A DNA stretch of 64,000 nucleotides. It comes from Candidatus Jordarchaeales archaeon (GTDB lineage Archaea > Asgardarchaeota > Jordiarchaeia > Jordiarchaeales > Freyrarchaeaceae). How positions within the stretch are numbered: the stretch's first letter is position 1; the number at the start of each line of letters is the position of its first letter. Of the stretch, positions 1-64,000 are shown in pieces. Where the stretch lies: positions 9,192-73,191 of the forward strand of contig JAWCFL010000005.1 in assembly GCA_038858525.1 (NCBI GenBank), given 5' to 3'. The position numbers and the translations under genes are program-made. The notes beneath the pieces were generated by a model. The model did not search any database, had not been told where the DNA came from, and saw only the letters and a program-made list of their open reading frames with translations.

Positions 1-2
1 AT

Positions 3-302
3 TTACAGTCTAAGGGGGAGGCTGAAAAATTAAACGTGGATGCGATATTTATTGGTTTCCTAAAACGGATTGGGCTAAAAGCATCCCCTCTCCTGGTTAG
101 GTATGGAACGGGAGAAAACTTTTATCTAGAGGACTACGCTTTTCTTCGGGCTGTGGTAGAAGACAGAGAGGTTTACCCTGACTTTAGGCATGGAGTTGAG
201 GCACAAGAACTAGTAGAAGCAGCTTACATTTCAAGCAACAATAATGTTAGGGTAAGTCTCCCATTAAAAGAAAATAGGTTTAGAGAAACATTGCACTTCT
301 AG
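3..302 (+). CDS. C-terminal fragment of an oxidoreductase, possibly Gfo/Idh/MocA family; the reading frame is open to the window edge
   Basis: The frame has no stop back to position 3. The C-terminal tail '...GVEAQELVEAAYISSNNNVRVSLPL' resembles the C-terminal ends of Gfo/Idh/MocA oxidoreductases. Weak. Confidence 0.3.
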   Translation, partial: LQSKGEAEKLNVDAIFIGFLKRIGLKASPLLVRYGTGENFYLEDYAFLRAVVEDREVYPDFRHGVEAQELVEAAYISSNNNVRVSLPLKENRFRETLHF

Positions 303-306
303 AAAA

Positions 307-1899
307 TTATTTGGCTTCCATGGTATGCTTATATCCTCTCGCCACTAATGCCTTATTCGCAGCGTTAATTATCGCTTGAACGGACGCCATAACTATGTCT
401 CCATCCGTTGCCCTTGCTACATACATTGCTCCATCTTTGTCCCTCAACTTTACTGTGACGAAGCCTAACGCATCCGTTCCACCTGTTATCGCTTCTAAGT
501 TATATTCTTCCAAGTTCATCTCCTGAAACTCTTTGACTGCATTTTGAAGGGCGTTACATGCCGCGTCCACGGGACCTACACCTATAGCTGATGCAATCTT
601 TTCCCTGTCGCCAACCCTAATTCTCACTGTAGCTGTTGGTGTTATGCCTTTCCCTGTTACAACGGTGAGCTCCTCAAGTTTCAAAACTCTTTCCTTCTCC
701 GCTACCCTGCCTACTATGTCTTCAACTATTGCCACTAAGTCCGCGTCCGTGACCGCTTTGCCTTTATCACCAATCTCTTTTACTCGTGCCAGTATTTCCT
801 TTATTTGCTCCTCAGTTACTGATATTCCCATATGTTCCAGCTTAGCCTTAAGCGAGTGTCCTCCTGTGTGCTTACCTATAACTATCGCTTCTTCAACTAC
901 GCTTGTTCTCTTGCGTCCTATAAGCTCAGGGGTTAATGGCTCGTACGTGAGTGGGTTCTCAAGCACGGCATGTGCATGGATTCCACTTTCGTGCTTGAAT
1001 GCGTTGGCTCCTATTATGGGCTTGTTGGGTTGAAGCCTGACCCCTGTCAATCGTTCAACAAGCTTCGACGTCTCGTAGATGTACGTTGTTTTGATGTTCG
1101 TCATTACATGATAGAGAGCGAAAAGAGACATTACCACTTCTTCCAGTGAAGCGTTACCAGCTCTTTCTCCGATGCCGTTTACCGTAACATGAACCTGTTG
1201 TGCTCCCTTCTCGACAGCCGCCAGGGCGTTTGCCGTCGCCAATCCAAAGTCGTTATGTGTATGCACTGATATTATAACTCCGGGTTTAACGGCTTTCTTA
1301 ATTTCTTCAACTATGTGCGCGTACGCGCTGGGGATGGTCGCTCCGACCGTGTCAGGAATGTTTATCACGTCGGCTCCAGCATCGACAACGCTACTATATA
1401 CTTTTTTCAAGAATTCCAGATCGCTCCTGGTAGCATCTTCCGCTGAAAACTCAACTTTCACGCCGTGGCTCTTAGTATACTCTACCGCCTCAACCGCTTT
1501 TCTCAGAACCTCGTCGGGGGTCATTTTAAGCTTATATTTCATGTGCAACTCGGATGTAGCTATGAAAATGTGCACTCTATCTACGTCGCAGTCAAGTGCA
1601 ACATCTATGTCCTCACGGCTAGTACGAGCTAGAGCACATATCTCGGGTCCAAGCCTCATACCTGCTATATCCTTAATGGCCTTCTTCTCTCCCTCAGAAA
1701 CAACAGGCATCCCTGCCTCTATTACGTCGACGCCCAGCTTGGCCAGCTGCTCAGCCACCTTCTTCTTATCTTCAAAAGTTAGAGCGACGCCGGGCATCTG
1801 TTCGCCATCACGTAAAGTCGTATCGAAGATATAAACTCGCTCAGGCAAGTTGGCTTGTTTTAACGCGTATCTTATATACGGACTAACGAAGAACTCCAT
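307..1899 (-). CDS. 2-isopropylmalate synthase / citramalate synthase family (LeuA/CimA-type, DRE-TIM fold plus C-terminal regulatory domain)
   Basis: 530 aa. N-terminal 'IFDTTLRDGEQ' motif and the HxH metal site 'ISVHTHNDFGLA'. Long C-terminal LeuA-dimer-like domain. Confidence 0.85.
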   Translation of the reverse strand: MEFFVSPYIRYALKQANLPERVYIFDTTLRDGEQMPGVALTFEDKKKVAEQLAKLGVDVIEAGMPVVSEGEKKAIKDIAGMRLGPEICALARTSREDIDVALDCDVDRVHIFIATSELHMKYKLKMTPDEVLRKAVEAVEYTKSHGVKVEFSAEDATRSDLEFLKKVYSSVVDAGADVINIPDTVGATIPSAYAHIVEEIKKAVKPGVIISVHTHNDFGLATANALAAVEKGAQQVHVTVNGIGERAGNASLEEVVMSLFALYHVMTNIKTTYIYETSKLVERLTGVRLQPNKPIIGANAFKHESGIHAHAVLENPLTYEPLTPELIGRKRTSVVEEAIVIGKHTGGHSLKAKLEHMGISVTEEQIKEILARVKEIGDKGKAVTDADLVAIVEDIVGRVAEKERVLKLEELTVVTGKGITPTATVRIRVGDREKIASAIGVGPVDAACNALQNAVKEFQEMNLEEYNLEAITGGTDALGFVTVKLRDKDGAMYVARATDGDIVMASVQAIINAANKALVARGYKHTMEAK

Positions 1900-2031
1900 C
1901 CCTCTGCAAATTTGTAACCTCCACTCGTTTTTAGAAAAACCTCTTTAGAGAATTTTGAGACACCGGCTTTTTAAACATTAGGGATTCCCTTCCAAAATAA
2001 AAGAAGTAAAAACGAGGAGTGCGTCATCGAC

Positions 2032-2382
2032 TTAGGGAGCTTCATTCACGCTTTTATTTATGTACTCTGTTAGTTTCCAGCAGTGGTTTGGCGATATGGG
2101 TTGCCCCGCGCCGCAACGGGAGATTTGTGTACAAGTAAAACAAGGGCATCCTCCTAGCGTATCCCATTTTACTTCGACTTTTTCCTTTGCGTTGGCAAAA
2201 AGCCTGTAGGTCCATCTTCCCTTATATAACTCTTTCATTCTCCGCACAACCCCTCTTTTCTCAAGTTTCATAGCTATTCTTGAACCTTCCCTGCTATTTA
2301 CCCCCAATTTTCTCCACAAATCGCTCTGAAGGAGTCCTCTTTCGCCTGCCTCTAATATAATCTGATAGGCTTTCTCTTCCAT
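2032..2382 (-). CDS. winged-helix protein with a C-terminal 4-Cys cluster (TFE-beta/RPC34-like candidate)
   Basis: wH-like N-terminus ('LLQSDLWRKLGV...GRWTYRL') followed by 'CPCFTC...C' Cys motifs. The family assignment is tentative. Confidence 0.5.
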   Translation of the reverse strand: MEEKAYQIILEAGERGLLQSDLWRKLGVNSREGSRIAMKLEKRGVVRRMKELYKGRWTYRLFANAKEKVEVKWDTLGGCPCFTCTQISRCGAGQPISPNHCWKLTEYINKSVNEAP

Positions 2383-2549
2383 TTGGGACCCCTCGAGTCA
2401 ACATGGACTCGCTTCCCCTAAAAAACTTTTAGGGATTAAAAACAAACTCGTCGCCGTCACTTTCTTCTCGTAGCATTACCGATTCAGCGTCTCTATGTGT
2501 GCTTTAGCTAGTTGACAAGTGTCTTCAAACATCATTCTTGCCTTCCGAA

Positions 2550-3935
2550 TTAAAGGGTAGCTAGCATAAGGATGTCGTTTACATTAGTGCCTGTTGGTCC
2601 AGTAATTATGAGCCCATCATTTATCTTCTCAAAGAAACTTGTGGCGTCATGTCTTCGCAAGTAATCTTCAGCTCTGATTCCATGCTTTTCTCCTTTCTCT
2701 ACAGTTTTTCCATCTACAAGGGCTCCTGCAGCGTAAGAGACACCATCCAAGCCGTCAGTGCCAAAGCTAACCACAAAAACGTTTTTTAATCCTGATATTT
2801 TTAGGGCTGCACTTAAAGCAAGCTCCTGATTTCTCCCACCAATCCCAGCATTCTCACTTATGGTTACCGTCGTTTCGCCACCCATCACGATTAAAGCAGG
2901 TCTTTGAAGCGGCTCTTGATTTAACGCGACGCTTTTAATTATCCCCGCCGCCAAGCAGCCGACTTCCCTCGCCTCGCCTTCCATGTGTGTAGTTAGGATA
3001 AGTGAGTGCACCCCTCTTTTGTTAGCTTCATTGGCCACTGCAGTGCACGCCCCCCTATTCGTCGCCACAAGAATATTCTGAACCCTTTTGAAAACTGGGT
3101 CGCCAGGCTTCAATGTCTCCTCAACTCCTCCTTCCGCCCCCCTGATAAGCCTCTCTCTAACTCGGCTTCCACATTTATCCCATACTCCATATGTCTTCAG
3201 AACATTTATGGCATCCGAAAAGGTTGTTGGGTCCGGCGCTGTTGGCCCTGAAGCCACGTCCTCTAGCCTGTCACCTACAACATCGGACACTATTAGACTT
3301 ATGACACGTGCAGGATAAGCCATTTTTGCTAGCAGTCCACCTTTAACCTTTGAAAGATGTCTTCTAACAACGTTGATCTTTCCTATGTCCGCTCCGCTCT
3401 TGAGGAGGGCGGCTGTAACTTCTTGAATGTCTTGAAGTTCTACACCATCGGCTGGGAGAGTTAGCATAGCTGAGCCGCCACCCGAAATCAAACATATAAC
3501 GAGGTCATCTTTTCCTGCTTCCTCCAGCAGTCCAACAACCGCTTCTGCTCCCCTAATGTTCTCTTCACTTGGGACAGGATGTGCAGCCTCAAAAAGTCGA
3601 ATAAATCTCGTGCTGAACATGTTTGAAGTACCCTTTTGTATGCAGACAGCGCCATCAACTATTAATTCTCCTAAGATCTCCTCTAAGGCTTCTGCCATAG
3701 CGCCACTCGCCTTACCGGCTCCTACAACATAAATGTTCTCGACGTTTCGCAGAGGTATGCGCTCACTAAATACAGTTAAGCATTCATCATTAAGCTTCAC
3801 AGACTTCCTAATGGCGTCTCTCGGGTCGGAAACGCTTATGGCAAGCTCCACTAGGTCCAGGAGCAAGCTTCGCTTATCCCCCTCCTCATCTTCCAAGAGC
3901 TTTTCACGATTCTTCACGATAATTCTTACCGCCAT
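2550..3935 (-). CDS. glycerate kinase (MOFRL family, hydroxypyruvate reductase/glycerate 2-kinase type)
   Basis: 461 aa. 'VVGAGKASGAMAEAL', 'SGGGSAML' and 'GTDGxDG' motifs typical of MOFRL glycerate kinases. Confidence 0.85.
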   Translation of the reverse strand: MAVRIIVKNREKLLEDEEGDKRSLLLDLVELAISVSDPRDAIRKSVKLNDECLTVFSERIPLRNVENIYVVGAGKASGAMAEALEEILGELIVDGAVCIQKGTSNMFSTRFIRLFEAAHPVPSEENIRGAEAVVGLLEEAGKDDLVICLISGGGSAMLTLPADGVELQDIQEVTAALLKSGADIGKINVVRRHLSKVKGGLLAKMAYPARVISLIVSDVVGDRLEDVASGPTAPDPTTFSDAINVLKTYGVWDKCGSRVRERLIRGAEGGVEETLKPGDPVFKRVQNILVATNRGACTAVANEANKRGVHSLILTTHMEGEAREVGCLAAGIIKSVALNQEPLQRPALIVMGGETTVTISENAGIGGRNQELALSAALKISGLKNVFVVSFGTDGLDGVSYAAGALVDGKTVEKGEKHGIRAEDYLRRHDATSFFEKINDGLIITGPTGTNVNDILMLATL

Positions 3936-3946
3936 TTATTCTCCCT

Positions 3947-5368
3947 CTAAAATATTAGTGAGACCTCCTCAAGCGCCCTCAGAACCCGCCTTCCCCTCTG
4001 TGTCAATTTGAAGTACTTTCTCCTTCCCCTATAATATTCCTCGATGAGTCCCCTCTCCTGAAGCTCTCCTAGATGCTGGTAAACTGCCTGAATCGAGAGA
4101 CGCTTGCCGATAGACTTCCAAATTTCGTAACCGTACGACTCGCCGATCTCTAAAAATCTCAGTATTTCGAACTTTGTCTTAAAACCCCCCCTAGACTTCA
4201 CCCCCCTTCTTCCACCATCTGCCAGCGCGTCTATAATGTACGGGTCCTTCAAGCCGCTTGCCGTGATGAGACAGACCGCAACTTCTGAATGGTCAATAAA
4301 TCCTTCATCCTTCATCTTTCTGAGACAGGCAACCGATGCGGCGCTTGCCGGCTCCGAGAATATCCCCTCAGCTTTAGCTAGGAGCTTTTCAGCCTCTATT
4401 ATCTCCCTGTCGGTAACCGTGACTATAAAACCGCCACTCTCCTCAACTGCTCGGGCCGCTAGCAAACCGTAGGCGGGCATCAGAGAAACGAGAGGGGACG
4501 CTGCTGTTGCAGGCTTCTCAACTCTTCTAACCCTAACTTTTCCCCCCTCATTGATTAAAGTGGCACATCCATCCGGCTGAACCAGAACCATCCGGGGAAT
4601 ATGATCCACCACGCCGAGAGTTAAGCACTCCTTGACGCCCTTCCAAATAGAGTAAGCCGTATTACCTGTTCCTGTAGGGACTATTATCACGTCAACATTC
4701 CTGCAAGCCTCTAAAACTTCATGAGAAATGGTCTTCTGAGCTTCAACAGATAGGGGGTTAAGCTCCGGCGTGGCTTGGTAGTATCCGTCAGCGGCCCTTT
4801 CCGCCTCAGCTATCGCGTCATCTATAACGTCTCCACTTCTCACTATATGGCCGCCGTAAATGTACATTTGAGCCAGCTTACTCACGTTAACGTTTCTTGG
4901 AGTTATGATCGTGCATTTAATTTTTGCTTTAGCACAGTAAGCAGCAGCTGAGGCACCAAAGTTCCCGTACGAGGCACAAATCAACTTTTTTGCGCCAACG
5001 TCAAGGGCGTTAGAGACAATCAGGGAGGCCGCTCTGTCTCTGTAAGAGTTTGTCGGGTTAGCTGTCTCGTCTTTAAGTAAAACCTTTCCTCCCCCCATCG
5101 CCTCGGCAAGCTCCTTTGCCTCCCTAAGCGGTGTGCCTCCCTCCCCCATGCTCACAATGTTCTCCTCGCTAATCGGAGGAAGGATTGGACGATACCTCCA
5201 CATGCCACGCCTGTCGCTGTAAGGTAATTTGATCTCCAAGTAATCATAAACATAGTCAAGTATACCCCCACACTTGTCGCATCTCGCCACAGGCGGAAAC
5301 GGTTTCTTCTCGCTTCCGCACAACGTGCACCGTAGGTCAACGTTCAACTTAATCCCCCTCGCACACAA
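3947..5368 (-). CDS. threonine-synthase-like PLP-fold protein fused to a C-terminal PadR-type winged HTH; the Schiff-base lysine appears replaced by arginine
   Basis: N-terminal Zn ribbon 'CTLCGSE...CDKCGG'. TS-like core ('NPTNSYRDRAAS', 'ASYGNFGASAAAYCAKAKIKCTIITP'). C-terminal ~90 aa 'YGYEIWKSIGKRLSIQAVYQHLGELQERGLIEEYYRGRRKYFKLTQRGRR' is PadR-like. 'SYRDR' sits where TS has 'SFKDR'. Confidence 0.8.
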   Translation of the reverse strand: MCARGIKLNVDLRCTLCGSEKKPFPPVARCDKCGGILDYVYDYLEIKLPYSDRRGMWRYRPILPPISEENIVSMGEGGTPLREAKELAEAMGGGKVLLKDETANPTNSYRDRAASLIVSNALDVGAKKLICASYGNFGASAAAYCAKAKIKCTIITPRNVNVSKLAQMYIYGGHIVRSGDVIDDAIAEAERAADGYYQATPELNPLSVEAQKTISHEVLEACRNVDVIIVPTGTGNTAYSIWKGVKECLTLGVVDHIPRMVLVQPDGCATLINEGGKVRVRRVEKPATAASPLVSLMPAYGLLAARAVEESGGFIVTVTDREIIEAEKLLAKAEGIFSEPASAASVACLRKMKDEGFIDHSEVAVCLITASGLKDPYIIDALADGGRRGVKSRGGFKTKFEILRFLEIGESYGYEIWKSIGKRLSIQAVYQHLGELQERGLIEEYYRGRRKYFKLTQRGRRVLRALEEVSLIF

Positions 5369-5412
5369 CTTTATTAGGAGTTCGAGTTAACATAAAGGTT
5401 GCTTTAGCGCAG

Positions 5413-5958
5413 GTGATCCGTGTGAAAGCCACTTTAGCAAGGCAAGTTTCACGCTTACTATTTCAACTGGAAGAGCAGGACATTCAACTTATCATACTGA
5501 AGTCCACGCCAAGGCTTGATCTAGGGGGGGATGAAGCCATAGGTCCCTTTAATGAGGGCGAAGTGGTCACGCTTCCAGCTTGGCAGGCGCTTCATTTGGT
5601 TAAAGCTGGACTAGCTAAATTCCGGAACGATGAACCTATCAACCTAGCTGAGCTTTACGATTGCCTTTGGAAAGAAGAGCGCCAAGCAGCACTACAACCT
5701 CTCCCGAAAAACTTCCTCCTCCGCCTAAGGTTCTTCATCGAAGCTTCTCCTGACGATGAAAAGAAGAAAATATCTTCAGTATTTAGGGATCTCATGTGTC
5801 GAAGACTAGAGAAAGTAGTTAAAGCAGCACTCAGGGCGAGGCAAAACATGAAAGCAACTGAAAACATGCTCCCCGAGGAAAAAGTGCTTTACTCTGAGCT
5901 CGCATCAAACATAAACGAGTGGCTAAGCGTGTTGCATAAGTTTTTAAACATAGAGTGA
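5413..5958 (+). CDS. gins23: GINS subunit, Gins23-like (B-domain N-terminal)
   Basis: 181 aa. The GINS B-domain motif 'VVTLPAWQALHLVKAGLAKF' lies in the N-terminal half. The stop overlaps the mcm start by 4 nt (ATGA), the gins23-mcm arrangement known from Sulfolobus. Confidence 0.55.
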   Translation: MIRVKATLARQVSRLLFQLEEQDIQLIILKSTPRLDLGGDEAIGPFNEGEVVTLPAWQALHLVKAGLAKFRNDEPINLAELYDCLWKEERQAALQPLPKNFLLRLRFFIEASPDDEKKKISSVFRDLMCRRLEKVVKAALRARQNMKATENMLPEEKVLYSELASNINEWLSVLHKFLNIE

Positions 5959-8045
5959 CCTTCTTCAATCAAGGAAAGGTGCTCGTCATGCAGTTAAACC
6001 CCCAAGCTAGGTTCGAAGCTTTTTTAAGAGAGTACCGTTCAGCTCTGGGAACCCCCACATATATAGAAAAGATAAAGCAGTTAACCGTGAGCGGCTCCAG
6101 AAGCCTTATAGTCGACTTCAATAACCTAGTCGCATTCGACCCGGAGCTAGCCCGGATGACCCTGGAAAACCCTGACCGCTGCCTTCCAGCTGCAAATCGA
6201 GCACTCAAAGAGATTCTGGAAGAAATGGATTCGGAATACTTGGACAAAGTCGAGAGAGTGTACGTTAGATTTTCAAACTTCCCTGAAAAGTACTACGTTC
6301 CTCTAAGAAAACTTAGGGCAGAACATATAGGGAAACTAATAGTGGTTAATGGAATTCTCGTGAGAGCAACCGAAGTAAAACCCCGCCTCACCGAAGCCAT
6401 CTTTAGGTGCCGCAGGTGCGGGGAGCTGATGTCCATCCCCCAAGAGGAAAGAGTGCTCGTTACGCCCGTAGAATGCACGAACCTTAACTGCAGGCGTAAG
6501 GGGCCATTCGACCTTGTAGTAGAAGAGTCAACTTTTATTGACTGGCAGAAAATAAGGATGCAGGAGAAGCCGGAGGATCTCCCGCCAGGCCAGCTACCGA
6601 GGGGTATAGACGCCATACTCACAGATGACATAGTCGATGTTGCCCGGCCCGGGGACAGAGTTACTCTAATTGGGATTCTCAGACCTGTCCCTGAAAGCCT
6701 CGTGGGGAAGCGGGCGAAGCTCGTAACCTTCAACACCATACTAGAAATTAACAACATAGAGGTTGTAGGAACAGAAGCAGAAAAGCTTGAGATAAGTGAA
6801 GAAGACGAGCAAAAAATAAAGCAACTATCCCAGGACCCATACGTGACGCAGAAAATTATTCGTTCTATAGCCCCAAGCATCTATGGTTACGAGCAGATCA
6901 AGGAGGCTATAGCTCTCCTTCTCTTCGGAGGAGTACCCAAAGAGATGCCCGACAAGCACAGGATCCGCGGAGACATAAACGTGCTACTTCTCGGAGATCC
7001 AGGAGTAGGAAAATCACAGATACTGCAGTACGTGGCTAGGATAGCTCCCAGAGGGCTCTACACTTCAGGGAGAGGCGCCACAGCAGCAGGTTTAACTGCT
7101 GCAGTAATGAAAGACCCTGACAGCGGAACAATGCTTCTCGAAGCCGGGGCTCTTGTCTTAGCAGACCAGGGTGTTGCGTGTATCGACGAGATGGACAAGA
7201 TGCGCGAGCAGGACCGCGTCGCCCTGCATGAAGCCATGGAGAGCGGCATGCTATCAATAGCTAAAGGTGGGATAGTGGCGACGCTTAACGCTAGAACATC
7301 CATTCTAGCTGCGGCAAACCCGGCTTTGGGACGTTACAACCCATACAGGCCTCCCTCAGAGAATTTCAGTCTACCGCCAACCATACTTTCAAGGTTTGAC
7401 CTTATCTTCGTGATGATAGACAAACCTGCTAGAGAGCATGACGAGAAAATGGCTGACCACATACTTCACCTTCACCGTGAATACTCTAGCGAGGAGCCGC
7501 CACCAATACCTCCCGATTTACTGAGAAAGTACATTGCTTATGCTAGAAAAAACATTAGGCCGCGTCTTTTGCCTGATGCTGTGGAAAAGCTACGCGCCTT
7601 CTACCTCGAAATGAGAAGCAAGGGGGAGCAACCCGATGCCCCAGTTCCTATCACGGCGAGGCAGCTTGAAGCACTGGTAAGGCTGGCGGAGGCTAGGGCG
7701 AAAATGGCTCTGAGAAATGAAGTCACAGCTGAAGACGCTGAGGCAGTCATCAGATTGATGAAAGCATCTTTACAACAAATCGGACGTGACATAGAATCAG
7801 GCCTCTTCGATATAGATACAATATACCTCGGTAGCCCGAAAAGCCAACGTGACAAGATGCAGGTTATCCTCGACATAATTAGCGGCTTAGAAGCGGAACT
7901 AGGTGGACCAGTGCCTGTTGAACGAATAATAAGTGAGGCGGCAGCGGAGAACATAGACAGGAAGTTCGTTGAGAAAGCATTAAACAGGTTCCTAAGCGAT
8001 GGCCTACTCTTTGAGCCAAAGCAAGGATACGTGAAACATGCGTAA
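5955..8045 (+). CDS. mcm: minichromosome maintenance replicative helicase MCM
   Basis: 696 aa. Zn finger 'CRRCG...CTNLNC', Walker A 'GDPGVGKSQ', Walker B 'CIDEMDKM', arginine finger 'SRFDLIF', and a C-terminal wH domain. Confidence 0.95.
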   Translation: MTFFNQGKVLVMQLNPQARFEAFLREYRSALGTPTYIEKIKQLTVSGSRSLIVDFNNLVAFDPELARMTLENPDRCLPAANRALKEILEEMDSEYLDKVERVYVRFSNFPEKYYVPLRKLRAEHIGKLIVVNGILVRATEVKPRLTEAIFRCRRCGELMSIPQEERVLVTPVECTNLNCRRKGPFDLVVEESTFIDWQKIRMQEKPEDLPPGQLPRGIDAILTDDIVDVARPGDRVTLIGILRPVPESLVGKRAKLVTFNTILEINNIEVVGTEAEKLEISEEDEQKIKQLSQDPYVTQKIIRSIAPSIYGYEQIKEAIALLLFGGVPKEMPDKHRIRGDINVLLLGDPGVGKSQILQYVARIAPRGLYTSGRGATAAGLTAAVMKDPDSGTMLLEAGALVLADQGVACIDEMDKMREQDRVALHEAMESGMLSIAKGGIVATLNARTSILAAANPALGRYNPYRPPSENFSLPPTILSRFDLIFVMIDKPAREHDEKMADHILHLHREYSSEEPPPIPPDLLRKYIAYARKNIRPRLLPDAVEKLRAFYLEMRSKGEQPDAPVPITARQLEALVRLAEARAKMALRNEVTAEDAEAVIRLMKASLQQIGRDIESGLFDIDTIYLGSPKSQRDKMQVILDIISGLEAELGGPVPVERIISEAAAENIDRKFVEKALNRFLSDGLLFEPKQGYVKHA

Positions 8046-8171
8046 CACGAAAAAGCGCGAGAAATCATGCACTAAAAACTCAAGGAAACCTCCCCATCCC
8101 TTTTATCTTTAAGGAAATTGTAAAAAGAAAACGTTAATTAACGTCTCATCTTCTACTCCTTTCTTTTAGAG

Positions 8172-9356
8172 GTGGTTTCGTTGAGTTCGCCTGTTAGCAT
8201 TAACTTCGAGGCTAGACTTAGAAAAATTAGAGGAAAGATGGAAGAAGAAGGCATCGATGTGATCGTTGGCACACGTCTTCGGACATTAGGCTACGTTACT
8301 GGCGCCTTCATTCCCTGGAGAAGTGCGGTGATAATACCCTTACACGGTGAGCCTGAAATCTTCACGATACTCTTAGATGTTGAGAGGGTGAAGGATGACA
8401 GCTGGATCAAAAATGTTAAGGCATGGGGTCCGGCTGAGGGAATGTACTTAGAGCCGTTGATTGCTGACTCGATCAAGCGTCTCGGGTATGATAAAGGTAG
8501 GATAGGCGTGGAATACGGACAGGAATGGATTCTTGCTTCAGGACATATTCTCGCCTCCGAATATGACAATTTGAGAAAACTGTTGCCTGACGCTGAGTTT
8601 AAGAACGCTACGCCATTAATTGACAAACTAACCCTCTACAAGGAGCCAGAAGAGATCAAGCTTCTCAGGAGGGCGTCAGAGATAACTGACGTTGGTCAAC
8701 AAGCAGTTAAAGACTCCTTAGAGGTTGGAATGACTGAGACCGAAGTCGCCGGGATAGCGGAGTACGCTATGCGAAGAGCAGGTAGCGACTGGGCTTGGAC
8801 GTTAACCGGAGGACAGGAGATAGCATCAGGGTACAGGACGGCCTACGCTTGGGGAGGATGCACCCCTGCATCTGATAAGATAATTCAGCCAGGAGACAAC
8901 GTGCTCGTCGACCTTCATGCCATGTACCGCCTTTACTATGGAGACCTTTCCCACAACTATATTATGGGACGCCCATCAGAAGAACAAAAAAAGCTTTCTG
9001 ATGTCTTTGTTGAAATATCATACACCGTAATAGACGAAATGCAGCCAGGAGCGAAAATAGGGGAAATTGCGAAGAAAGCCCTTAAAGTCGCAGAGAAGCA
9101 TGGATATGGCAGCAACGTCCTCTTTGGCTTCGGCCACGGAATAGGCGGCGTAGGTAACGAGTCATACCCCCTCATACTAGACATGCCACCTTGGAGCGAC
9201 ATGGAACTCGAGCCCAGCATGGTTGAAATAGCAGCAGTTGTTCTGAACAAGCCCAATGTTGGAGGAATGAGACTAGAAGCACCAGTATGGATAAAGGAGA
9301 ATGGCAACGAAGTTCTCCCGAAAACACCAATAGAGCCGGACTTTATTGAAATATAA
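8172..9356 (+). CDS. M24-family peptidase (Xaa-Pro aminopeptidase/creatinase fold)
   Basis: 394 aa. Creatinase-like N-domain and a pita-bread C-domain with 'GFGHGIGG' and metal-ligand D/H/E patterning. Confidence 0.8.
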   Translation: MVSLSSPVSINFEARLRKIRGKMEEEGIDVIVGTRLRTLGYVTGAFIPWRSAVIIPLHGEPEIFTILLDVERVKDDSWIKNVKAWGPAEGMYLEPLIADSIKRLGYDKGRIGVEYGQEWILASGHILASEYDNLRKLLPDAEFKNATPLIDKLTLYKEPEEIKLLRRASEITDVGQQAVKDSLEVGMTETEVAGIAEYAMRRAGSDWAWTLTGGQEIASGYRTAYAWGGCTPASDKIIQPGDNVLVDLHAMYRLYYGDLSHNYIMGRPSEEQKKLSDVFVEISYTVIDEMQPGAKIGEIAKKALKVAEKHGYGSNVLFGFGHGIGGVGNESYPLILDMPPWSDMELEPSMVEIAAVVLNKPNVGGMRLEAPVWIKENGNEVLPKTPIEPDFIEI

Positions 9357-9582
9357 CAATGATATTGTTCCGTTGATTTGCAAAAAGAACATGTTTTACC
9401 AAGTATCTAACTTTTATCGTTCTTTTTTCTTTTGGAAATTGTCTCACCTTTTGCGCTACGCCATTAATTTTGTATTGAGACTCAATTTAACGTTAAAGTT
9501 TCAACAAAGAACCTGGAAAACTAAATTGTCCATTAAATTTCTTCCAGAAAAAATAAAATGGAAGTGCTGATTTTTTTCTTTA

Positions 9583-9648
9583 GGGCTCTGATGAAGAAGA
9601 CTCGGACTCTGAACTGCATGATGGGCTCACGCAGGGCTCGAAGAGCCC
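9583..9648 (+). ncRNA. candidate box C/D sRNA
   Basis: Intergenic 66-nt element with a terminal inverted repeat GGGCUC...GAGCCC. It carries box C 'CUGAUGA', D' 'CUGA', C'-like 'UGAUGG' and a degenerate D 'UCGA'. Confidence 0.3.
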
Positions 9649-9702
9649 TAATTTACACTACTAAGGCGCTTCCGTCTCTCTGTTAATTCAGGATGGCTGC
9701 GA

Positions 9703-10038
9703 TTAGTAGTCTAGCTCCTTGATCTTCTTAAGAACTCGTGGTTTAACTTTTGCTTTGCTCAGGGGAGTTTCCTCTTCAAATAAGACTTCTTCCTCTTCCT
9801 CGGGAGCTTCTTTCTGCTCCCTTTTGAGGGATAACCCGCATGTCGAGTCCTTCTGTAGCTGTCCCTTGACGCATATGGCATATTTGCATGATGGCCCCTG
9901 ACATGGGTCCTCAGCCCACTGACACCATATGAGCTTTCTGTTCCCTGAGTGTACTATCCTCATACTTTTGTTGGCGCACCTGAAAAGCTTGCAGAAGGGC
10001 GTACACCGCTTCGTGCTTGACAAACTCATTAGCCCCAA
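9703..10038 (-). CDS. small Cys-rich (probable zinc-binding) protein with an acidic then lysine-rich C-terminal tail
   Basis: 111 aa with several Cys/His in 'CTPFCKLFRC...H...C..W...C.GPSC...C', followed by an 'EEEEEVLFEEE...KAKVKPRVLKKIK' tail. No family recognised. Confidence 0.45.
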   Translation of the reverse strand: MGLMSLSSTKRCTPFCKLFRCANKSMRIVHSGNRKLIWCQWAEDPCQGPSCKYAICVKGQLQKDSTCGLSLKREQKEAPEEEEEVLFEEETPLSKAKVKPRVLKKIKELDY

Positions 10039-10093
10039 AACAGAGCTTTCAAAGAACTCAGAAAACTAATTAATAAATAAAATTTACGATCAA

Positions 10094-10660
10094 TCACCCG
10101 TCTCTCTCGCCTTCCCACCTTTTATAGAGGTTGTGTGGCACTTTTAAGACATCGAATATTTTTCCAACAATAAAATCCACTAGGTCTTTCACAGTTTTCG
10201 GTGAGTGGTAGAACGCCGGCATAGCGGGCAATATCACTGCCCCCGCAATCTTAGCCCGCATCATGTTCTCTATGTGAACAAGATTTAGAGGGGTCTCCCG
10301 GAGAACAAGTATTAGGGGCCTGCCCTCCGAGAGGGCGCAGTCCGCCGCTCTTCTTATCAACGTGTCCGCTTGTCCTGTAGCTATCGCTGCCAAGGTTGCC
10401 ATGGAGCATGGAACAATAACTACAGCGTCTACCGGGTACGATCCACTAGCTATTGGTGCTGCCAAGTTATTGTTTTCGAACACTTGCGTAGCTAACTCGT
10501 AAAGCTTCTCTATATCAACTTCGAGCTCGAACCTGATCACTTTCTTGGCGGCATCCGAGATAACCAGAATAACTTCATCCCCTCTTTTCCTTAACTCTTC
10601 CAGAAGTCTGTATGCATATATGGCTCCGCTCGCCCCAGTAATCCCAACAACAACTTTCAC
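10094..10660 (-). CDS. ubiX: flavin prenyltransferase UbiX/Pad1
   Basis: 188 aa. Flavoprotein N-terminus 'MKVVVGITGASGAIYAYRLLEEL'. 4-nt overlap with the downstream moeA. Confidence 0.85.
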   Translation of the reverse strand: MKVVVGITGASGAIYAYRLLEELRKRGDEVILVISDAAKKVIRFELEVDIEKLYELATQVFENNNLAAPIASGSYPVDAVVIVPCSMATLAAIATGQADTLIRRAADCALSEGRPLILVLRETPLNLVHIENMMRAKIAGAVILPAMPAFYHSPKTVKDLVDFIVGKIFDVLKVPHNLYKRWEGERDG

Positions 10661-11922
10661 GGCGTCTCCTCCCTGAAGTCATCAATTTCCCAGATCGGCC
10701 TGAAAAGCCTCACGGTAACTTCCTCGCCTTGCTCTATGAAGCTTCGGTTTGCTTTTATTTCTATGTAGCCGTGGCTTGATGAAAGAGTTGTTATTGCCTC
10801 AGACCCAGTAGGAGTAGGATAAACCTTTAAGTCATCTTCCTTCCTAAGTATTACAGGCTTAAACTCAAGCCTTCCCTCCTCGGAGAATATTCTAACGCCC
10901 GCTCTTGCCTTGACTTTCATACCTTCACGCGGGGGGAGACGTGACCACTTCCTTATGTAAGGGTCAACTATAACGTAGTAGGTCAAAAGAGCTGAAGTAG
11001 GATATCCGGGAAGCATGAAGACGGGTTTACCTCTATATGATGCTACTACTGTAGGCTTACCAGGCTTCATGGCTAATCCATGAACCATAAAATCGAGTGG
11101 CCCCAACTCTCGCAGAGCAGATGGAACAGCATCTCCAGGTCCCTTAGATGTTCCACCTGAAAACACTACTACGTCACAAGTCGCAAGCGCCTCTCTTAAA
11201 GCTCTCACCAGCATCTCCTTGTTATCCCTTAAAACCCCAATGTAGACTGGCTCTCCTCCTGAAGCTCTAATAGCATTAACCAAAGTGACAGAGTTCACGT
11301 CATATATCTTCCCAAGTCTCAGCTCGTCTCCGAGTTTGATGAGTTCATCGCCTGTGCTCGCGACAGCAACTCTCAGTTTCCCATAAACTCGTACTTTGCC
11401 TACACCTGTAGCTGCTATTGCACCAACATCTTGCGGTGACAGCACCCTTCCTCCTCTAATGAGGACCTCCCCCTTTCTTATATCCCTCCCCGCCTCCACG
11501 ATATTTTCTCCAGGCGTTACGGCCTTGTACACGTTTACGTACCCTTCTCTTTCAACGGTATACTCCACCATGACAACAGCATCCGCCCCCTCAGGTATCA
11601 GGGCGCCAGTAGCCACTCTAACACACGTCTTATCTCTCACCTCTGGAGTTTGCTCGTCGCCTGCTTTAACCTCACCCACCACTTTCAAACTCACAGGATT
11701 TACCTCTCCTGCACTAAACGTGTCTTTTGCGACGACTGCATATCCATCCCTAGCCGCCCTCCTAAAATGAGGAACATCAACTGGGGACTTGAAGTCCTCC
11801 ACCAAAACCCTCCCCAACGCGTCCCAAATGCCGACCTCCACTACGGGAGGCGTCACGTCAATTTTATCCAGCTTTGAGAAAAGCTCCTCTAGAGAAGTTA
11901 CCGAGTAAAACAGCTCCCTCAC
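10657..11922 (-). CDS. moeA: molybdopterin molybdotransferase MoeA
   Basis: 421 aa. MoeA N/linker domains and a MoCF-biosynthesis domain 'FSGGTSKG'. Confidence 0.85.
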   Translation of the reverse strand: MRELFYSVTSLEELFSKLDKIDVTPPVVEVGIWDALGRVLVEDFKSPVDVPHFRRAARDGYAVVAKDTFSAGEVNPVSLKVVGEVKAGDEQTPEVRDKTCVRVATGALIPEGADAVVMVEYTVEREGYVNVYKAVTPGENIVEAGRDIRKGEVLIRGGRVLSPQDVGAIAATGVGKVRVYGKLRVAVASTGDELIKLGDELRLGKIYDVNSVTLVNAIRASGGEPVYIGVLRDNKEMLVRALREALATCDVVVFSGGTSKGPGDAVPSALRELGPLDFMVHGLAMKPGKPTVVASYRGKPVFMLPGYPTSALLTYYVIVDPYIRKWSRLPPREGMKVKARAGVRIFSEEGRLEFKPVILRKEDDLKVYPTPTGSEAITTLSSSHGYIEIKANRSFIEQGEEVTVRLFRPIWEIDDFREETP

Positions 11923-11932
11923 GAAATACCCC

Positions 11933-13183
11933 CTAGAAAAAATATTGGAAAAGCTTAACCTTTACTTTCTCTCCCTCGTCAAACCCCTCAATATCTTCGG
12001 GGATTTCAACTACTCCGTCAGCCCTCGTCATGCTGCTCAGTATGCCTGAACCAGCAGCCATCAACGGAATTGCCACAAGGCCTTTTTCGCTTTCCTCAAG
12101 CTTAACTCTAAGAAAGTCCCGTCTACCAAGTGTAGAGGGGACACGTCTAGTTAAAACGGCCTCAACAACCGGTCTTGGGTCAAGCTTCCTTGCTCCAAGC
12201 ATTTTCCTTATAGAGGGAGCCACAATGCTTTCAAAGGCAATCATGGCTGCTACGGGAAATCCTGGAAGGCAAAAGACGGGTTTCTGGCTTACAAAGAACA
12301 CCGCTGTCGGTCCCCCCGGCCTTATGGTTAAGCCATGTGCTACTTTTTTCCCTCCAAACTCCTCCACGATGTCGGACATGTAGTCGTATTTTCCCACTGA
12401 GGTTCCTCCCGAGAAAACTGCCATGTCAAACGTTAAAGCCTTCTCTACCGCAATCCTTAATGCGTTGCGTTCGTCAGGGAAAATACCTAGGTAAACTGGC
12501 CTACCACCATAAATCCTAGTTAGGGTTGCCAGCACGTGCTCGTTTGACGCGACAACCTGTCCCACTCCCGGCTCTTCGTTTACATCAACAAGTTCGCTTC
12601 CAGTCGAGGCTATGGCGACCTTTGGCTTTACCGCAACGCTTATCTCTCTAATTCCGCACTGAAGCAGCAAGCCTATTTCCTGAGGGCGGATGACGTCGCC
12701 GTCAGCAACTACAACATCTCCCGCCTTAACATCCTCGCCTTTGCGTGAAACATTTTGAAATGGAGCCACCGGCCTGTAAACGTAAAGATCTCCCTCACTT
12801 ATTGAAGTGTACTCCACCATTACGACAGCATTCGCTCCTTTAGGCATGGGTGCCCCAGTGGATATCTGAGCAGCTTCTCCTTTTCTAACTTCAACATCCG
12901 GCGTTTTTCCAACAACGCATTCCCCCACTAGCTTCAGCTTTGCAGGTTTTTCCTGACTACACTTGAACGTATCCTCAGCAACTACGGCGTATCCATCCAT
13001 CGCGGCCCTGTCAAAATGAGGGACGTCGCGCTCCGCTTTTATGTCGCCGTAGGCGATGCGTCCTAAAGCTGAAACAGTCGGAACCCTTTCAGGCGGCATC
13101 CTGGGAAGAGCTGGAAGAACTTCTTCTAGAACTTCTTTAAGAGTCCTCCTTTCGCTGAAACCTTTCATTCTTACTGAGCTCAT
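11933..13183 (-). CDS. moeA: molybdopterin molybdotransferase MoeA (second paralog)
   Basis: 416 aa. Paralogous to the adjacent MoeA ('FSGGTSVGKYD'). Confidence 0.85.
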   Translation of the reverse strand: MSSVRMKGFSERRTLKEVLEEVLPALPRMPPERVPTVSALGRIAYGDIKAERDVPHFDRAAMDGYAVVAEDTFKCSQEKPAKLKLVGECVVGKTPDVEVRKGEAAQISTGAPMPKGANAVVMVEYTSISEGDLYVYRPVAPFQNVSRKGEDVKAGDVVVADGDVIRPQEIGLLLQCGIREISVAVKPKVAIASTGSELVDVNEEPGVGQVVASNEHVLATLTRIYGGRPVYLGIFPDERNALRIAVEKALTFDMAVFSGGTSVGKYDYMSDIVEEFGGKKVAHGLTIRPGGPTAVFFVSQKPVFCLPGFPVAAMIAFESIVAPSIRKMLGARKLDPRPVVEAVLTRRVPSTLGRRDFLRVKLEESEKGLVAIPLMAAGSGILSSMTRADGVVEIPEDIEGFDEGEKVKVKLFQYFF

Positions 13184-13724
13184 TACTTGTTCCCCCCTCT
13201 TTGATGTGAAATGCCAAATGCCCGGCTTCCGGGAGGATTAGCTTGGTTAGCGCGGTATAAACCGCATTTGGTGAGCCAGGAAGGCAAAAGATAGGCGTTC
13301 CTTTATACACCCCCGCATCAGCCCGCGTGAGCATAGCTGCAGAACCTATCTCGTTGTAGCTTTCAAACCTCAGAAGCTCACCAAATCCCGGAATTCTTTT
13401 CTCGAAAAGCTGACTCAACGCTTCTAAGGTTACGTCTCTTCTCGAAAACCCTGTTCCTCCAGAAGTTACAATCACATCTGCCCCGCTATTCGCAGCACGT
13501 TTAACCGCCTCAATTATCATTTCAGCTTCATCGGGAACAACATCCCGTAAAATAAGCTTGTGGCCAGCCTCTTCAACCAGCCTCCTGAAGACCGGCGTTG
13601 TTTCATCACTACTTTCTTTTCCCTCTTTCCACTCTCTATAGCGCGTGTCACTTATTATTATGAGAGCAAAATTCAATGATCCTGCATTTTTTCTGTGCTT
13701 ATGATGCGTTGGTTCAGGCTTCAC
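13137..13724 (-). CDS. MoaB/MogA-family molybdopterin adenylyltransferase
   Basis: 195 aa. 'VIVTSGGTGFSRRDVT' and 'GTPIFCLPGSPNAV' motifs. Confidence 0.8.
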   Translation of the reverse strand: MKPEPTHHKHRKNAGSLNFALIIISDTRYREWKEGKESSDETTPVFRRLVEEAGHKLILRDVVPDEAEMIIEAVKRAANSGADVIVTSGGTGFSRRDVTLEALSQLFEKRIPGFGELLRFESYNEIGSAAMLTRADAGVYKGTPIFCLPGSPNAVYTALTKLILPEAGHLAFHIKEGGTSNELSKNERFQRKEDS

Positions 13725-14167
13725 CCTTTCTCCTCCTTCAGCTTATTGACGACTCGCACCTCCTCTATTACTGTTTCAGGATACTGCCCGTACTCGTCTT
13801 TTTCGTACTGCTTACACATATCCCAAACTACGAGCAAGGCTATGGAGACAGCTGTTAACGCCTCCATTTCGACCCCTGTTTTCCCCACAGACCTAACTGT
13901 CGCTTTAACCTCAACAAACGAGTCGCCAGCCTCCACATCTATATCCACGCCAGTTATCGGTATCGGGTGGCAGAGCGGTATAAGCTCCGGCGTCTTCTTA
14001 GCTGCCAAAATCCCTGCTATCTGAGCTGCTGCCACCACGTCTCCCTTATCGATCCTTCCTTCCTTTATCCTCCTCACGGTATCTGTTTTAAGCCTTATTC
14101 TTCCTCTTGCCTCAGCAACTCTTAAAACATCATGTTTCTCCCCTACGTCCACCATTTTTACCTTCAA
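13721..14167 (-). CDS. moaC: cyclic pyranopterin monophosphate synthase MoaC
   Basis: 148 aa. 'MVDVGEK', 'GDVVAAAQIAGILAAKKT', 'EMEALTAVSIALLVVWDMCK'. Confidence 0.85.
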   Translation of the reverse strand: MKVKMVDVGEKHDVLRVAEARGRIRLKTDTVRRIKEGRIDKGDVVAAAQIAGILAAKKTPELIPLCHPIPITGVDIDVEAGDSFVEVKATVRSVGKTGVEMEALTAVSIALLVVWDMCKQYEKDEYGQYPETVIEEVRVVNKLKEEKG

Positions 14168-14249
14168 GTATAGACACCTCAGCTAATTAACGTAAGAAAT
14201 CAGATTTAAACCATTTTCATGTATTATTAGCCTAAGACTACTCTGGCGG

Positions 14250-15044
14250 GTGCTACTATTGTTCGTTTTTCAATTTGTGGGTTTAGGCAGGCATGTAGGC
14301 AAGACGTCAATCATAGTGCAGCTAGTGAAGCTTTTCAGTGAGAAAGGGTTAAGAGTTGGGGTGATTAAACACGGCCACAGCTATGACCCAGCATTCGACT
14401 TAAAAAGTGGGGAAGATGCTAAAGACACTGTAAGGTTCACTGAAGCAGGATCCGTGGTCACGATAGTGATGACGAACAAGTCGACTGTGACCATCACAGC
14501 CGTCGGGAGCCTTGAAAGAGTAATAGAGAATCTCTTAAGCCAAGTGGACGTAGTATTTCTGGAAGGTTTTAAGGAAGAAGAATGTTACCCCCGGATCATA
14601 GTGGCGGAGGCTGTTAGTGATGTTTCCCAACTGCTAACCAGTAACACTATAGCGGTTACAGGAAACGCGGCGGTAGCATGCTACGAGGAACTTAAGCATC
14701 ATCATCCTTCACTCAGCATTGCTAAGAGTGCTGAAGAGCTAGCTGAGGTCCTCTACTCTTTCATTATTGAAAAAGTCGTGGAGAAAGTTGGAGGTAAAAG
14801 TTGCGGCGTCTGCGGTCATCCCAATTGTGAAGCGTTCATTGAATCATTAAGAACAGGGAAAGCTAAGCCAACAGCCTGCCCCCAAGTTTCCCCTAGAGTC
14901 TCACTGTATCTAGATGGAAAACCTTTACCTTTAAATCCGTTCGTTCAGTCAATGATTGAAAACACCTTACGTGGAATGCTGAGATCCCTTAAGGGTGTTG
15001 GAAGACATAAGAGAGTGGAAGTCTTCATATCCTCTCCTCCTTGA
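14250..15044 (+). CDS. mobB: molybdopterin-guanine dinucleotide biosynthesis adapter MobB with a C-terminal Cys-rich extension
   Basis: P-loop 'GKTSII', 'GVIKHGHSYD', plus a C-terminal 'CGVCGHPNCEAF...ACPQ' domain. Confidence 0.75.
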   Translation: MLLLFVFQFVGLGRHVGKTSIIVQLVKLFSEKGLRVGVIKHGHSYDPAFDLKSGEDAKDTVRFTEAGSVVTIVMTNKSTVTITAVGSLERVIENLLSQVDVVFLEGFKEEECYPRIIVAEAVSDVSQLLTSNTIAVTGNAAVACYEELKHHHPSLSIAKSAEELAEVLYSFIIEKVVEKVGGKSCGVCGHPNCEAFIESLRTGKAKPTACPQVSPRVSLYLDGKPLPLNPFVQSMIENTLRGMLRSLKGVGRHKRVEVFISSPP

Positions 15045-15108
15045 ATAACAAGAAACCTAGAATCTGCATCGAGAAGCAACATTTCCCTCCTTAGCTAGTT
15101 AGGGAAGG

Positions 15109-15951
15109 TTGCCTACTGGAGGGAGTGATTTGCGTTACGCTGTCAAGCTTGCATATATTGGCTCAAACTACTTTGGATTTCAGCGTCAGCCGTCAAAGAT
15201 TACTGTGGAAGCCGTCCTCCTCGAAGCGATGCGCAGAGCCGGACTGTTCTCCGACCCTAAGGAAGCTAGATATTCTTCTGCTGGGAGGACTGATAGAGGA
15301 GTTCACGCTTTAAGTCAGGTTGTTGCATTCAATTCAAATGCACCACTCTCCCTCCCAAGAATTAACGCTTTTCTGCCGATGGATGTGCGATGCTGGGCTT
15401 ACGCCTTTGTTCCTGATGATTTTAATCCAAGAAGGGATGCAATACTGAGAACTTACAAATACTATGTTGCTTGGAGGGGGGAAGATCTAGACTGCATGAA
15501 GGAAGCTGCATCACTACTTTTAGGGACGCATGACTTCAGAAACTTCTGTAAGCCTCGCAAAGGCGAGTCAACCATTAGGACACTAAACCAGGTTAGCGTC
15601 GAGGCACAGGGAAAATTACTGTGCTTCACCCTTTCAGCCAAGAGCTTCCTTTGGAGCATGGTGAGAAAGATAGTTTCCGTCTTACTCATGGTCGGGGCGG
15701 GATTAAAGAACGTCGACTTCGTCTCTTCACTCCTTAATCCTGACCTTAATCCAAGAGAAGGAATAAAGCCAGCTGACCCAGAGGGGCTAATACTCTACGA
15801 CATAGAGTATCCTTTCAGGTTTAAGGTATGTGAAAAAAGTAGAAAACTTCTCATAGACTATTTGAATAAGAAGCTTCACACTACTATTGCTCTTTCATCA
15901 GTCTACCATGCATTGATAGAAGGTATAACTACTAACTCAAGATTTTCTTGA
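15109..15951 (+). CDS. truA: tRNA pseudouridine(38-40) synthase TruA
   Basis: 280 aa. Catalytic 'AGRTDRGVHALSQVV', 'GTHDFRNF'. Confidence 0.85.
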   Translation: MPTGGSDLRYAVKLAYIGSNYFGFQRQPSKITVEAVLLEAMRRAGLFSDPKEARYSSAGRTDRGVHALSQVVAFNSNAPLSLPRINAFLPMDVRCWAYAFVPDDFNPRRDAILRTYKYYVAWRGEDLDCMKEAASLLLGTHDFRNFCKPRKGESTIRTLNQVSVEAQGKLLCFTLSAKSFLWSMVRKIVSVLLMVGAGLKNVDFVSSLLNPDLNPREGIKPADPEGLILYDIEYPFRFKVCEKSRKLLIDYLNKKLHTTIALSSVYHALIEGITTNSRFS

Positions 15952-17203
15952 CCTTTTCAGCGGCTTCCTTAGAGACTAAAAACTCAATAGCCTCTGGCTC
16001 GATGCCAAGCCATTTAACCAACTTTGCCCCAACCTCCGGGTTAGCCTCGATGATGAATTTAATGTAGGGGAGGTATGACAGAAAAGCCTCCTTAGAGGAA
16101 ACATGACACTTCTCACCTACCTTACTGGCTATGCCTCCCAGGGCGTTCCTTCTAGCTCTAGCAGCACTCATATCCTTCACCCAGCTTGGAAACTGGTATT
16201 TTGGCGCACCTCCTCCACTCGTCTCCCTTGAAAGAGAAACTCCTGCTGACATCAATGCGAAAACATACGATAGTAACCCCCAATGTTGCCTATTCCTTAT
16301 TCTTCCAAGAAACACATCTGCCCTAGAAAGAGCATTGTAGGCGTCTGCTAGCTCTTTGGGGTGCTGCATGTGCTGCCACGCGTTTTCGCACATCCACTGC
16401 ATGAGTAACTCGTAGTCCACATCAGACGAGGATGCCGCCATGATCATGCCCTGTGCACTCTTACCATAAAATATCGCTTTAAGCGTATCAAATACGCTTT
16501 TCTCTTGATCTCTCAATGAGAGAACACCCAAATCATCCATAGTTATGCTTCTCCTCCCCTCAGCCACCATTTGAAGGTCGTTGATAGCAGCCCTCAAATC
16601 ACCCTTAGCGTTTTCAGCTATTTTCTTTAGAACTAGCGGGTCAGCATCCACTCCTTCTCTTTCACATATCTTAGCCAAAACACTGGCCACCACGTTAGAC
16701 CTAATCCTATTGTACCTTATAAGTTCACAGAAATCCCTTATGGGAGCAAGCTTGGGGTCCCACGCATCATTGGCAACTAAGATAACCGGATAAACTGTCT
16801 TCTTCAGGATCTCTACAAGCCCACTTATGCCGCCCTTATCCTCGCTCCCGCTTATCCCGTCAACCTCGTCAACCAGAATAACTCTTTTTCCTCCCTTAAC
16901 CAGAGAAGAGAGAGAGGATGCTGCACCCACTGTCCTCCGGATTTCGTCTAAGCTTCTCTTGTCGCTTGCATTCACCTCTACCAAGTCATACCCTAATTCG
17001 TTAATTGCAGCATAAACCGAAGCCGTCTTACCCACGCCGGCAGGTCCCCAGAGGAGGAGCGCCTTAGGTTTCCGATCTGGGTGCCAGTTCAAGATAAACT
17101 CGACAACTCTCTCCGCCGCCTTCCTGTTCTCGACAACCTCACTTACTTTTCTTGGAGCATACTTTTCCGCCCAAAGTAATCTAGACATTTTTTCACCCAC
17201 CAA
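15932..17203 (-). CDS. rfcL: replication factor C large subunit
   Basis: 423 aa. '[12 protein letters not shown]', 'LVDEVDGI'. Overlaps rfcS at its start. Confidence 0.85.
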
Positions 17204-18167
17204 TCTGCGAGCCTACATAGGCGAACTTTGCAAGAAGAGCGCTGAGCTGAATCTCCTCATCCGCCCCCTCACTCATCCTGAAGTCTATTTCTCCGACAGT
17301 ATCCGCTAGCTGAGCCTTCCACCTCTCAGGAATATCTAAGTTGAAAAGTTCCCTATGTATCTGTCTGACAACATCTATTCCCGAGAGCCCATACGTTACT
17401 AAGAGGTCATGTAACTTTTTCCTAGCTTTCACAAAGTCCCCTTTAAGCGCTAGACCGATCATTTCGCGTACCTCCTCCGGCCTCGCCTTGCCAGTAACCA
17501 TGAAGACTGAGTCGGCTGTAACAGAGCCACCTATCGCTGCGGCCGCCTGGAGCGTGTTTATTGCACGCCGTAAGTCTCCTCCACACACGTAAAGGATCGC
17601 CTCTATACCGCTGTCATCCAGCATCACTCCTTCTCTCTCAGCTACGTAGAGAAGGCGCCTTGCCAAATCTTCCTTACTCAGGGGCGAAAACCTGAAAAGT
17701 GCGCACCTTGACTGTATTGGCTCAATTATCTTGCTGGAGTAGTTGACTACAAGTATGAACCTGCACGTTCTAGTGAAGCGCTCCATTGTTCTTCTCAAAG
17801 CTTGCTGTGCCTCTTGGGTGAGTGCGTCAGCTTCATCCAGCACCAGGATCTTAAAGGGTACTTCGCCGAGCGGCATTGTCCTAGCAAAATCCTTAACGAT
17901 GCCTCTGATCACATCGATGCCTCTCGCATCGCTCGCGTTAAGTTCCAGAAAGTTTCCTTGAAAATGCTCTCCGAAAAGATCATGAGCCAAACAAAGAGCC
18001 GCTGTGGTCTTGCCGGTGCCGGGCGGCCCTGAAAAAAGGCAATGAGGCATGTCCTTCTTCTCAACGAACGTCCGAAGCCTAGAGACGATCTCTGCCTGAT
18101 TCACTATCTCGCTCAGAGTTCTAGGCCTATATTTTTCAGTCCACATTAATGCTTCCTCGCTCGCCAA
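17193..18167 (-). CDS. rfcS: replication factor C small subunit
   Basis: 324 aa. '[12 protein letters not shown]', '[10 protein letters not shown]', and the SRC motif '[13 protein letters not shown]'. Confidence 0.9.
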
Positions 18168-18239
18168 GCGCCCACCTCCAAACCAGGCAAAATACGAACC
18201 ATTCTACTCTAAATTACTTTGCAAAAAGAAAAAGGTTTT

Positions 18240-19154
18240 TCACATGAAAAATCCGTCAATCTTTGTTTTATCCCTGTACGATTCTACTTTTTTATCACTC
18301 TGAAGGAACTTAAGGATGCTTGCTGCCTCATCAAGCCGCCCCCTGACTCCTCCACTAACCTTTGCCTCGCAAAGTAAAATCACCTTTCCAAGATAGTTTT
18401 GTTCCCGTAACACTGAAAGAAAGAACATCCAAGGAACTCCTCCCCTCGCAAGGGGGACGTGCTTTTTTTCTCCTCTTCTCGTGGCAACTACCCCTGAAAT
18501 ATGAACAGGCATCCTATAACCTTTTAGCTGAATGTGGTCGTCTAAAAGCTCCAGGCGCCTTAATATGCCATCCCTCGTAGTTATAAGTCCTCCACGAGCA
18601 TAGTCGTGGGCTATATCCCAACATATAAGACACCCAACTTCCCCCGCAATCCTTACGGTCGTCTCAAAGCTGGCGAAGCTCCCCTTCTTGCCTGCAACTT
18701 CTGGAGCAGGCATAGTCACGTATCCATGCTCTTCCCTTACCTTCATGATTTCCCTTAAGAACTCTTTCACATGTTCCTCAGCATTTTCTCCTGCTGGGCC
18801 GCAGTGAAAGGTTAAATGGTTCGCCAACAAGGCTTCACCAAGCTTAAAATTCATTGTAAAGTGAGCTTTAGCCAGCCTCCTTCTCTTAGAACTAGGCGAT
18901 GAGATAACGAGCGTGTATGGCGCATGAACTCCAATCATTATTCCTTCAAAGGCCATTTTAGCCTCCTCAGCCTGAGCTAAGGACGGATACATCAAACCTT
19001 GGCTTTTAGGGTTAACGTAAAGCCTACATCTTGAAAACGAAAGCTCAACAGCGCTCAGCCCCCTCTCCCTCAGACCATTAGCGGCTTCCTCTAGCGCCTC
19101 TCTCTCGGTAAACCTTGTGAAAGGAAAACCGGCAAACCCAACCATAACGCTCAA
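18240..19154 (-). CDS. nfo: endonuclease IV-like AP endonuclease (xylose-isomerase-like TIM barrel)
   Basis: 'GVHAPYTLV', 'HCGPAG' and 'CLICWDIAH' align to the endonuclease IV signatures (HAPY, CxDTCH-like). Confidence 0.65.
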   Translation of the reverse strand: MSVMVGFAGFPFTRFTEREALEEAANGLRERGLSAVELSFSRCRLYVNPKSQGLMYPSLAQAEEAKMAFEGIMIGVHAPYTLVISSPSSKRRRLAKAHFTMNFKLGEALLANHLTFHCGPAGENAEEHVKEFLREIMKVREEHGYVTMPAPEVAGKKGSFASFETTVRIAGEVGCLICWDIAHDYARGGLITTRDGILRRLELLDDHIQLKGYRMPVHISGVVATRRGEKKHVPLARGGVPWMFFLSVLREQNYLGKVILLCEAKVSGGVRGRLDEAASILKFLQSDKKVESYRDKTKIDGFFM

Positions 19155-19254
19155 CGCTTAAACGCCTCCATACAAAATAGCTCCGTACAAAATAAAAATC
19201 ACCAAATTAAATAAAAATCATCTTCGTGACGGAGACTTTTGATTTAGGAGAAAC

Positions 19255-19261
19255 CTTTTAA
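19255..19261 (+). promoter_or_regulatory. TATA-like box (CTTTTAA) about 26 nt upstream of the ncRNA 5' end
   Basis: Archaeal promoter geometry relative to the predicted 5' end at 19285. Confidence 0.35.
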
Positions 19262-19284
19262 CCCCATCATCACCCATAATTTAT

Positions 19285-19643
19285 GGGTGGTGGGTCTAGG
19301 CGGGCGGCTAGGGGTCGCCTGACGGGGAAGCTCCTGCTTCCCTTGACCGCAAATCCCCTATATGGCGGGCCGAAAGCCGGCGTGAGGCGTCTTCAACTCG
19401 CCACACATCCTTCACGCTAAGGCAATGAAAACTCGTCCCAGAGGGCTGGCGGTGGCCGTCCGCCCTCCGTAGGGAGGGTGTGTTCGGCCTTTACTAGGGA
19501 AAACCGGCTAGGCCCGGGAGAGCCGTCATGGCCTCGATGGAGCAACCTAACCCTAGACGTGTGGCGCTTCTGGGGGTGCGGGTTCGAGACCAAACGTGAA
19601 GGCCGTGGCGAGGGGTGGCGTCGATCGCCGGGACTCACCACCC
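19285..19643 (+). ncRNA. ~360-nt GC-rich structured RNA, most likely signal recognition particle (7S) RNA; RNase P RNA is the alternative
   Basis: Perfect terminal helix 5'-GGGUGGUG...CACCACCC-3'. Internal hairpins such as GGGAAGC-UCCU-GCUUCCC. SRP helix-8-like 'GGAGCAACC'. An upstream TATA and a downstream T-rich tract. No credible ORF. Confidence 0.5.
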
Positions 19644-19655
19644 ACTTCTTTTATC
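19644..19655 (+). terminator. T-rich tract (ACTTCTTTTATC) after the ncRNA
   Basis: Archaeal terminators are oligo-T. It sits immediately 3' of the terminal helix. Confidence 0.3.
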
Positions 19656-20589
19656 ATGATCCACCTATCTCTTCCAGTAGCTGACAGACCTTACACTTTT
19701 CACTTGAGGCTGGTTGTCCACAGTTGGTGCATGTTGAAACCTTCAATTCCTCTTCTTCTGGGATCAGCTGAGTTATCTTCTCGTGAATCCTGACTATGTT
19801 GTACTTCGTTCCCGGCCTTTGAGTTTCTATCTTGTTAATAAATGCCCTCACATCATCTCTATATGCTTCCGCGTGGTAAGGGCATGGTGTTTCGTGGTAA
19901 CGTATTCGGTTGAAGTAAGCGTAGAGGACAATCTCTTCTTCTGGGATTTCCCTTAGAGGTTTCACGCGGGGGACAAATCCCTCCACGTTCCTCCGGGCTG
20001 GCTTGTTTCTCAGGAACCGGGTTAAATCTCCTTTAAGGATGTTCATAAGTATTGTTTGTGCTTCGTCGTCTAGGTTATGTGCCGTTGCCACAACGTCTGC
20101 GCCTGCTTTGACGGCTAGAGTGTTTATTGCTCTCCTTCTCAGAACGCCGCAATACGTGCATGCACCAAGCCTCCTCTCGCCTAGAATTTCGCTCGCGGCG
20201 CGTATTATTTCATCTAGCGTCCTCCCGAACAACTCCTTAAATGAAGTCTTCAACCAGGGAACCTGAAGGCGCCTAACCGCTTCTTCTATAATTTCTAAGG
20301 ATTCATTCCTATATCCCTCTATTCCCTCGTCCACTGTTACTGCTATGAGCTCACTTTTCGGGAATCTCTCCTCGAGCTTGGCAAGCACATGGAGGAGAAC
20401 TACACTGTCCTTTCCTCCTGAGACCGCAACAGCTATTCTACTGTCAGGCTGAAGCATTCTGTAGCGTGAAATAGTCCTTCTAACCCTGATCTCAACGGAC
20501 TCTGTAAAACATCTTCTGCAAAGCACCTCTCCGGAGTAAGGTCGGTAGACAGCTGCTTCGCGTCCACACCGCATACACTTGCTTTCCAT
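19654..20589 (-). CDS. tRNA thiolation PP-loop ATPase (TtuA/NcsA/Ctu1 family)
   Basis: N-terminal Zn finger 'CMRCG...CRRCF', PP-loop 'SGGKDS', C-terminal Zn finger 'CTNCG...CKVC'. Confidence 0.8.
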   Translation of the reverse strand: MESKCMRCGREAAVYRPYSGEVLCRRCFTESVEIRVRRTISRYRMLQPDSRIAVAVSGGKDSVVLLHVLAKLEERFPKSELIAVTVDEGIEGYRNESLEIIEEAVRRLQVPWLKTSFKELFGRTLDEIIRAASEILGERRLGACTYCGVLRRRAINTLAVKAGADVVATAHNLDDEAQTILMNILKGDLTRFLRNKPARRNVEGFVPRVKPLREIPEEEIVLYAYFNRIRYHETPCPYHAEAYRDDVRAFINKIETQRPGTKYNIVRIHEKITQLIPEEEELKVSTCTNCGQPASSEKCKVCQLLEEIGGS

Positions 20590-20619
20590 TCTACATCATT
20601 CCCGGGGAGCAGTCTACGT

Positions 20620-21819
20620 TTAGAGGGGAGTAAACCCTGCTACCAGTAGGGGAACTATGAAGTTTAAAGCGAGGAAGCATATGGCTGTGGCTCTAGCTAA
20701 GTTCACGATGAGCTTTCTTGTTGAAATTCCTTTCCTAAGTATCGAGGTTTTTTTCTCCTCAGCCACAAAGGAGCTTACTACTTCTTGGAGGATCTTGTCT
20801 CCGTCGAATGCAGGAATAGGCATCATGTTCACTATGGAAACGCTAAATGAAACTATGAACATCCATTGAAGAACCATGTATACGTGGTTTGGAAACATGT
20901 GTCCCAGCCACCAAGAGCTGGGGTATGGCAGGTAGAATGGTTGCGGGTACAGGATCCCTATATATCCCTTATACGGGGCTTTAGGATTTATTCCTGCTGT
21001 GATCGTTATCTCTCCCATGCTTGTTGTCAGATTAAGCGTGTCGAAGGGCTTAACGTTTAGAAGGTATATGTCTAAGGCTAATGGTGACCATATTGGGGTT
21101 CCATTTATGGCGAATAGAACAGTTGAGGGGACAAGCTTACCATAGGCGAAGGACTGTGGGTCAACATTTGTTATGACGACGCCAACGGAAGGACCGTACC
21201 AAGGTGAGATCACTGCTTGAAAGTTAGCTATGAGCAAGAGGGCTATTAAGGCCGTGGCTACGTTTACAGCGGAGCCAGAACTCAATATTCTGAGCTTAGA
21301 ACGGGTGCGCACTTTCTCCATGGCTTCTTCATCTATCTCAACGAATCCTCCCGGCAGAAAGAGGAGCAAAAGAACACCCGACGACTTTATGGGTACCCCT
21401 TCCGCCCTAGCTGCTATACCGTGAGCCAATTCGTGGAATGCAAGCGTTACAACTATTCCAACCAAGGCATAGATAAAGCTGAACCATGTAATTGTGATCC
21501 CAGGTATTAAAGGTATCACGGGTGATGCTTGTTGAGGGCGGAAGAACGCGTTCAGCAGGTTTAATGATAACAAGTATACCCCGTAACCTAGGGCAGAGTA
21601 GCTTAGTGGGATGGAAACGTCTCCCATTACGCGCCATGCCCGGGGAGCTTTAAGTGCAGTCTTCGAGAGAAAATTGTTCAGCTTTGTTGTCCTACAGATG
21701 AGGAGAAAAGGAAGAACATTGAAGCCGTATTTTTCGAGGTTAAACATCTTATCCGCGACCATTAATCCGCCCCAAAAAATGAGTAACGCTACGAGAACGA
21801 GCTGCCACTCCGTAAGCAT
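20620..21819 (-). CDS. site-2 protease (M50 family) with PDZ domain
   Basis: Polytopic membrane protein. 'HELAHG' HExxH, a PDZ-like 'LFAINGTPI', and a C-terminal LDG-like region. Confidence 0.8.
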   Translation of the reverse strand: MLTEWQLVLVALLIFWGGLMVADKMFNLEKYGFNVLPFLLICRTTKLNNFLSKTALKAPRAWRVMGDVSIPLSYSALGYGVYLLSLNLLNAFFRPQQASPVIPLIPGITITWFSFIYALVGIVVTLAFHELAHGIAARAEGVPIKSSGVLLLLFLPGGFVEIDEEAMEKVRTRSKLRILSSGSAVNVATALIALLLIANFQAVISPWYGPSVGVVITNVDPQSFAYGKLVPSTVLFAINGTPIWSPLALDIYLLNVKPFDTLNLTTSMGEITITAGINPKAPYKGYIGILYPQPFYLPYPSSWWLGHMFPNHVYMVLQWMFIVSFSVSIVNMMPIPAFDGDKILQEVVSSFVAEEKKTSILRKGISTRKLIVNLARATAICFLALNFIVPLLVAGFTPL

Positions 21820-21967
21820 TTCCTTTCCCTCCTAGTCGCTTACAGTAAGCGACACCATATTTTTTGAAGTTTCCTATCCGGAAATGCATCTGGATGCTTT
21901 TTTAGATAAACTTTAATTGTTTTCACGTTGAAAGATCATATCGGCTAAGTCCTCCCGGGGTGCTTTC

Positions 21968-22453
21968 TTGTCTAATGAGAAAAGATTCGAAATAGAAGTC
22001 GAAGCAGTAAAGACTCCGGTAGGTGACGTTCCAACAATCAGGACAGTCGAGAAAATAATTGAAGGAATGAACGTTTTAAGTGAAGACATGAGCGCCCTCT
22101 CACTTTCTTTCTCCGAATCATTGAAGCCTATTACTACTGAACTGAAAAGTGTCAAGAAGTTGATATCGAAAACTGCTGTTTCCTCTGAAGCGGCCATGGA
22201 GGCCGTTAAAAGACTGGAGCGAAAAATAGATCAACTTTCACAGGAGGAAGCTGAAAGGTGGAGTCGTCTCCAGCAAGTCCTTGCACTAATAACGGAAGCA
22301 CTTAAAGTGATTCACAGCGAAGTTAACGAGAAAACCAACAAGGCAACATCGAAAATTGACAAGCTAATAACTCTGCTAGCTCCCCCTCCACCCGCAAAAA
22401 GCACCCCGGCAAAGCCGGAGAAACAGGCGAAGCCCCTTAAAAAAGTTACTTAA
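21968..22453 (+). CDS. hypothetical helical protein (module A, X-type; paralog of 28252..29034)
   Basis: 161 aa. 'VGDVPTIRTVEKIIEG' and 'ESLKPITTELKSV' motifs are shared with 28252..29034. Pro/Lys-rich C-terminal tail. Confidence 0.5.
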   Translation: MSNEKRFEIEVEAVKTPVGDVPTIRTVEKIIEGMNVLSEDMSALSLSFSESLKPITTELKSVKKLISKTAVSSEAAMEAVKRLERKIDQLSQEEAERWSRLQQVLALITEALKVIHSEVNEKTNKATSKIDKLITLLAPPPPAKSTPAKPEKQAKPLKKVT

Positions 22454-23136
22454 TCTCTTTCTCCGCTGAACAGCGCCTCGTTAAGCCTCACCTTTTCTCC
22501 ATCCAACCTTACTATTCCCATCCTTTCCATCCTAGCCAAAAGGAGTCTTACTTGTCCCTCTGAAACCCCCATCGTCTTAGATAAGTCGCCTATCTTACAT
22601 TCTCCTATACTCTTCAAAATAAAATACGGCTTGTAATTAATATCACCTTCTATCAGCTTCTCAAGAGAACCTAGAACATCCTTCAACTTACTCTTCTCTC
22701 CCTCTAAACCGGAAACTCTTTCCTTCAAGTATGCGACTTCCCCTTCAAGTTCCCCTATTTTCCCCTCTCTGGTAAGTATCTCCCCCCTCAACCTTGAGAT
22801 CTCTGATCGAAGCGCTTCCTCGCTAAGCTTCTTATCCTCCTCAAGACGCCTAAATCTAAGTTTTTCCTCCTCAAGCAGCATCTCCAACTTCTTCTTCTCG
22901 CGAGAAACCTCCTCTATAGACTCCAACGCCTCCCTAAGCCTTTTAACCTCTGCCTCATGCTCTCTCCTAGCAGCATCAAACCTCGCCCTCCACTCCGCTA
23001 CCTCCCTCTCAAGCTCCTCTATACGCGCTCTCTGCCTCTCGATTTCCTCCCCCTGCCTCTCCAACCTAGCCTCTAAAAGCCTTAGAGCCTCCCTTTTTCC
23101 CTCAGGCTCCCCCAAGTAAACTCCCTCCATAAACAA
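22450..23136 (-). CDS. coiled-coil protein with a C-terminal winged-helix-like domain (module A, Y-type; paralog of 29365..30114)
   Basis: 228 aa. Long Glu/Arg/Leu-rich coiled coil. The C-terminal 'PYFILKSIGECKIGDLSKTMGVSEGQVRLLLARMERMGIVRL' resembles the tail of 29365..30114. Confidence 0.55.
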   Translation of the reverse strand: MFMEGVYLGEPEGKREALRLLEARLERQGEEIERQRARIEELEREVAEWRARFDAARREHEAEVKRLREALESIEEVSREKKKLEMLLEEEKLRFRRLEEDKKLSEEALRSEISRLRGEILTREGKIGELEGEVAYLKERVSGLEGEKSKLKDVLGSLEKLIEGDINYKPYFILKSIGECKIGDLSKTMGVSEGQVRLLLARMERMGIVRLDGEKVRLNEALFSGERD

Positions 23137-23237
23137 GAAGATCAGGTTGTCATGAGCTCTTCATCGTTTCCTCAGACTGGGACGGCGCCATCATCTCCAA
23201 AACTAAATATGCAGATAGCGATTTATAATTATCGTCT

Positions 23238-23591
23238 CTAGCGGTCAACTTGTATCTTAAGTTTTTCAACGGTTTCTCTCGCTTTCTTAATGCTTCCCGT
23301 AACTTTTTTTATGTCGGTCAAGATCGGCGTGCCCCTTATCTCTGAAATCATGCTTACTCCCGCATGGACTATATCGACGGTTTTATGCGTGCAGCGCAGT
23401 ATGCCGAAGCCCGACCGCTTATCGTAATCAATGACTTTCAAGTTCATGAAACTAACTCCAACTTCACCGAAAAGTTTGAGGAGCACGCTCCATAAGTCTC
23501 GAGCCACATCCTCGTATTCAAGCTCTTTATCGCTCATAATTTGGAAGACGATGTACCGCCATCTACCCTCAATCGATCTTACTCGACCCAA
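23238..23591 (-). CDS. rnp2: RNase P protein component 2 (Pop5)
   Basis: 117 aa. 'RWRYIVFQI...GILRCTHK' matches the Pop5 pattern. Adjacent to the Rpp30-like gene. Confidence 0.7.
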   Translation of the reverse strand: MGRVRSIEGRWRYIVFQIMSDKELEYEDVARDLWSVLLKLFGEVGVSFMNLKVIDYDKRSGFGILRCTHKTVDIVHAGVSMISEIRGTPILTDIKKVTGSIKKARETVEKLKIQVDR

Positions 23592-23611
23592 ACATCGTCA
23601 CTCCTTTAGCC

Positions 23612-24277
23612 TTACTCTTTTCTAAATCCCTCGTATCCTTTCCATTCCAGTATAGTTAAAGGATAGAAAGAAACCGCTCTGATCGCAGCCTCTCTAGGGA
23701 TCCCGAGGAGGCGCGCCACAGCAATGAGGCTTCCAGGAGAACGTAGCTCATACTCCATCTTCGGCTCTCTAGTTATGAAAAACACTGCTCCCTCCTCTAA
23801 CAGTACTGTGGCGGCCTTTCTGAGCGTTGAGAACGCTTGTGCGCGCTTTACCCCCTCGCACTCAAAGAGGGGAACCAGTGAGATCTCAACAGCGGTTCTT
23901 CCTTCATAGGAAAGCCTGACAAGCGACTTATCTAAGTACCTGTAATGCTCGATGGACGGAAAATAAATTATATCCACATCTGGATTTCGAGCGGCCCACG
24001 TAGCCACCTCCCTGTTTAAGCAAGGGACCGCCACTAGCTCTGCCTTCTCTCTTACTTCACCTAACATTTTCTTCATCTGGGCTAAGTTTTCCCCCTTAAG
24101 ATTTATTCTTGAGAAAACTTCAATCCCGTTAATTTTTCCTTCCCAACTTGTTATAAAAAGAACATTAAACCCTAATTTACTTGCGAACTCAAAAAAACGT
24201 TGTTGGGAAAATGCTGATCCGAGATGCACGTGTGTTTCAACAAATTTCAGTCTACGATTAAGTTGTGCCTCCTGCAT
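23612..24277 (-). CDS. rnp3: RNase P protein component 3 (Rpp30, PHP/TIM-barrel fold)
   Basis: 221 aa. 'VETHVHLG' metal motif. Conserved neighbourhood with Pop5 and L15e. Confidence 0.65.
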   Translation of the reverse strand: MQEAQLNRRLKFVETHVHLGSAFSQQRFFEFASKLGFNVLFITSWEGKINGIEVFSRINLKGENLAQMKKMLGEVREKAELVAVPCLNREVATWAARNPDVDIIYFPSIEHYRYLDKSLVRLSYEGRTAVEISLVPLFECEGVKRAQAFSTLRKAATVLLEEGAVFFITREPKMEYELRSPGSLIAVARLLGIPREAAIRAVSFYPLTILEWKGYEGFRKE

Positions 24278-24684
24278 GCCTCACGTATCTCCTCAAGTTC
24301 TCTAAAAGAGAACTTAACTTTGACCTTAACGACGTCCTCGTAATCGCTTAAGTGCACCTCTCCCAGATACGCCTTCTGCTTGTCAAAACGGAGGTAAAGG
24401 TTTCCATGCCCGTTATGCCTTAAATCTAGTTGCCCCCCCAGTCTCTTCCTATCTTCCTCCCTCATCAAGGAAGCTAGCCGGTCAACAACTTCTTTGGCTC
24501 CCTTTCCAGATAACTTTACTCTATAAATTATCACTTCATTACCGTAGTGTCCTCTAACTTTCTCCCTTTTGACTTCTCCTTTATTGTCTAAGAGAAAAAG
24601 TAGCGCCTTCAAAACTTTTTCAGGATCCTCTGTTGAGTGAACAAAGGCTTCAAACTCCACGCTAGATAGTTCCTCATCACCCAA
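24247..24684 (-). CDS. COG1325-like predicted RNA-binding protein of the exosome superoperon
   Basis: 145 aa. Positioned between L15e and Rpp30 as in archaeal exosome superoperons. The family call is by context. Confidence 0.4.
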   Translation of the reverse strand: MGDEELSSVEFEAFVHSTEDPEKVLKALLFLLDNKGEVKREKVRGHYGNEVIIYRVKLSGKGAKEVVDRLASLMREEDRKRLGGQLDLRHNGHGNLYLRFDKQKAYLGEVHLSDYEDVVKVKVKFSFRELEEIREACRRHNLIVD

Positions 24685-24698
24685 TCTTCCACACCAGT

Positions 24699-25298
24699 TT
24701 ACTCGTAATACTTCTCACGACTTGGCCTAACCTTCTCAGCGCCCTTCCCCTTATTCCTCAGCGCCCTCGCCCTCTTACCGCTGCCCGTAAGTCCTCTGAA
24801 CACTCTGCCACGATGTGCTCTACCACAGATCCAGTTTATTTTCGGGTCGGACTTTATAACTGGATGATGTGGGTCAACTAGGATGACTTCGAACCACTTC
24901 CACCTGCCATCTTCTCCAACATAGTACGAGTTTAAGACCTCCATGTTTGGGTACTTGCGAGCGGCTCTCTCTTCAGCGATCCACTGAAGGTTTTTTCCAG
25001 GTGTCTTTTTCGCTACACCCAACCCCTTTGGCTTCCTTCCGCTCCTAGGCCTAGCTTTCCTCAATCCTCCTTTACGAATCCGAACCCTAACCACGACGAA
25101 GCCTTGCTTAGCCCTGTAACCAAGTCTTCTCGCTCTATCTGGCCTAGTAGGTCTCTCCACCCTCACTATAACAGGTTGCCTGCGCCAGAGCGTCAGCCTC
25201 TCACGTAGAAATTCCTTTAAATTGCCTTCCTTTCCCACTATCTGCCTCCAGCTTTCTGAAAGGTAACTGTACATCGACTTCACCATTTCTAAGTCCAC
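24699..25298 (-). CDS. rpl15e: 50S ribosomal protein L15e
   Basis: '[29 protein letters not shown]...[22 protein letters not shown]' is diagnostic of L15e. Confidence 0.85.
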
Positions 25299-25664
25299 TC
25301 CCAGAATAACTTCGGCTAAAAGCCTATTTTCCCATACAATAATTTCCTTTTATAGTTTACCGTCACCAGAAGGAACAAGCACGCCGAAAGGAAAAATATT
25401 CCGGTTGCTTTTCTCTTTAATCCTTTAAATAACACGCCGTTGATGAACTTACTTATTGTGACAGTGATCCTAGGTTTTTCAGACATTTCTTTCAAGAACT
25501 TAAGCTCCAGCTCACCTCTCCAATGCTAATGAATTCTTCTCGAGACATGCTATCATCCTTACGGGTTTCCAAAAAAGTGAAATATGCGCTTGATTACTTA
25601 TTTTATTGTTCTTGTTTCTCTCTAACATATTTTGGGGTTTTCAGGGCGTTTGGAGATGGTTTAA

Positions 25665-26372
25665 ATGCCGGTACTGAAATTCTTTGGGCATGCGTCCTTC
25701 AAGCTGTCATCTCCGAAGGTTAGCGTGCTCTTAGACCCTGGCTACTTCGAGGGGAGACCATTAGTCGGAGAGAACGAAAAGGTTAACGTTATATGCGTTA
25801 CCCACAATCACCCAGACCATTTGGGGAATGCAGCTAAGATCGCAGCCTCTCAAAAAGCCTTTGTCGTGGGAGCAAGCGAGGTTATTGAGAAGCTGAAAGT
25901 AGAAGGAGCACCGGAGTGGCTTCTTCGCCCTCTTAACCCAGGGGAAAGCTTTGTTAGGCCAGAAATAAAGGTGACCGCCATAGACCTCAAGCATGGGCCA
26001 CCTAAGTCTCCATCACCCATCCAGCACTTAGCCTTTCTCGTGGAGCTAGGAAAAGTCAAACTGGTCCATTTAGGCGACGCTGGAACCAGAGGGCTCCTAG
26101 GGCAATACCAAATAGACGTACTCCTAATAGGCGTTGACGAAACCGAGACGTTCCCACCCGTACAAGCCCTCCAAGCGGTAAGTGACCTAAAACCCAAAAT
26201 GGCTATACCGATGCACGTCAGGAAAAAGGAGGAACTCGATTACTTCGAGGAACACTTCTCCTTAATGGCCCCTGAGGTTAAGTACAAGCGCATGAACGCG
26301 GGCGAGGAAATAATAGTAGAGTGGGCTGCTGGAACAGAATTTACTTTTAAACCATTGCCGCGTGAAGCATAG
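25665..26372 (+). CDS. metallo-beta-lactamase-fold hydrolase
   Basis: 235 aa. 'VICVTHNHPDHLG' H-x-H-x-DH motif. Confidence 0.75.
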   Translation: MPVLKFFGHASFKLSSPKVSVLLDPGYFEGRPLVGENEKVNVICVTHNHPDHLGNAAKIAASQKAFVVGASEVIEKLKVEGAPEWLLRPLNPGESFVRPEIKVTAIDLKHGPPKSPSPIQHLAFLVELGKVKLVHLGDAGTRGLLGQYQIDVLLIGVDETETFPPVQALQAVSDLKPKMAIPMHVRKKEELDYFEEHFSLMAPEVKYKRMNAGEEIIVEWAAGTEFTFKPLPREA

Positions 26373-26461
26373 TGATCTTTGAAGGTCTTTGCAGTAATAG
26401 TTAAATATTCTCAATTTTATACTCTTTTTTTGCGTAAAAATGAATTAGGAGGAAGCAACTT

Positions 26462-28243
26462 TTGAGTGAAGCCCTAAAAGTCGTCATAGACTTGTCGGAG
26501 AAAGTTGACTGCGTTCTCTCAGGAGACAATAAGGTGAAATCGATATCCGCGAAGGGAACTCTTACGGTGAAAAATCCAAGCCGGAGGAATAAGGTCTGGA
26601 GTTGCGAGCTGCAGCTAGGAGGAGTTTCTTCTACGTCGCTGAAGGAGGAACGTTACGATGTGGGTGAAGTCCCCGCTGGAGGCACATGGACACTTGAGTA
26701 TAATATTCCGGTCAGTAGCCCCCTAATCAGCCTTAAAGAAACAGTCGACACTTACCCCAAGGACAGTGCAATCAACTGGGCTGTCGCCTTCAATCGTGTC
26801 ACACCGGTAAGGTGCATCATAACACTCACGAATCCCAGCGATATATTCGCCAGAAACATAGAAGTAAGGAAAAGAATACCAAAGGGTTTTGGTGACCCAT
26901 CAATAGAACCACCCCAAACAGGTTCAGCAGAATATGTCTCTGAGACTAGAGAGGTCATATGGAGAGGATTCGACCTAGCTCCCGGAGCTGAGGCAACACT
27001 GGCCATAAACATGGCCGTAAAACCTGAAGAAGTAAAGCCCATTGGGGCGGGAGAAGTAAAACTCACCTACCAAATTGTGGGCAGCACGGCTTCATCTCTC
27101 ACTCCAGACCTCTACTGTATTTCTGATTTACGTTTCGGTGTTGAGCCGGCTGAATCTCTGTCCAAACCGAACTTTTGGGATTGCACTCTGGAGTTCCTTA
27201 ACACCAGCGACTTCATGGAATTACTGCTAGACGTTGAAATGAGTTTGGTTTCTGACGGAAGAAGCCCGGCGTTGTCATTGTCTCCAAACGTGGAATTGCT
27301 ACCTCACCAATCTTGGTCCTATACGTTTCAAGTTGAAAGCCCCGAACTACCTGTTTTCGAAACAAAATTCAATTATAGAGTCGCTTACGAGGTTAAAAGA
27401 AGCGTGTACACAACAGTGGTCAAGGAGGAAACCTTGCTTCCCGTCATGAAGGTGGAGGCAGAAAAAATATTCGCACCAGCTGAGGTCGACGCCTACGATA
27501 AGACACCCATGAGCGTCACAGTGAATGTTTTCAATGTTGGAAGCGCCGAGCTGGATGCGGTATCCATCATAGATACTGTTCCCGAAGACTTTAGAGCCCC
27601 AACCTCAGACAAGATAAAAATTACTCTAGGGGATCGAGAAATCACTAGTGGGGTAACAATAGCCTTGGAGCCGCCGTCAGCACCTATAGAGCAATCTAAA
27701 ACACTGAAGATAGCCGTAGCTGGGCTAAGTAAAATAGGCGGCTTCAAGCCTGGCCAAACAATGAAAGTGTTTTATCCTGTTGTTGCCTGGGGGCCTAAGC
27801 CGAAGGGTAAATATCTCGCTCCTCTAAGGGTGACGTGCAACATTTCACCTCCAGGACTGGAAGGAGAATTTCTAAGGCTTGAGGAAATCCCACCGGCGAT
27901 CGAAGTGAAGTACGCCAGAAGAGCTGTGAAGATCTTCAAGGAATCTATAACTCCAGGAGCCGAGAAAAATCAATACATAGTTCCTTTAATCATAGTAAAT
28001 TCTGGAGAAGTAAACATAGAGAACGTCACTGTGAAGGACTTTGTTCCCCCTGGATTCAAACTGGTTTCATGGAAGCCTGAAGAGCTCCAGCCGAAAGTGG
28101 AGGAAACGCCAGACGGGCTGGTACTATCATGGCTTTTCGTGAGAATTGAACCCAAGCAAGAAATACAGTTCTCCTACGTCATAGAGGGAAGCGGACGCTA
28201 CGTCAGGAAGGAGCCGCAAATAACTATAGGACCTTTGACGTAA
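26462..28243 (+). CDS. large hypothetical protein (593 aa), likely multi-beta-domain
   Basis: Long TTG-initiated ORF with strong coding signal. No recognisable catalytic motif. Confidence 0.5.
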   Translation: MSEALKVVIDLSEKVDCVLSGDNKVKSISAKGTLTVKNPSRRNKVWSCELQLGGVSSTSLKEERYDVGEVPAGGTWTLEYNIPVSSPLISLKETVDTYPKDSAINWAVAFNRVTPVRCIITLTNPSDIFARNIEVRKRIPKGFGDPSIEPPQTGSAEYVSETREVIWRGFDLAPGAEATLAINMAVKPEEVKPIGAGEVKLTYQIVGSTASSLTPDLYCISDLRFGVEPAESLSKPNFWDCTLEFLNTSDFMELLLDVEMSLVSDGRSPALSLSPNVELLPHQSWSYTFQVESPELPVFETKFNYRVAYEVKRSVYTTVVKEETLLPVMKVEAEKIFAPAEVDAYDKTPMSVTVNVFNVGSAELDAVSIIDTVPEDFRAPTSDKIKITLGDREITSGVTIALEPPSAPIEQSKTLKIAVAGLSKIGGFKPGQTMKVFYPVVAWGPKPKGKYLAPLRVTCNISPPGLEGEFLRLEEIPPAIEVKYARRAVKIFKESITPGAEKNQYIVPLIIVNSGEVNIENVTVKDFVPPGFKLVSWKPEELQPKVEETPDGLVLSWLFVRIEPKQEIQFSYVIEGSGRYVRKEPQITIGPLT

Positions 28244-28251
28244 CCCCCCAC

Positions 28252-29034
28252 TTAATCCTTCCTCTTTAGCTTATTTATTCTCTCCTCTATTTCCTTCTTT
28301 TCTCTTAGCTTAAGACTCAGAATCTCTTTTTCTTTAACTCCCCCAAGCCCCGTCTCAATCAAACTTTGTAAACTTAAAATTTCTCCATTAAGTTTAACTA
28401 GTCTTGTCTCAAGCCGAGCTATCTCCTTTAACCTTTCAACATCATCGTTAGTTGAAATAGAGACGGGTGTCTTCTCCTCCTTCATAACCGCCTCATTTTT
28501 CTGGACAGCCGCATCCTTCATGCTTACAAAGACGTTGGCTTGCTCTTGGACACCCATGTTTTTCTTTTGGACTCTAACGTCTTTGTTCTCTTCAAGCACC
28601 CATTCTTCCCCTACTACGCCCTCCCCCTCAACTTTGCCTTCTCTCGCTGAGGTGAGCGAAGCGAATCGTCTCTCTAGACTTATGAGGCTTTCATTCAGCA
28701 TCCTTAACTGATCACGAAGCATAAGTACTTCTTTCATCATGCTAAGTTTAAAATCCGCTACTTCCTTCCCCATTCTCACGACAGCATCCTCAACCTTTTC
28801 CACTCGCTCTAAGACTGGCTTTAAGTCCCCAGAAGCATCCTTAGCTTCCTCCACAAGATAACCGATCTTTGTCATGTATTCCAAGACCGGCTTCAAAGCT
28901 TCCCTGAATGCCGCCACTATTTTTTCGATGTTCTTACTGATCAGTATTTCTCCAAGCCCACTTATGATGGCGTCAATGTCTCCTACAGTTACCTTACCCG
29001 AATCCGCCGAGTTCACATTGTCCCCTCCGAACAT
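28252..29034 (-). CDS. hypothetical helical/coiled-coil protein (module B, X-type; paralog of 21968..22453)
   Basis: 260 aa. 'VTVGDIDAIISGLGEI', 'EALKPVLEYM' and 'DLKPVLERVEKV' motifs. Coiled-coil C-terminus. Confidence 0.5.
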   Translation of the reverse strand: MFGGDNVNSADSGKVTVGDIDAIISGLGEILISKNIEKIVAAFREALKPVLEYMTKIGYLVEEAKDASGDLKPVLERVEKVEDAVVRMGKEVADFKLSMMKEVLMLRDQLRMLNESLISLERRFASLTSAREGKVEGEGVVGEEWVLEENKDVRVQKKNMGVQEQANVFVSMKDAAVQKNEAVMKEEKTPVSISTNDDVERLKEIARLETRLVKLNGEILSLQSLIETGLGGVKEKEILSLKLREKKEIEERINKLKRKD

Positions 29035-29364
29035 GCCTTTCTCAACAGTAATGAATTAACTTCAAATAACTTGTTGTAGAATTCTACTATTAATATTTTG
29101 TTTCCGCTTACAGTTTTTCCGTAAGCCTTAACTCAATAGTATGAGAATACAACTGATCTTCCAGATAAAGAAAACAACATTCGTAATTTAACATGAAATT
29201 TAAATATAACTTGGCATTTTTCCAGTTCTTTCCTGAATAGAATTGGCAATTTGTCTATTCATTAAAGTGTATTTTCCATTTTAAACCCTATTTTTTTGAG
29301 AGAAAAACGATTATTAGCCTAAAATGGCAAAAGTATAATTGCACCTATCTTCAAGTTAAATTTA

Positions 29365-30114
29365 ATGGTGAGTTGCATGACGGCTTCACAGCAAACGCCG
29401 CCTCAAAACGAAGAATCAGGCTTTAAAAATCAAAAGATAGTTGAATTGCTCGCGCCGGTCAGAGAGCAAGTTATCCGCTGCATCTTGGCAAGGTTCCCTA
29501 TGCGTGGATTAGAACAAATACTCCGTGAGACATTTGACAGTGCGGTTATCGAAAACATGATGCTTTTCTCCAGCCTCATTAACTCTGCCACTCAAGAAGG
29601 GGGTGGAGAGCTAAATGAGCACCAACTAAGAGAGAAACGGGAAGAAAAGCAGTTAAAGGCGGCAATGCTGGAAGCTAAAGAACTCTTGAGGAATCCCTCC
29701 TCAGAGAGTGAAGAGAGAGAAGAATCATTAAAAGAGGACCTTTCACGTTTAAAGAAGGAGATTGATCGCTTAATTCTTGAGCTGAAAATTAAAGATAGAA
29801 AACTTAGGAGGCAGGAGAAGCTTTTAGAGAAATTGCGTGCAATCGCTGAAAACGGGCTGGTTATACCTGTCCTCGAGAATAATTTGCCGTCTAACCCTGA
29901 AATTATTTCATTCTGGAAACGTGTAAGTGATTTCCTGGAGAAGGATCCGAAGTTCAAAATTCTACGTCTTCTTTTGAGTGTGAAAGAAGCTACCGTAAAC
30001 GGCATTTACCAGTCAGTTGGAACGCAGAGAGAAATGGTAGCGAAATGTCTTGAGGAGATGAAAAACGCGAACCTAATAAAAGTTACAGGGGAAAGCATAA
30101 GTCTGAACTTATAG
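29365..30114 (+). CDS. coiled-coil protein with a C-terminal winged-helix-like domain (module B, Y-type; paralog of 22450..23136)
   Basis: 249 aa. Coiled coil 'REKREEKQLKAAMLEAKELL...'. C-terminal 'PKFKILRLLLSVKEATVNGIYQSVGTQREMVAKCLEEMKNANLIKV'. Confidence 0.55.
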   Translation: MVSCMTASQQTPPQNEESGFKNQKIVELLAPVREQVIRCILARFPMRGLEQILRETFDSAVIENMMLFSSLINSATQEGGGELNEHQLREKREEKQLKAAMLEAKELLRNPSSESEEREESLKEDLSRLKKEIDRLILELKIKDRKLRRQEKLLEKLRAIAENGLVIPVLENNLPSNPEIISFWKRVSDFLEKDPKFKILRLLLSVKEATVNGIYQSVGTQREMVAKCLEEMKNANLIKVTGESISLNL

Positions 30115-30115
30115 C

Positions 30116-30442
30116 TCACCGTTGTCCTCTAACCTTAAGTTGGTTAAGCGGTATTCTGTAAGCTCCTTCCCTATCTGATACTATAGGTGGAGCACCCTTA
30201 AAAAGGGCTTCAAGGTCTATTTCAAATACTCCTCTATGCAGAATTCTTACAGTTTCTACCTTCTCCCTATTTTGCCTTATTGGAAGCAGGTTCTTTTCTT
30301 CCTCCCTTTTTTCCTCCTCTTTTCCTTCGCGCACGAGTTTGAAGACGTTAGAACCACATGCCGGGCAGCTCAGCTTGCTGTACCCTTCAGGTATCCTTTC
30401 GCCACATGCTACACAGACGTTGTAGAAGTTCACTTCGTGCAC
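30116..30442 (-). CDS. Zn-ribbon protein (gene 3 of the GTPase triad)
   Basis: 108 aa. 'CVACGERIPEGYSKLSCPACGS'. Confidence 0.55.
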   Translation of the reverse strand: MHEVNFYNVCVACGERIPEGYSKLSCPACGSNVFKLVREGKEEEKREEEKNLLPIRQNREKVETVRILHRGVFEIDLEALFKGAPPIVSDREGAYRIPLNQLKVRGQR

Positions 30443-30747
30443 CCCGCCACGTACATCAGGGATATAAAGTCTCCTTCCTTTGTTACCGCCACAATGTCGG
30501 ATGGCGCTACAACGGTTATTTTGCCCCCTTTCTTCTCTCCATTAAAAGTGATCACTTCTATCCCGTTAAACTCCTTGAAGTCGATCTCCAGCATGGTTTC
30601 CTTTATGAGTTCAGCTTGCTCCTCGGGTTTCAGCCTCTCCTCCAAAACAAGTATACTTTTTCCCTTCACTCTCTCAATGATCATTTTAACCTTATCATTG
30701 GGGCTTAATCTCCTAGTAACCTTCTCGGAGATTATATCTATCTTCAA
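30430..30747 (-). CDS. small conserved hypothetical protein (gene 2 of the GTPase triad)
   Basis: 105 aa. Translationally coupled (overlapping) with the flanking genes. Confidence 0.5.
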   Translation of the reverse strand: MKIDIISEKVTRRLSPNDKVKMIIERVKGKSILVLEERLKPEEQAELIKETMLEIDFKEFNGIEVITFNGEKKGGKITVVAPSDIVAVTKEGDFISLMYVAGCTK

Positions 30748-30760
30748 GGCGTCACTCCTC

Positions 30761-31366
30761 CTAGCAGGACTCCGCTATTGCCTTGTAAAGCTCCTCCATA
30801 TTGTCTCCCCGGAGGGCGGATACACATACAACCTTGTAGCCTGGGAAAGATTCCCTTATAAGTTCAGGCCGAGCCTCTGGAAGGTCGATCTTGTTTGCGA
30901 CGAGGATCGTCGGTATCCTCTTAGCCTTCAAATTCCCTAGTATTATGAGGTTAACTTGGTCAAAGGGAACTTTTGTCGCATCAAAAACCGTTAAAGCTAG
31001 GTCTATGTTGTCGAGCCACTGTATGGCCTCTATGACACCACGCGTGGCCTCCTTAGCTCTCTCTACAGCCTCCTCCTCATTCAATCCGTATTTCATGAAG
31101 TCTCTATAATCTACCTTGCTAGCTATTCCCGGCATGTCAACTAGGTCTACGTTAACTCCCTTGCCGTTAAACCTTATGTTAACCTGTCTAGCAATAGTCG
31201 CCTTTCTTGTCTCGTGAGGTATAGGCGATACGGTGCCAATCTCAACACCCAAAAAATCCAAGGATATTCTGTTGGCAAGTGTTGTCTTACCTGCATTGGG
31301 CGCCCCATAAACCCCTAAAACTAAGCTCTGCCTCTTCTTAAGCATCCTCGAAATCTTGTCGAGCAA
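30761..31366 (-). CDS. small GTP-binding protein (Era/EngB-like P-loop GTPase)
   Basis: G1 'GAPNAGKTT', G3 'DMPG', G4 'ANKID', G5 'SAL'. Confidence 0.75.
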   Translation of the reverse strand: MLDKISRMLKKRQSLVLGVYGAPNAGKTTLANRISLDFLGVEIGTVSPIPHETRKATIARQVNIRFNGKGVNVDLVDMPGIASKVDYRDFMKYGLNEEEAVERAKEATRGVIEAIQWLDNIDLALTVFDATKVPFDQVNLIILGNLKAKRIPTILVANKIDLPEARPELIRESFPGYKVVCVSALRGDNMEELYKAIAESC

Positions 31367-31510
31367 GTATACCCCCTCATAACCCTTTAACTAGAGCGCT
31401 CTTAATAGCCGGAAACCTCGCTAAACTATATAAGTGGAAAATGGTTTTAAGTGTGAATAATACTTTGAAAACATTAATCGTACTCTAAGTGGCCACGTGG
31501 AGGCTTTTAG

Positions 31511-32032
31511 TTGTCGAGGAAGAAGATGGTACGGCTAGCTTTCCTTTTTCTCGTTGCCGCATCCTTTATCGCCGGGCTAATTCCAACTGGATTAGCTTCC
31601 TTACTAGGGCTCAATGCAACAAAAATATACTTCGCTCCGTTAAACCAATCAGTTGAACTTCCACCCCCATGGGATACCTTCTACTACTCTTACCCTGTAG
31701 TCCTTAGCTATAACGGATACATGCTAGACCTTAACGTGATCCTAATAGTGGACGTAAGGAAGGGATCCCCATACGGAGAACTTGCCGGTGACCATAGTTT
31801 TGCATACGACGTAGCCCTGTTCATGCAGCCCGGAAGCGTGAGGCTTTTGAACATCTCCCTCACTGTTCCCGCATCTGAGATCGAAGCAGCAGCTAAGGGT
31901 AGCCCTCTCTGGATGACCGTAACCACCGTGGCGTGGTTCACCAGTTGGTTCATGGGAAGCATCCAAATCATAACGCCAACCATTATTAGAACCGTTATAC
32001 CATTACATTTGCTGCTTGCAAAGGAGGGATAA
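31511..32032 (+). CDS. secreted or membrane-anchored hypothetical protein
   Basis: N-terminal signal/TM segment 'LAFLFLVAASFIAGLIPTGLA'. Confidence 0.45.
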   Translation: MSRKKMVRLAFLFLVAASFIAGLIPTGLASLLGLNATKIYFAPLNQSVELPPPWDTFYYSYPVVLSYNGYMLDLNVILIVDVRKGSPYGELAGDHSFAYDVALFMQPGSVRLLNISLTVPASEIEAAAKGSPLWMTVTTVAWFTSWFMGSIQIITPTIIRTVIPLHLLLAKEG

Positions 32033-32034
32033 CC

Positions 32035-32487
32035 ATGAAGGATCAGCTCAATAGGCCCGCTGTGAGAGCTTTCCTCGTGGCGTCCTTAACATTTCTCTCG
32101 ACGGCTGTGGCACCAGCCCTAGGAAAGAGCCTCGCAGAACAGCTCAACTTATTCATTCAACTTCTGGATCCACTCCTAATAGGAGCAATAGGCACCCTTA
32201 TGAGCGTCATCGTCTTCTTGGACAACTTCTTCCGCCGCTCAAAACCTGCTCTGAGCGGGGTTCTAGGCGCACTTAACAACCTTGTCGGTTTAATCTATCT
32301 GCTGGTCTTCGCCGAGATGCTAACCAGCATAAACATACCTGTAATGCAGATTCTCTACAGCTCTTTAACTTTTGTAACCATAAATTATCAGCCAGTAATT
32401 AGCCTCGCCATAATAGCGTTCGCCACCAGGATGTTACGGCACTCCTACCAAATACTTTTTCACGAGCAATTAAAAGAAACACTCTAG
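32035..32487 (+). CDS. small polytopic membrane protein
   Basis: 150 aa with about four hydrophobic helices. Directly follows 31511..32032. Confidence 0.45.
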   Translation: MKDQLNRPAVRAFLVASLTFLSTAVAPALGKSLAEQLNLFIQLLDPLLIGAIGTLMSVIVFLDNFFRRSKPALSGVLGALNNLVGLIYLLVFAEMLTSINIPVMQILYSSLTFVTINYQPVISLAIIAFATRMLRHSYQILFHEQLKETL

Positions 32488-32564
32488 GCGAGTTAATTTT
32501 ATTTTTCCATTATGTTTTCCCTTTAACTCGGAAGATAAAACAGCGTTTTTAGCGTATTTAGCGT

Positions 32565-33950
32565 ATGGGGGGTTACGGGTTGGTGGAGATCAAAGAAATC
32601 CTCCCTGGACGCTTCGAGAGGATAGGAGCCCACTCCCACATAAAGGGGCTTGGGCTACGTGGGCTCAAAGCTGAATTAGTTGCTGACGGTATGGTTGGCC
32701 AAACCGAGGCAAGGGAAGCGGCGGGCATAGTGGTCAGAATGATAAGAGAAGGCAAAATGGCTGGAAGAGCTGTGCTTCTAGCGGGTCCACCCGGAACAGG
32801 CAAGACCGCTATCGCCATTGCCATAGCCAAGGAGCTCGGGCCTGATGTTCCAGTCGTGATGATCACGGGGTCAGAAATATATTCTGAGGAGATCAAGAAG
32901 ACAGAGATCCTGACGCAAGTGATGCGGAAAGCGATAGGCGTCAGGATACATGAAATGAAGAAGATATACGAAGGTGTCGTCAAGAGCTTGGATGTGACTA
33001 TGGCCAAAAACCCCTACAACCCGTACCAGCAGGTCCCTCAGTCAGCAAAAGTAACCATTGCTACGAAGGACGAGTCGAAGACGTTCGAGGTTGGACAGAC
33101 GATAGCTATACGCCTGATCAATGAAGGCGTCAGCGTGGGCGACGTCATAATGATAGATGCAGAAACAGGCAGGGTTACCCGCCTCGGAAAGGCTGAGTCA
33201 CCTGAAGTCAAGCGGTATGACATAGAAGCGGAGAAGCCCATTCCGGTTCCAACAGGTCCCATACTGAAGGAAAAGGAGTTCGTTTACACGTTAACCCTCC
33301 ACGACCTCGACGAGATAAACGCTAGGAGAAGTAGCTTTTCAATATTCAGCATATTCGGAGGCGGAAGAGAAGAGAAAGAGATCGATCCTGAGATACGAGA
33401 AAGAGTAAATCAAATGGTGAAAAGCATGGTCGAAGAGGGACGGGCGGAGATACTGCCAGGCGTCTGCTTCATCGACGAAAGCCACATGCTCGACATTGAA
33501 GCATACAGCTTCATAGCCAGAGCAATGGAGTCTGACCTAGCGCCAATAATAATACTCGCGTCGAACAGGGGCTTCACTAAGATAAGAGGAACAGAGCTGG
33601 TGTCACCACACGGAATGCCACTCGACCTGCTAGACAGGCTCCTCATAATAAACACTCGGCCATACAACGAGGAGGAAATCAGGGAAATACTCAAAATAAG
33701 AGCAAAGGAAGAAAAGATAGAGATAGAAGAGGAAGCCCTAGAATACCTAACCCAAATAGGGGTAAAGACTAGTCTCCGTTACGCTGTGCAGCTCCTAACG
33801 CCAAGCATGGAACATGCTAAAGAGGCGGGACACAAGAAAATAACTAAAGAAGATGTGCAGTGGGTGGAGAAACTCTTCGCCGATGTCAAGCGCTCAGCTA
33901 ACTATGTGAGAAACCTAGAAAGAGAATTCATGATTTCAGAGCCAGCATAA
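32565..33950 (+). CDS. TIP49 (RuvB-like 1/2) AAA+ ATPase
   Basis: 461 aa. 'HSHIKGLGL', Walker A '[11 protein letters not shown]', an inserted OB-like domain, Walker B 'FIDESHMLD'. Confidence 0.85.
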   Translation: MGGYGLVEIKEILPGRFERIGAHSHIKGLGLRGLKAELVADGMVGQTEAREAAGIVVRMIREGKMAGRAVLLAGPPGTGKTAIAIAIAKELGPDVPVVMITGSEIYSEEIKKTEILTQVMRKAIGVRIHEMKKIYEGVVKSLDVTMAKNPYNPYQQVPQSAKVTIATKDESKTFEVGQTIAIRLINEGVSVGDVIMIDAETGRVTRLGKAESPEVKRYDIEAEKPIPVPTGPILKEKEFVYTLTLHDLDEINARRSSFSIFSIFGGGREEKEIDPEIRERVNQMVKSMVEEGRAEILPGVCFIDESHMLDIEAYSFIARAMESDLAPIIILASNRGFTKIRGTELVSPHGMPLDLLDRLLIINTRPYNEEEIREILKIRAKEEKIEIEEEALEYLTQIGVKTSLRYAVQLLTPSMEHAKEAGHKKITKEDVQWVEKLFADVKRSANYVRNLEREFMISEPA

Positions 33951-34575
33951 AAAGAAGCCTAATGTCTCAACGATTCCTGACGAAACCATTTCTTTATTAG
34001 CTTATTAACCCTCGATGAATCCTGCACTCACCCGCCTCTCGAAGCTAGCCATCTTCAGCTAAAAATCATTTAGTCTCAGCTCCTCCGGATCACTCGTAAG
34101 TTCAGGTTCAAGCAAGATAGTGCTTGATTGATGAATTCACTCTGAGAACATCTATTTTGCTCATCTCTTTTTAACGGATAAAGCTTCCCTCCACATAATC
34201 TAAACAGAATATACTTATGAGTGAATTGCACGAAAACCGAAGTCTCCAAAAAATATTCTCGCCAAAACAGCCGAATACGCGAACATAAACGGAAACCCGA
34301 CGAGAGACCTTTTAGTGTAAAACCACCACTAAAAACATGAAGCGACCTTAAATGAAAATAACTCTCCAAATAAACATTGAAGAATAGAATTAGGAGACGA
34401 ATTATACAGGTAAGCAATTTTTTCAATTCCAAAGAAAATTTCGTTTTTTGTCGCCATCAAATGTTTGCTATCTGTTTTTCGTCATTTCGTTAAGAAGTAA
34501 ACGAAAAAGAAGCTTAAGTTTCTTTAATTAATTCTTTCGTAAGTTTTTTGGCTTATCTCGCTCTTTTCTTTTTGG

Positions 34576-35598
34576 GTGACCATCGTGTTTAGACGCGTCC
34601 TTTGGTCCTCCATTCTTCTTGACCCTAGACGGAGCTTCGAGCGCGTATCCCTACCTATTGAGGCTAGGTTTGACCCGCTCACTGGAAGAGTATGCATAAT
34701 ATCGGAGCTACGCTTCAGCCTCCCTGCAAAGACTGACTTCTCAGAGATAGCTAAAGCCACAGAGATGTTCTGTCCCTTCTGTCCCGCGAGAGTCGAAACA
34801 GCTACCCCGATGTTCCCGGAGGAATTCATACCTAATGGAAGAATAAGGATCGGAGAAGCAGTAGTGGTGCCCAACCTTATGCCTTACTCTCAGTATAGCG
34901 CTGTAACAGTGATATGCCAGAAGCACTTCGTCAAGATGACTGAGTTCACGCAGAAAGTTCTAGCTGATGCATTCTTAGCATCGCAAGAATACCTCAAAAG
35001 AGTAGCGCTACATGACAGGTCACAGAAACACTTCCTCATAAACTGGAACTTCATGCCCCCCTCAGGAGGAAGCATAATTCACCCTCATCTTCAACCGGTA
35101 AGCTACGAGGAACCAATGGGATACTATGCAAGGCAACTTGAAGACTCCAAAAAGTTCCACGAAAATCACGGTTACAATTTCTGGGAGCACCTCGTTGAGG
35201 AAGAAAAACGGCTAGGAGAAAGATACCTTGGAGCAACAGGCGCCATACACTGGATTACAGCATTCGCCCCGAGAAGCTACCTCTTCGAAGTAATTGCTGT
35301 ATTCCCCAAAAAAACATCAATCTTAGAGCTCGAACAAAGCGACATAGAAAACTTCGCCAATGGACTCGTCAGAATCCTAAATTACATGGACACCCAGAAC
35401 ATTTCCAGCTTCAACCTCACCCTCCAATCAGGACCACTAAACGAACACCACTACAGAGTCAACGCCTCAATAATACCCCGATTCACACTACCACCACTAG
35501 GCACATCAGACACAGCATCCCTCCGCGCACTAAACGACCTATCAGTATGCTACAAGAAACCAGAAACCACATGCAATGAGCTCAAACAATACTTCTAA
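34576..35598 (+). CDS. galactose-1-phosphate uridylyltransferase-like nucleotidyltransferase (HIT superfamily)
   Basis: 'FCPFCP' Zn motif and the 'SIIHPHLQ' HxH active-site motif. Confidence 0.7.
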   Translation: MTIVFRRVLWSSILLDPRRSFERVSLPIEARFDPLTGRVCIISELRFSLPAKTDFSEIAKATEMFCPFCPARVETATPMFPEEFIPNGRIRIGEAVVVPNLMPYSQYSAVTVICQKHFVKMTEFTQKVLADAFLASQEYLKRVALHDRSQKHFLINWNFMPPSGGSIIHPHLQPVSYEEPMGYYARQLEDSKKFHENHGYNFWEHLVEEEKRLGERYLGATGAIHWITAFAPRSYLFEVIAVFPKKTSILELEQSDIENFANGLVRILNYMDTQNISSFNLTLQSGPLNEHHYRVNASIIPRFTLPPLGTSDTASLRALNDLSVCYKKPETTCNELKQYF

Positions 35599-35670
35599 AG
35601 CACACACGAAGCCAACCGAGAAAACCAAACTCTCCAGCAAAACAATCACTCAACAAACAAGAACAAATAG

Positions 35671-35755
35671 CGGCCCCGAGGGGATTCGAACCCCCGACAC
35701 CCGGCTTAGGAGGCCGGTACCCTCTCAGAACACATCCTGGCTGGGTTACGGGGCC
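35671..35755 (-). tRNA. tRNA-Arg(CCU) with a ~10-nt insertion in the D-arm (non-canonical intron)
   Basis: Reverse complement GGCCCCG-UA-...-CCGGC-CUCCUAA-GCCGG-GUGUC-GGGGG-UUCGAAU-CCCCU-CGGGGCC-G. Perfect 7-bp acceptor and anticodon CCU. The D region is ~10 nt too long. Confidence 0.75.
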
Positions 35756-35855
35756 ACAACCAATAAAATCCTAAACCTCGCACTTTTTTAACTCTTTTCC
35801 CCCGAAGCTACGAGAAAAATTTAAGTATGATAGCCGCTTTTACCCAGACTTGGGC

Positions 35856-35952
35856 GCGGGCGTAGTCCAGCCTGGTCTAAGACGTCGGCCTGCCACGCCG
35901 AGGACCCGGGCGGCTAACACAAAGCCAGGGACTTCAAATCCCGGCGCCCGCA
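35856..35952 (+). tRNA. tRNA-Gly(GCC) with a 22-nt intron at the T-stem/T-loop junction (53/54)
   Basis: Acceptor GCGGGCG/CGCCCGC. Anticodon arm UCGGC-CUGCCAC-GCCGA. T-stem CCGGG (35906-35910) and CCCGG (35940-35944) with the UUCAAAU loop at 35933-35939. The 22 nt at 35911-35932 are intervening. Confidence 0.75.
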
Positions 35953-36100
35953 TTCTTAAATTCGTTTAATTTTCATATGAGTTGTTATAGTGATTGTTAC
36001 TCGTCACTTACCCTCTTCTCTTTGACCTGTTTGTGTTATCTGTGCAGTTTCTGAGATAAGTTTTTGCTTCTTTTCGAGATAAGAAGAAAAAGTGTGAGTG

Positions 36101-36937
36101 TTATATTCTTGTTTTCAGCCATTGGTCTATGTCTTCGAGGACTTTCTTTTTTTCTATCTCGTTGAGTATTTCGTGGTACATACCGTTGTAGACTTTCATT
36201 GTAATTTTTCCTTTTTTTGCTTTCTCTGCTAGTTCCATGCTTCCTTTAGGGTTAACCAGTTTGTCTTCTCCAGCTACTAATAGTAATGTTGGAACTTCGA
36301 GTTTGTCGGCGTTTTCAAGGATCATGTTCATGGCCCTGACAAACTCTACAACGAATCTGACTGTGATTGTCTTGAATATTAGTGGGTCATTAGCGTAAGC
36401 TTCGCAGACCTTTTTGTCATGAGATAAAGTGTAAGGGTCTATTTGACTTGGGATCTCCTGTTTGGGGTTGGTTTTCGCGAGCTCCTCGAGCATTTTCAGA
36501 GTTCCAGCATCAATTTCGCTTGCGAGTCTCAAAGCTGGGGAGGAAAGGATCAAATAATCTATTTTGTTCGGGCTCTTAAGTGCGTACATTAAAGCTATTG
36601 TCCCACCCATACTGTGGCCGAGAAGAACGAATTTCTTTCCTGTCTCTTTTTTCTTAACTATACCGATGAAGGTGTCGAGGTCCTCTACGTAGTCATCAAA
36701 TCTATCCACATATCCCCTATCTCCCTCAGAGAGCCCATGGCCCCTGTGGTCTAGCGCGTAAAACGCGATTCCTTCGCTAGCGAAGTGCTCTGCTACATGT
36801 TTGTATCTTCCTGAGTACTCAGCTAAGCCATGCGCTAACACCATGACTGCTCTAACTTGCTCAGGTTTCCAAGACTGGTAATACAATTTTAATCCGCCTT
36901 TTCCCTTAAACTCTCCCTCCTCATGAACAACTTTCAA
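36101..36937 (-). CDS. alpha/beta hydrolase (lysophospholipase/monoacylglycerol lipase-like)
   Basis: 278 aa. 'HGLAEYSGRY', nucleophile elbow 'GHSMGG', and a C-terminal His. Confidence 0.8.
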   Translation of the reverse strand: MKVVHEEGEFKGKGGLKLYYQSWKPEQVRAVMVLAHGLAEYSGRYKHVAEHFASEGIAFYALDHRGHGLSEGDRGYVDRFDDYVEDLDTFIGIVKKKETGKKFVLLGHSMGGTIALMYALKSPNKIDYLILSSPALRLASEIDAGTLKMLEELAKTNPKQEIPSQIDPYTLSHDKKVCEAYANDPLIFKTITVRFVVEFVRAMNMILENADKLEVPTLLLVAGEDKLVNPKGSMELAEKAKKGKITMKVYNGMYHEILNEIEKKKVLEDIDQWLKTRI

Positions 36938-37203
36938 CTTTCATCCCTCCGTTTTCTCCTCTATCAAGAGCAATAAACTTCCAGTATCATTGTTAATTTA
37001 AAAATTTGGGTTCAACCTCCGTAAATTATGCTTTACTACCAAAAACGCTTATATTTGTCATCTTTGCTATTTTGTTATCTTGTGAGCTCTTTAAAGGGTG
37101 GAAAGTGGCTTCAAAAACGAGATGGATGAAGCTCCGTAACTATTTGCCCTAGCGCTCTTTTCCATCCTTAAAGAGCTAACTAGCAATGAAACATAGGTGA
37201 AGG

Positions 37204-37560
37204 TTGAAAATGTATATTAGAAATAGTAATAAGTCTGCGATTGCTCGCGTTGAGAGAGGCAGAATAATGACTAGTGGTGGAAGCACCCTCGGCTACGTCG
37301 AGAACGGCAGAGTAATGAACTCCAGTAGAAGCACGATAGGGTACGTAGAAAGAGGATACATAATGAACCCAAGTAGAAGTACCATAGGAAGATATGACAG
37401 AAGCAGAATTATGTCCTCATCTGGTTCAACTCGTTTTTATCTCGAAGGAAGAAGCATCATGGCAAGCAACCGGTCAACTATAGGTTACACAGACGAAAAC
37501 ATAGAAAACTACTTGGAAGAAGTGGTGGCTTACGTTGTCTTTTTTTCTAACTGGTGGTGA
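37204..37560 (+). CDS. small tandem-repeat protein with a C-terminal hydrophobic tail
   Basis: 118 aa with about 5-6 copies of a 16-aa repeat (S-T-I-G-Y-V-E-R-G-x-I-M-N-x-S-R) and a 'VVAYVVFFSNWW' tail. The 48-nt DNA periodicity is in frame. Confidence 0.45.
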   Translation: MKMYIRNSNKSAIARVERGRIMTSGGSTLGYVENGRVMNSSRSTIGYVERGYIMNPSRSTIGRYDRSRIMSSSGSTRFYLEGRSIMASNRSTIGYTDENIENYLEEVVAYVVFFSNWW

Positions 37561-37831
37561 AAAGCTCTCTTCCCCTCTTTTTCTTTTCCATGTTGTTTCC
37601 GTTTTCGGAAGCATCCCGAATTCTCGGTTGGCAGGATCGAAAATGGCTGTCCTTCCTCATATCGTAACAACCAATTTTTTGTCTTAAATCTGTCCAGAAG
37701 GGGATGCTAAGTCAAACCTTAATATCCCTTGTAATCCTATTAATTGCTAACTCCACTTTCCCTTAGACCTCTTTTTTCATGCTTTCACAGGCATACCTTA
37801 ATTCAATTTGGTATCAGGGAATAAAAGAAAG

Positions 37832-37840
37832 AAATATATA
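37832..37840 (+). promoter_or_regulatory. TATA box (AAATATATA) about 28 nt upstream of tRNA-Trp
   Basis: Spacing consistent with an archaeal promoter for the tRNA-Trp precursor. Confidence 0.4.
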
Positions 37841-37867
37841 ACGTAGCAGTGAAAGATTTCCCTTGAT

Positions 37868-38066
37868 GGGGGCGTAGCGCAGCTAGAACGGCTTATAAAA
37901 AGTGGTAAAGTAGCGCGGCTGGCTCCAGAAGCAATGAGAACAAACTGGTGCGCTGACCGGAGATGATGACCTTCTGGAGCTCCGAGCTGGAGAGGAGTAC
38001 CCCCAGAAGCACCAGTTGGTCGTGGGTTCACCCTTTACAGGGGGCCTTAAAGTCCCACCGCCCCCA
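37868..38066 (+). tRNA. tRNA-Trp(CCA) with three introns: a D-loop intron, a canonical 37/38 intron (82 nt) carrying box C/D sRNA-like elements, and a T-loop intron (20 nt)
   Basis: Acceptor GGGGGCG (37868-74) / CGCCCCC (38059-65). D-stems GCGC (37877-80 and 37913-16). Anticodon stem GCUGG (37918-22) / CCAGU (38012-16) with loop CUCCAG|A. Variable UGGUC. T-stem GUGGG (38022-26) / CCCAC (38054-58). The intron has D' CUGA (37953-56) and C' GAUGAUGA (37962-69). Its guides pair so that the nucleotides opposite the 5th position upstream of D/D' are C34 and C39. Confidence 0.65.
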
Positions 38067-38083
38067 TCAAGTTCACTATTTTT

Positions 38084-38770
38084 CTACTTTAATTCGCGAT
38101 ACTTAGGCTTCGCTCTGCCCGGAAGCTTTTCCCTAATCATTACGATTTTCTCCGGCTCAAATACTCCACACATGAACTCCGTAATCTGTTGTTCCTTTCT
38201 TTTTGCTTCATGTATGTTGGGGTAGATCCTTCCTGCAGCTTCTTCATCTTCGTTGCTTAGCGTGCATGCGATGACCGCCCTGTCGAACTCGTCGAGCTGG
38301 GTGATGTTTCTCTCAAATGTCTCAGCAGCTCTCCATGACAAATGAATCATACGGATCCAGTTAAGCCAGCGAGTGTAAAAGTGTGCCTCCTCTGTTTCAG
38401 GAGTTCCTTTTGGGTTGCGGAACTCGCACTCATTCCACCATGGTATCTTCGCGTTAAGCCTTATTGCATGGTCATAAAGTCCCGTATTTATCAACTCGTC
38501 AACTAGCCGCCCGAAAACTAGGAGGTATGCTCCCGCCCTTTCATTGCCTCCTTCGTCGAAAAGCCTCTTACCCATGGAGACCATTTCCTCATCTATTTCT
38601 CTCGCAAGTCTCTCCGCAGCTTCAACTATCCTCCTGAACTTTTCCTCTTCACCTATGTCTCCCATTCTGAGTTTTTCAAGGCTTAAAGACCTAACTAATT
38701 CAACTGCTTCATCAGACAAAAGCAGTTTGAGAATTCTTTCGAAGTTCTCGTCGAACCTATCTCTCCTCAT
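38084..38770 (-). CDS. hypothetical all-alpha protein
   Basis: 228 aa, acidic and helical. No confident family. Sits in an AT-rich region next to tRNA-Trp. Confidence 0.45.
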   Translation of the reverse strand: MRRDRFDENFERILKLLLSDEAVELVRSLSLEKLRMGDIGEEEKFRRIVEAAERLAREIDEEMVSMGKRLFDEGGNERAGAYLLVFGRLVDELINTGLYDHAIRLNAKIPWWNECEFRNPKGTPETEEAHFYTRWLNWIRMIHLSWRAAETFERNITQLDEFDRAVIACTLSNEDEEAAGRIYPNIHEAKRKEQQITEFMCGVFEPEKIVMIREKLPGRAKPKYRELK

Positions 38771-39156
38771 CCTCCCCCCCGCAGCTTCTTCAATAGTTAA
38801 ATTTCATTTATTTTGCATAAACACTGCCTCACATATTTGACTTGCACTCAATGTTAAGCCTCCCGCTTAATTTTCCGTAAATTTATTTTAACTTCAAATT
38901 TTGGATCAAATAACGCTACACTTTATTGTTAATTTTATTTATGTTACGTCGCCATTAACTTTTTTATATGTCTTTAATGGTGTTGATTTAATGGAGTTGA
39001 TACCGTTGTATTAACTTTCCGTCCTGCGTATTCTTTCTCTAGCAAAAATTATGATGATCTTTGGTGTAGGGCGAAACTTGCTTGATTAACGTTTTTTCTT
39101 GAAGGTTTAAGGAAAGGTTTTTATCTCACTTGTTCGGGTTTTCTTTAGGTTAACTG

Positions 39157-39771
39157 TTGGAAAGGGAGGAGTTAAATGTGCGTTTATGGTTACTTGATAT
39201 TCTTGCTTGTCCGGCTGATGGATGTAAGCATTATCCATTAAAGCTTTCGATATTCGAGTGGGAGGACGATAGCGCAAAACGAATATTAAATGCAGGTGAG
39301 TCCTACGCTAAGGGTGATGTTGGAAATATGAAGAAAGAGTTGAAAGGTAGCGTTAAAGTTGATAAAGCTAAGGAAATAGTGGAGGATGAGTTAGCTAGGT
39401 CGTCTATGGAAGTAAATAAGTATATCTCTCTCTTTAAGGAGAAAGTGAATAGCATTTTTAGGAACGTAGTTGTAGATGAAACTGGGGCCTCTACTCAGTT
39501 AATAAACGCGATAATTAACTTCAACCCTCCTTCTAGCCTTGATGAGCCGTTCGAGAAAGCTATATACCTCGCTAATTGGCTTGCCTTCAAGGTGAACGTG
39601 CAAAGCGGGATTTTAGTTTGCGAGAAATGCGGCCGCTTCTATCCGATAATAGAGACGATCCCCCATATGTTACCTGACGACTTGAGAGACAAAAAGGAGG
39701 ATAAAGAGTTCCTTTCGAAGTGGCGGAAGTTTGTTCCAAAAAAGATACTAGAAGCGGAAGGCATCACGTAG
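39157..39771 (+). CDS. Trm112-like zinc-binding protein with a large central insertion
   Basis: The N-terminal half-motif 'LLDILACPADGCKHYPLKL' and the C-terminal half-motif 'GILVCEKCGRFYPIIETIPHMLPDD' match the Trm112 fold halves. They are separated by a ~130-aa helical insert. Four Cys. Confidence 0.6.
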   Translation: MEREELNVRLWLLDILACPADGCKHYPLKLSIFEWEDDSAKRILNAGESYAKGDVGNMKKELKGSVKVDKAKEIVEDELARSSMEVNKYISLFKEKVNSIFRNVVVDETGASTQLINAIINFNPPSSLDEPFEKAIYLANWLAFKVNVQSGILVCEKCGRFYPIIETIPHMLPDDLRDKKEDKEFLSKWRKFVPKKILEAEGIT

Positions 39772-39783
39772 CTTCACTCCCCA

Positions 39784-40944
39784 CTAAAATAACGGGGCAT
39801 ACTTTGAAACGGTCTCTTTCATCTTTTTCACGGTCTCCTTGACCACTGCGAGTATCCTTTCCCTTTCATGGGTTAATGGTGGCTTATCCTGATCATACAT
39901 GGTGTCAGGGTCCTTTGGCACATCACCAAGCTCAAGCGCCATCTTGATATAGAGCTCCCTCCACGATGAAGGTGTATACTCCGGAGGTTTAACTCCCAGT
40001 AATTTACATGTCATCAGGGTCCACGCCTTAGCAGTGCATCCTATTTCATATCCTCCCCCGCCAAAAAGTATCAATTTTCCATCAGTAGCCTCATGTGCTA
40101 AGTTATGAAGTGTCTCCATTATTTTTTCGTAGCAATCTAGCGTGAGTGCTTCAGTCGTTAATGGATCCCTGAAGTGAGTGTCAACACCGCATTGCTGCAT
40201 TATCATGTCAGGTTCGTATGACTCCACAAGTGGAGGAACCACCTCGTTGTATGCATAAAGGTAAGCCTCGGTAAACGTTAGAGGCGGCAGAGGAACGTTC
40301 ACACAGTATCCTTTACCTTCACCTTCACCGACCTCGTCTATGAACCCCGTACCGGGATACAGGAATCGTCCGTCTTCATGGAAGGAAACCGTTAGTACGC
40401 TCGGGTCGTGATAAAATGTCTCCTGAGTCCCATCTCCATGGTGGCAATCTATGTCTACTATCATTATCCTTTTCAAACCATACTTCTTCTGAAGATACCT
40501 TGCAGTTATGGCGACGTCATTAAAAACACAGAAGCCAGCCCCCCTATCCCTAGCAGCATGATGCAGTCCTCCACCCGGATTGAACGCGTGAATCGCCTCC
40601 CCCTCCATGACTAGCTCAGCAGCTTTCAGTGAGCCGCCTACAAGCATCGCTGACGCACTAAACATCCCCTTAAAAGCTGGTGTGTCACCGTAATCCAAGT
40701 ATCCTACACCTTTTTCATCCAACCTCTTGACGCGTTGCAAATACTCTTCACTGTGAACTAACTTTAGCTCCTCCTCGTTTGCCATCCTAGCCTCTGCAAC
40801 ATAAAGATCAGGGTGTTCTAGAATTCCTATTTCCCTCATGAGTTCCAGCATAAGTGTTAGCCTCTGAGGGCGTAGCGGGTGCTCAGGGCCAAGGAAATAT
40901 TTAAGGTATTCGTCCGAGTAGACAAGTGCTACTTTTCCACCCAA
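39784..40944 (-). CDS. histone deacetylase / acetoin utilisation AcuC / acetylpolyamine amidohydrolase family
   Basis: 386 aa. 'DIDCHHGDGTQETF' and a 'GGGGY' motif. Confidence 0.85.
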   Translation of the reverse strand: MGGKVALVYSDEYLKYFLGPEHPLRPQRLTLMLELMREIGILEHPDLYVAEARMANEEELKLVHSEEYLQRVKRLDEKGVGYLDYGDTPAFKGMFSASAMLVGGSLKAAELVMEGEAIHAFNPGGGLHHAARDRGAGFCVFNDVAITARYLQKKYGLKRIMIVDIDCHHGDGTQETFYHDPSVLTVSFHEDGRFLYPGTGFIDEVGEGEGKGYCVNVPLPPLTFTEAYLYAYNEVVPPLVESYEPDMIMQQCGVDTHFRDPLTTEALTLDCYEKIMETLHNLAHEATDGKLILFGGGGYEIGCTAKAWTLMTCKLLGVKPPEYTPSSWRELYIKMALELGDVPKDPDTMYDQDKPPLTHERERILAVVKETVKKMKETVSKYAPLF

Positions 40945-41278
40945 TATAGGAGACCTCCATTCCTCTCTTTAAACTCGAAATTTTCTCCTTAAAAACAATG
41001 CACAAATAGACTAAGCGATAAATAAACCATCCTCCTTTTAGAGGATGCACTTGGGCTTTAGCTATTTACTTAAGTTTAACATTGTGACGAATGAAAGTTA
41101 AAAATTGTATGGGTGGATACAATGAAGGAACTGCGAAAGCATTCGGAGGTTGATTTGTTGATATATGTTTGTTGATATATAATAGGAACAAGTTTTTGTC
41201 TCTCGCTAAAGTAGACGAGTAGAAAAATTACACAGAAAAATGGTTAAACTCACAATTTTAAAAGAGAAAAGAAGAGCA

Positions 41279-41713
41279 TTAATGGACAACAAGTACGTCC
41301 TTGTCACTCCAGCGCATTACTTTCTGAGTAGTGCTTCCGAGAACTACGCGTTTGACGCCAGTTAGCCCCCTCGTTCCTATGGCTATAAGGTCGACGTTTT
41401 CATTGTTGGCTTCGTCAACTATTTTTTCTGCTGGGTCTCCGAAGGCTACCTTCTTCACAACGTCCTCTACTCCCTTCTTCTTGGCTTTTTTCTCGGCTTC
41501 CACGAGCAGTTTTTCAGCTGTTTGTTCTAAGTGACTTTTGACAAGGGCATACGACGACTCAGAGTATTGCTTCACTAATTCAAGCTCCTCAGTTTTTATG
41601 ACGTTCAACAAGATTATCTGAGAGTTAAATGCCTTAGCGAGGTTTATCGCTTTATCCAACGCCCTCTCAGAGTATTCTGATCCATCTAAGGCGACAAGTA
41701 TCTTCTTGTACAA
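41279..41713 (-). CDS. universal stress protein (UspA family)
   Basis: 144 aa. 'MYKKILVALDGSEYSERAL...GTRG...GSTT' ATP-binding USP pattern. Confidence 0.8.
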   Translation of the reverse strand: MYKKILVALDGSEYSERALDKAINLAKAFNSQIILLNVIKTEELELVKQYSESSYALVKSHLEQTAEKLLVEAEKKAKKKGVEDVVKKVAFGDPAEKIVDEANNENVDLIAIGTRGLTGVKRVVLGSTTQKVMRWSDKDVLVVH

Positions 41714-41761
41714 GCAACCACCCCAAAGAAGTAAGATTAATCTTTTTTTAAAATCTTATTC

Positions 41762-42049
41762 TTAGCCACCATGGGTTACACTCAGCACAGTTACAACGTC
41801 TCCATCGTTCACCTTTGTATTTAGCCCCTCGAGCACCCTTACATCTCTTTCGTTAAGCAATACAAGCATTCCCGGAGCCACTCCTCCTCCATTGACAACC
41901 ATGCAGTAAGCCTCTTTACTAAGAGCTGACGAGAGGACGTCTCTAACAGACGTTCCGTTCTCCACTTTTACATTTAAACTTCTGGCTCCAACTACTCTTG
42001 CTAGCCTTAATGGAAGCTCAACCTTAACCTCCATATGCCTCCCCGTCAC
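41762..42049 (-). CDS. MoaD/ThiS/SAMP-like beta-grasp protein ending in Gly-Gly
   Basis: '...VVNGGGVAPGML...LNTKVNDGDVVTVLSVTHGG*'. C-terminal GG directly before the stop. Confidence 0.6.
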   Translation of the reverse strand: MTGRHMEVKVELPLRLARVVGARSLNVKVENGTSVRDVLSSALSKEAYCMVVNGGGVAPGMLVLLNERDVRVLEGLNTKVNDGDVVTVLSVTHGG

Positions 42050-42174
42050 AGCGCCAAGAAGTCATATACCGTCATCAGAGGAGATGCATCTCCTCACAGC
42101 CGAGCTACGGCTCAGAGTAGGTCAATCTCCTCATCAATTATACCGATGAACGCTCAAATCTATAAAGCTAGCGT

Positions 42175-43344
42175 TCACCTCAACACTGCCCTAACTCTTC
42201 TTAAGGCTACGAGGGGAAGCGCCTCAAGTATGACTCTTCTGCATCCCTTACGGCCAACGAGAAGGTCTGAGACTAATCTTTGAAGCAATTTTGACGTCAC
42301 ATCTAAACTCTCTCCGCCTCTTCTTTTAAGGAAGAGATCCCTAAGCCAAAGGCTCCATTTTAACTCGCCTCCAATCTCCCTCCTAAGTCGCTCACCATAC
42401 TTCGTCATACAATTCCATTCTTCCTCGTAAGATTCAATTATGGTTTCAGCGCCCATTCTCCCGCTTTCCATCGCAAAATACATGCCCTCACCAGTTATCG
42501 CCGAAACCGCTCCCGCAGCATCCCCAAGAGCAATCCATCTCTCCCCACAAATAGTCTTTAGAAGGCCTGAAAGAGGAACTACTGCGGTCTCGAACTTTAG
42601 AATTCTCCCCCCTTTAAGCTTGGGCTTTACTAAGGGGTGGCCTCTAACTAAATGGTCTAAGTAATTCTTGAGTGGGACTTTAACTTTTGAGAGTAGCGCC
42701 CCCACACCGACCACCAACGAATTTCTTCTCGGAAAAATCCAAGCGTAGCCAAAAGGTGAGACCTCGCTACCATAGTAGAAGAAGTTTCTGTCTCCGAACA
42801 ACATATCAATATTCCCTTCACTGACCTCTATAATATACTGGACGCATAACCCCAGCTGGTCTCTCCTCCATTTCCACCCTGAACTTCTCCTTGAAAGCGA
42901 GAAGACTCCATCAGCAAACACGACTGCGTCGCACTCGTAACTTCCGTTTCCATGGCAGGAAACACCTTGACTACTAAACAAAACCTCGTTCACTTTCTCC
43001 CCTCTGACAATTACCCCTCCCTCTCCCTCTACTCTTTCAGCTAAGTAGAGTCCAAGCTTTGTTCTGTCGACGTTCATCCCCACTCGCTCGTGATAGTCAA
43101 CATTAAACTGCTTGTCGCCTACGGAAACGGCGACGCCATACAGCTCTCTTTCGGCAACATCCAAGCTAATTCTGAATTTTTTAACGGCTCTCTCGGTAAG
43201 CATTCCTCCACAAGGCTTCTCCCTGTTCGGCGTCTCCCTCTTATCAGTGACCACCACTCTCAAACCGGCTTTCGCCAAGTGTTCACCGCAAATTAATCCA
43301 GCAGGTCCACCTCCCACGATCACAACGTCGGCTCTCATTTTCAT
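42175..43344 (-). CDS. geranylgeranyl reductase family FAD-dependent oxidoreductase
   Basis: 389 aa. 'DVVIVGGGPAGL' dinucleotide fold, with a GGR-like middle and C-terminal region. Confidence 0.8.
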   Translation of the reverse strand: MKMRADVVIVGGGPAGLICGEHLAKAGLRVVVTDKRETPNREKPCGGMLTERAVKKFRISLDVAERELYGVAVSVGDKQFNVDYHERVGMNVDRTKLGLYLAERVEGEGGVIVRGEKVNEVLFSSQGVSCHGNGSYECDAVVFADGVFSLSRRSSGWKWRRDQLGLCVQYIIEVSEGNIDMLFGDRNFFYYGSEVSPFGYAWIFPRRNSLVVGVGALLSKVKVPLKNYLDHLVRGHPLVKPKLKGGRILKFETAVVPLSGLLKTICGERWIALGDAAGAVSAITGEGMYFAMESGRMGAETIIESYEEEWNCMTKYGERLRREIGGELKWSLWLRDLFLKRRGGESLDVTSKLLQRLVSDLLVGRKGCRRVILEALPLVALRRVRAVLR

Positions 43345-43351
43345 TAATCCC

Positions 43352-44116
43352 CTAAACCTCTAATTCGGAGAGCGCCTCAAGAGCGGTTTCAACGGCATGA
43401 TCGAGTCCATCAATCACTTTTCTACCTAGGCAGTCAAAGAAATCTTTTCCTTCAATAGGCTTATCGCTTACCGCCACTATTGCACCGCACTTGACGCCAT
43501 AAATAGAGCACACTGCAAACAATGCAGCTGTCTCCATGTCTATTCCAATGCAGCCGGCCTCAACCGCCCTCCGCAAATCTTCCATTTCTCTAAAGAAGAC
43601 GTCGGTCGTCCAGATTGAACCCAAATGCGTCCTCCAACCTTTGCTTAACGCCGCACTGAAGAGAACACTCGTCACGTCACGGCTTCCCTCGACAATGGCT
43701 TCATTAATGTACCGCTTAGAAGTCCCGTCCCCTGTAAAAGCCCTCTCAGCTACTATAAGATCACCCAGTTTAATATTCTCCTTAACGGCGCCAGCGAAAT
43801 CGCTTCTCACCACTACACGAACACCCGCCCTATGAAGTGCCTCCAGTGCCACAGCAGTCGCTGGACACCCTATTCCAGTGTGCACAATGGAGATGGCGAC
43901 GCCACCATAATACCCGTGAAAGGTCTCTCCCCTCCTCTCAGCTTTTTCGAGGAGCCGAACTGCTCTCCTGGTAGCTATCCTCGTTGCAGTTAAGAGGACA
44001 CGCCTTTCCACTTTACCCGGTCTGCAGCCGAGAATAGCGTAGACTTCTCTCACTTGTTTAGGAACTGCCCTCAGAAGACTAGCGGCCGCCTTCAAACAAC
44101 CCCTCCGGTAATTCAA
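43352..44116 (-). CDS. nucleoside phosphorylase (PNP/UDP phosphorylase family 1)
   Basis: 254 aa. 'GIGCPATAVALEAL' and 'IGIDMETAALFAV'. Confidence 0.75.
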   Translation of the reverse strand: MNYRRGCLKAAASLLRAVPKQVREVYAILGCRPGKVERRVLLTATRIATRRAVRLLEKAERRGETFHGYYGGVAISIVHTGIGCPATAVALEALHRAGVRVVVRSDFAGAVKENIKLGDLIVAERAFTGDGTSKRYINEAIVEGSRDVTSVLFSAALSKGWRTHLGSIWTTDVFFREMEDLRRAVEAGCIGIDMETAALFAVCSIYGVKCGAIVAVSDKPIEGKDFFDCLGRKVIDGLDHAVETALEALSELEV

Positions 44117-44144
44117 GATGGAACATGAAGCACAAGATGCGAAA

Positions 44145-45008
44145 TTATGTCAAGAAAGTCAAGATAACTTTCGCTTCGTCACTGAAGGCTCCCGAGAAGA
44201 AAATAAATTGGCGAAGTATTCTACTGGGCTCTGAGGGCTGTGGCACCCTACCAGTTAAGCCATGAAGAGCTACGCTTATCGGGTCAAAGAACATTGCCGC
44301 CAACAAGAGTATGCACGCAGCCGTCATTATGCTAGTTAGCAACATGAGAAGAATGAAAGGTCTCCTAGCAATGCTTCCTTTAAAGCGTGTTGCCAGAACC
44401 GAGGCCATTATGGCCGTAAGAATAAGCGCATATATGGCGTACTGCCCTTCAACTGTAGCCAGAGTGATTATCAAGGTGAACATAACCGACGAGATAGCTA
44501 TAGCCGCGTAGTCCGTCACTGCCAACTTCTCCTCTTCTCTATGCCACGCCTCCAGTAGTATTCCTCCCACCATAAGTCCGAAGAACCCTGTGTAAACAAG
44601 CTGATGCCCCAGTATTTCGTCAAGGTAATATGTCGGAACATATATCGCAGAAAGGTAGACGAGCACTTCAGGGCTGGTGGCCACCCTCGAAGCCATGAAA
44701 AGCATAATTTCGTTCTCAGCCATTGTAACCTCAACTTTATTTGCGGCAAAGTGCAAACCGTAGCCGACAAAGAACAGCATGAGAGATAAAAGGAGTAAAA
44801 CATCCAAGGATGTCCTTTTCCATCCTTCTCTGCAGACACCCTTCGAGAGAACTCTATAGAAGCCATAGAACATGAAAGCCATGTAGGGCGCTTGAACAGC
44901 AAGCTCGAACCATTCACTGAACCCGCCAAAGTTAGCCACAAAAGAAACTATGAAGAACGACCCTATAAGCACCAGAGACCACTTAGCCACCTTATTCAAT
45001 GGGACCAC
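44145..45008 (-). CDS. polytopic membrane protein, function unknown
   Basis: 287 aa with about 8 hydrophobic helices. Confidence 0.5.
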   Translation of the reverse strand: MVPLNKVAKWSLVLIGSFFIVSFVANFGGFSEWFELAVQAPYMAFMFYGFYRVLSKGVCREGWKRTSLDVLLLLSLMLFFVGYGLHFAANKVEVTMAENEIMLFMASRVATSPEVLVYLSAIYVPTYYLDEILGHQLVYTGFFGLMVGGILLEAWHREEEKLAVTDYAAIAISSVMFTLIITLATVEGQYAIYALILTAIMASVLATRFKGSIARRPFILLMLLTSIMTAACILLLAAMFFDPISVALHGLTGRVPQPSEPSRILRQFIFFSGAFSDEAKVILTFLT

Positions 45009-45107
45009 CTCTCTTTAAGAGAGGCTTGCATATAAATTAGAGTTTCGCTTACTTAAACACGATAAACTAAAATCTCTGTGGCCCCTTCATTTTAGGAAGG
45101 TGAAAAA

Positions 45108-45689
45108 ATGGAAGAGACAAATACTCTTAAAGAAACCGTTAAAGAACTAGACCAATCGGCAAAGCTGATAAGAGACCTCGTATCCAACCTTATAAAGCTG
45201 AGGCATAGCCTCCTAAAAGCATACTCGGGCCTCAGTAAACTCTTAGAGGAACCCGAACTCATGAAGCCAGCAGCCCCCTCACCTACGCCTCTACCCGCGC
45301 CCCCCTCGCCTCCGACACCCACCCCTCAACAAGCCGAGGAAGCCCCTTCAACTCCTCCCGCAACTGCAGTTCTCCCTGTACAGCCTCCAGTCGCTCCTCC
45401 CACGGCACCCCACGCAGTTGAGGAGGTTCTCGTTGAAGGAGAAATGGCTAATTTCGTAACAGCTTTCTCGGGGTCAATAAAGTCTGACCCGCATGTTTCC
45501 AATGTCATCAAAAAACTAAATGAGTTTAAAGAGAAAATTGAGAAAAAATACGTTTACCACCCTGTTCTTTCAGAGGTCAAGCTAGCTATTTCGAAGCTCC
45601 AAGGCATGCCTGGGGATAGCGTGCTGAGCGAGAGTGACGTGAATGAAATTCTGAGAAAACTTTCGAACTGGGTTTCCCGGCTTTCATAG
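45108..45689 (+). CDS. hypothetical protein with a long Pro/Ala/Thr-rich linker
   Basis: 193 aa. A helical N-terminus, 'PSPTPLPAPPSPPTPTPQQAEEAPSTPPATAVLPVQPPVAPPTAP', and a helical C-terminus. Confidence 0.45.
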   Translation: MEETNTLKETVKELDQSAKLIRDLVSNLIKLRHSLLKAYSGLSKLLEEPELMKPAAPSPTPLPAPPSPPTPTPQQAEEAPSTPPATAVLPVQPPVAPPTAPHAVEEVLVEGEMANFVTAFSGSIKSDPHVSNVIKKLNEFKEKIEKKYVYHPVLSEVKLAISKLQGMPGDSVLSESDVNEILRKLSNWVSRLS

Positions 45690-47036
45690 TTTTTTAGTGA
45701 CCACTCTTACCTCGGAGAACCTTACTGAGGGAGAAACTAGGTAAGCGTATTTTCTCACGTCATCCGCGACTCCATCGACTCTTTTAAGCATCTCATAGAA
45801 GTTATCTGCTATCATTACTCCCTTGGCCGCCCCGAGCACCTCTCCGTTCTTGACCACCCAGCATGGGTTTGCAACAACACTTATTTCCCCCGATACCGAG
45901 TTACTTGAGTGAGCTCCCTGCACATCCCAAACGATTAATCCATCATCAATTTCTTCGATGAGCTTTTCACGGCTAAGAAGCCCCTTCTCTACTACAAGGT
46001 TTGTCGCAGCTATGTGTGGAGTCGAAGAATAACTCCCCCTTCCAGCATTACCCGTCGACTCGACACCTGCCACGCCGCCCCAATAGTTGTCAAACAAGAA
46101 CCCCCTCAGAACCCCCCTATCGATTATTACCTTTCTTTGACTTGGAACCCCCTCACCGTCAAAGGGAAAAGTGTTGAGCCCCCCCTCAAGTGTCCCGTCA
46201 TCCATGACGTGAAGCAAACTTGATGCCACCTGCTCTCCGAGCCTCTCAGTATATGGGGACCTTTCCCTTATCACGTTGTCCCCCGATATGGCCTGCAGAA
46301 AAGTGTAGCCGATCAAAGCGTGGAGAGCAGGGTGGGAAAGGATCACCGTGCACTGTCCTTGTTTCGCCTCTGCTTTCCGTAGGGACTCAACGGCCAGCCT
46401 TGCAGCTTCCCTTCCAACTTTCTCTGGATTTATTCTTTTGCTTCTTTGGAAGTCAAACTCGCTGCACTCGGAAGACACTTCTTCGCCATCCTTAGCTACC
46501 GTTCCAAGGGCGCATCCCATCACCGTTCCCTTAGCATTTACGTTTAAGCCGTGAGTGTTCATCACGGCTACTTCACCCCACTCACTCACCGTCACCCCCC
46601 AGTATGCTGAAACCTTGCTACTATAATCCGTCGCAGCGTTAAGCATTGTTTTGGCGTGCTCAACGAGCTCCTCCTCAGTCGTCTCACAAACCCTATTGTC
46701 AAATATTCCTGAGACTACAGTTGGCTTCTTCGGTGATGGTAGCCCCCTCCACTTTTCGTCGGGTTTACTCGCCTTCGCAGCTTTGACAGCCCTCACTACA
46801 ACGTCTTCTAGTTTGCTTCTCTCTAAGCTATTCGAGAAGCTGAAGCCGACCGATCCCTTCACAACGACCCTTAATCCAACTCCTTGTTCGTCTGAGAAAT
46901 GGCAGGAGGAAACCTGACCAAGGTTAACTTCAACTCTCAGTTCCCTGCCGTAACTATAATACACTTCCGCCTCATCCGCCCCTTGCCTCTCAGCGTAGCC
47001 GAGAATCCACTCAACCAACCCGGCTCTCTCACTCAA
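45684..47036 (-). CDS. TldE/PmbA-family metalloprotease subunit
   Basis: 450 aa. PmbA_TldD fold. Overlaps the adjacent TldD gene. Confidence 0.8.
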   Translation of the reverse strand: MSERAGLVEWILGYAERQGADEAEVYYSYGRELRVEVNLGQVSSCHFSDEQGVGLRVVVKGSVGFSFSNSLERSKLEDVVVRAVKAAKASKPDEKWRGLPSPKKPTVVSGIFDNRVCETTEEELVEHAKTMLNAATDYSSKVSAYWGVTVSEWGEVAVMNTHGLNVNAKGTVMGCALGTVAKDGEEVSSECSEFDFQRSKRINPEKVGREAARLAVESLRKAEAKQGQCTVILSHPALHALIGYTFLQAISGDNVIRERSPYTERLGEQVASSLLHVMDDGTLEGGLNTFPFDGEGVPSQRKVIIDRGVLRGFLFDNYWGGVAGVESTGNAGRGSYSSTPHIAATNLVVEKGLLSREKLIEEIDDGLIVWDVQGAHSSNSVSGEISVVANPCWVVKNGEVLGAAKGVMIADNFYEMLKRVDGVADDVRKYAYLVSPSVRFSEVRVVTKKL

Positions 47037-48465
47037 CTCTCATCCCTCCAACGAGCATCCTACTACACCTTATGTGTGGCCCGCCATCCCCCACGTTTAC
47101 TGTTTGGCCTTTGCCGCACCACCCAACGTTGAGCTTAAAGTCATTTCCAACAGCATCAACGTGCATGAGCGTCTCAAGCGTGTTCCCGCTAATGGAAAGG
47201 TTCCTAACAGGCCTGCCCACCTCCCCGTTCACCACCTCGTAAGCCCTCTGGACGCCAACCTGAAATGTCCCGTCAAGGTTCGCCTGCCCACCTCTAAAGC
47301 TCTCAAGAAGATAACCGAATGATAAGTCCTCGATCATCTCTTCAAGCGTCCAGTCTCCGGGAGCTATACAAGTGTTCCTCATTCTCACAAGTGGAGGGAC
47401 TCTAAAACTTTCAGCCCTAGCGTTCCCCGTAGGTTTAGTGTTAAACTCCTCATCCACCTTAAGGTGAAGCCTATCAACCATCTTTTGAATCTTGGCAGCG
47501 GTCTCCCTATCATACATCAACCCGACCACACGTCCCTCCTTCACTATCACGCTTTTTTGCGCCTTCACCCCCTCATCATCATACCTGAAGCTTCCAAAGC
47601 CCCCCTCTATTGTCGCGTCGTCGAATATGTTCACCAGAGGTGAGGCAACTTTTTCTCCCAGCTTACAAAGAAGTAGTCCGCCTGCAAGCGCTGAGTCAGC
47701 TTCCGCAAGGTGTCCAAATGCTTCGTGAACCAGCACGCCCGTCACGTTCGGCCCCATTACTACAGGGAAAACACCCCCCTTCGGAGTGACCGCATCCAAC
47801 TGTTCAAGGAGAGCACGTGAAATTCTCTCTGCAAGCTCATCGGGCGGATTCTCTCTCCAAACCTTGAATCCTTTAATTGACCCTAACTCCTCCCTGTAAG
47901 TGGCGTAAATGCTTCCTTCCTTTGCAGTAGCCACAGCCCTACCCCAAACATACAGCACGTCCTGAACTATTCTCGCCCCATCGCTATTAAAGTACCATTT
48001 TTTTCCGTAAACGTCGCTGTAGCTGAAGTTGAAGCTTTTGATTCTGTCACTAGAAGAAAATATGGCTCTTCCAAGCTTCAAAAACATCTCTATCTTGTCG
48101 TCTATTTCCACATCGGCAGGATTCTCGTCGGCCTTCACATACACCCTATCCACGGACGCCTCAACGTCAGCTAGCTCCACACTCTCCTTAACCGCCCGAC
48201 TCGCCGCGGTAGCCAGCTTCACCGCGCTCGTACAAGCCTCCCTCAGCCTCTCAAGACTACTAGTGGATGCAAATCCCCATGCTCCACTTGATATTACACG
48301 TATGGAGAATCCACGGTCAACTCCCTGTTTCACTGCTCTAACGCGCTCATCCTCTATCTCCAACGATGTTTCCATGAGCTCTTCTCCTCTGATTTCCACG
48401 TAGCTGGCCCCTAGACTAAGTCCGTAGTCAACTGTTCTTATCAGTTCATCCTCCATTGATGCCAC
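47029..48465 (-). CDS. tldD: TldD-family metalloprotease
   Basis: 478 aa. 'VHEAFGHLAEAD' HExxxH and a 'GxC...D' C-terminal motif. Confidence 0.8.
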   Translation of the reverse strand: MASMEDELIRTVDYGLSLGASYVEIRGEELMETSLEIEDERVRAVKQGVDRGFSIRVISSGAWGFASTSSLERLREACTSAVKLATAASRAVKESVELADVEASVDRVYVKADENPADVEIDDKIEMFLKLGRAIFSSSDRIKSFNFSYSDVYGKKWYFNSDGARIVQDVLYVWGRAVATAKEGSIYATYREELGSIKGFKVWRENPPDELAERISRALLEQLDAVTPKGGVFPVVMGPNVTGVLVHEAFGHLAEADSALAGGLLLCKLGEKVASPLVNIFDDATIEGGFGSFRYDDEGVKAQKSVIVKEGRVVGLMYDRETAAKIQKMVDRLHLKVDEEFNTKPTGNARAESFRVPPLVRMRNTCIAPGDWTLEEMIEDLSFGYLLESFRGGQANLDGTFQVGVQRAYEVVNGEVGRPVRNLSISGNTLETLMHVDAVGNDFKLNVGWCGKGQTVNVGDGGPHIRCSRMLVGGMRVE

Positions 48466-48547
48466 CTCTGGATAAGGAATATTAACCTAGAAATAAAGCT
48501 GTTTGTAGGCGTTTCAGTTAGGGCTTCACAGCTGGAGGTTCAAATGG

Positions 48548-49381
48548 TTGCGTGGCTCCATCACCGTAGCCGCCATTCAATTGAAGAAGGCTGACAACAA
48601 AGAGGAAAACTTCAGGAACGTTTCCAGACTTGTTAACGAAACTGTTAGAAGAGGAAACGTGGACCTTGTATGTCTTCCTGAGAAGTGGAACATCAAGGAG
48701 GGCAACCCTCTCACGGACTCTGAAAGCCCTGATGGTCCCAGCATAAGGCTCCTAGAGTCTATCGCTGAGGAGTATGGAGTCTACGTGCTCGGCGGCTCAG
48801 TGTGGGAGAAATGGAACGGGAAGGTCTACAACGTTTCCCGCCTCATGGATAGGTCAGGCAGATGCATCGGTGTTCATCGGAAGATCCACCTTTACGGCAT
48901 GGAGAAGCAGTTCTTCGAGCCGGGTAACAGCCTCGAGCCATGCGAAACAGAATTCGGTAAGGTGGGCCTAACGGTGTGCTTTGACCTAGCCTTCCCCGAA
49001 GTTGCAAGAATTCTCACCCTCAAAGGAGCTGATATCATATTGAACCCCGCCTTCATACCCTCAGACGGCGTGGAGAACTGGCATATTTACGTGAAGGCTA
49101 GAGCATTAGAGAACAGGGTTCCCGTTGTCGGAATAAATTCTGTAAGTTTCGAAAGGGGGGTCAGCTGGCCTGGGGAAAGCATAATAGTTGGCTTCCATGA
49201 AGGGTACGAGTCTCCAGCTAAATTAAATGTCCTCGTCGGGAAGAGGAGTGAAGAAGACATATTAATTCAGAAAGTCGACTTGGATTATCCGCGCCACATC
49301 AGGGCGATCCGTCTATCCGAAAGAGCAAAAATAATAGATGAGCTTTTAAGTCTCGCAGCGCGGAAACATTTTTTAGTTTAA
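48548..49381 (+). CDS. carbon-nitrogen hydrolase (nitrilase superfamily)
   Basis: 277 aa. An E-K-C triad context 'LPEKW' ... 'GLTVCFDLAFPE'. Confidence 0.8.
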   Translation: MRGSITVAAIQLKKADNKEENFRNVSRLVNETVRRGNVDLVCLPEKWNIKEGNPLTDSESPDGPSIRLLESIAEEYGVYVLGGSVWEKWNGKVYNVSRLMDRSGRCIGVHRKIHLYGMEKQFFEPGNSLEPCETEFGKVGLTVCFDLAFPEVARILTLKGADIILNPAFIPSDGVENWHIYVKARALENRVPVVGINSVSFERGVSWPGESIIVGFHEGYESPAKLNVLVGKRSEEDILIQKVDLDYPRHIRAIRLSERAKIIDELLSLAARKHFLV

Positions 49382-49415
49382 GATAATATGATGAGCTGAA
49401 GCGGAGGCAAAAACT

Positions 49416-49688
49416 ATGGGCAAGAGAATGAAGCAACAGGAAAAGGTGGTCGAAAAGGAAGTGCGTAAAATACTGGTTGATGAAGCAACACTTGAATCTA
49501 TTGAGAAAGAAGTTCCGAAAATGAAAGTCATAACGCCAAGTGAAGTATCTGACAAGTACGGCGTAAGGGTCAGCGTTGCAAAGTCAATCCTGAAACGCCT
49601 AGAAGAAAAAGGCCTCATAAAACTGGTGTCTTCCGACAGGAGGCTCAAAGTCTGGACTGGGGCAAGAGCTGAAGCAGCTGCAGGCTAA
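49416..49688 (+). CDS. rps25e: 30S ribosomal protein S25e
   Basis: 90 aa. A Lys-rich N-terminus and a wHTH 'ITPSEVSDKYGVRVSVAKSILKRLEEKGLIKLV'. Confidence 0.8.
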   Translation: MGKRMKQQEKVVEKEVRKILVDEATLESIEKEVPKMKVITPSEVSDKYGVRVSVAKSILKRLEEKGLIKLVSSDRRLKVWTGARAEAAAG

Positions 49689-50239
49689 AGTTTGACTGTG
49701 GATAAAGCCTCATCAAACGCCCTCACTTGTTCCTCGCTTACATCACACAAAATCACTTTTTTCAGCTTTGTTCCCGAGTCAACATGCCGAAAAAGTGCCT
49801 TAACCATCCTCTTAGCAGCCTCGTCCTTCGGAACCCCTCCAACCCCTGTCCCTAAAGCAGGTACCGCTATAGACTCAACCTCCAGCTCCTCAGCGCACCT
49901 AAGCGCGGCTTCCATGGCCATCTCAACTTTCCTAGGTGTGGTAATCATGCCCGGCTCCTCCATTGTTGGTGCGTGGATCACGTACTTCGCCTTAAGTCTC
50001 CCTGCTGTTGAGGCCACGGCTTGGCCCACAGGTACAAAAGGTTCGCCTCTCTCGTTTTTTGGCGCCCTTCTTCGTGCGTCCTCCTCTATTTCGACGCCGC
50101 CAGCTCTCCTAATAGCTCCTGCTACCCCACCCCCCATCCACAAATGGCTGTTAGCGGCGTTAACTATCGCGTCTACCTCAAGCTTAGTTATGTCTCCTAA
50201 ATAAGTTTCAATCCTTAAATTCTTATACTCATAATTCAA
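49685..50239 (-). CDS. macro-domain protein (ADP-ribose binding/processing)
   Basis: 184 aa. 'VDAIVNAANSHLWMGGGVAGAI' and 'GTGVGGVP'. Confidence 0.8.
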   Translation of the reverse strand: MNYEYKNLRIETYLGDITKLEVDAIVNAANSHLWMGGGVAGAIRRAGGVEIEEDARRRAPKNERGEPFVPVGQAVASTAGRLKAKYVIHAPTMEEPGMITTPRKVEMAMEAALRCAEELEVESIAVPALGTGVGGVPKDEAAKRMVKALFRHVDSGTKLKKVILCDVSEEQVRAFDEALSTVKL

Positions 50240-50255
50240 CTCCCTCTAACCTCCT

Positions 50256-50735
50256 TCATACTTTTCTCTCCTCAACTTTCTTTTTTCTACTTTTTCTAAG
50301 CTCTCTGTTTTGAGAAGCTATTAAGAGAAGGAAGCTTATAACAATAAAGAAAGCACCCACCGCCTCCGGCATTGTTAACAACGAAGCAATAACCACAATT
50401 ACTGGTTGCGCTAGGAGCGCATGGTAAATATACCTCCAAAACTTGTTCACCTGCCACACCATAAACAAGTTAAAAGCCGTCAACCCTATGGAGAACACTG
50501 TTTGCGAGGTATAGAGCGGAAGCAGGCTGGAAGCTGAAGCGTAAACTAAGGAGATTAGTACCACTTCTTCCGGCGAACTGAATGCGGCACCTAACAGCAG
50601 CGCCTCTCCCCTTATCACACTTACACTCGAAAGCAGAGTATAAGCTGTGAAGGAAAAGAAAGCTGCATATGCTGCTTCAGCAACCAGGAGTAGCATAACT
50701 AGATTTAACACAGTTTTCCTCTCCAATTCAATCAC
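50256..50735 (-). CDS. small membrane protein
   Basis: 159 aa with four hydrophobic helices and a Lys/Arg-rich C-terminus. Confidence 0.4.
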   Translation of the reverse strand: MIELERKTVLNLVMLLLVAEAAYAAFFSFTAYTLLSSVSVIRGEALLLGAAFSSPEEVVLISLVYASASSLLPLYTSQTVFSIGLTAFNLFMVWQVNKFWRYIYHALLAQPVIVVIASLLTMPEAVGAFFIVISFLLLIASQNRELRKSRKKKVEERKV

Positions 50736-50925
50736 CCTTTCTCCCTATTAATCGTGGTTTCGCTTTCTGTATTTTCTCTACTTTCCTTAAAAACATACCT
50801 TCCGAGCGAAGGTATATAAGAGCACGTCACATAATGCTTCATCCCTCTTTCATTAGGAAGGTTTAAAAACACCAACAACTCCTTTCTTATTTAAGGAGTC
50901 TTCAAAGTGTTTCTGTTGGTTTTTA

Positions 50926-51273
50926 ATGGTAAATGAAAAAGGGAGGGCGTTTCTAATGGCGGCCAAACAAAAGGGAAAAGGTTCTGAGGAAAAAAGTTCT
51001 TCAACGGAAAATATGGTTTTTGTGGGTAAAAAGCCGACAATGAGTTATGTTTTGGCATGTGTGATGCAGCTTAGCCAAGGCGCCAACGAGGTGAGAGTCG
51101 TAGCGCGTGGCAGAGCAATATCTAAGGCAGTGGACGTAGTGGAAATTGTGAGGCAACGTTTCATGCCTGACTCTGTAAAGCTGGGCGAAATAAAAATTGG
51201 AACAGAGATCATAGGCTCAGGCGATGACCAGCGCAATGTCTCAACGATAGAGATCGAATTGAAAAAAGTATAG
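50926..51273 (+). CDS. albA: DNA/RNA-binding protein Alba
   Basis: '[49 protein letters not shown]...[10 protein letters not shown]'. Confidence 0.85.
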
Positions 51274-51292
51274 TTCTCCGGGGAAAGATAGT

Positions 51293-51496
51293 TTGATAGT
51301 TGTCGAGAAGGTTAAACGGAATGACGTAAAGTGCGGATTGTGCGGCGCCCCCCTCACATTCACTCTTATTTGGGAAAACGGAAAATACGCTTGGATATAC
51401 GAGTGCGAGAACTGCTCGCCTCATCATCAGCCAAAGAAGGACTTAGGGGAGGAAATAAGGGAGGAATTCGTTAATAGACTTGTGAGGTCATGGTGA
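51293..51496 (+). CDS. small 4-Cys zinc-ribbon protein
   Basis: 67 aa. 'CGLCG...CENCS'. Immediately upstream of the YkgJ-like gene. Confidence 0.4.
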   Translation: MIVVEKVKRNDVKCGLCGAPLTFTLIWENGKYAWIYECENCSPHHQPKKDLGEEIREEFVNRLVRSW

Positions 51497-51499
51497 CTC

Positions 51500-52081
51500 T
51501 TGAAGTTTGAGTGCTTGAAGTGCGGGCGTTGTTGTAAGGACGAAAAAACAATAGTCACATTAACACACAGGGATTTGATTAGACTCGCCGAAGCCATAGA
51601 GATGGATGAAAAAGAACTCGTGAAACATGTTCTCGTTTTCTATCAAGTTAATGAAGACACTGAAGCGTTTCTCGCCTTTCCCTCTATAGAGACTTATAGA
51701 GGGAAAGCGATCATGGGTTTAAGAAAGAGGAAGGATGGGTCATGCATCTTTCTAGAAGAAAACACTTGCAGCGTTTACCCGTCGCGTCCTATGACTTGTA
51801 GAACGTTTCCCTTCACGTTCTCCGTTCAAGATGGGTGGCTAAAGTATGGTGTGGCAACTAGGGCCAAAGACATATGCCCGGGAATAGGGAAAGGCATGGA
51901 GATAGATGAAAACCAACTAGCCGAAATAGGGTGGAAAGCGGTTACCGAGCTTAAAGAGTACTTTAGAATTGCTGCCTTGTGGAAGAGAGCTGTTCGGAGC
52001 GGCGTCCCGGCAATCCCCGAACTGCTAATTAAGCTTATACTCCAAAGTGGGGGCAAAGAGGAGGTCGCAATAAAGCGATAA
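51500..52081 (+). CDS. YkgJ/UPF0153-family putative Fe-S or Zn cluster protein
   Basis: 193 aa. 'CLKCGRCC' CxxCxxCC and a second 'C...C' pair. Confidence 0.6.
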   Translation: MKFECLKCGRCCKDEKTIVTLTHRDLIRLAEAIEMDEKELVKHVLVFYQVNEDTEAFLAFPSIETYRGKAIMGLRKRKDGSCIFLEENTCSVYPSRPMTCRTFPFTFSVQDGWLKYGVATRAKDICPGIGKGMEIDENQLAEIGWKAVTELKEYFRIAALWKRAVRSGVPAIPELLIKLILQSGGKEEVAIKR

Positions 52082-52140
52082 CGCGCAGCACATGGAAAGC
52101 ACCCGGAAACTCGAGCCAAATAATTATGGGAGACCATGTT

Positions 52141-52548
52141 CTACTCCGCTAGCTCTACCCGGATCTTTGTTCCCTGTTTTACTTGGCGGAAGAGCTCGAG
52201 TCCCTTAATTATTATTCCTACTGGATTCACCTCGGAGTATGGTTTGATCTTATCATAGAAGATGCAGAGTGCATCCCCCATTGGCCAGTAAGCTATTTCG
52301 CCCACTTCGATTTCCTTCCTTGCCTTTTCCGCTCCTTTTTTTATTCCAACCGGGAAGTAAACTTCTTTCCCCTGCCATACACTTGCATTACTTGTTATTG
52401 GAAGGGCGCCGAGAAGTGCTTCCACAGTTATTGGTGCCTTCAGCCTGTTAAGCTCCCCCTCGGCTTCCCCCACCCCCTCTATAATAAAACGTACCCTAAA
52501 CCTGCTTAGCTTGCTAGACACCTCGGATCCCCCCAAACGAATTCCCAT
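52141..52548 (-). CDS. hypothetical protein (possibly cyclophilin-like fold)
   Basis: 135 aa. 'GEIAYWPMGDALCIFY' resembles cyclophilin-like DUF proteins. Weak. Confidence 0.35.
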   Translation of the reverse strand: MGIRLGGSEVSSKLSRFRVRFIIEGVGEAEGELNRLKAPITVEALLGALPITSNASVWQGKEVYFPVGIKKGAEKARKEIEVGEIAYWPMGDALCIFYDKIKPYSEVNPVGIIIKGLELFRQVKQGTKIRVELAE

Positions 52549-52623
52549 TTCCTTTTAACAGTTTTTCCGCGAGTAGGCAAATCAAAAACAAAAATGGAAA
52601 GAAGTTAAGAGAAACCTACACTT

Positions 52624-54393
52624 TTACTTTTTGATCTTCTCTGTTAGCTTCTCGCACGGGACAACTGTAACCTTCCAGCCTGTGACCTTCTCAATTTTTT
52701 CTTTGATGGGAGCTGCTTCTTCCGGCACAATGAGTTCCCTGTGACTAACCTTCTTCTCTACGTCCTCTCTCTGCATGAAGGCCTTAACAGTTTCTTCAGT
52801 GAGTTTCTTCGCTTCTACAGCTTCCTTGACAGGTAACCCGTCGGCATCAACTACCAGGATCCATGCACTTATGCCTTCATTCATAAGTGGTACCTTCACT
52901 CTGTAGAAATCTTTTATGTTGTTCGTAACCAGTATAACTGGCGATTTTTCATCGGGGTCCCCAGTATATCTTATCCCGTCACGCGGCCTGTACTTGCTTT
53001 TAAGGAAGTCTGGTATTGAGCCCGAGTCCTTGGGTCCAACATAGACGTCCCATCCACTTGCGTCCTCGAGTTCACCCGCGAACCTCGCTGCGAGGCCAGG
53101 TATTATTAGCGCCCTATGTCTTACCTTCTCTGCGACCTTGTACTCATTAATCGCATCAGCTATCTTAGCGGCATTCAGCTGGCCTCCGGCTGCGGATGCT
53201 TCAACTCCTATTCCCTCAGTATTTATTATCACGAGCCAAGCGTCGATCTTAGACTGCTCCAAGTCTGACCTCACAACTGAGGCTGTGGATGCATAGTTAG
53301 TTGTTATCATTACTGGGCTGTCCTCATTCGGGTTGCCTACTGCAAAGAGTCCAGGCTCGACTGCAGGATGTATTCTCGGGTCTGTGTAAATGTTCTGCCT
53401 TAACGTGGCTAACGTGAGGAACGTCCACAACTCCTTGGAGTTTATTATTAAGAGGTCGGCATACCTGCATATGAGCGCAGCCGCCAGAAACGTCTCTTTA
53501 AACGCCGTCTCCAGCTTCTCTCCTTCAGATGCCTCCTCCTTTCCTATCCAGAGGGTTGCCGGTACTCCGACTAGGGGCCAGCCTACGAGTTTATCTCCTC
53601 TTTCTATTGCAGCCCTTCTGAGCATTGTGAAGCTGTCTATGGTGTCCGCAAGAACTCCCTCACCCCATGCTGTTCCCGGGTCTAATGCAACCTGTATTCC
53701 GGCACTTGAGAGGGTAGCTGAAAGGGATTTGAGCGTATCAAGATCTCCCGGAGACGTCACCACGACAGGGCATCCTGCGTTAAGGGCAATTTCAGCCACT
53801 TCTCTCCAATTATCTCTAGTTGCTGCATAGAGTAGTGGCTTCCTGCCCTTCACCACTTCAACACCTGCCCTGAGGCAAGCTGGGTCGAGCGAGCAGAGTA
53901 TTAACGGGAGCTTCGTGTTTTCAGCGACGAGCTTGACTGCTTTAGCGAACTTAGCCGGGTCCCTTGAAACAGACTTTACAGCTACCGCGTCAAGTTTCAG
54001 GCTGGCACCGACCCTGAACACTGTCCATCCATCTATCAGCTTCACGTTTTTTATGAGCTCCTCCTCGGTCATCTCGTCATGGACACAGACAGCTATAGCG
54101 GTCGGGTTGAAGTAAGTTAGTTCATGCCTGTACATCACTTCTTCTCCGCCTATAGTCACCTCGTTCCCATCACCGCCAAATTTCACCGGCCTAACGGGGG
54201 GCGTGACGAGCTCCTTAAGATCTTTAAATGCTTTCTTAAGCTTCGGGTCAGTCGCCAAGGGTTTGCAGTCCTCTACCTCCAACTCGTGCTCGATCAACTT
54301 GTAGGCGAAAGCCATGCAGCTCTCCAAACCACACTCGCCACAATTAGTCTTAGGAAGATAGTTGTATATGTCTAATGGCTTTAGGCGCGCCAT
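52624..54393 (-). CDS. cdhE: acetyl-CoA decarbonylase/synthase gamma subunit (corrinoid/Fe-S protein large subunit, CdhE/AcsC)
   Basis: N-terminal 'CGECGLESCMAFA' Fe-S motif, a TIM-barrel middle, and a C-terminal Rossmann-like corrinoid domain. Follows cdhD. Confidence 0.7.
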   Translation of the reverse strand: MARLKPLDIYNYLPKTNCGECGLESCMAFAYKLIEHELEVEDCKPLATDPKLKKAFKDLKELVTPPVRPVKFGGDGNEVTIGGEEVMYRHELTYFNPTAIAVCVHDEMTEEELIKNVKLIDGWTVFRVGASLKLDAVAVKSVSRDPAKFAKAVKLVAENTKLPLILCSLDPACLRAGVEVVKGRKPLLYAATRDNWREVAEIALNAGCPVVVTSPGDLDTLKSLSATLSSAGIQVALDPGTAWGEGVLADTIDSFTMLRRAAIERGDKLVGWPLVGVPATLWIGKEEASEGEKLETAFKETFLAAALICRYADLLIINSKELWTFLTLATLRQNIYTDPRIHPAVEPGLFAVGNPNEDSPVMITTNYASTASVVRSDLEQSKIDAWLVIINTEGIGVEASAAGGQLNAAKIADAINEYKVAEKVRHRALIIPGLAARFAGELEDASGWDVYVGPKDSGSIPDFLKSKYRPRDGIRYTGDPDEKSPVILVTNNIKDFYRVKVPLMNEGISAWILVVDADGLPVKEAVEAKKLTEETVKAFMQREDVEKKVSHRELIVPEEAAPIKEKIEKVTGWKVTVVPCEKLTEKIKK

Positions 54394-54407
54394 AACAATC
54401 TCTCCCT

Positions 54408-55637
54408 CTAAACTCTAGCCGTAACCCAGTTGAGAAGCGGAGGGATCTCCTCCTTTTTTTGTGAGGAAAGATATTCTATGAATGTCTTGAAGATCTGTGC
54501 ACTTGCAGGATGAATCATCATGAAAACATCGCAGCCCACTAGTGCCAGGGCTAAAGCCGTTACGGCTTCCCATATCGGCCCCCTGAACCTTTGCATGCCC
54601 CACTCGGCTCCCTTCTTCTTGTCGCTCATGAAGGCCTCCCTAGCACCCCAGGCGTTAGTGGTTCCGGAGGAGAGTGGCATCTGCAAGTCGGCATCGCCCC
54701 TTAACGCCGAGAGCCTGATCCTCTCATATATGCTAAATGAATACTCCAGCCCATAACCAAGCGCAGCAGTTGTGGCGTCCTGCACTATCCTGTTCTTAGG
54801 CAATCCAGCTTCTAGTATAAGCTTGTTAAGCTTCTTCTGGTTGTTCACGTCCAGCTGGGTCCAGGATAGAACGTTGTGACCATATTTCTTGGCTGCCTCA
54901 ACTATTCGCTTCCAGTCAAGATTTAGCGACGCCGAGTTAAGCATTAGCCTCTCGCCCTCTGAAACCGCGGCGGCGGCCTCGAGAACCTCCGGGTCTTTGT
55001 CAGGGTTCCCTGAACCTCCTATGAGGATCGGCGTGTCAACGGCCTGAAGCACATCCTCTATAACCTTAGCAGCCTCCTTAGCAGGAGTGTTTTTAATGTA
55101 TGGGTCAGTACTTATGAGGTGCACCGTGACTAAGTCTGCACCGAACTCGTTGACCGCTTTCTTAGCCCAATCCGCCGGGTCACTCATGACGTCCTCGAAG
55201 TGCTCCGTTACAGGCTTCGGAAGGCTGATTGGCATGTCGAAAACGTCGAAAGTCACAACAGGTCTATTTGGGTTCATAAACTCAAACCTATAAAATGCGG
55301 GTGCCTTCTCGCCGCCAATCTTAACAACTTTTTTGCGGCTACCCCCCTCAGCTTTTGTGGCCCCAAACTGAACCTCAACTATCTCGCCTGGGTACTTCTC
55401 AATAGGGAGCTCGAACTTTTGCTCAATGAGGGAAGTGGGGATTCTAGCTTTAGCAGCAGGTGGAAGCGCCGCAGCGAGCATTCCCGGTATAACTCTAAAG
55501 ACCAGCTCTTCAGCCTCTAATGTAACGTCCTCCAGCTCCAGCTCTTCGTATTCCCCTAGAATTTCCAATATTCTTTTACCTAATGCTGTTTCGTCATCGA
55601 CCATTAACGCTCCCTTCTCACTTCTTACTTTTCTCAA
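54408..55637 (-). CDS. cdhD: acetyl-CoA decarbonylase/synthase delta subunit (CFeSP small subunit, CdhD/AcsD)
   Basis: 409 aa TIM-barrel-like protein. Translationally coupled with cdhC (overlap) and followed by cdhE. Confidence 0.65.
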   Translation of the reverse strand: MRKVRSEKGALMVDDETALGKRILEILGEYEELELEDVTLEAEELVFRVIPGMLAAALPPAAKARIPTSLIEQKFELPIEKYPGEIVEVQFGATKAEGGSRKKVVKIGGEKAPAFYRFEFMNPNRPVVTFDVFDMPISLPKPVTEHFEDVMSDPADWAKKAVNEFGADLVTVHLISTDPYIKNTPAKEAAKVIEDVLQAVDTPILIGGSGNPDKDPEVLEAAAAVSEGERLMLNSASLNLDWKRIVEAAKKYGHNVLSWTQLDVNNQKKLNKLILEAGLPKNRIVQDATTAALGYGLEYSFSIYERIRLSALRGDADLQMPLSSGTTNAWGAREAFMSDKKKGAEWGMQRFRGPIWEAVTALALALVGCDVFMMIHPASAQIFKTFIEYLSSQKKEEIPPLLNWVTARV

Positions 55638-57027
55638 CTCTCTTAATGATCAGCTTATCCGCTCTGATCTTCACGTTCTTGAAGATCAGCTGTATGCCGC
55701 CTCCAATAGCCGGCACACCCTCAACTGGAATGGCAAGCTCAGGCACAGTCATCTCAGCCTCACCTTCAGCCGTGGCCTCAGCTGCAGCCGGTGCCTCGAC
55801 AGCCTTCCAGTGTTCAACCACGGGGTGACCCTTCGCCTTGAGGAACTCCTTGAGTTCAGCTGTGCTTGAGACATCTTTCTCCGTCGCAATTTTATCCCTG
55901 AGGTTCTCAGGGATTGCGTCGAGAACTCTCTCCTTAACGTAGGATGGCATCCACACAACCCTGTTCCAGCCACCATCGGCTTGCAGGAACTTAGGGCTCC
56001 TCATATACTCGATAGCGATACCGAGGAAGCCTTCAACCTGCTTGCCGCCACCGGTCTGGTTAGCCATCGTCGAGAACGGCAGTCCATTAACTGCAGGACC
56101 CTGATAGTTTCTGTCAACAATCCCTACACCGTCAACCTCTGGAATGTAGAATGCTATAGCCTCGAAGCAGCCACAGCTTGTATGTGGATGCCCAAACATA
56201 CTGTAAAGGTAAACCCTCGTAACCTCACCTAGGCTCTTCTCCTTAGCCGCCGCATTGGCCCCACTATATTCTCCGACCACTGGGTCTAGTAGCTCACCCT
56301 TCTCAACCTTGAAGTTCGGACCCTTAGGGTCAACCCTAGCTGCGGCTCTAGCGTCAAACCAGTTAATGGAGCCGCAGAGTGACACCCTGTTAGGCGTAAT
56401 AATGCATACGTGCGTCGGCGCAAAGCTCTGGCACAGTACGCATCCGTAGAACTCCTCAACGTCCTCGTCCCTTAAACCTCTAGCCCTAGCGTCCCTAGCC
56501 TCGTAGATCTTCAACGCCTTTTCGTACATTTCCTTGACCTTTTCGGGGTCCGTAATGTATGTTACTTGGATCTTCTCGATTATTGGGAACTCTGCTTTGT
56601 AAAGCCTAGCCAAAACATTTCCAACATACTTAAGGCTGTTAAGACCCTTCTTAAATGAGGATTGAGAGACACGGATCCAAATGTCATAGCGCTGGTTAAG
56701 GTGCATAACGCCCTCTATATAATTCGTGAACTCATGTATGCGTCGTTCGAGCACTCCTTCCAGGTCTTTTTCTACCTGTGCCCCTGCGACTTCAACCAAT
56801 ATGCCGAGCGGGTAGGAACCACCCTGTTGCAGGTCCTTAATGTCAGGCCCAACCACGCTGACTTTTCCGTCTTCTATTTCTTTCGCGTCCCTCACTTGTA
56901 CGAGCTCAAACTTGTACTTTACGTTTGGACCACCAAACTCTAACTGCATGTCCTTTCCACGTATTCTTTCGCCTTCATAAACCGGGCCAACGTCCACAGG
57001 GCATATGTCTTTAAACGAAGACGCCAT
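55618..57027 (-). CDS. cdhC: acetyl-CoA decarbonylase/synthase beta subunit (acetyl-CoA synthase, A-cluster, CdhC)
   Basis: 469 aa. A-cluster ligands 'CVLCQSFAPTHVCIITP' and 'HTSCGCFE' (Cys-Gly-Cys). Confidence 0.8.
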   Translation of the reverse strand: MASSFKDICPVDVGPVYEGERIRGKDMQLEFGGPNVKYKFELVQVRDAKEIEDGKVSVVGPDIKDLQQGGSYPLGILVEVAGAQVEKDLEGVLERRIHEFTNYIEGVMHLNQRYDIWIRVSQSSFKKGLNSLKYVGNVLARLYKAEFPIIEKIQVTYITDPEKVKEMYEKALKIYEARDARARGLRDEDVEEFYGCVLCQSFAPTHVCIITPNRVSLCGSINWFDARAAARVDPKGPNFKVEKGELLDPVVGEYSGANAAAKEKSLGEVTRVYLYSMFGHPHTSCGCFEAIAFYIPEVDGVGIVDRNYQGPAVNGLPFSTMANQTGGGKQVEGFLGIAIEYMRSPKFLQADGGWNRVVWMPSYVKERVLDAIPENLRDKIATEKDVSSTAELKEFLKAKGHPVVEHWKAVEAPAAAEATAEGEAEMTVPELAIPVEGVPAIGGGIQLIFKNVKIRADKLIIKRVEKSKK

Positions 57028-57269
57028 AGGAACCGCTCCTCCTAAACGTTTTTCTAACAGCGATGAAACATCGAATCCGCTGATTTTTAACCTTTTTGTT
57101 TAGATTTACGAAAGTGGCTTCTTGAATGTCTTTTTGGCGGATTACGCGTTGAACCTTAGGCGTTCTACATCTATTTTCGCTGTCACATCCCCCCTTTACC
57201 TGTCATTATCCCCTGATTTTTGGTGAGCTTTTTAAGCGTGTTCGAAACCCTTTTATCTCTGGTGGTGCC

Positions 57270-58193
57270 GTGGCTAGGTATGATTTAACGGTCATTGGTC
57301 ACTTAACATTAGACACTATTTCTTTTCAGGGCCAACGTTGGCTGATGGGCGGCTCGCCTTTTTATGGTGGACTAACTGCGTGCAAGCTGGGAGCTAAGGT
57401 TGCAGTTGTTTCAAAGGTGGCGTCGGGAAGTCACCGTTTGATGTTCTCGTCACTCCTCAATAGTGCTGGTGTTTCCGCCTTCATACTGGGTGGACGAGCG
57501 ACTACTTGCTTCGAAATAAATTATGGTGCGAGTGGACGAAGGCTTAAATTGTTGTCTCGGGCGGATGACCTGTCATTCGGTGAGGTTCCACTGGAGGCGC
57601 TGGACGCTTCCGCCGTGTTACTCAGCCCTGTGGCCGGGGAGCTAAATCACGAATTTGTTGAGAATACTTCAAGTCACTGTATGAGGCGAGGTAATCTGCT
57701 CGCCGCAGACCTTCAGGGATTCACTAGAACTTTCTCCGAGGACGGCGACATGGCTTTCAAGCGACCTGAAAAACGTTTTTTAAGTTCTTTTGACGTTATT
57801 AAAGGGTCTGAAAGAGAAGTCAAGTCCATCGTTGAGTGTGACTACATTGATGAAGCATTGATCCAAATCGCCCAGCTTGGTCCCAAGGTTGTCATAGCGA
57901 CTTTAGGTGAGAAGGGTGCGCTAGCCTTCTATAAAGATGAGTTCTTCCGTGTTTACCCTTTGAAGCCCGTTATGGTCGTCGACCCTACAGGGGCTGGGGA
58001 TGCTTTCATTGCGGCCTTTCTTATTGGGTACGCTTGGTCAATGAGCTTAGAAGACTGTCTGAAGCTGGCTTGCTCTGCTGCTACCTGTGTGGTGGAAAGA
58101 AAACTGCCTCTTGGTGATGCGAGCAAGGAATACATTTTGGAAAGAAGTAAAGAGGTCAGGATTGAAAGAACGAATAATTTCTCTAACCTGTAA
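57270..58193 (+). CDS. PfkB-family carbohydrate/nucleoside kinase
   Basis: 307 aa. An N-terminal GG-like motif and a C-terminal 'DPTGAGDAF'. Confidence 0.8.
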   Translation: MARYDLTVIGHLTLDTISFQGQRWLMGGSPFYGGLTACKLGAKVAVVSKVASGSHRLMFSSLLNSAGVSAFILGGRATTCFEINYGASGRRLKLLSRADDLSFGEVPLEALDASAVLLSPVAGELNHEFVENTSSHCMRRGNLLAADLQGFTRTFSEDGDMAFKRPEKRFLSSFDVIKGSEREVKSIVECDYIDEALIQIAQLGPKVVIATLGEKGALAFYKDEFFRVYPLKPVMVVDPTGAGDAFIAAFLIGYAWSMSLEDCLKLACSAATCVVERKLPLGDASKEYILERSKEVRIERTNNFSNL

Positions 58194-58217
58194 AATTAGT
58201 TATTTCACGTCTCAATT

Positions 58218-58568
58218 TTGCGTTATCAAAAATTTTTTGAGATTCAACTTTCAGCTTTGTTGTTGGAGGTGTTGTATTTGATCTGCGTTGAGGAATTCTA
58301 TGTTGAAGAAAAAGCTGTCCTAGGATTAAGAGTTAACTTGAAACCCGTGCCTTTTCTCATGATCATCTGTCTAAGAGGAATACTCGCGTGTGGCTACTTT
58401 AACTTGGAAGTCGCTGAAAGGTTCGGTGTAACTGCCGCTATAGTTAGGGGGGTCTCGTCCTTCGATGAAATGCTGGAGGCGAAAGTTGTAAATGTTACTT
58501 CGAAAGCTAGAGAGCTTGGTGTGACTGAAGGATGTAGTGGAAGAGACGCTGTCCTCCGCTTCTCATGA
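58218..58568 (+). CDS. hypothetical small protein
   Basis: 116 aa. The conserved-looking C-terminal region is 'GYFNLEVAERFGVTAAIVRG'. The true start may be internal. Confidence 0.35.
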   Translation: MRYQKFFEIQLSALLLEVLYLICVEEFYVEEKAVLGLRVNLKPVPFLMIICLRGILACGYFNLEVAERFGVTAAIVRGVSSFDEMLEAKVVNVTSKARELGVTEGCSGRDAVLRFS

Positions 58569-58704
58569 AAGCTTTCTTCATGGAATCTTTCCTAGTGGCG
58601 TTCTCCTACTTTTGGAGAACCGTCGCAGGAAACACTTAAAAATTGTTCTTCATTTCTCGTTAGAGCTGTAAGATGCCAGCTGGTCGTTAGAGAGGTGCTG
58701 TTTT

Positions 58705-60156
58705 TTGTCGGAGACCGATAAGACACCCCTGCCAAATAAATACGAAAATTTCAACGAATGGTATAATGAAATTCTACAGAAAGCTGAACTCATTGACTTG
58801 CGCTATGGGGTCAAGGGATTTATTGTTTATCGGCCGAACGCGGCTGTGATAATGCGTCAAGTTTACCGCCTCTTTGAGGAGGAGCTGGACCGGCTGGGAC
58901 ATGCCCCCTGCATTTTCCCTGTCGTTATTCCGTTCGAGTTCTTTGAGAAGGAAGCCCAGCATATTAAGGGTTTTCTTGACGAGGTTTTTTGGGTTACGAA
59001 GGCGGGGCAGCACGAGCTCAACAAGCCGCTGTTACTGCGCCCGACGTCGGAGACAGCTATGTACCCTCTTTATGCGTTCTGGATTAGAAGCTACAAAGAC
59101 CTCCCATTAAAGCTATACCAATCTAACTCGGTGTATCGCTACGAGACGAAAGCCACTAAGCCTCTCTTGAGGGGACGTGAGTTTTTCTGGATTGAGGCGC
59201 ACTGCGCTCACAGGACGAAGGAAAATGCTGAACGTCAGGTGTTGGAAGATATGGAAGTTATGAGTAATGCGCTCCACGAGGTTCTAGGCGTCCCATTCCT
59301 GCTCTTAGAGCGCCCGCCTTGGGACAGGTTTGCAGGGGCTGAAAGAACCTACGCGTTTGATGTGGTTTTTCCGGACAAGTCCGTGCTCCAGATAGCTACC
59401 ACGCACATCCTTGGAGAAAACTTCTCCAGAGCTTTTGAAATAATGTACAAGGATGAGGATGGAGAACTTAAGTATGTTCAGCAGACATGCTTCGGTATAG
59501 GGATTTCGAGGATTCTCGCAACCCTGATAAGCGTTCACGGAGACGAATACGGGCTGGTCCTACCCTTCGACATAGCTCCAACACAAATAGTCATAGTTCC
59601 CATACTGTTCAAAGAGGCCGGAGGAATTGTAATGGAGAAATGTAAAGCCATCTTCGAGAAGCTATGCGAGAAAGGGTACAGAGTGATGCTGGACGACTCC
59701 GATGAGCGTCCAGGAGCCAAGTTTTACCGTTGGGAAACTTTAGGTGTTCCCGTGAGAATTGAAATAGGGCCAAGGGACGTCGAGAAGGGTGTAGTGACCG
59801 TTTTCAGGCGTGACACGAGAGAACGGATAGTTGTTAGGGAAAATGAGCTTGAAGAAAAAATAAAGGAGCTAAGAAAAGATATTCTAAGGGTTTTGAGAGA
59901 GCGGGGGGAGAAGTGGCTTGAAGCAAATTTGAGAGATGTCAAGAGTAAAGATGATCTTATAATGCTGGCGAGGGAGGGCGGAATAGGTAGGATGGCTTTT
60001 TGCGGCAGGGAGGAGTGCGCCAGCGAGATAAAGGCGGAAACCGGCGGATTTGAGGTTAGAGGAGTCAGAGTGGGCGAAAAGTGGGAGAAATTAAGCGTTT
60101 GTGCTGCATGCGGAAAAGAAGCGAAAGAACTAGTGTACGTTGCTAAACCCTATTAA
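58705..60156 (+). CDS. proS: prolyl-tRNA synthetase (archaeal/eukaryotic type)
   Basis: 483 aa class II aaRS. 'YRYETKATKPLLRGREFFWIEAHCAH', an anticodon-binding domain, and a C-terminal Zn domain ending in the conserved Tyr. Confidence 0.9.
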   Translation: MSETDKTPLPNKYENFNEWYNEILQKAELIDLRYGVKGFIVYRPNAAVIMRQVYRLFEEELDRLGHAPCIFPVVIPFEFFEKEAQHIKGFLDEVFWVTKAGQHELNKPLLLRPTSETAMYPLYAFWIRSYKDLPLKLYQSNSVYRYETKATKPLLRGREFFWIEAHCAHRTKENAERQVLEDMEVMSNALHEVLGVPFLLLERPPWDRFAGAERTYAFDVVFPDKSVLQIATTHILGENFSRAFEIMYKDEDGELKYVQQTCFGIGISRILATLISVHGDEYGLVLPFDIAPTQIVIVPILFKEAGGIVMEKCKAIFEKLCEKGYRVMLDDSDERPGAKFYRWETLGVPVRIEIGPRDVEKGVVTVFRRDTRERIVVRENELEEKIKELRKDILRVLRERGEKWLEANLRDVKSKDDLIMLAREGGIGRMAFCGREECASEIKAETGGFEVRGVRVGEKWEKLSVCAACGKEAKELVYVAKPY

Positions 60157-60284
60157 CAAAAACCCAAAACTACTCCCCATCTCCGATGTTAATGGGAAAC
60201 CTGCTAGTTATTTATTCGCTTTCACTTACTTTTATATGCTTTTTCGTTCTTCTTAATAGTAAGGTTTGCTGGGGAGGATGAAAC

Positions 60285-61073
60285 TTGCTTTTCTTCGCAG
60301 ACCTTCACATTCATAGCAAGTATAGTAGGGGTAGTAGCTCGAACATGGAGCCTCATGTTCTCCGTTCTTTCGCCAGAGTGAAGGGACTTAACTTGCTGGG
60401 GACGGGTGACTTCTCCCATCCTAAATGGCTTACTGAGTTAAAAGATAAGCTCGAAGCTGTTGGGGACACGGGGTTTTACACTTTAAGAGAGGGTGGGAGT
60501 GATGTTTTCTTCGTTTTGACGAACGAAGTAAGCACCAGCTTTGAATCTGAAGGCGAAACGAAAAACGTTCATCACCTCCTACTTGTTGAAAGCTTTGAGG
60601 TTGTGGACCAAGTGAACGAGATCATAGCGAAATATGGGAATTTAGATGCTGACGGCAGACCAATGCTTGGATGCACTCCCGCAGAGCTCGTTGAGTTGCT
60701 TCTGCAAGTTGACCGAAACATTCTCGTGGTGCCCGCTCACCTCTGGACGAGCTGGTTTGGAGCGCTGGGTGAGCGGGGATTTAACAGCTTGGAAGAATGC
60801 TACGGCGATATGGTAGACCATATTCATGCCGTTGAGACAGGTCTTAGCTCAGACCCACCAATGAACTGGAGGCTTAGTAGCCTTGACAGGTATGTCTTGT
60901 TGAGCAACAGTGACTCTCACAGTCCCTGGCCTTGGAGGCTGGGAAGAGAAGCGAACGTCTTCAACCTTGATGAACCATCGTTCCGCGACCTCGTTGATGC
61001 AGTGAAGAAAAAGGATAAACGAAGGATTGTTATGACCATAGAGGTCGCCCCCGAATACGGAATCCCCCAGTAG
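60285..61073 (+). CDS. endonuclease Q (EndoQ)-like PHP-domain nuclease, N-terminal part; terminates at an in-frame TAG
   Basis: 'ADLHIHSKYS', 'GLNLLGTGD', 'VHHLLL', 'SNSDSHSPWPWRLGRE'. Confidence 0.55.
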   Translation: MLFFADLHIHSKYSRGSSSNMEPHVLRSFARVKGLNLLGTGDFSHPKWLTELKDKLEAVGDTGFYTLREGGSDVFFVLTNEVSTSFESEGETKNVHHLLLVESFEVVDQVNEIIAKYGNLDADGRPMLGCTPAELVELLLQVDRNILVVPAHLWTSWFGALGERGFNSLEECYGDMVDHIHAVETGLSSDPPMNWRLSSLDRYVLLSNSDSHSPWPWRLGREANVFNLDEPSFRDLVDAVKKKDKRRIVMTIEVAPEYGIPQ

Positions 61074-61145
61074 AGAGGGGACGTAAAATATCATTACGAT
61101 GGTCATCGGGGTGACCGGCAGGGGCATGGTGGTGTAGATGTCTGC

Positions 61146-61622
61146 ATGCACCCAAAGGAAGCAATGATGCGAGGAAATATTTGTCCCGTATGTGGAAAGA
61201 AAATGACGATAGGAGTGCAGCACAGGGTTGAAGAGCTGGCTGATAGGGAGGAAGGCTTCGTGCCAGACAACCCTATACCATTCAAGAGGCTGATCCCCCT
61301 TTCCGAGTTAATAGCGTCAGCTTTAAGAGTTGAGAATCTCCATGCGCAACGCGTCAGAGAAGAGTACGATCGACTCATCAACAAGTTCGGGAACGAGTAT
61401 GCTGTTCTGCTTGATCCCCCCTTGGAGAGCCTCCTAGAAGTTACTCATCAAAGAGTGGCTGAGCTTATAATACTTAACAGGGAGGGGCGCCTCAAAATAA
61501 AGCCGGGGTTTGACGGAGTATATGGAAAAATATCTTTTGATGAGCCTCAAGAGAAAGCTGTAGGTGTAGAGAGCCTTCCAAGAGTTGGGCAGCAGAGCCT
61601 TGATAGCTACTTTAAACGGTGA
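61146..61622 (+). CDS. EndoQ-like C-terminal part (Zn finger plus helical domain), in the same frame as 60285..61073
   Basis: 'GNICPVCGKKMTIGVQHRVEELA'. The frame is continuous across the single TAG at 61071-61073. Confidence 0.5.
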   Translation: MHPKEAMMRGNICPVCGKKMTIGVQHRVEELADREEGFVPDNPIPFKRLIPLSELIASALRVENLHAQRVREEYDRLINKFGNEYAVLLDPPLESLLEVTHQRVAELIILNREGRLKIKPGFDGVYGKISFDEPQEKAVGVESLPRVGQQSLDSYFKR

Positions 61623-61633
61623 CTTGTCTTTCC

Positions 61634-62698
61634 TTAGCATACACGGGGGATAGGTTCGCCGTATGGCTCTTCTATTATTCGTTTTCCCCCGACGACTGTT
61701 TCCATTATGACGTATCCTGGTCTCTCCTTTCGAACCTCTCCTATAATGCTGGCGTTTCTACCATACTTTGTTGCTTTAACCTTTTCGAGGACCTCCTCCG
61801 CTCTTTCAGGTCTTACCGCTATTATCGCTTTTCCCTCACAGGTTACCTCGAGCGGGTCTATTCCAAGCATTTCTGATGCTGCAACTACTTCCTCCCGGAT
61901 AGGTATGTCCTCCTCTTTGATCCATATGCTGACTCCATTTTTCTTAGCCCAGTCGTTTAGGGCTGCAGCGAGTCCTCCTCTTGTCGGATCCTTCATTGCC
62001 GTTACGCCGCCGACGCTTAAGGCTGCTTTGATCGTCTCATTGAGGGGAGCAACATCCGACTCCAGTTGTGTCCCGAAACTTATACCTTCTCGCGCGGCGA
62101 GGAGCGCTATTCCATGGTCGCCTACGGTTCCCGTAACTATTACCTTGTCGCCAACCTGTATGCCGCTATCGCAAATTACCTTTCCTTTGGCAATCCCGAT
62201 CCCTGTGGTAGCCAGAACAATCTTGTCGAGGTGTCCTTTTGGCATCACCTTCGTGTCTCCTGCGATCAGGGCGACCCCGGCTTCGTTACACGTGTCGCTT
62301 ATAGACCTAACTATCCGCTTCAAATCAGCTATGGGGAACCCTTCCTCCAATATCATGGAGCACGTCACGGCTATAGGGTCTGCTCCCATCATAAGAACGT
62401 CGTTAACTGTACCCGAAATGGCAAGCCGTCCAAGGTCGCCTCCTGGGAAGAATATTGGATCTACAGTGTGTCCATCCGTGGTCACAACAATGTTATAGCC
62501 CCCTAAAGGTATAGTTGCTCCATCGTCTAGCTCGTCCAGCCCTATTCCCCCGCCAACCCTTCGCCTATCGATCAATGGAAGGATGACCTCCTTGATCAGC
62601 TTCCCCATGGCAGTTCCACCCGCTCCATGAGCTAGCTCAATGACCTCTTGAAGCTCCGTCGCCATCACCCCCTGCAACATACATCTAATTTGGCTCAA
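61634..62698 (-). CDS. hypE: [NiFe]-hydrogenase maturation protein HypE
   Basis: 354 aa AIR-synthase-related fold ending in the conserved '...PRVC' C-terminal cysteine. Confidence 0.85.
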   Translation of the reverse strand: MSQIRCMLQGVMATELQEVIELAHGAGGTAMGKLIKEVILPLIDRRRVGGGIGLDELDDGATIPLGGYNIVVTTDGHTVDPIFFPGGDLGRLAISGTVNDVLMMGADPIAVTCSMILEEGFPIADLKRIVRSISDTCNEAGVALIAGDTKVMPKGHLDKIVLATTGIGIAKGKVICDSGIQVGDKVIVTGTVGDHGIALLAAREGISFGTQLESDVAPLNETIKAALSVGGVTAMKDPTRGGLAAALNDWAKKNGVSIWIKEEDIPIREEVVAASEMLGIDPLEVTCEGKAIIAVRPERAEEVLEKVKATKYGRNASIIGEVRKERPGYVIMETVVGGKRIIEEPYGEPIPRVC

Positions 62699-62806
62699 AA
62701 AATGTTTCCGCTCATCGAATAATGAACCTCAAAGTCACCGGTACGCGTCGCTTGCCTGCCGCTTGTTGGATGCTTAAAGCTGAGCTCTTCTAGTGTTTCA
62801 TGTCCG

Positions 62807-63256
62807 ATGGATTTATATCTCCTTTTCATGTTTTTTCTTTCTGAATTTTGCGGAGGATCCAATATGGGTGTATGGCATGGTAAGTCTAAGAGGAAGCCTA
62901 GTGGCGGCAAGCTCGGAATAGCTCGGGGTAAGAGAAAGTATGAGATGGGTCGCGAGCCCATCGAGACACAGCTTGGAGACGAAGAGAAAAGAAAGAAGGT
63001 TCGAGTGCGTGGCGGAAACCTGAAAATCAAGTTGCGGGTTGCATCATATGCAAATGTAACAGATGTCACTACGGGAAAAACTGTTAAAGTTAAGATCCTC
63101 GGTGTGGAGAAGAACCCGGCTAGTGTAGACTATTCACGTCGCAAAATAATAACGAAAGGCGCCATTATAAAGACAGAGCTGGGGACGGCGCAAGTCACAA
63201 GCAGACCGGGCCAAGACGGAGTGGTAAACGCTGTATTAATAGAACAAAAACAGTAA
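62807..63256 (+). CDS. rps8e: 30S ribosomal protein S8e
   Basis: '[32 protein letters not shown]' N-terminus diagnostic of S8e. Confidence 0.85.
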
Positions 63257-63267
63257 CGAAAGCGATT

Positions 63268-63657
63268 TTATGCTGTTACTATTTGAATATTCTTCACTGT
63301 GCACTCCCTTCCGCCAACTATTTTTGTCGCACTACTTCCGCACTTCGGACATTTTAGCGATAATGAAAGTAGTTGAGGGACGTGGGGTGCTCCTTCGAAA
63401 TCCTCTTTCTTTGCCTCGCCTTCATAGCCGCACTCTGAACAATAGATCACTCCTGGCCTGATGGTTATGTTGACCTTCGCTCCCTCAGCCATTGTTCCCT
63501 CTGCGGCCACGTTTAAGCTGAACTTCAAGTAATCCGGGTTTAGAAGGGTGAATTCTCCTAGTTCTAAGTTTATTTCTGTTATGCGTGTTGCGTTGTTCTC
63601 CTTGGCTACCCTAATTACTGTGCTGATTATCATCTGGGCGGTGGAAAACTCATGCAT
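63268..63657 (-). CDS. hypA: hydrogenase nickel incorporation protein HypA
   Basis: 129 aa. 'MHEFS' N-terminus and the Zn motif 'CSECG...CPKCGS'. Confidence 0.75.
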   Translation of the reverse strand: MHEFSTAQMIISTVIRVAKENNATRITEINLELGEFTLLNPDYLKFSLNVAAEGTMAEGAKVNITIRPGVIYCSECGYEGEAKKEDFEGAPHVPQLLSLSLKCPKCGSSATKIVGGRECTVKNIQIVTA

Positions 63658-63730
63658 CCTAAATCCCTGACGAAACGTAGAATCTAAACGTTTAAAAGTG
63701 TTTTTTTAGAAGAGGACTTGAGGGTTAGGT

Positions 63731-64000
63731 TTGCGGAAGAGAAACATATTCATAGTTTACCCTGAGTACTTTGACTCCAAGTTGACGAGGCGTGAGGGGA
63801 GAAGAGTCCCTTTAAATCTCGCTGTTCCAAACCCGATGATAGATGAACTGGCATCTGTTGCTCGCAAGCTTGGGTGGCAGGTGAGCGTGGAGAAAGAGGT
63901 AGCATATCCGAGATGCTGGTGGAACAAGAAGGGCAGGCTCATCGTAGAGAAGTACGGAATGAAAAAGGGAAAAGCAATATTCACAATGGCAAGAAGCCTT
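63731..64000 (+). CDS. srp19: signal recognition particle protein SRP19 (partial, runs off the window end)
   Basis: TTG-initiated frame 'IVYPEYFDSKLTRREGRRVPLNLAVPNPMIDELASVARKLGWQVSVEKEVAYPRCWWNKKGRLIV' matches SRP19. Not in the ORF track because it is truncated. Confidence 0.7.
   Translation, partial: MRKRNIFIVYPEYFDSKLTRREGRRVPLNLAVPNPMIDELASVARKLGWQVSVEKEVAYPRCWWNKKGRLIVEKYGMKKGKAIFTMARSL

Follow-up and report, generated by a model that had tools for sequence, protein, structure and literature searches.

Sensors derived from PLP enzymes and fused to a winged helix are known from PdxR and the other MocR regulators (GabR, TauR), which keep the PLP-binding lysine and whose operators are palindromic or repeated. 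The genes pdxST, pdxK and pdxU make up the regulon of bacterial PdxR; Archaea are reported to lack MocR regulators (PMC5320631). No archaeal regulator was listed in a 2023 survey of PLP pathways (PMC9997740), and how the supply of vitamin B6 is regulated in archaea is not known. PadR-family proteins are small (~110-180 aa); their winged helix-turn-helix (wHTH) is N-terminal, and they lack an enzyme-like domain. In threonine synthase (ThrC) of Thermus, Thr317 is the partner of the PLP pyridine nitrogen, and T85, T88, N154, S155, R160 and N188 bind the phosphate and carboxylate of the substrate, O-phosphohomoserine; we found no source for the roles of ThrC active-site residues in the open-access literature searched.

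The gene analysed here lies in a 64-kb stretch of Asgard-archaeal DNA (the window, meaning that whole stretch), and its product has the same fold-type II PLP fold as the ThrCs of Aquifex (2ZSJ), Thermus (1UIM/1V7C) and M. tuberculosis (2D1F), together with the N-terminal zinc ribbon of unfused archaeal ThrC homologues. The equivalents of ThrC F60, D62, R63, N87, T317 and the phosphate loop are conserved in the fused proteins to which it belongs. It differs from ThrC in that Lys61 is replaced by Arg, the O-phosphohomoserine-binding residues are replaced, and the chain is longer by ~100 residues, which make up a linker and a PadR-type wHTH. With the PadR family (PF03551; PadR, LmrR) it shares the YGYE, recognition-helix and RKY(F/Y)xLT motifs and the C-terminal helix, whereas its wHTH lies C-terminal to a 360-aa pseudo-enzyme. 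The design logic of the MocR regulators is the same, the PdxR regulon (PMC5320631) matches the genes found beside the archaeal fused family, and the candidate operators of the archaeal relatives are palindromic, while those of MocR/PdxR are palindromic or repeated. However, PdxR/MocR proteins are unrelated to the archaeal fusion, combining a fold-type I aminotransferase-like domain with an N-terminal GntR wHTH in contrast to fold type II and a C-terminal PadR wHTH, and the lysine kept by MocR proteins is absent from the window protein; the likeness, drawn by analogy, would be functional only. On balance, and with moderate confidence, we favour the reading that the gene encodes an archaeal vitamin-B6-responsive transcription factor, putatively a repressor, and not an enzyme, with the binding of both ligand and DNA being inferred.

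The fusion is encoded on the minus strand by an open reading frame that covers 3947..5368 and would give 473 aa from its first TTG; for this frame the gene caller places the start at the TTG at 5347, giving a coding sequence at 3947..5347 (minus strand, TAG stop at 3947-3949) and a 466-aa product, with the ribosome-binding site GAGGGGGA 7 nt 5' of that TTG. The preliminary description, made from sequence alone, had claimed a 473-aa product in which a threonine-synthase-like PLP core with Arg in place of the Schiff-base lysine is followed by a PadR-type wHTH tail; the reading frame is real, its called start gives the shorter product, and both domain claims held, the first by alignment to three solved ThrCs and the second by a PF03551 match above the gathering score. 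P0001 (Ca. Jordarchaeales archaeon) has exactly the sequence of this product (100% identity), and the same 466-aa protein is encoded by 16 contigs from different samples; this identity, together with fused orthologues present in 443 species genomes, rules out an artefact of frameshift or fusion.

Four parts make up the protein: a zinc ribbon is followed by a complete PLP fold of threonine-synthase type, and a disordered linker then joins this fold to a PadR-type winged helix. The N-terminal zinc ribbon (5270..5329, minus strand; CTLC...CDKC with Cys7, 10, 23 and 26) is common to archaeal-type threonine synthases, and in the Arg-clade alignment C23 and C26 are invariant and C7 and C10 are at least 90% conserved. 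For the fold-type II PLP (PALP) domain of threonine-synthase type (4262..5155, minus strand; Pfam PF00291, residues 72-369, E 6e-66), the best ThrC match in the PDB had an E of 1e-58, identity to solved ThrCs was 36-37%, and the top Foldseek matches were also ThrC (TM-score ~0.85, probability 1.00). The glycine-rich loop PTGTGNT (4658..4678, minus strand) is the equivalent of the PLP-phosphate loop of ThrC, with G226 and G228 invariant in the clade, and in the segment ITASGLKD (4244..4267, minus strand) Thr362, the equivalent of Thermus ThrC Thr317, is invariant too. A flexible linker (4187..4255, minus strand; residues 365-387, pLDDT <50) leads from the PALP domain to the wHTH (3977..4165, minus strand; YGYEIW...AVYQHLGEL...RKYFKLTQRG, then a terminal helix), where the Pfam match to PadR PF03551 covers residues 402-464 (E 2e-9; score 37.6 bits, cut-off 27) and the PadR structure 9qbc_A was matched with an E of 4e-5. 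Structure prediction, proposed as a check in the preliminary description, gave an AlphaFold model confident for both domains (pLDDT 86.4), in which residues 365-387 are disordered and residues 387-465 form helices and strands with an H-H-H-strand-strand-H topology. The recognition-helix motif VYQHL is invariant and is common to the window protein and the Bathyarchaeia regulators.

Arg103 (codon 5039..5041, minus strand) stands where Thermus ThrC has its Schiff-base lysine, Lys61: in HMMER alignments against 2zsj, 2d1f and 1uim, NPTNSYRDRA of the query aligns with NPTGSFKDRG, placing Arg103 exactly on this lysine. The replacement is not due to chance, because all but one of the 120 best homologues (119/120) have the same Arg, which does not vary among 44 aligned members of the Arg-type clade (alignment A1; Bathyarchaeia, Asgard and Thermococcales). 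Orthologues with the same fusion and the same substitution, the search for which had been suggested beforehand, thus exist. Among the top 150 cluster representatives, 149 of which were placed in a neighbour-joining tree, the fused proteins form one cluster; the lysine is missing in 73 of 75 fused representatives, with two keeping it, and is kept in 67 of 68 unfused ones. Replacements in the fused proteins are R, L, I, V, M, T, F and others, with Arg in one fused clade and Leu, Ile, Val or Met in its sister clade. The other residues of the PLP pocket are conserved in the fused proteins as they are in real enzymes, F60 being F/Y in 74/75, D62 and R63 present in 75/75, N87 in 67/75 and T317 in 72/75, and the glycines of the phosphate loop being kept in 71/75 and 75/75; this concerns the conservation of residues, not the geometry of the pocket. 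In alignments to solved ThrCs six positions are replaced in the query (T85Y, T88F, N154P, S155E, R160S and N188T), R160 and T88 being replaced across the fused proteins too. The lysine has therefore been lost clade-wide, with the pocket retained, and its loss goes with the fusion.

The window protein is a member of the Arg-type fused clade by its architecture (zinc ribbon, PALP, linker and PadR wHTH), its Arg at the lysine site and its place in the fused cluster, in which it lies on the Bathyarchaeia/Asgard branch and not on the Thermococcales branch. It is 45-89% identical to Arg-type members over at least 95% of its own length, and 45-48% identical, over the full length, to the Bathyarchaeia regulators that show B6-gene linkage or palindromes. 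Thermococcales proteins with the same architecture, which we take to be the NF004170 members of Pyrococcus, Thermococcus and others, carry Arg at the lysine site in 62 of 65 cases. The sister clade (Baldr-, Aig- and other archaea; alignment A2) has the same architecture, VYQHL helix and ECF-S or pdxST neighbours as the Arg clade, but differs in its hydrophobic residue at the lysine site, in a regulator gene divergent from the ECF-S gene and in its palindrome, CCTATATATAGG. A Lys-bearing unfused thrC is divergent from and adjoins the fused gene in 9 of 80 Bathyarchaeia loci, and the question whether a bona fide thrC coexists with the fusion is thus answered for relatives, not for the window genome.

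Two further claims of the preliminary description fared differently. That this is a pseudo-enzyme acting as a sensor-regulator is supported by the loss of lysine with the fusion, the coexisting thrC and the candidate operators, with ligand and DNA binding still inferred. The remark that it knew of no described family with this architecture held only in part: the NCBIfam equivalog NF004170 (PRK05638), named 'threonine synthase', spans the fused architecture, its 442-position profile aligning with residues 12 to 467, wHTH included, yet the evidence contradicts the enzyme name. Among the threonine-synthase models scored (TIGR00260, NF004170 and NF006050), the window protein fell below all curated cut-offs, with 381.7 against 421 for NF004170 and 236.5 against 303 and 158.3 against 167.1 for the others. 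No description of a ThrC-like/PadR regulator was found in the open-access full-text literature searched, and the databases name the family threonine synthase.

The signal is likely to be vitamin B6 rather than a metabolite of the threonine pathway, an inference that concerns the ligand only; the gene linkage itself is shown. When only genes flanked by 1.2 kb or more on each side were counted, a PF07155 ECF S-component gene was found within 400 nt of 67 of 86 fused genes and pdxS-pdxT adjoining 2 of 86, and neither was found beside unfused Lys-bearing thrC genes (0/25); no B6 gene was nearby for 17 of the 86. ECF-S genes also adjoin the fused genes of Aigarchaeota, Helarchaeota and Lokiarchaeota, pdxS-pdxT directly follows a Baldrarchaeia member of the sister clade (L091), and the Thermococcales fused copies lie between aCPSF1 and a gene of the amino-acid-kinase family. 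The profile of the ECF-S neighbours matched 4hzu_S as the sole PDB sequence (E 2e-18), none of the RibU, ThiT, FolT and BioY chains in the PDB being matched even at E <10. 4hzu_S is HmpT/PdxU2, a reported pyridoxamine/pyridoxine transporter first called HmpT, a hydroxymethylpyrimidine transporter (PMC4860826), and PdxU and PdxU2 both belong to PF07155 (PMC9997740). Riboflavin transporters are also held in PF07155, the ECF-S neighbours gave weak NCBIfam matches to folate and riboflavin S components, and the gene after ECF-S is often of the AIR-synthase family (ThiL/SelD/HypE-like). That the substrate of the ECF-S neighbour is B6 is inferred from a modest similarity to PdxU2. No PF07155, pdxS or pdxT gene was found in the 64-kb window, and adjacency to B6 genes is also lacking in its 88% and 70% relatives (L009 and L010, the closest).

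Palindromes were found at promoter positions in both clades. With up to 4 mismatches allowed, the 22-bp palindrome TAGTATAGTT-NN-AACTATACTA occurs 91 times in the 1.37 Mb taken from 105 loci, in every case downstream of the regulator gene, 84 copies being within 200 nt of its stop codon and the other seven at 205-1225 nt. In Bathyarchaeia and other Asgard it is located downstream of a TATA-like box and ahead of the start codon of the ECF-S gene or pdxS-pdxT; a PdxU-like ECF-S or pdxST downstream, preceded by this palindrome, was present in 75 of the 105 fused-gene loci, and the 91 copies include those in front of pdxS in L078 and L080. The palindrome of the sister clade (<=2 mismatches) was found in 9 of 16 loci, compared with 0.76% of random windows; its positions range from ~35 nt ahead of the annotated start to shortly after it, and in 7 of these 9 loci it is no more than 31 nt upstream. 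These palindromes are shown, and their role as operators is inferred, there being no DNA-binding data. A reading of the 22-bp palindrome as an RNA hairpin was rejected, as only 13 symmetric double changes were seen, 23 of 172 mismatches were of the G-T type and there was no RNA-type covariation. The one Freya match, in L011, falls within the coding sequence of the ECF-S gene and is likely a chance hit.

Neither palindrome is present in the window, where no site scored above 4.4 bits with the PWM, compared with 16-38 bits at true sites. In the regions upstream of Arg-type genes (65, non-redundant), perfect palindromes with 4-6-nt half-sites and spacers of 0-15 showed no excess over shuffles, and an EM motif search yielded nothing beyond TATA-like motifs and nAACTnnCTTTAAAGnnAGTTn, a weak palindrome (6.8 bits) in which we place no trust; the candidate operator lies on the downstream side of the regulator gene. 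No convincing shared motif was found between the ECF-S upstream regions of related Jord/Freya MAGs and the window promoter.

In the mechanism that we propose, a ThrC-derived ligand-binding domain without the Schiff-base lysine (Arg103) would be connected by the flexible linker to the PadR-type winged helix, and a dimer formed as in threonine synthase would offer two winged helices to a palindromic operator. The former cofactor pocket is predicted to bind a form of B6 reversibly and non-covalently, most likely PLP, with PNP or PMP also possible, and its occupancy would set the strength of DNA binding; the identity of the ligand and the binding to DNA are both inferred. Among the orthologues of Bathyarchaeia and other Asgard archaea the putative operator is TAGTATAGTT-NN-AACTATACTA, and because this palindrome sits between the TATA-like box and the start codon, the bound dimer may block the ECF-S or pdxS-pdxT promoter when B6 is plentiful, a co-repressor model in which the sign of regulation is inferred. 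Transfer of this model to the window copy is a further inference, under which its B6 targets would lie outside the 64-kb window.

An alternative suggested by ancestry is a transcription factor which senses a metabolite of the threonine pathway or another amino-acid metabolite (O-phosphohomoserine, homoserine or threonine) and controls amino-acid biosynthesis. The derivation of the domain from threonine synthase, the divergent Lys-bearing thrC in 9/80 Bathyarchaeia loci and a LeuA-type synthase 2 kb downstream in the window are in its favour. However, it is the residues for the substrate phosphate and carboxylate that are replaced and not the cofactor pocket, the neighbours that prevail across the clades are PdxU-like ECF-S (67/86) and pdxST, not thr genes, and all palindromes in the 105 loci are on the ECF-S/pdxS side and none on the thrC side, so that we regard it as unlikely. 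Equally improbable is a regulator of an ECF-type micronutrient transporter whose effector is not B6 but, for example, a thiamine precursor or riboflavin. This is favoured by the naming of PF07155 for riboflavin S components and of 4hzu_S first as HmpT (PMC4860826), by the ThiL/SelD/HypE-like gene of the AIR-synthase family after ECF-S, and by the weak folate and riboflavin matches; against it, in L078 and L080 it is pdxS-pdxT, not the transporter, that stands behind the same palindrome, pdxS-pdxT also follows the sister-clade regulator in L091, the sensor is a PLP fold with conserved PLP-contact residues, and the neighbour profile matches PdxU2 only. A PLP-binding carrier, a storage or homeostasis protein or a transporter partner, with the winged helix serving protein contacts or general nucleic-acid binding, is very unlikely: the B6 gene linkage and a retained cofactor pocket that lacks the catalytic lysine would also fit a non-regulatory role in B6, and no operator was found for the window copy, but the PadR wHTH is canonical, above the Pfam threshold and invariant in its recognition helix, and two clade-specific palindromes lie next to the gene at promoter positions. 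A working threonine synthase or other PLP enzyme with a regulatory DNA-binding tail, as the database name implies and as the full-length NF004170 match (381.7 bits), the matches to other ThrC models, the largely intact PLP pocket and the two fused representatives that keep Lys might suggest, is all but excluded, its activity being judged from sequence, by the invariant Arg (44 Arg-clade sequences, 119/120 best homologues) in place of the lysine that is both Schiff base and general base, by ThrC model scores all under their cut-offs, by the replaced substrate-phosphate residues and by the separate Lys-bearing thrC coexisting with the fused gene in relatives.

The favoured reading, a B6-responsive transcription factor, can be extended to a bolder one, which to our mind might as readily prove wrong as right: a regulator family spread across Bathyarchaeia, most Asgard lineages, Aigarchaeota and Thermococcales would have been built once from threonine synthase and would then have discarded the lysine, turning into a sensor that reversibly detects free PLP or a different B6 vitamer. 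In that case the first archaeal vitamin B6 regulon would comprise a PdxU2-like transporter, pdxST and two unassigned neighbour enzymes, the latter (AIR-synthase-like and MOFRL-type kinase-like) could be missing steps of B6 salvage, and the family would be a convergent, unrelated counterpart of bacterial PdxR. For the regulation of B6 supply in archaea it is a concrete candidate, for which operators and target genes are predicted, and it would illustrate the conversion of an enzyme into a sensor by removal of the catalytic lysine alone, with the cofactor pocket still under selection. The name 'threonine synthase' in hundreds of archaeal genomes, including those of Pyrococcus and Thermococcus, would be a systematic misannotation, and it may distort metabolic reconstructions of Asgard and Bathyarchaeia, for example calls of threonine prototrophy.

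In the window, a glycerate-2-kinase-like gene (DUF4147/MOFRL; 2550..3935, minus strand) with its own ribosome-binding site starts 11 nt past the stop codon of the fusion gene, and because of this short distance the two are likely co-transcribed as a two-gene unit with the fusion gene first. No threonine-pathway genes were found next to the fusion gene in the window; a LeuA-type isopropylmalate/homocitrate synthase is located 2 kb downstream. On the other side, the intergenic region shared with the divergent GINS-MCM genes (5348..5412) contains the ribosome-binding site of the fusion gene at 5353-5360 and a TATA-like CCTAATAAAG at 5369-5378. An inverted repeat of unknown meaning, CAACCTTTAT-N17-ATAAAGTTG, is also present there at 5366-5401. 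The only AIR-synthase-family gene in the window is a bona fide HypE. In Jord/Freya relatives an ECF-S gene adjoins the same glycerate-kinase-like gene as that of the window, and in L175 an ECF-S gene occupies the same slot before GINS-MCM.

The preliminary description, made from the sequence alone, had read a threonine-synthase-like fold-type II PLP core ending in a PadR-like winged helix, and both parts of that reading held. One minus-strand ORF fills positions 3947-5368; public gene calls start it at a TTG at 5347, giving 466 aa, and GAGGGGGA lies 7 nt upstream of this start. In the 473-aa reading, Pfam places a complete PALP domain at residues 72-369 (E 6e-66). The winged helix, residues 402-464, matches the PadR family at E 2e-9 and passes its gathering score. 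AlphaFold, given 44 family sequences, returned a confident model (pLDDT 86.4). From the N-terminus this model predicts a zinc ribbon, the PLP fold, a linker (365-387) that is disordered, and a helix-helix-helix-hairpin-helix tail, with solved threonine synthases as the closest structural matches (target-normalised TM-score about 0.85). An identical protein (P0001, 'Candidatus Jordarchaeales archaeon') was found on 16 contigs from independent samples with the same neighbours throughout, thus the fusion is no assembly or frameshift artefact, and a winged-helix tail made by a frameshift, which would have refuted the description, is ruled out. The claimed Lys-to-Arg change in the NPTGSFKDRG block also held: in HMMER alignments to the solved Aquifex, Mycobacterium and Thermus threonine synthases, NPTNSYRDRA of the query aligns on NPTGSFKDRG, and Arg103 (codon 5039-5041) falls exactly on the Schiff-base lysine (Lys61, Thermus chain numbering).

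The same alignments showed T85Y, T88F, N154P, S155E, R160S and N188T relative to Thermus ThrC, at residues which we take to be substrate phosphate/carboxylate contacts, although no source for these roles was found in the open-access literature searched. The stacking aromatic and the D-R after the lysine site are kept, as are Asn87, the glycine-rich phosphate loop and Thr317, which we take to be PLP contacts. Every curated NCBIfam threonine-synthase model scores the query under its cut-off, the top one being NF004170/PRK05638 (381.7 bits vs a cut-off of 421). This is a 442-position profile whose alignment to the query runs through the winged helix, thus the architecture is already catalogued, under an enzyme name.

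The substitution is a property of the family. Of the best 120 database homologues, 119 combine the fusion with Arg in place of the lysine, so that orthologues sharing both features, which the preliminary description proposed to look for, do exist. An orthologue occurs in 443 genomes (one genome per species scanned), chiefly Bathyarchaeia, also Jord-, Freya-, Baldr-, Odin- and Promethearchaeota, and 1.84 billion cluster representatives, when searched, yielded 1108 matches below 1e-30. In an alignment of the top 150 representatives, Lys is present in 67/68 unfused proteins (350-445 aa) and absent from 73/75 fused ones, where it is most commonly replaced by Arg (18), Leu (18), Ile (15), Val (6) or Thr (5), more rarely by Phe, Met, Ser, Tyr, Asn or Ala. 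In neighbour-joining analysis of the PLP domain, all fused proteins came out as one block with two branches, the Arg clade and the hydrophobic clade, the latter having Leu, Ile, Val or Met in place of the lysine. Apart from the lysine, the cofactor pocket is as conserved in this block as in true enzymes: F60 (as F or Y) is kept in 74/75, D62 and R63 in 75/75 each, N87 in 67/75, the phosphate-loop glycines in 71/75 and 75/75, and T317 in 72/75 (Thermus numbering). Repeated loss of the lysine alone, by varied substitutions and with the pocket under selection, is expected of a domain that binds a cofactor-like ligand without chemistry. The lysine persists in a few fused proteins, namely the P0124 cluster (Bathyarchaeia, 62 members), P0127/P0292 (Lokiarchaeota; L090), L116, L128, L131 and L136; they have the same ECF-S neighbour as described below, three of them with the 22-bp palindrome, and are either ancestral-like forms or reversions.

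Clustering of neighbours across 80 genome loci revealed a same-strand downstream membrane protein gene in 65 (median gap 69 nt). It falls in PF07155, a Pfam family of ECF S components that includes both PdxU and PdxU2 (PMC9997740). Its sole PDB sequence match was 4hzu_S (E 6e-8 with a single sequence, E 2e-18 with a 40-sequence profile), the Lactobacillus brevis HmpT/PdxU2, reported to be a pyridoxamine/pyridoxine transporter (PMC4860826). PF07155 genes also adjoin the regulator in Aigarchaeota, Helarchaeota and Lokiarchaeota members; pdxS-pdxT takes the place of the transporter in two Arg-type loci, L078 and L080, and directly follows the regulator in a Baldrarchaeia member of the hydrophobic clade. 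A scan of metagenomes that started from the hydrophobic clade supplied unfused controls. When it was pooled with the genome scan and at least 1.2 kb of flank was required on each side, an ECF-S gene lay within 400 nt of 67 of 86 fused genes and pdxST of 2, against none of either for 25 unfused Lys-bearing genes. In about 50 of the 80 loci (Bathyarchaeia, L013-L088), an AIR-synthase-family gene follows the ECF-S gene or pdxST (for example L082 12234-13247 and L078 13045-14049); it resembles HypE, SelD and ThiL, scores under all curated cut-offs, and could be a still unassigned B6-salvage enzyme such as a kinase.

Candidate operators were found in both clades. In the hydrophobic clade the regulator and ECF-S gene are divergent, 47-81 nt apart, and the palindrome CCTATATATAGG stands between them, with TATA-like ATATATAAGC ahead of it. 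With up to 2 mismatches CCTATATATAGG occurs in 9/16 loci (L096, L098, L100, L118, L124, L129, L141, L167 and L093) vs 0.76% of random 210-nt windows, lying 7-31 nt upstream of the annotated regulator start in 7/9, 34 nt upstream in L099 and, in L096, 5 nt into the annotated ORF. In the Arg clade, searches upstream of the regulator gave no operator; here a 22-bp palindrome, TAGTATAGTT-NN-AACTATACTA, nearly always stands in the downstream spacer, where a TATA-like box comes immediately before it and the ECF-S start codon a few bases later, and it also precedes pdxS in L078 and L080. Archaeal repressors usually bind at sites flanked by the TATA box and the start point. A scan of 105 fused-gene loci (1.37 Mb, up to 4 mismatches) returned 91 copies, 84 of them within 200 nt downstream of the regulator stop codon (in 75 loci) and the remaining 7 at 205-1225 nt downstream, with no copy elsewhere in that sequence. 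The variants, with 13 symmetric double changes and 23/172 mismatches of G-T type, conserve sequence and not pairing, which opposes an RNA hairpin and favours a DNA operator, in the absence of binding data. A second copy, whole or half, stands in tandem in the spacers of L074, L081, L139, L054, L055, L035, L064 and L087, which suggests, from sequence only, cooperative binding of two dimers.

While architecture, substitution, clade-wide lysine loss with a retained pocket, gene linkage and palindromes are shown, the ligand, DNA binding and co-repressor direction are inferred. On balance we lean towards a dimeric, ligand-controlled PadR-type repressor, whose lysine-less threonine-synthase fold would reversibly bind a B6 vitamer as sensor and which would control B6 uptake and synthesis genes; the sensor-regulator proposed in the preliminary description is thus favoured by the family evidence, with a B6 vitamer as its likely ligand. 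A threonine-pathway sensor is unlikely: it would fit the nine Bathyarchaeia loci that carry an unfused Lys-bearing thrC (NPTGSFKDR, about 410-430 aa) divergent beside the fused gene, but most fused genes adjoin B6 genes in the counts reported here. The nine loci answer, for relatives, whether a bona fide thrC exists elsewhere; within the 64-kb window there is no other PALP gene. A sensor for another vitamin, as an S-component neighbour might allow, is likewise improbable, the 40-sequence profile having found no other S component in the PDB even at E below 10. That the fused protein binds B6 with no regulatory role, as the retained pocket alone would permit, is very unlikely, given its winged helix and the neighbouring palindromes. 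An active enzyme, as the database name implies, is all but excluded by the lost lysine.

The gene types beside the archaeal fused genes are found in the bacterial PdxR regulon, which consists of pdxST, pdxU and pdxK, and MocR, the family of PdxR, is reported absent from Archaea (PMC5320631). PdxR would match the archaeal regulator in working, yet it is an unrelated protein. Enzyme-derived PLP-fold transcription factors for B6 genes are a known kind; what would be new is one assembled from unrelated parts and without the lysine, ligand and DNA binding being inferred. The preliminary description knew of no described family with this architecture, which needs correcting in so far as NF004170/PRK05638 covers it and databases file the fused family as threonine synthase; no description of the family, or of any archaeal B6 regulator, was found in the open-access papers and preprints searched, and one in a subscription journal remains possible.

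The query belongs to the Arg clade, has 45-48% full-length identity to Bathyarchaeia regulators and shares their VYQHL recognition helix; transfer of the reading to this Jordarchaeales copy is nevertheless inferred. Its locus differs from the Bathyarchaeia type in that the regulator is divergent from GINS-MCM, and the 64-kb window contains no PF07155, pdxS or pdxT gene and neither palindrome. A glycerate-2-kinase-like DUF4147/MOFRL gene (2550-3935, minus strand) starts 11 nt after the regulator stop codon; it has a ribosome-binding site of its own, and nothing resembling a terminator separates the two genes. In related Jord/Freya genomes a PdxU-like ECF-S gene directly follows the same kinase-like gene (L175 3492-4880, L177 3528-4922, L180 2541-3923), and in L175 a PdxU-like gene holds the slot before GINS-MCM that the regulator holds in the window, thus in this lineage the three genes keep together and seem to form one module, the targets and operator in the window being unidentified. 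The kinase-like protein may act on a substrate other than glycerate. An inverted repeat, CAACCTTTAT-N17-ATAAAGTTG (5366-5401), stands in the 65 nt that separate the regulator from the divergent GINS-MCM genes and recurs in L009, an 88% relative, but its conservation says little because the evolutionary distance is so short. The only AIR-synthase-family gene in the window (61637-62698, minus strand) scores as bona fide HypE (414.7 bits vs a cut-off of 251.6) and was rejected as an orthologue of the Bathyarchaeia neighbour. Near the MCM block of Jord/Freya relatives lies a TrpB2-like PALP gene of 460-490 aa (L175 9939-10846, minus strand; L007 2687-4069), which is not a threonine synthase and is unrelated to the regulator.

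Cultured Thermococcales, including Pyrococcus horikoshii, P. abyssi and Thermococcus onnurineus, encode the same protein. Those of fused architecture (P0420-P0484; Pyrococcus, Thermococcus, Palaeococcus) have Arg at the lysine site in 62/65 and are named 'threonine synthase', as is the curated equivalog model NF004170; the enzyme name is probably wrong in these well-studied genomes. The copy in Thermococcus chitonophagus (L089 8001-9326, CP015193.1), with no B6 gene or palindrome within 8 kb, follows the aCPSF1 (KH/beta-CASP) gene at a distance of 5 nt and precedes an amino-acid-kinase-family gene. P0198, P0218, P0251, P0254 and P0259 are Lys-bearing ThrC-like proteins of 614-622 aa whose C-terminal extension, about 200 aa long, is of another type, a further architecture on the same enzyme.

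Follow-up and report, generated by a model that had tools for sequence, protein, structure and literature searches.

Two conserved gene pairs for predicted helical-hairpin and coiled-coil winged-helix proteins are confined to the archaeal class Jordarchaeia

We analysed a window of 64,000 nt from the genome of Candidatus Jordarchaeales archaeon (GCA_038858525.1, contig JAWCFL010000005.1, positions 9,192-73,191 of the forward strand) and found in it two pairs of genes that are under purifying selection and confined to the class Jordarchaeia. Each pair comprises a gene for a protein predicted to form a helical hairpin (X) and a gene for a predicted coiled-coil protein ending in a winged helix-turn-helix domain (wHTH or wH; Y). 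XA and YA are referred to as module A, XB and YB as module B. Profile alignments identify YA and YB as true paralogues, and paralogy of XA and XB is plausible. Tentatively, and as a possibility that we would not call probable, we propose that Y is a dimer whose paired wHTHs bind nucleic acid, with X as its helical partner, in two Jordarchaeia-specific pairs. The features concerned are the following.

21968..22453, + strand: XA, 161 aa (ORF, 8-sequence alignment, AF2 model)
22450..23115, - strand: YA, 221 aa from the most likely start, TTG 23115; ORF open to 23136
23139..23198, - strand: putative C/D-box sRNA between Pop5 and YA, just upstream of YA (conservation, Rfam)
26462..28243, + strand: 593-aa beta-sandwich protein (DUF11/CLIPPER), adjoining XB
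28252..29034, - strand: XB, 254-260 aa (ORF, orthologue alignment, AF2 model)
29035..29364, no strand: XB/YB divergent promoter region, AT-rich, with conserved blocks adjoining each start
29365..30114, + strand: YB, 249 aa (ORF, profile alignments)
30116-30442, - strand: arvC (OapC), Pfam OapC
30430-30747, - strand: arvB (OapB), Pfam OapB
30761-31366, - strand: arvA (GTPase), Pfam MMR_HSR1

An initial annotation had placed four ORFs at 21968..22453 (+), 22450..23136 (-), 28252..29034 (-) and 29365..30114 (+), and all were found at these coordinates. As it had described, module A is convergent and overlapping, with both stop codons falling in a common TTAA (22450-22453), and it lies behind Pop5, in the gene order L15e, PF01877, Rpp30, Pop5, module A. 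Also borne out were the divergent arrangement of module B around a 330-bp AT-rich spacer and, by Pfam, its placement between the 593-aa protein and a GTPase triad (GTPase/OapB/OapC). This triad is the ArvABC (OapABC) vesiculating-GTPase operon, which had not been recognised as such. YB is convergent with arvC, with a 1-nt gap between them. The two modules are not oriented alike, and within each pair X and Y are transcribed separately. All four ORFs are genuine genes under purifying selection, with dN/dS values of 0.08-0.24 (XA 0.08-0.19, YA 0.15-0.17, XB 0.21-0.24, YB 0.10-0.11). The start of YA is most likely TTG 23115 rather than 23136, given a GGAGG 8-12 nt upstream and the agreement with orthologue starts, and for XB a start at 29016 (254 aa) is possible.

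Each Jordarchaeum and Freyrarchaeum genome or locus available for examination has orthologues of the four genes; the GTDB scan, which used a promiscuous search pattern, returned at least one locus. Three word-indexed searches and an exhaustive HMM search found no member of the X and Y families outside Jordarchaeia, and for XB the HMM search of 1.84 billion proteins gave matches in Jordarchaeia only. All four families are confined to this class, a restriction that the initial annotation had overlooked. Modules A and B lie in one block, which is intact in Freyrarchaeum despite differences on both flanks, so that both pairs persist across a synteny break and XA remains beside YA where the flank changes. 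The 4-nt overlap of the XA and YA stops is kept in all Jordarchaeum-type genomes. The complete block from TIP49 to XA is collinear in all genomes compared, and X-Y adjacency by itself is therefore weak evidence of coupling.

The relationship of the two Y proteins, proposed earlier from their coiled coils and C-terminal wH tails, proved significant. In hhalign YA and YB matched with a probability of 88-92% (P = 2.7e-6 to 6.3e-7), the best alignment (92%, P = 6.3e-7) extending over 111 columns; the score of 46.3 is about 11 SD higher than the shuffled null (16.0 ± 2.8), and the C-terminal tails align gaplessly over 64 columns. YA appears to consist of about 155 residues of heptad coiled coil followed by the wHTH at about nt 22453-22647. 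YB begins with a conserved helical domain (about residues 23-75) bearing an RFPMRGLEQ motif, followed by a coiled coil at about residues 96-160 and the C-terminal wHTH at residues 186-249 (nt 29920-30111). The predicted coiled coil of Y matches GCN4-type, BST2 and gp26 parallel coiled coils in PDB profile searches, and its a/d heptad enrichment peaks immediately ahead of the wH.

By profile comparison the Y tail is a winged helix of the MarR/TrmB/ArsR class, an assignment that holds at superfamily or class level only. In Pfam, TrmB was matched by 13/13 Y-tail members, MarR by 11/13 and MarR_2 by 10/13, the best E values being 9.5e-6 to 7e-5. The tail of YA in the window scores under the curated cut-offs (HTH_5 20.1 vs 22, TrmB 17.1 vs 25.6, MarR 17.4 vs 24.6), so no single Pfam family can be assigned. 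Matches in the PDB were led by DNA-binding regulators, namely the Crp/Fnr-type 9day (1.3e-4) and the MarR protein 3nrv (2.8e-4), followed by Lrp, SmtB and Lrs14, with E values for regulators of 1e-4 to 1e-2 overall. Two strand-like segments (IVRL-DGEK-VRL) suggest that the wing of the Y tails is complete.

The helical-hairpin build of X is shown by the AF2 models. XA starts with a short beta-hairpin carrying a KTPxGxVPT motif, invariant in the 8-sequence alignment, followed by two long modelled helices (residues 24-67 and 73-137; pLDDT 64) and by a Pro-rich basic tail (net charge +5), which ends with an invariant KPLKK (nt 22430-22444). In XB, the two long modelled helices (residues 17-63 and 72-133) precede an acidic, disordered and variable linker (residues 134-195) and a strongly conserved C-terminal antiparallel helical hairpin (residues 196-257, nt 28264-28449), the pLDDT being about 89 in this hairpin and 50-67 elsewhere. 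The initial annotation could not place either protein type in a known family, and indeed no curated family was found for X or Y; Pfam, NCBIfam, PDB-sequence and Foldseek searches gave no placement for X.

The initial annotation had described two paralogous two-gene modules. The same build, the adjacency and the paralogy of the Y proteins agree with this description, but it also requires X-X homology, which is unproven. The VGD and LKP motifs said to be common to the X proteins are not kept in orthologues: at the LKP position those of XA have LKS, LKH or LNL, and those of XB, which lack VGD, have LNP, VKP or ITP. XA and XB gave a BLASTP E value of 4e-5 in a single comparison. In hhalign they reached 11-14% (P = 0.0019-0.0027), which equals an XB-YA coiled-coil control (P = 0.0025), and adding more divergent orthologues brought no gain. 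The XA-XB score of 28.1 beats 100/100 shuffles (15.2 ± 2.9, maximum 23.9), and the reversed target scored 22.2. When 431 ORF segments of the window were searched with HMMER, XA and XB each had the other as best non-self match (E = 0.007 and 0.011), with a gap of about 100-fold to the next-best matches (E = 1.0 and 1.7). The first two long helices are near-identical in length in the AF2 models of the two proteins.

Upstream of YB we found a BRE/TATA-like core, AAAGAAAAAC-ATTATTA. An inverted repeat, CCATTTT-N35-AAAATGG, was considered as a candidate operator at the same gene and dropped; it shows one compensatory change in L008 and is absent in L001 and in Freyrarchaeum. No conserved palindrome or operator was found near the Y genes, and no motif is common to the promoters of modules A and B. 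The AT-rich spacer, which lies beside the 'origin-associated' oap genes, was also considered as a replication origin and rejected, its conserved parts being promoter-like; GINS, MCM and RFC genes are present in the window, and Orc1/Cdc6 was not found among its scanned ORFs.

Directly ahead of YA lies a conserved putative C/D-box sRNA, which the initial annotation had overlooked. It carries C, D', C' and D boxes and a 12-nt guide, and it is near-invariant in 6 genomes, Freyrarchaeum among them. Every top match in the Rfam scan was a C/D-box family, and snoPyro_CD matched over the full length with 19.9 bits (E = 0.038), under its gathering score. A TATA-like box occupies about 23221-23235, and the SD and start of YA follow 15-25 nt downstream of the sRNA; the two are probably under one promoter.

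In the proposal that we tentatively prefer, Y would be a homodimer with a parallel-type coiled coil, presenting two compact wH domains of the MarR/TrmB class side by side at its C-terminal end, a geometry that would fit a nucleic-acid duplex, most likely DNA. X would be a long antiparallel helical hairpin packing on the Y coiled coil as a binding partner or modulator, and the basic, Pro-rich AKP/KPLKK tail of XA could itself touch nucleic acid or the wH. YA and YB would stem from an old duplication, older than the split between Jordarchaeum and Freyrarchaeum. We infer that Y may dimerise and may bind nucleic acid, that X may contact Y, and that XA and XB may have a common origin; the pairing of X with Y draws support from an X-type gene lying beside a Y-type gene twice. 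Against the proposal, the Y wH domains carry only a slight positive net charge (+1 and +2) and no operator was found. The protein-binding wH of CdvB (2xvc) comes third of 93 matches to the Y-tail profile (E = 5.5e-4), close behind the DNA-binding regulators, and the RNA-binding wH of eS25 is also among the matches (E = 0.008). Block-wide collinearity weakens the argument from adjacency, and X-X similarity in hhalign is no stronger than the X-Y control. The computations spoke neither for nor against the roles put forward in the initial annotation, namely chromosome segregation, cytoskeletal or filament functions, or a regulatory pair.

It seems doubtful, although several observations speak for it, that there is no functional module at all and that X and Y are helical proteins specific to the lineage, with no relation to each other and adjacent only through a frozen housekeeping block in a small, closely related class, the likeness of XA and XB being helical or compositional noise. 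The collinear block deprives adjacency of much of its meaning, the hhalign values of the X proteins equal those of the control, the motifs are unconserved, and the differing orientations and separate transcription point the same way. No family extends beyond the class, so co-occurrence carries no independent weight. On the other hand, the same unusual X build stands beside each of two true Y paralogues. The reciprocal best matches with their 100-fold gap, the score above all shuffles, the near-identical helix lengths, the conserved 4-nt overlap and the persistence of XA with YA at the flank change also count against coincidence.

We regard as unlikely a third explanation, in which the proteins are ESCRT-like or vesicle-budding parts. 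Y would then be an ESCRT-I/II- or CdvB-like adaptor whose wH binds X, a partner resembling ESCRT-III, the steadiness box or CdvA, and membrane remodelling would be the joint task of module B, ArvABC, the 593-aa Ig-like protein and two small membrane proteins. ArvA drives the formation of EVs in Haloferax and occurs in only 8 of 183 Asgard genomes (PMC10927574), and module B adjoins arvC at 1 nt in every Jordarchaeia genome compared, Freyrarchaeum included. Archaeal ESCRT systems combine a similar list of parts, namely coiled-coil, CdvB/Vps22-like wH, unplaceable helical-hairpin and Ig-like adaptin-appendage proteins, with wH genes beside ESCRT-III-like genes (Makarova et al. 2024, PMC11188069). 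The match of the Y tail to the CdvB wH fits this explanation as well, as does the score of the 593-aa protein on the adaptor mu-homology model Adap_comp_sub (30.8 bits, cut-off 31.6), a protein that gave no PDB sequence match. Foldseek returned, among others, the CHMP4B hairpin and Snf7 for XA (E 3.5-6.4) and the ESCRT-I headpiece for XB, but all X matches have E >= 0.6 and generic hairpins score equally. Member-wise Pfam scans gave no Snf7 match at E <= 10, and X and the helical part of Y were rejected as ESCRT-III/Snf7/PspA members; these scans likewise gave no ESCRT-II or steadiness-box signal even at E <= 10, and PDB profile searches of X and of the helical part of Y returned no ESCRT-III chain. 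Matches to 112 coiled-coil families included the CdvA model PF18822, which was hit by just 3/8 XA members (best E 0.0057) and not by XB; no PRC-barrel was matched in X, and the identification of X as CdvA was likewise dropped. Scanning of window ORFs revealed neither a Vps4 nor a Snf7 gene, the conserved block likewise showed no Vps4, and the Y wing seems complete. Nothing around module A points to membranes or a GTPase, and one Jordarchaeum lineage does without the 593-aa gene. The only conserved partners listed for ArvA are ArvB and ArvC (Mills et al., PMC10927574). The adjacency to arv is seen within Jordarchaeia only. Neither an X-like nor a Y-like gene stands at three arvAB loci of greater divergence (39-41% ArvB identity), and cross-lineage co-occurrence gives no support to X and Y as ArvABC accessory components.

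With little confidence we consider Y as an RNA- or RNP-associated protein whose wH binds RNA as in eS25, module A working with the surrounding RNase P, C/D sRNP and ribosomal genes. YA lies directly downstream of L15e, PF01877, Rpp30 and Pop5 and seemingly has one promoter with the sRNA, and the eS25 wH is among the Y-tail matches. This match is weaker than those of the DNA-binding regulators (E = 0.008 vs 1e-4), however, YB has no RNA-processing context, and archaeal C/D sRNAs often adjoin unrelated genes. Equally improbable to us is a self-contained GTPase-driven budding machine made of arvA-arvB-arvC, YB, XB, the 593-aa Ig-like (mu-homology-like) protein and the two small membrane proteins, with Y and X in scaffold or adaptor roles held elsewhere by ESCRT-I/II/III or coat proteins and module A as a second specialised copy.

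If that last reading were true, an Arf/Sar-like GTPase would be coupled to ESCRT-like building blocks without Vps4. If module B worked with ArvABC and its Ig-like neighbour, a vesiculating small GTPase would be tied to ESCRT-like coiled-coil, wH and hairpin parts in Asgard archaea, a link that would bear on the pre-eukaryotic assembly of membrane-trafficking machinery. Nucleic-acid-binding scaffolds, as in our preferred proposal, would be chromatin or regulatory proteins particular to one class and would be of limited general interest. Either way, conserved and constrained orphan genes lie within the information-processing core of an Asgard class about which little is known.

Among known systems, the CdvA layout of a PRC barrel, a helical hairpin and a C-terminal wH-binding peptide resembles that of XA, with its small beta element, helical hairpin, Pro-rich linker and invariant C-terminal peptide; XB differs in having no terminal peptide. 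CdvB combines ESCRT-III with a C-terminal wH (PDB 2XVC), whereas Y has no Snf7 signal, and the CdvB wH is broken, its last strand being supplied by the partner peptide, whereas the Y wing appears complete by its sequence. The CdvC (Vps4) gene of this system was not found among the scanned window ORFs. In arCOG11741 and arCOG09748 (PMC11188069), compared by description only, a helical or coiled-coil region also precedes a terminal wH, and their loci likewise have a helical-hairpin gene alongside and Ig-like adaptin-related proteins nearby. What defines them is linkage to Vps4 and ESCRT-III, neither of which was found among the scanned window ORFs, which cover part of the genome, and unlike them Y is restricted to Jordarchaeia. 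The X proteins recall the thaumarchaeal arCOG08707 and the ESCRT-I steadiness-box hairpin, likewise antiparallel helical hairpins without a detectable sequence family; the ESCRT-I headpiece chains matched by XB in Foldseek (E 2-3) have no sequence support, and the topoisomerase I linker, the SerRS arm and designed hairpins score at least as well. Compared with MarR/TrmB/ArsR/Crp-type regulators, Y has no ligand-binding or canonical dimerisation domain, and its wHTH forms the final 64 residues, behind a coiled coil of 65 to 155 residues. These regulators are nevertheless the top sequence matches of the Y tail in both Pfam and the PDB, and many of them dimerise via helices beside the wHTH.

The paired X and Y genes are real, conserved and limited to one Asgard class. 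Each pair encodes a helical-hairpin protein (XA or XB) and a coiled-coil protein with a C-terminal wHTH (YA or YB); module A is convergent and module B divergent. ORF calling in the window confirmed all four ORFs at the coordinates of the initial annotation:

21968-22453, plus strand: XA, ORF of 161 aa
22450-23136, minus strand: YA, open ORF of 228 aa
28252-29034, minus strand: XB, ORF of 260 aa
29365-30114, plus strand: YB, ORF of 249 aa

The YA start is almost certainly TTG 23115, giving 221 aa, because GGAGG lies 8-12 nt upstream and MGE(P/T)EG is the N-terminus of every YA orthologue. The stop codons of the converging XA and YA share TTAA, and 330 bp of AT-rich DNA separate the diverging XB and YB. 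The four are genuine genes, since length-matched orthologues of all of them were present in every related genome retrieved (five Jordarchaeum-type assemblies and Ca. Freyrarchaeum guaymaensis) and dN/dS against the nearer orthologues was 0.08-0.24, similar to Pop5 and ArvC (0.15-0.23), with lower values for ArvA and L15e (0.04-0.06). The divergent M50/XA spacer also holds a hairpin, GTCGCTTACAGTAAGCGAC (21835-21853, plus strand), in which arm changes in the related locus L003 keep pairing; it is not conserved in Freyrarchaeum, whose flank differs.

The window derives from a Candidatus Jordarchaeales archaeon, of the Asgard lineage, and the nearest homologues of all four proteins are annotated as Jordarchaeales or Freyarchaeota. 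An exhaustive XB HMM search of 1.84 billion representatives returned 7 matches, 6 from Jordarchaeia and one TPR false positive. Both pairs lie in one block, TIP49 - two small proteins - arvA-arvB-arvC - YB / XB - 593-aa protein - MBL hydrolase - L15e - PF01877 - Rpp30 - Pop5 - YA / XA, which is unbroken in Freyrarchaeum, where the flanking genes differ on both sides; the 593-aa and MBL genes are absent in one Jordarchaeum lineage (loci L006/L007). At the block edge in Freyrarchaeum (locus L010, 4328-4867, minus strand) an Arf/Ras-family small GTPase adjoins TIP49; no such gene was found beside TIP49 in the Jordarchaeum-type loci.

The interest of the pairs rests mainly on the neighbourhood of module B, where the GTPase triad noted initially was identified as OapABC, now named ArvABC:

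26462-28243, plus strand: 593-aa beta-sandwich protein (DUF11/CLIPPER)
30116-31366, minus strand: arvC/arvB/arvA (OapC/OapB/OapA), vesiculating-GTPase operon
31511-32032 and 32035-32487, plus strand: two small proteins, divergent from arvA

ArvABC drives extracellular-vesicle formation in Haloferax (PMC10927574); of 183 Asgard genomes, Mills et al. (PMC10927574) found ArvA in no more than 8. The three arv genes are kept in all Jordarchaeia loci examined. The 593-aa protein, which had no PDB sequence match, fell just short of the cut-off for the adaptor-complex mu-homology model (30.8 against 31.6 bits), and its orthologues gave the same faint match. The two small proteins, between TIP49 and arvA, keep their position in all loci; they matched no Pfam family, and their hydrophobic stretches, judged by eye, make them possible membrane proteins.

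Both Y proteins consist of a heptad coiled coil, closest in the PDB to the GCN4-type, BST2 and gp26 coiled coils, followed by the wHTH; YB has an additional conserved N-terminal helical domain. YA and YB matched marginally by BLASTP (E=4e-4), and profile-profile comparison gave 88.5% (P=2.7e-6). With the Freyrarchaeum orthologues added, this became 92.1% (P=6.3e-7), the 111 aligned columns taking in the tail and the last part of the coiled coil. In the shuffling test the Y-Y score was 46.3 vs 16.0 ± 2.8 for block-shuffled targets, and the final 64 residues of all 13 YA and YB sequences aligned without gaps. The proposed paralogy of the Y partners thus held, shared architecture and profile match together supporting it. 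With HMMER alone, YB was not the top window match of the YA profile: coiled-coil sequence is penalised by the composition correction of the program, and an eS25-like ORF and a PadR-like tail, also wHTH proteins of the window, score similarly. The best non-self HMMER match of this profile (E=0.011), through coiled-coil similarity, was a 193-aa orphan at 45108-45689 (plus strand) that matches no Pfam family and in which ~60 residues of Pro-rich linker separate helical N- and C-terminal parts. Judged from its sequence matches, the Y tail is at domain level an ordinary wHTH: member-wise Pfam matches were TrmB (13/13) and MarR (11/13), and PDB matches were a Crp/Fnr-type regulator (1.3e-4), MarR (2.8e-4) and the CdvB wH (2xvc, 5.5e-4), followed more weakly by Lrp, eS25, Lrs14 and SmtB. 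The tail is only slightly basic.

In XA, a beta-hairpin and a helical hairpin precede a basic Pro-rich tail, whose last residues are an invariant KPLKK; in XB, an acidic disordered linker joins a helical hairpin to a highly conserved, confidently modelled C-terminal hairpin. Pfam, NCBIfam, PDB-sequence and Foldseek searches placed neither, in agreement with the initial view, which could place X in no known family. That view had also made the two modules paralogous throughout, which stands for Y-Y and is not yet established for X-X. XA and XB matched by BLASTP (E=4e-5) and were each other's best non-self match (E 0.007 and 0.011, others at least 1.0) when 431 ORF segments were compared; their hhalign score of 28.1 exceeded 100 of 100 shuffles (15.2 ± 2.9, maximum 23.9), and AlphaFold modelled a matching pair of long helices in each (XA 24-67 and 73-137, XB 17-63 and 72-133). 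The reversed target, however, scored 22.2, hhalign probability was 11-14% with no rise when divergent orthologues were added, and the result equalled the XB-YA coiled-coil control (P=0.0025). "VGD" and "LKP" must be dropped as X motifs, being conserved within neither family; LKP occurs twice in the window XB because the 'LKPVLE...KV' motif is duplicated by ~25 additional residues (about 44-70), which this protein shares with its close relatives and which are missing in the distant XB orthologues P0009, P0017 and P0018.

Upstream of YA lies a further candidate gene:

23139-23198, minus strand: putative C/D-box sRNA of 60 nt between Pop5 and YA, with C, D', C' and D boxes

Six genomes, Freyrarchaeum among them, carry this element almost unchanged, and its Rfam matches were to C/D-box families only (best E 0.038, below gathering score). 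A TATA-like box lies upstream of it at about 23221-23235, and YA therefore probably uses the sRNA promoter. In the Rfam alignment the D' guide, CGCCGUCCCAGU, resembles the one in Giardia GlsR4, a similarity suggesting that the rRNA target is conserved.

Elsewhere the window carries an archaeal SRP RNA, a tRNA-Leu(GAG) found by ARAGORN (35670-35755, minus strand) and, nearby on the opposite strand, a 97-nt Rfam tRNA match (35856-35952, plus strand) that ARAGORN did not report, possibly owing to an intron. Two CdhD-family ORFs and CdhC (52624-57027, minus strand), CODH/acetyl-CoA synthase genes, are consistent with Wood-Ljungdahl metabolism. Genes for replication and chromatin are clustered in the window: a GINS-like Sld5-domain protein lies directly 5' of MCM, and RFC large and small subunits and the TIP49 (RuvB-like) ATPase are also present; Orc1/Cdc6 was not found among the scanned window ORFs.

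5413-8045 (plus), 15932-18167 (minus) and 32565-33950 (plus strand): replication/chromatin genes (GINS-like, MCM, RFC, TIP49)

In the best-supported model, Y would dimerise via its coiled coil, so that a pair of wHTH domains faces a nucleic-acid duplex, and would act together with the adjacent X. Domain assignments and evolutionary pattern are observed; dimerisation, nucleic-acid binding and X-Y contact we infer. A serious rival is that X and Y may be ESCRT-like building blocks, as module B and its neighbours match in composition the systems of Makarova et al. (PMC11188069) and adjoin a vesiculation GTPase. Against this, none of the membership tests run came out in its favour: searches of X and Y gave no Snf7, CdvA or steadiness-box signals, Vps4 was not found among the scanned window ORFs, all X fold matches were insignificant, and three more distant arvAB loci, outside Jordarchaeia, had no X- or Y-like neighbour. 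X and Y may also be mere neighbours in a frozen gene block, a reading left plausible by the restriction of all the families to this class. The archaeal ESCRT-like systems with which the rival reading compares module B are assembled, according to Makarova et al. (PMC11188069), from coiled-coil proteins and CdvB/Vps22-like wH proteins together with orphan helical hairpins and Ig-like proteins related to adaptin.

Follow-up and report, generated by a model that had tools for sequence, protein, structure and literature searches.

The locus analysed here, positions 37868-38066 (+) of a 64,000-nt window (the whole stretch of DNA that was analysed), is a split tRNA-Trp(CCA) gene of 199 nt in a genome of Candidatus Jordarchaeales, an order of Asgard archaea. 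A gene for a 228-aa protein lies 18 nt 3′ of it, and the identical protein sequence is found on MAG contigs of GCA_038819355.1, GCA_038840935.1, GCA_038868355.1 and GCA_018383855.1. The window holds housekeeping genes of a kind typical for archaea, Asgards included: TIP49, Urm1 and Trm112, MCM, GINS and RFC, Pop5 and Rpp30 of RNase P, and the gene for an archaeal SRP RNA, in whose expanded helix-8 tip inspection found no clean bulge–helix–bulge (BHB) motif. Among 38 window ORFs scanned with Pfam there was no match to fibrillarin, Nop5, L7Ae or EndA, a result that bears on the window only. Across the eight same-species assemblies the tRNA locus is identical, bar one substitution in one assembly. 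Unspliced, it is called neither by ARAGORN, with or without the intron option, nor by Rfam at the gathering threshold. Two ORFs run over the locus, 37798-38031 (-) and 38016-38225 (+); the original prediction took such ORFs to be spurious, and neither is called as a gene where this locus occurs in public assemblies. The coordinates of all features are collected in Table 1.

Table 1. Features of the tRNA-Trp locus, in window coordinates (^, cut site)
Feature	Coordinates	Strand	Remarks
Purine-rich stretch and TATA-like box AAAGAAAGAAATATATAA, presumed promoter	37823..37841	+	~27-45 nt upstream of the mature 5′ end
Exon 1 GGGGGCGUAGCGCAGCUAG: acceptor 5′ strand, U8 A9, D-stem 5′ strand, D-loop A14-G18	37868..37886	+	Identical in window, L130 and L134
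D-loop intron, 23 nt, between G18 and G19	37887..37909	+	Relaxed BHB, bulges AG^A and AA^G
Exon 2: G19-G37	37910..37928	+	Anticodon CCA at 37925-37927; C34 = 37925
Intron at 37/38, genomic length 82 nt; interpreted as a box C/D intron of 66 nt plus a nested intron of 16 nt	37929..38010	+	
Kink-turn stem I 5′ strand AGC and C box AAUGAGA	37930..37939	+	AGC 37930-32; C box 37933-39
D′ guide ACAAACUGGUGCG and D′ box CUGA	37940..37956	+	Guide 37940-52; box 37953-56
C′ box UGAUGA, 7 nt after D′	37964..37969	+	Unchanged in all four orthologues; (GA)UGAUGA = 37962-69
D guide CCUUCUGGAGCU, D-like box CCGA, stem I 3′ strand GCU	37970..37988	+	Guide 37970-81; box 37982-85; GCU 37986-88
Probable nested mini-intron AGGAGUACCCCCAGAA, 16 nt	37993..38008	+	H CUGG (37987-90)/CCAG (38003-06), bulges AG^A and AA^G, h′ GG/CC
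Exon 3: A38-C56	38011..38029	+	C39 = 38012
T-loop intron, 20 nt, at 56/57	38030..38049	+	HBh′ type, H GGGU/GCCU 4/4, h′ 5 bp, bulges UC^A and UA^A
Exon 4: A57-A73	38050..38066	+	
T5 run, presumed terminator	38079..38083	+	13 nt past the gene end

Removing 37887-37909 (23 nt), 37929-38010 (82 nt) and 38030-38049 (20 nt) leaves an RNA of 74 nt, which ARAGORN calls as tRNA-Trp(cca). This spliced RNA folds into a cloverleaf with a 7-bp acceptor stem (GGGGGCG/CGCCCCC, plus A73), a 4-bp D-stem (GCGC/GCGC), a 5-bp anticodon stem (arm GCUGG-CUCCAGA-CCAGU, anticodon CCA) and a 5-bp T-stem (GUGGG/CCCAC); the 3′ CCA is not encoded in the gene. All the universal residues are present, namely U8, A14, G18G19, A21, U33, G53, U54-U55-C56, A58 and C61, together with the discriminator A73. 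The exon assembly and the three insert positions that had been proposed for this gene thus survived testing, the product being called as Trp(cca) and the exons being invariant in the orthologues described below. The proposed insert sizes of 82 nt at 37/38 and 20 nt in the T-loop were also correct, and the D-loop insert is 23 nt, not ~21 nt.

Homologues of the downstream protein at 76% and 70% identity lie on syntenic contigs that carry the same tRNA gene, and these provided the orthologous loci L130-133/L144/L150 and L134. A more distant orthologue, L151, came from a metagenome pattern scan that returned 31 loci, seven of them false positives in coding sequence. The spliced product is identical at 74/74 nt in the window, L130 and L134, and every insert differs in sequence and length. 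Covariation was counted over four orthologues only, the window included, and its counts are therefore small. A separate pattern scan of genome contigs for the T-arm and acceptor was dominated by hits to a cyanobacterial tRNA whose 3′ end is identical, and gave only three useful archaeal tRNA-Trp genes (L007, L061 and L072).

Splice motifs were scored by the standard geometry, in which a helix H of 4 bp has a bulge of 3 nt on the 3′ side of each of its strands and the cut follows the second base of the bulge; relaxed forms had to keep h or h′, the flanking helices. A naive all-against-all BHB scan of the 199 nt returns dozens of chance motifs; BHB likeness alone is therefore weak evidence, and for that reason we relied on comparison between orthologues. 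The D-loop junction was set against the orthologues and against tRNA-Trp genes without a D-loop insert, in which the D-loop reads AGCAAGGUA or AGCAUGGUA (L007, L072 and L061; AGCAAGGUA in L007 and L072). The junction falls between two conserved D-loop guanines. Other D-loop junctions were rejected: AGCU|GGUAAAGUA, for example, leaves a 13-nt loop, has no BHB and conflicts with L130 and L151. Intron placement at 38/39 or 57/58 was likewise rejected, H reaching only 1/4 to 2/4.

At the chosen D-loop junction the motif is relaxed (H 3/4 in the window, h 0, h′ 2-3 bp), and three of the four orthologues have A opposite A within H. In L151 it is complete (4/4) through the changes A-A to A-U and U-G to C-G, and in L130 a G-U pair becomes G-C. 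The third pair of h′ also covaries, over intron lengths of 23, 19, 19 and 16 nt in the four orthologues. For the T-loop intron, h′ covaries at three pairs (C-G to U-A, C-G to U-G and U-G to C-G), with lengths of 20, 20, 25 and 18 nt. Of the BHB motifs expected at the proposed junctions, that of the T-loop is clean (4/4), that of the D-loop weaker (3/4, relaxed), and that of the 82-nt insert poor (2/4) until an inner segment, discussed below, is removed.

The insert at 37/38 has the layout of an archaeal box C/D RNA. It can be parsed as a 5′ flank AAGC, C box AAUGAGA, D′ guide ACAAACUGGUGCG, D′ box CUGA, spacer CCGGAGA, C′ box UGAUGA, D guide CCUUCUGGAGCU and D-like box CCGA, with 13 nt between C and D′, 7 nt between D′ and C′ and 12 nt between C′ and the D-like box. 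The whole C-N-D′-N-C′-N-D layout was found in 0/20,000 shuffles. The terminal boxes are off consensus, the D box being CCGA rather than CUGA and the C box AAUGAGA rather than RUGAUGA. In the four orthologues the D-like box reads CCGA, CCGA, CGGA (L134) and CCGA, and the C box is AAUGAAA in L130. The two guides, like the C′ and D′ boxes, hardly vary among the four orthologues, and the 3′ part of the intron is variable, which is how a working guide would be expected to be conserved. Once the inner segment is removed, a terminal kink-turn can also be read, with an AGC/GCU stem, an AAU bulge and tandem GA/GA. The AAU-GA arrangement fits the consensus of a kink-turn bulge followed by sheared G.A pairs; pairing at the third kink-turn position is inconsistently kept.

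A permissive Rfam scan gave matches over 37930-37987 that were nearly all to archaeal C/D sRNA families. The top match, sR40 (RF01297), scored 22.3 bits, far under the gathering score of 50, so that the intron is not a member by the Rfam criterion. The sR40 consensus has terminal boxes AUGAGGA and CCGA and a guide, ACCUUUGGAGCC, complementary to the CCA anticodon loop; the intron shares with it the box order, the 12-nt spacers and an anti-CUCCA guide placed before the terminal CCGA. Pyrobaculum sR26, which we take to be a stand-alone RNA encoded outside any tRNA intron, is a further parallel. It is one of the C/D sRNA gene families of its genus and targets C34 of tRNA-Trp (PMC6009581), as the D guide would do here.

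Both guides pair with the anticodon arm of the same transcript across a splice junction. At the 5′ junction the D guide is matched by 10 consecutive Watson-Crick pairs to GCUCCAG|AAG (G31-G37 and the three bases that open the intron), and here C34 (37925) pairs with G37977, the fifth nucleotide upstream of CCGA (N+5). At the 3′ junction the D′ guide is matched by 9 such pairs to GCA|CCAGUU (GC, which closes the intron, and A38-U44), and here C39 (38012) pairs with G37948, the fifth nucleotide upstream of D′ (N+5). When the intron was shuffled with dinucleotides preserved, runs of 10 and 9 bp were reached in 5/5000 and 10/5000 shuffles, and both together in 0/5000. In L151, nucleotide 9 of the D′ guide changes from A to G, matching a change from U to C at tRNA position 43. 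The D′ guide of other lineages likewise tracks the anticodon stem (ACGGG with CCCGU, vs ACUGG with CCAGU here) at the same offset of 1 nt to a C[UA]GA box. In one metagenomic tRNA-Trp, UACGGGUUU pairs with AAACCCGUA in the same register, again with position 39 at N+5. The proposal of box C/D guides aimed at C34 and at position 39 is upheld by these data: the boxes lie where they had been placed, the 10- and 9-bp runs are there, the N+5 positions fit and the guide covaries with its target. We therefore read the 66-nt intron as a double-guide archaeal box C/D RNA, on which an RNP is predicted to assemble and direct methylation. Since both guide duplexes include intron bases, the preferred substrate would be the unspliced pre-tRNA-Trp, as in Haloferax volcanii.

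The 82-nt insert had been predicted to be a single canonical intron; its position and span stand, and it looks composite, made of a 66-nt intron with a 16-nt intron nested within it. Taken as one piece, it offers a poor splice motif (H 2/4, CUCC vs AGAA, and h′ 0 in the window; poor in L130 too). Within its 3′ part lies a strict inner BHB, with H 4/4 and h′ 2, that is found in three orthologues (16 nt in the window, 17 nt in L130 and 16 nt in L134) and in whose H a U-A pair becomes C-G in L134, a compensatory change. Removal of this mini-intron joins ...GCUGGAG to GC^A, and the outer BHB then has H CUCC/GGAG 4/4, h 7 and h′ AGC/GCU 3; in both the window and L130 the outer motif goes from H 2/4 to 4/4 and from h′ 0 to 3. 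The rebuilt h′ is also the canonical stem (stem I) of the terminal kink-turn. L151 provides what amounts to an empty site: its 67-nt intron ends in ...CCGAGCGAGGAG|GC^A with H 4/4 and is without the mini-intron at exactly the predicted junctions. A search of an extra 38 nt in L151 found no clean BHB. When the 25-nt 3′ segment was shuffled, a comparable nested arrangement arose in 8/20,000 cases. The 66 nt that remain after inner removal are close to the median of 65 nt reported for tRNA-Trp introns (PMC4090602). The gene thus probably carries four BHB introns, one of them nested: 23 nt in the D-loop, 20 nt in the T-loop, 66 nt at 37/38 and the inner 16 nt.

The alternative to nesting is that there are three introns only, that the 82 nt leave in one step from a relaxed motif, and that the CUGG...CCAG hairpin is a stabilising stem or a leftover duplication. 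Endonucleases of Asgard and TACK archaea do cut relaxed motifs, and L134 has an outer H of 4/4 even before the mini-intron is taken out, so that nesting is not strictly required there. The 3′ half of the hairpin plus GCA also repeats the 5′ junction CCAGAAGCA, which is compatible with an origin by duplication, and this 3′ stretch is complementary to the D guide as well. Against these points, a single-step excision would have to proceed in the window and L130 from an outer H of 2/4 with no h′; it leaves aside the exact BHB geometry of the inner motif in three species and its compensatory change, the fact that the predicted inner cuts rebuild both GGAG beside GC^A and the AGC/GCU stem, and the absence of exactly this segment from L151, for an arrangement that chance would give about 4 times in 10,000. 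We consider one-step removal rather unlikely, and prefer four introns, one nested.

Two other explanations concern what the sequence does rather than how it is spliced. The C/D-like boxes could be a non-functional relic, the pairing with the anticodon arm serving folding or splice-site presentation with no methylation guided. The C and D boxes are indeed degenerate, every canonical intron needs some pairing with the anticodon loop, and in Sulfolobus the tRNA-Trp introns have kept the complementarity although they have no consensus boxes (PMC3326292); going by the title of Joardar 2008, H. volcanii can live without its intron. A relic would nonetheless not be expected to have perfect C′ and D′ boxes that are invariant in four orthologues while the adjacent non-guide intron sequence varies, spacers of 12-13 nt, two N+5 positions that coincide with the two methylated residues known from H. 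volcanii tRNA-Trp, and a D′ guide whose pairing with the 3′ exon is unneeded for the BHB yet covaries. We regard this explanation as very improbable, and scarcely credible is the one in which the locus is a decaying or unprocessed pseudogene while a separate intact tRNA-Trp does the work. Its failure to be called by standard tRNA finders speaks for that last view; against it are exons identical at 74/74 nt across species whose flanking protein is 70-76% identical, compensatory changes in the intron helices, and conservation of the synteny, the T-run and the promoter-like box. The purine-rich stretch with its TATA-like box is presumably an archaeal promoter and the T5 run presumably a terminator. 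Since the exons are invariant while the inserts vary, a block upstream (AAAGAAATATATA) is kept in the L130 and L151 orthologues and the T5 run follows, the locus behaves, by its pattern of conservation, as a gene under strong selection and not as a pseudogene.

For a functional gene of four introns, one nested, maturation may be envisaged as follows. The pre-tRNA would be transcribed from the TATA-like promoter, and endonuclease and ligase, the latter being RtcB for archaeal BHB introns, would take out the D-loop, T-loop and inner introns, each by cleavage at its predicted junctions. Excision of the inner intron and re-ligation would create CUCC/GGAG and AGC/GCU, and only then would the outer intron present a canonical hBHBh′ motif. 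L7Ae, Nop5 and fibrillarin would load onto the C/D and C′/D′ motifs of the remaining intron, and C34 and C39 of the pre-tRNA-Trp would be 2′-O-methylated. The outer BHB would then be cut and the exons ligated, the 66-nt intron probably being freed as a circle. This order of events is a prediction. In H. volcanii the intron is the platform on which L7Ae, Nop5 and fibrillarin come together to produce Cm34 and Nm39, the methylation there being reported as occurring in trans and sequentially (Singh 2004, as relayed in PMC4090602 and PMC7994747), and excised introns are circular in other archaea (PMC3326292, PMC12558985).

Folding of the naked RNA does not by itself lead along this path. After inner removal, MFE folds favour the cis guide-target duplex over the BHB conformers (-33.4 vs -24.0 kcal/mol), and thermodynamic folding alone, with or without constraints, fails to recover the BHB conformers. 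Because the naked RNA prefers the guide-target duplex, protein-assisted conformational switching must be assumed, as for the Haloferax precursor. A more speculative reading is that the mini-intron acts as a timing switch: it would tie up the 3′ strands of two helices, the outer splice helix and the kink-turn stem, and could pair with the D guide, so that the endonuclease would have to cut the guide RNA first, ahead of full C/D RNP assembly and of tRNA splicing, fixing the order of maturation, methylation and splicing. We hold this role to be doubtful.

The closest known system is the intron-borne C/D guide of pre-tRNA-Trp, a classical feature of Euryarchaeota, described in Haloferax volcanii and also in Pyrococcus abyssi and Halobacterium salinarum (PMC4090602, PMC3326292, PMC12558985). 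Like the H. volcanii guide, the present one occupies the 37/38 intron of tRNA-Trp(CCA), is a double-guide C/D RNA, targets wobble C34 and position 39, and has duplexes that cross the exon-intron junctions, with pre-tRNA as the likely substrate. It differs in its host, an Asgard archaeon rather than a euryarchaeon, in an intron of 66 (+16) nt rather than 105 nt, in having C rather than U at position 39, in its terminal boxes (AAUGAGA/CCGA), in the apparent interruption of the intron and in the two further non-canonical introns of the gene. The original prediction had matched the locus to the Haloferax Cm34/Nm39 guide, and for the sites, the layout and the N+5 geometry the match holds; a C/D intron accompanied by extra non-canonical introns is nothing peculiar to this locus, being seen in many metagenomic tRNA-Trp genes. 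In our metagenome scan, many uncultured lineages have a tRNA-Trp intron with the same C′ box and guide, and several metagenomic tRNA-Trp genes also have D-loop, anticodon-stem or variable-region introns.

Multiple introns, too, have precedents. Atabeyarchaeia and Freyarchaeia have introns in >90% of their tRNA genes (PMC11291895), and the rows for Atabeyarchaeia tRNA-Trp in Supplementary Data 4 of that paper give genes of 206 and 231 nt with 3 and 4 introns. The passages and table rows of PMC11291895 matched by term searches make no mention of a C/D nature of the large intron. As in the multi-intron tRNAs of Thermoproteales and of those Asgard groups, D- and T-loop BHB introns here lie beside one at 37/38, with relaxed HBh′ forms and an (alpha-beta)2 endonuclease background (PMC4033280, PMC5829648), a broad-specificity enzyme of this type being present in Asgard archaea (PMC5829648). 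Unlike Atabeyarchaeia and Freyarchaeia, the present host belongs to a different Asgard class, Jordarchaeia, of hot springs. Nested tRNA introns with an obligatory order of splicing are reported for some archaea as well (Sugahara 2008 and Tocchini-Valentini 2009, as cited in PMC3728597). The present arrangement resembles those, going by that account, in that one intron has to leave before the BHB of the last can form, and differs from them in that the inner intron lies within a functional guide RNA, where it obstructs the terminal kink-turn stem.

Each component is thus already in the literature, namely guides carried by tRNA-Trp introns, Asgard tRNAs with several introns (a tRNA-Trp with four among them) and nested archaeal tRNA introns, and the locus is an elaborate example of known things rather than a new kind of system. 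The only twist that is possibly new is the nested intron inside a guide RNA, blocking its terminal kink-turn stem. For genome annotation, standard tRNA finders miss such genes, so that the MAG would seem to be without tRNA-Trp and spurious ORFs could be called in its place. The metagenome scan suggests that the guide is widespread among uncultured archaea. The apparent intron-within-intron offers a testable substrate for ordered BHB splicing and for its interplay with C/D RNP assembly, and, if the timing switch were true, guide maturation, Cm34/Cm39 formation and splicing would be coupled through a BHB intron inside a functional guide RNA.

The 37/38 intron of the tRNA-Trp(CCA) gene carries a 9-nt direct repeat, CCAGAAGCA, with one copy at the 5′ junction of the intron and the other at its 3′ end. 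The second copy covers the last 6 nt of the proposed nested mini-intron, the GC closing the outer intron and A38, and it also pairs over 7 bp with the D guide, which is aimed at C34; in the diverged orthologue L134 this pairing is retained via G·U pairs. Read from the sequence, the repeat and its complementarity to the D guide suggest either an origin by duplication or a masking of the guide. One 5′ splice bulge, AG^A (^ marks the predicted cut), is common to the D-loop, outer and inner introns; the introns may have spread by transposition, or the endonuclease may favour this sequence.

Among copies from the same species, seven other assemblies match the window exactly at the tRNA-Trp gene. 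One assembly, L129 (ENA ERZ27245617 k141_46415), differs by a single G-to-T change at gene position 157, which falls on T-stem G51 and by which the G51–C63 pair would be lost; the change most likely arose as an error in the assembly, or else represents a variant of low frequency.

Diverged orthologues carry further inserted sequence. In L130 (JGI 3300022546, Ga0212122_1000075; the same locus is also represented by L131-133, L144 and L150), the variable loop holds an additional 16-nt insert at 46/47, CCAGUUGG^U UAAAAGGUUAAUUGG^U CG, on top of the others, so that a single tRNA gene contains five inserts. This insert is present in independent assemblies (JGI, ENA and Logan), is flanked on both sides by a UUGGU direct repeat, and has a fully paired central helix (AGUU/AAUU, 4/4) without either flanking helix. 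The orthologue L151 (Ga0180301_10015559) has 38 additional nt directly past the 3′ splice site, delimited by a 9-nt direct repeat, GGCACCAGC, and thus the 3′ junction sequence is present twice. No clean bulge-helix-bulge (BHB) motif was found for the extra 38 nt in any placement tried; when the second repeat copy is taken as the junction, the intron is 105 nt with a 3/4 central helix.

Other non-coding RNA genes in the window were also inspected (see table). The tRNA-Gly(GCC) gene has an insert of ∼22 nt where the T-stem meets the T-loop. It scores 41.8 bits against the Rfam tRNA model with a 29-nt insertion, and is called Gly(gcc) by ARAGORN once 22 nt are removed. The BHB at the insert is incomplete (3/4). 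The nearby tRNA-Leu(GAG) is intronless. The archaeal SRP RNA (Rfam, 145 bits) has two hairpin tips expanded relative to the Rfam model, by 23 nt and 21 nt, with an additional hairpin at the expected GNAR tetraloop site of the helix-8 tip; a search of this tip for a BHB found none. A candidate stand-alone box C/D sRNA, laid out as AGAUGAUGG, 12 nt, CUGA, GGAAAC, GAUGA, ..., CUGA, lies in the intergenic gap immediately downstream of the RNase P genes Pop5 and Rpp30.

Window positions of the repeats, splice bulges and neighbouring genes
Feature	Position	Strand
CCAGAAGCA, first copy	37926-37934	
CCAGAAGCA, second copy	38003-38011	
AG^A, D-loop intron	37885-37887	
AG^A, outer intron	37927-37929	
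AG^A, inner intron	37991-37993	
tRNA-Gly(GCC)	35856-35952	+
tRNA-Leu(GAG)	35670-35755	-
SRP RNA	19288-19640	+
Candidate C/D sRNA	23142-23198	-
Pop5	23238-23591	
Rpp30	23612-24277	

Ten loci on AT-rich metagenome contigs (L135, L138, L142, L145, L148, L149, L155, L156, L159 and L161) encode a tRNA-Trp with a single intron, in which there is a C′ box together with a guide against C34 that is followed by CGGA. Since no position-39 guide is detectable in any of these ten, the C34 and position-39 guides are not always retained as a pair.
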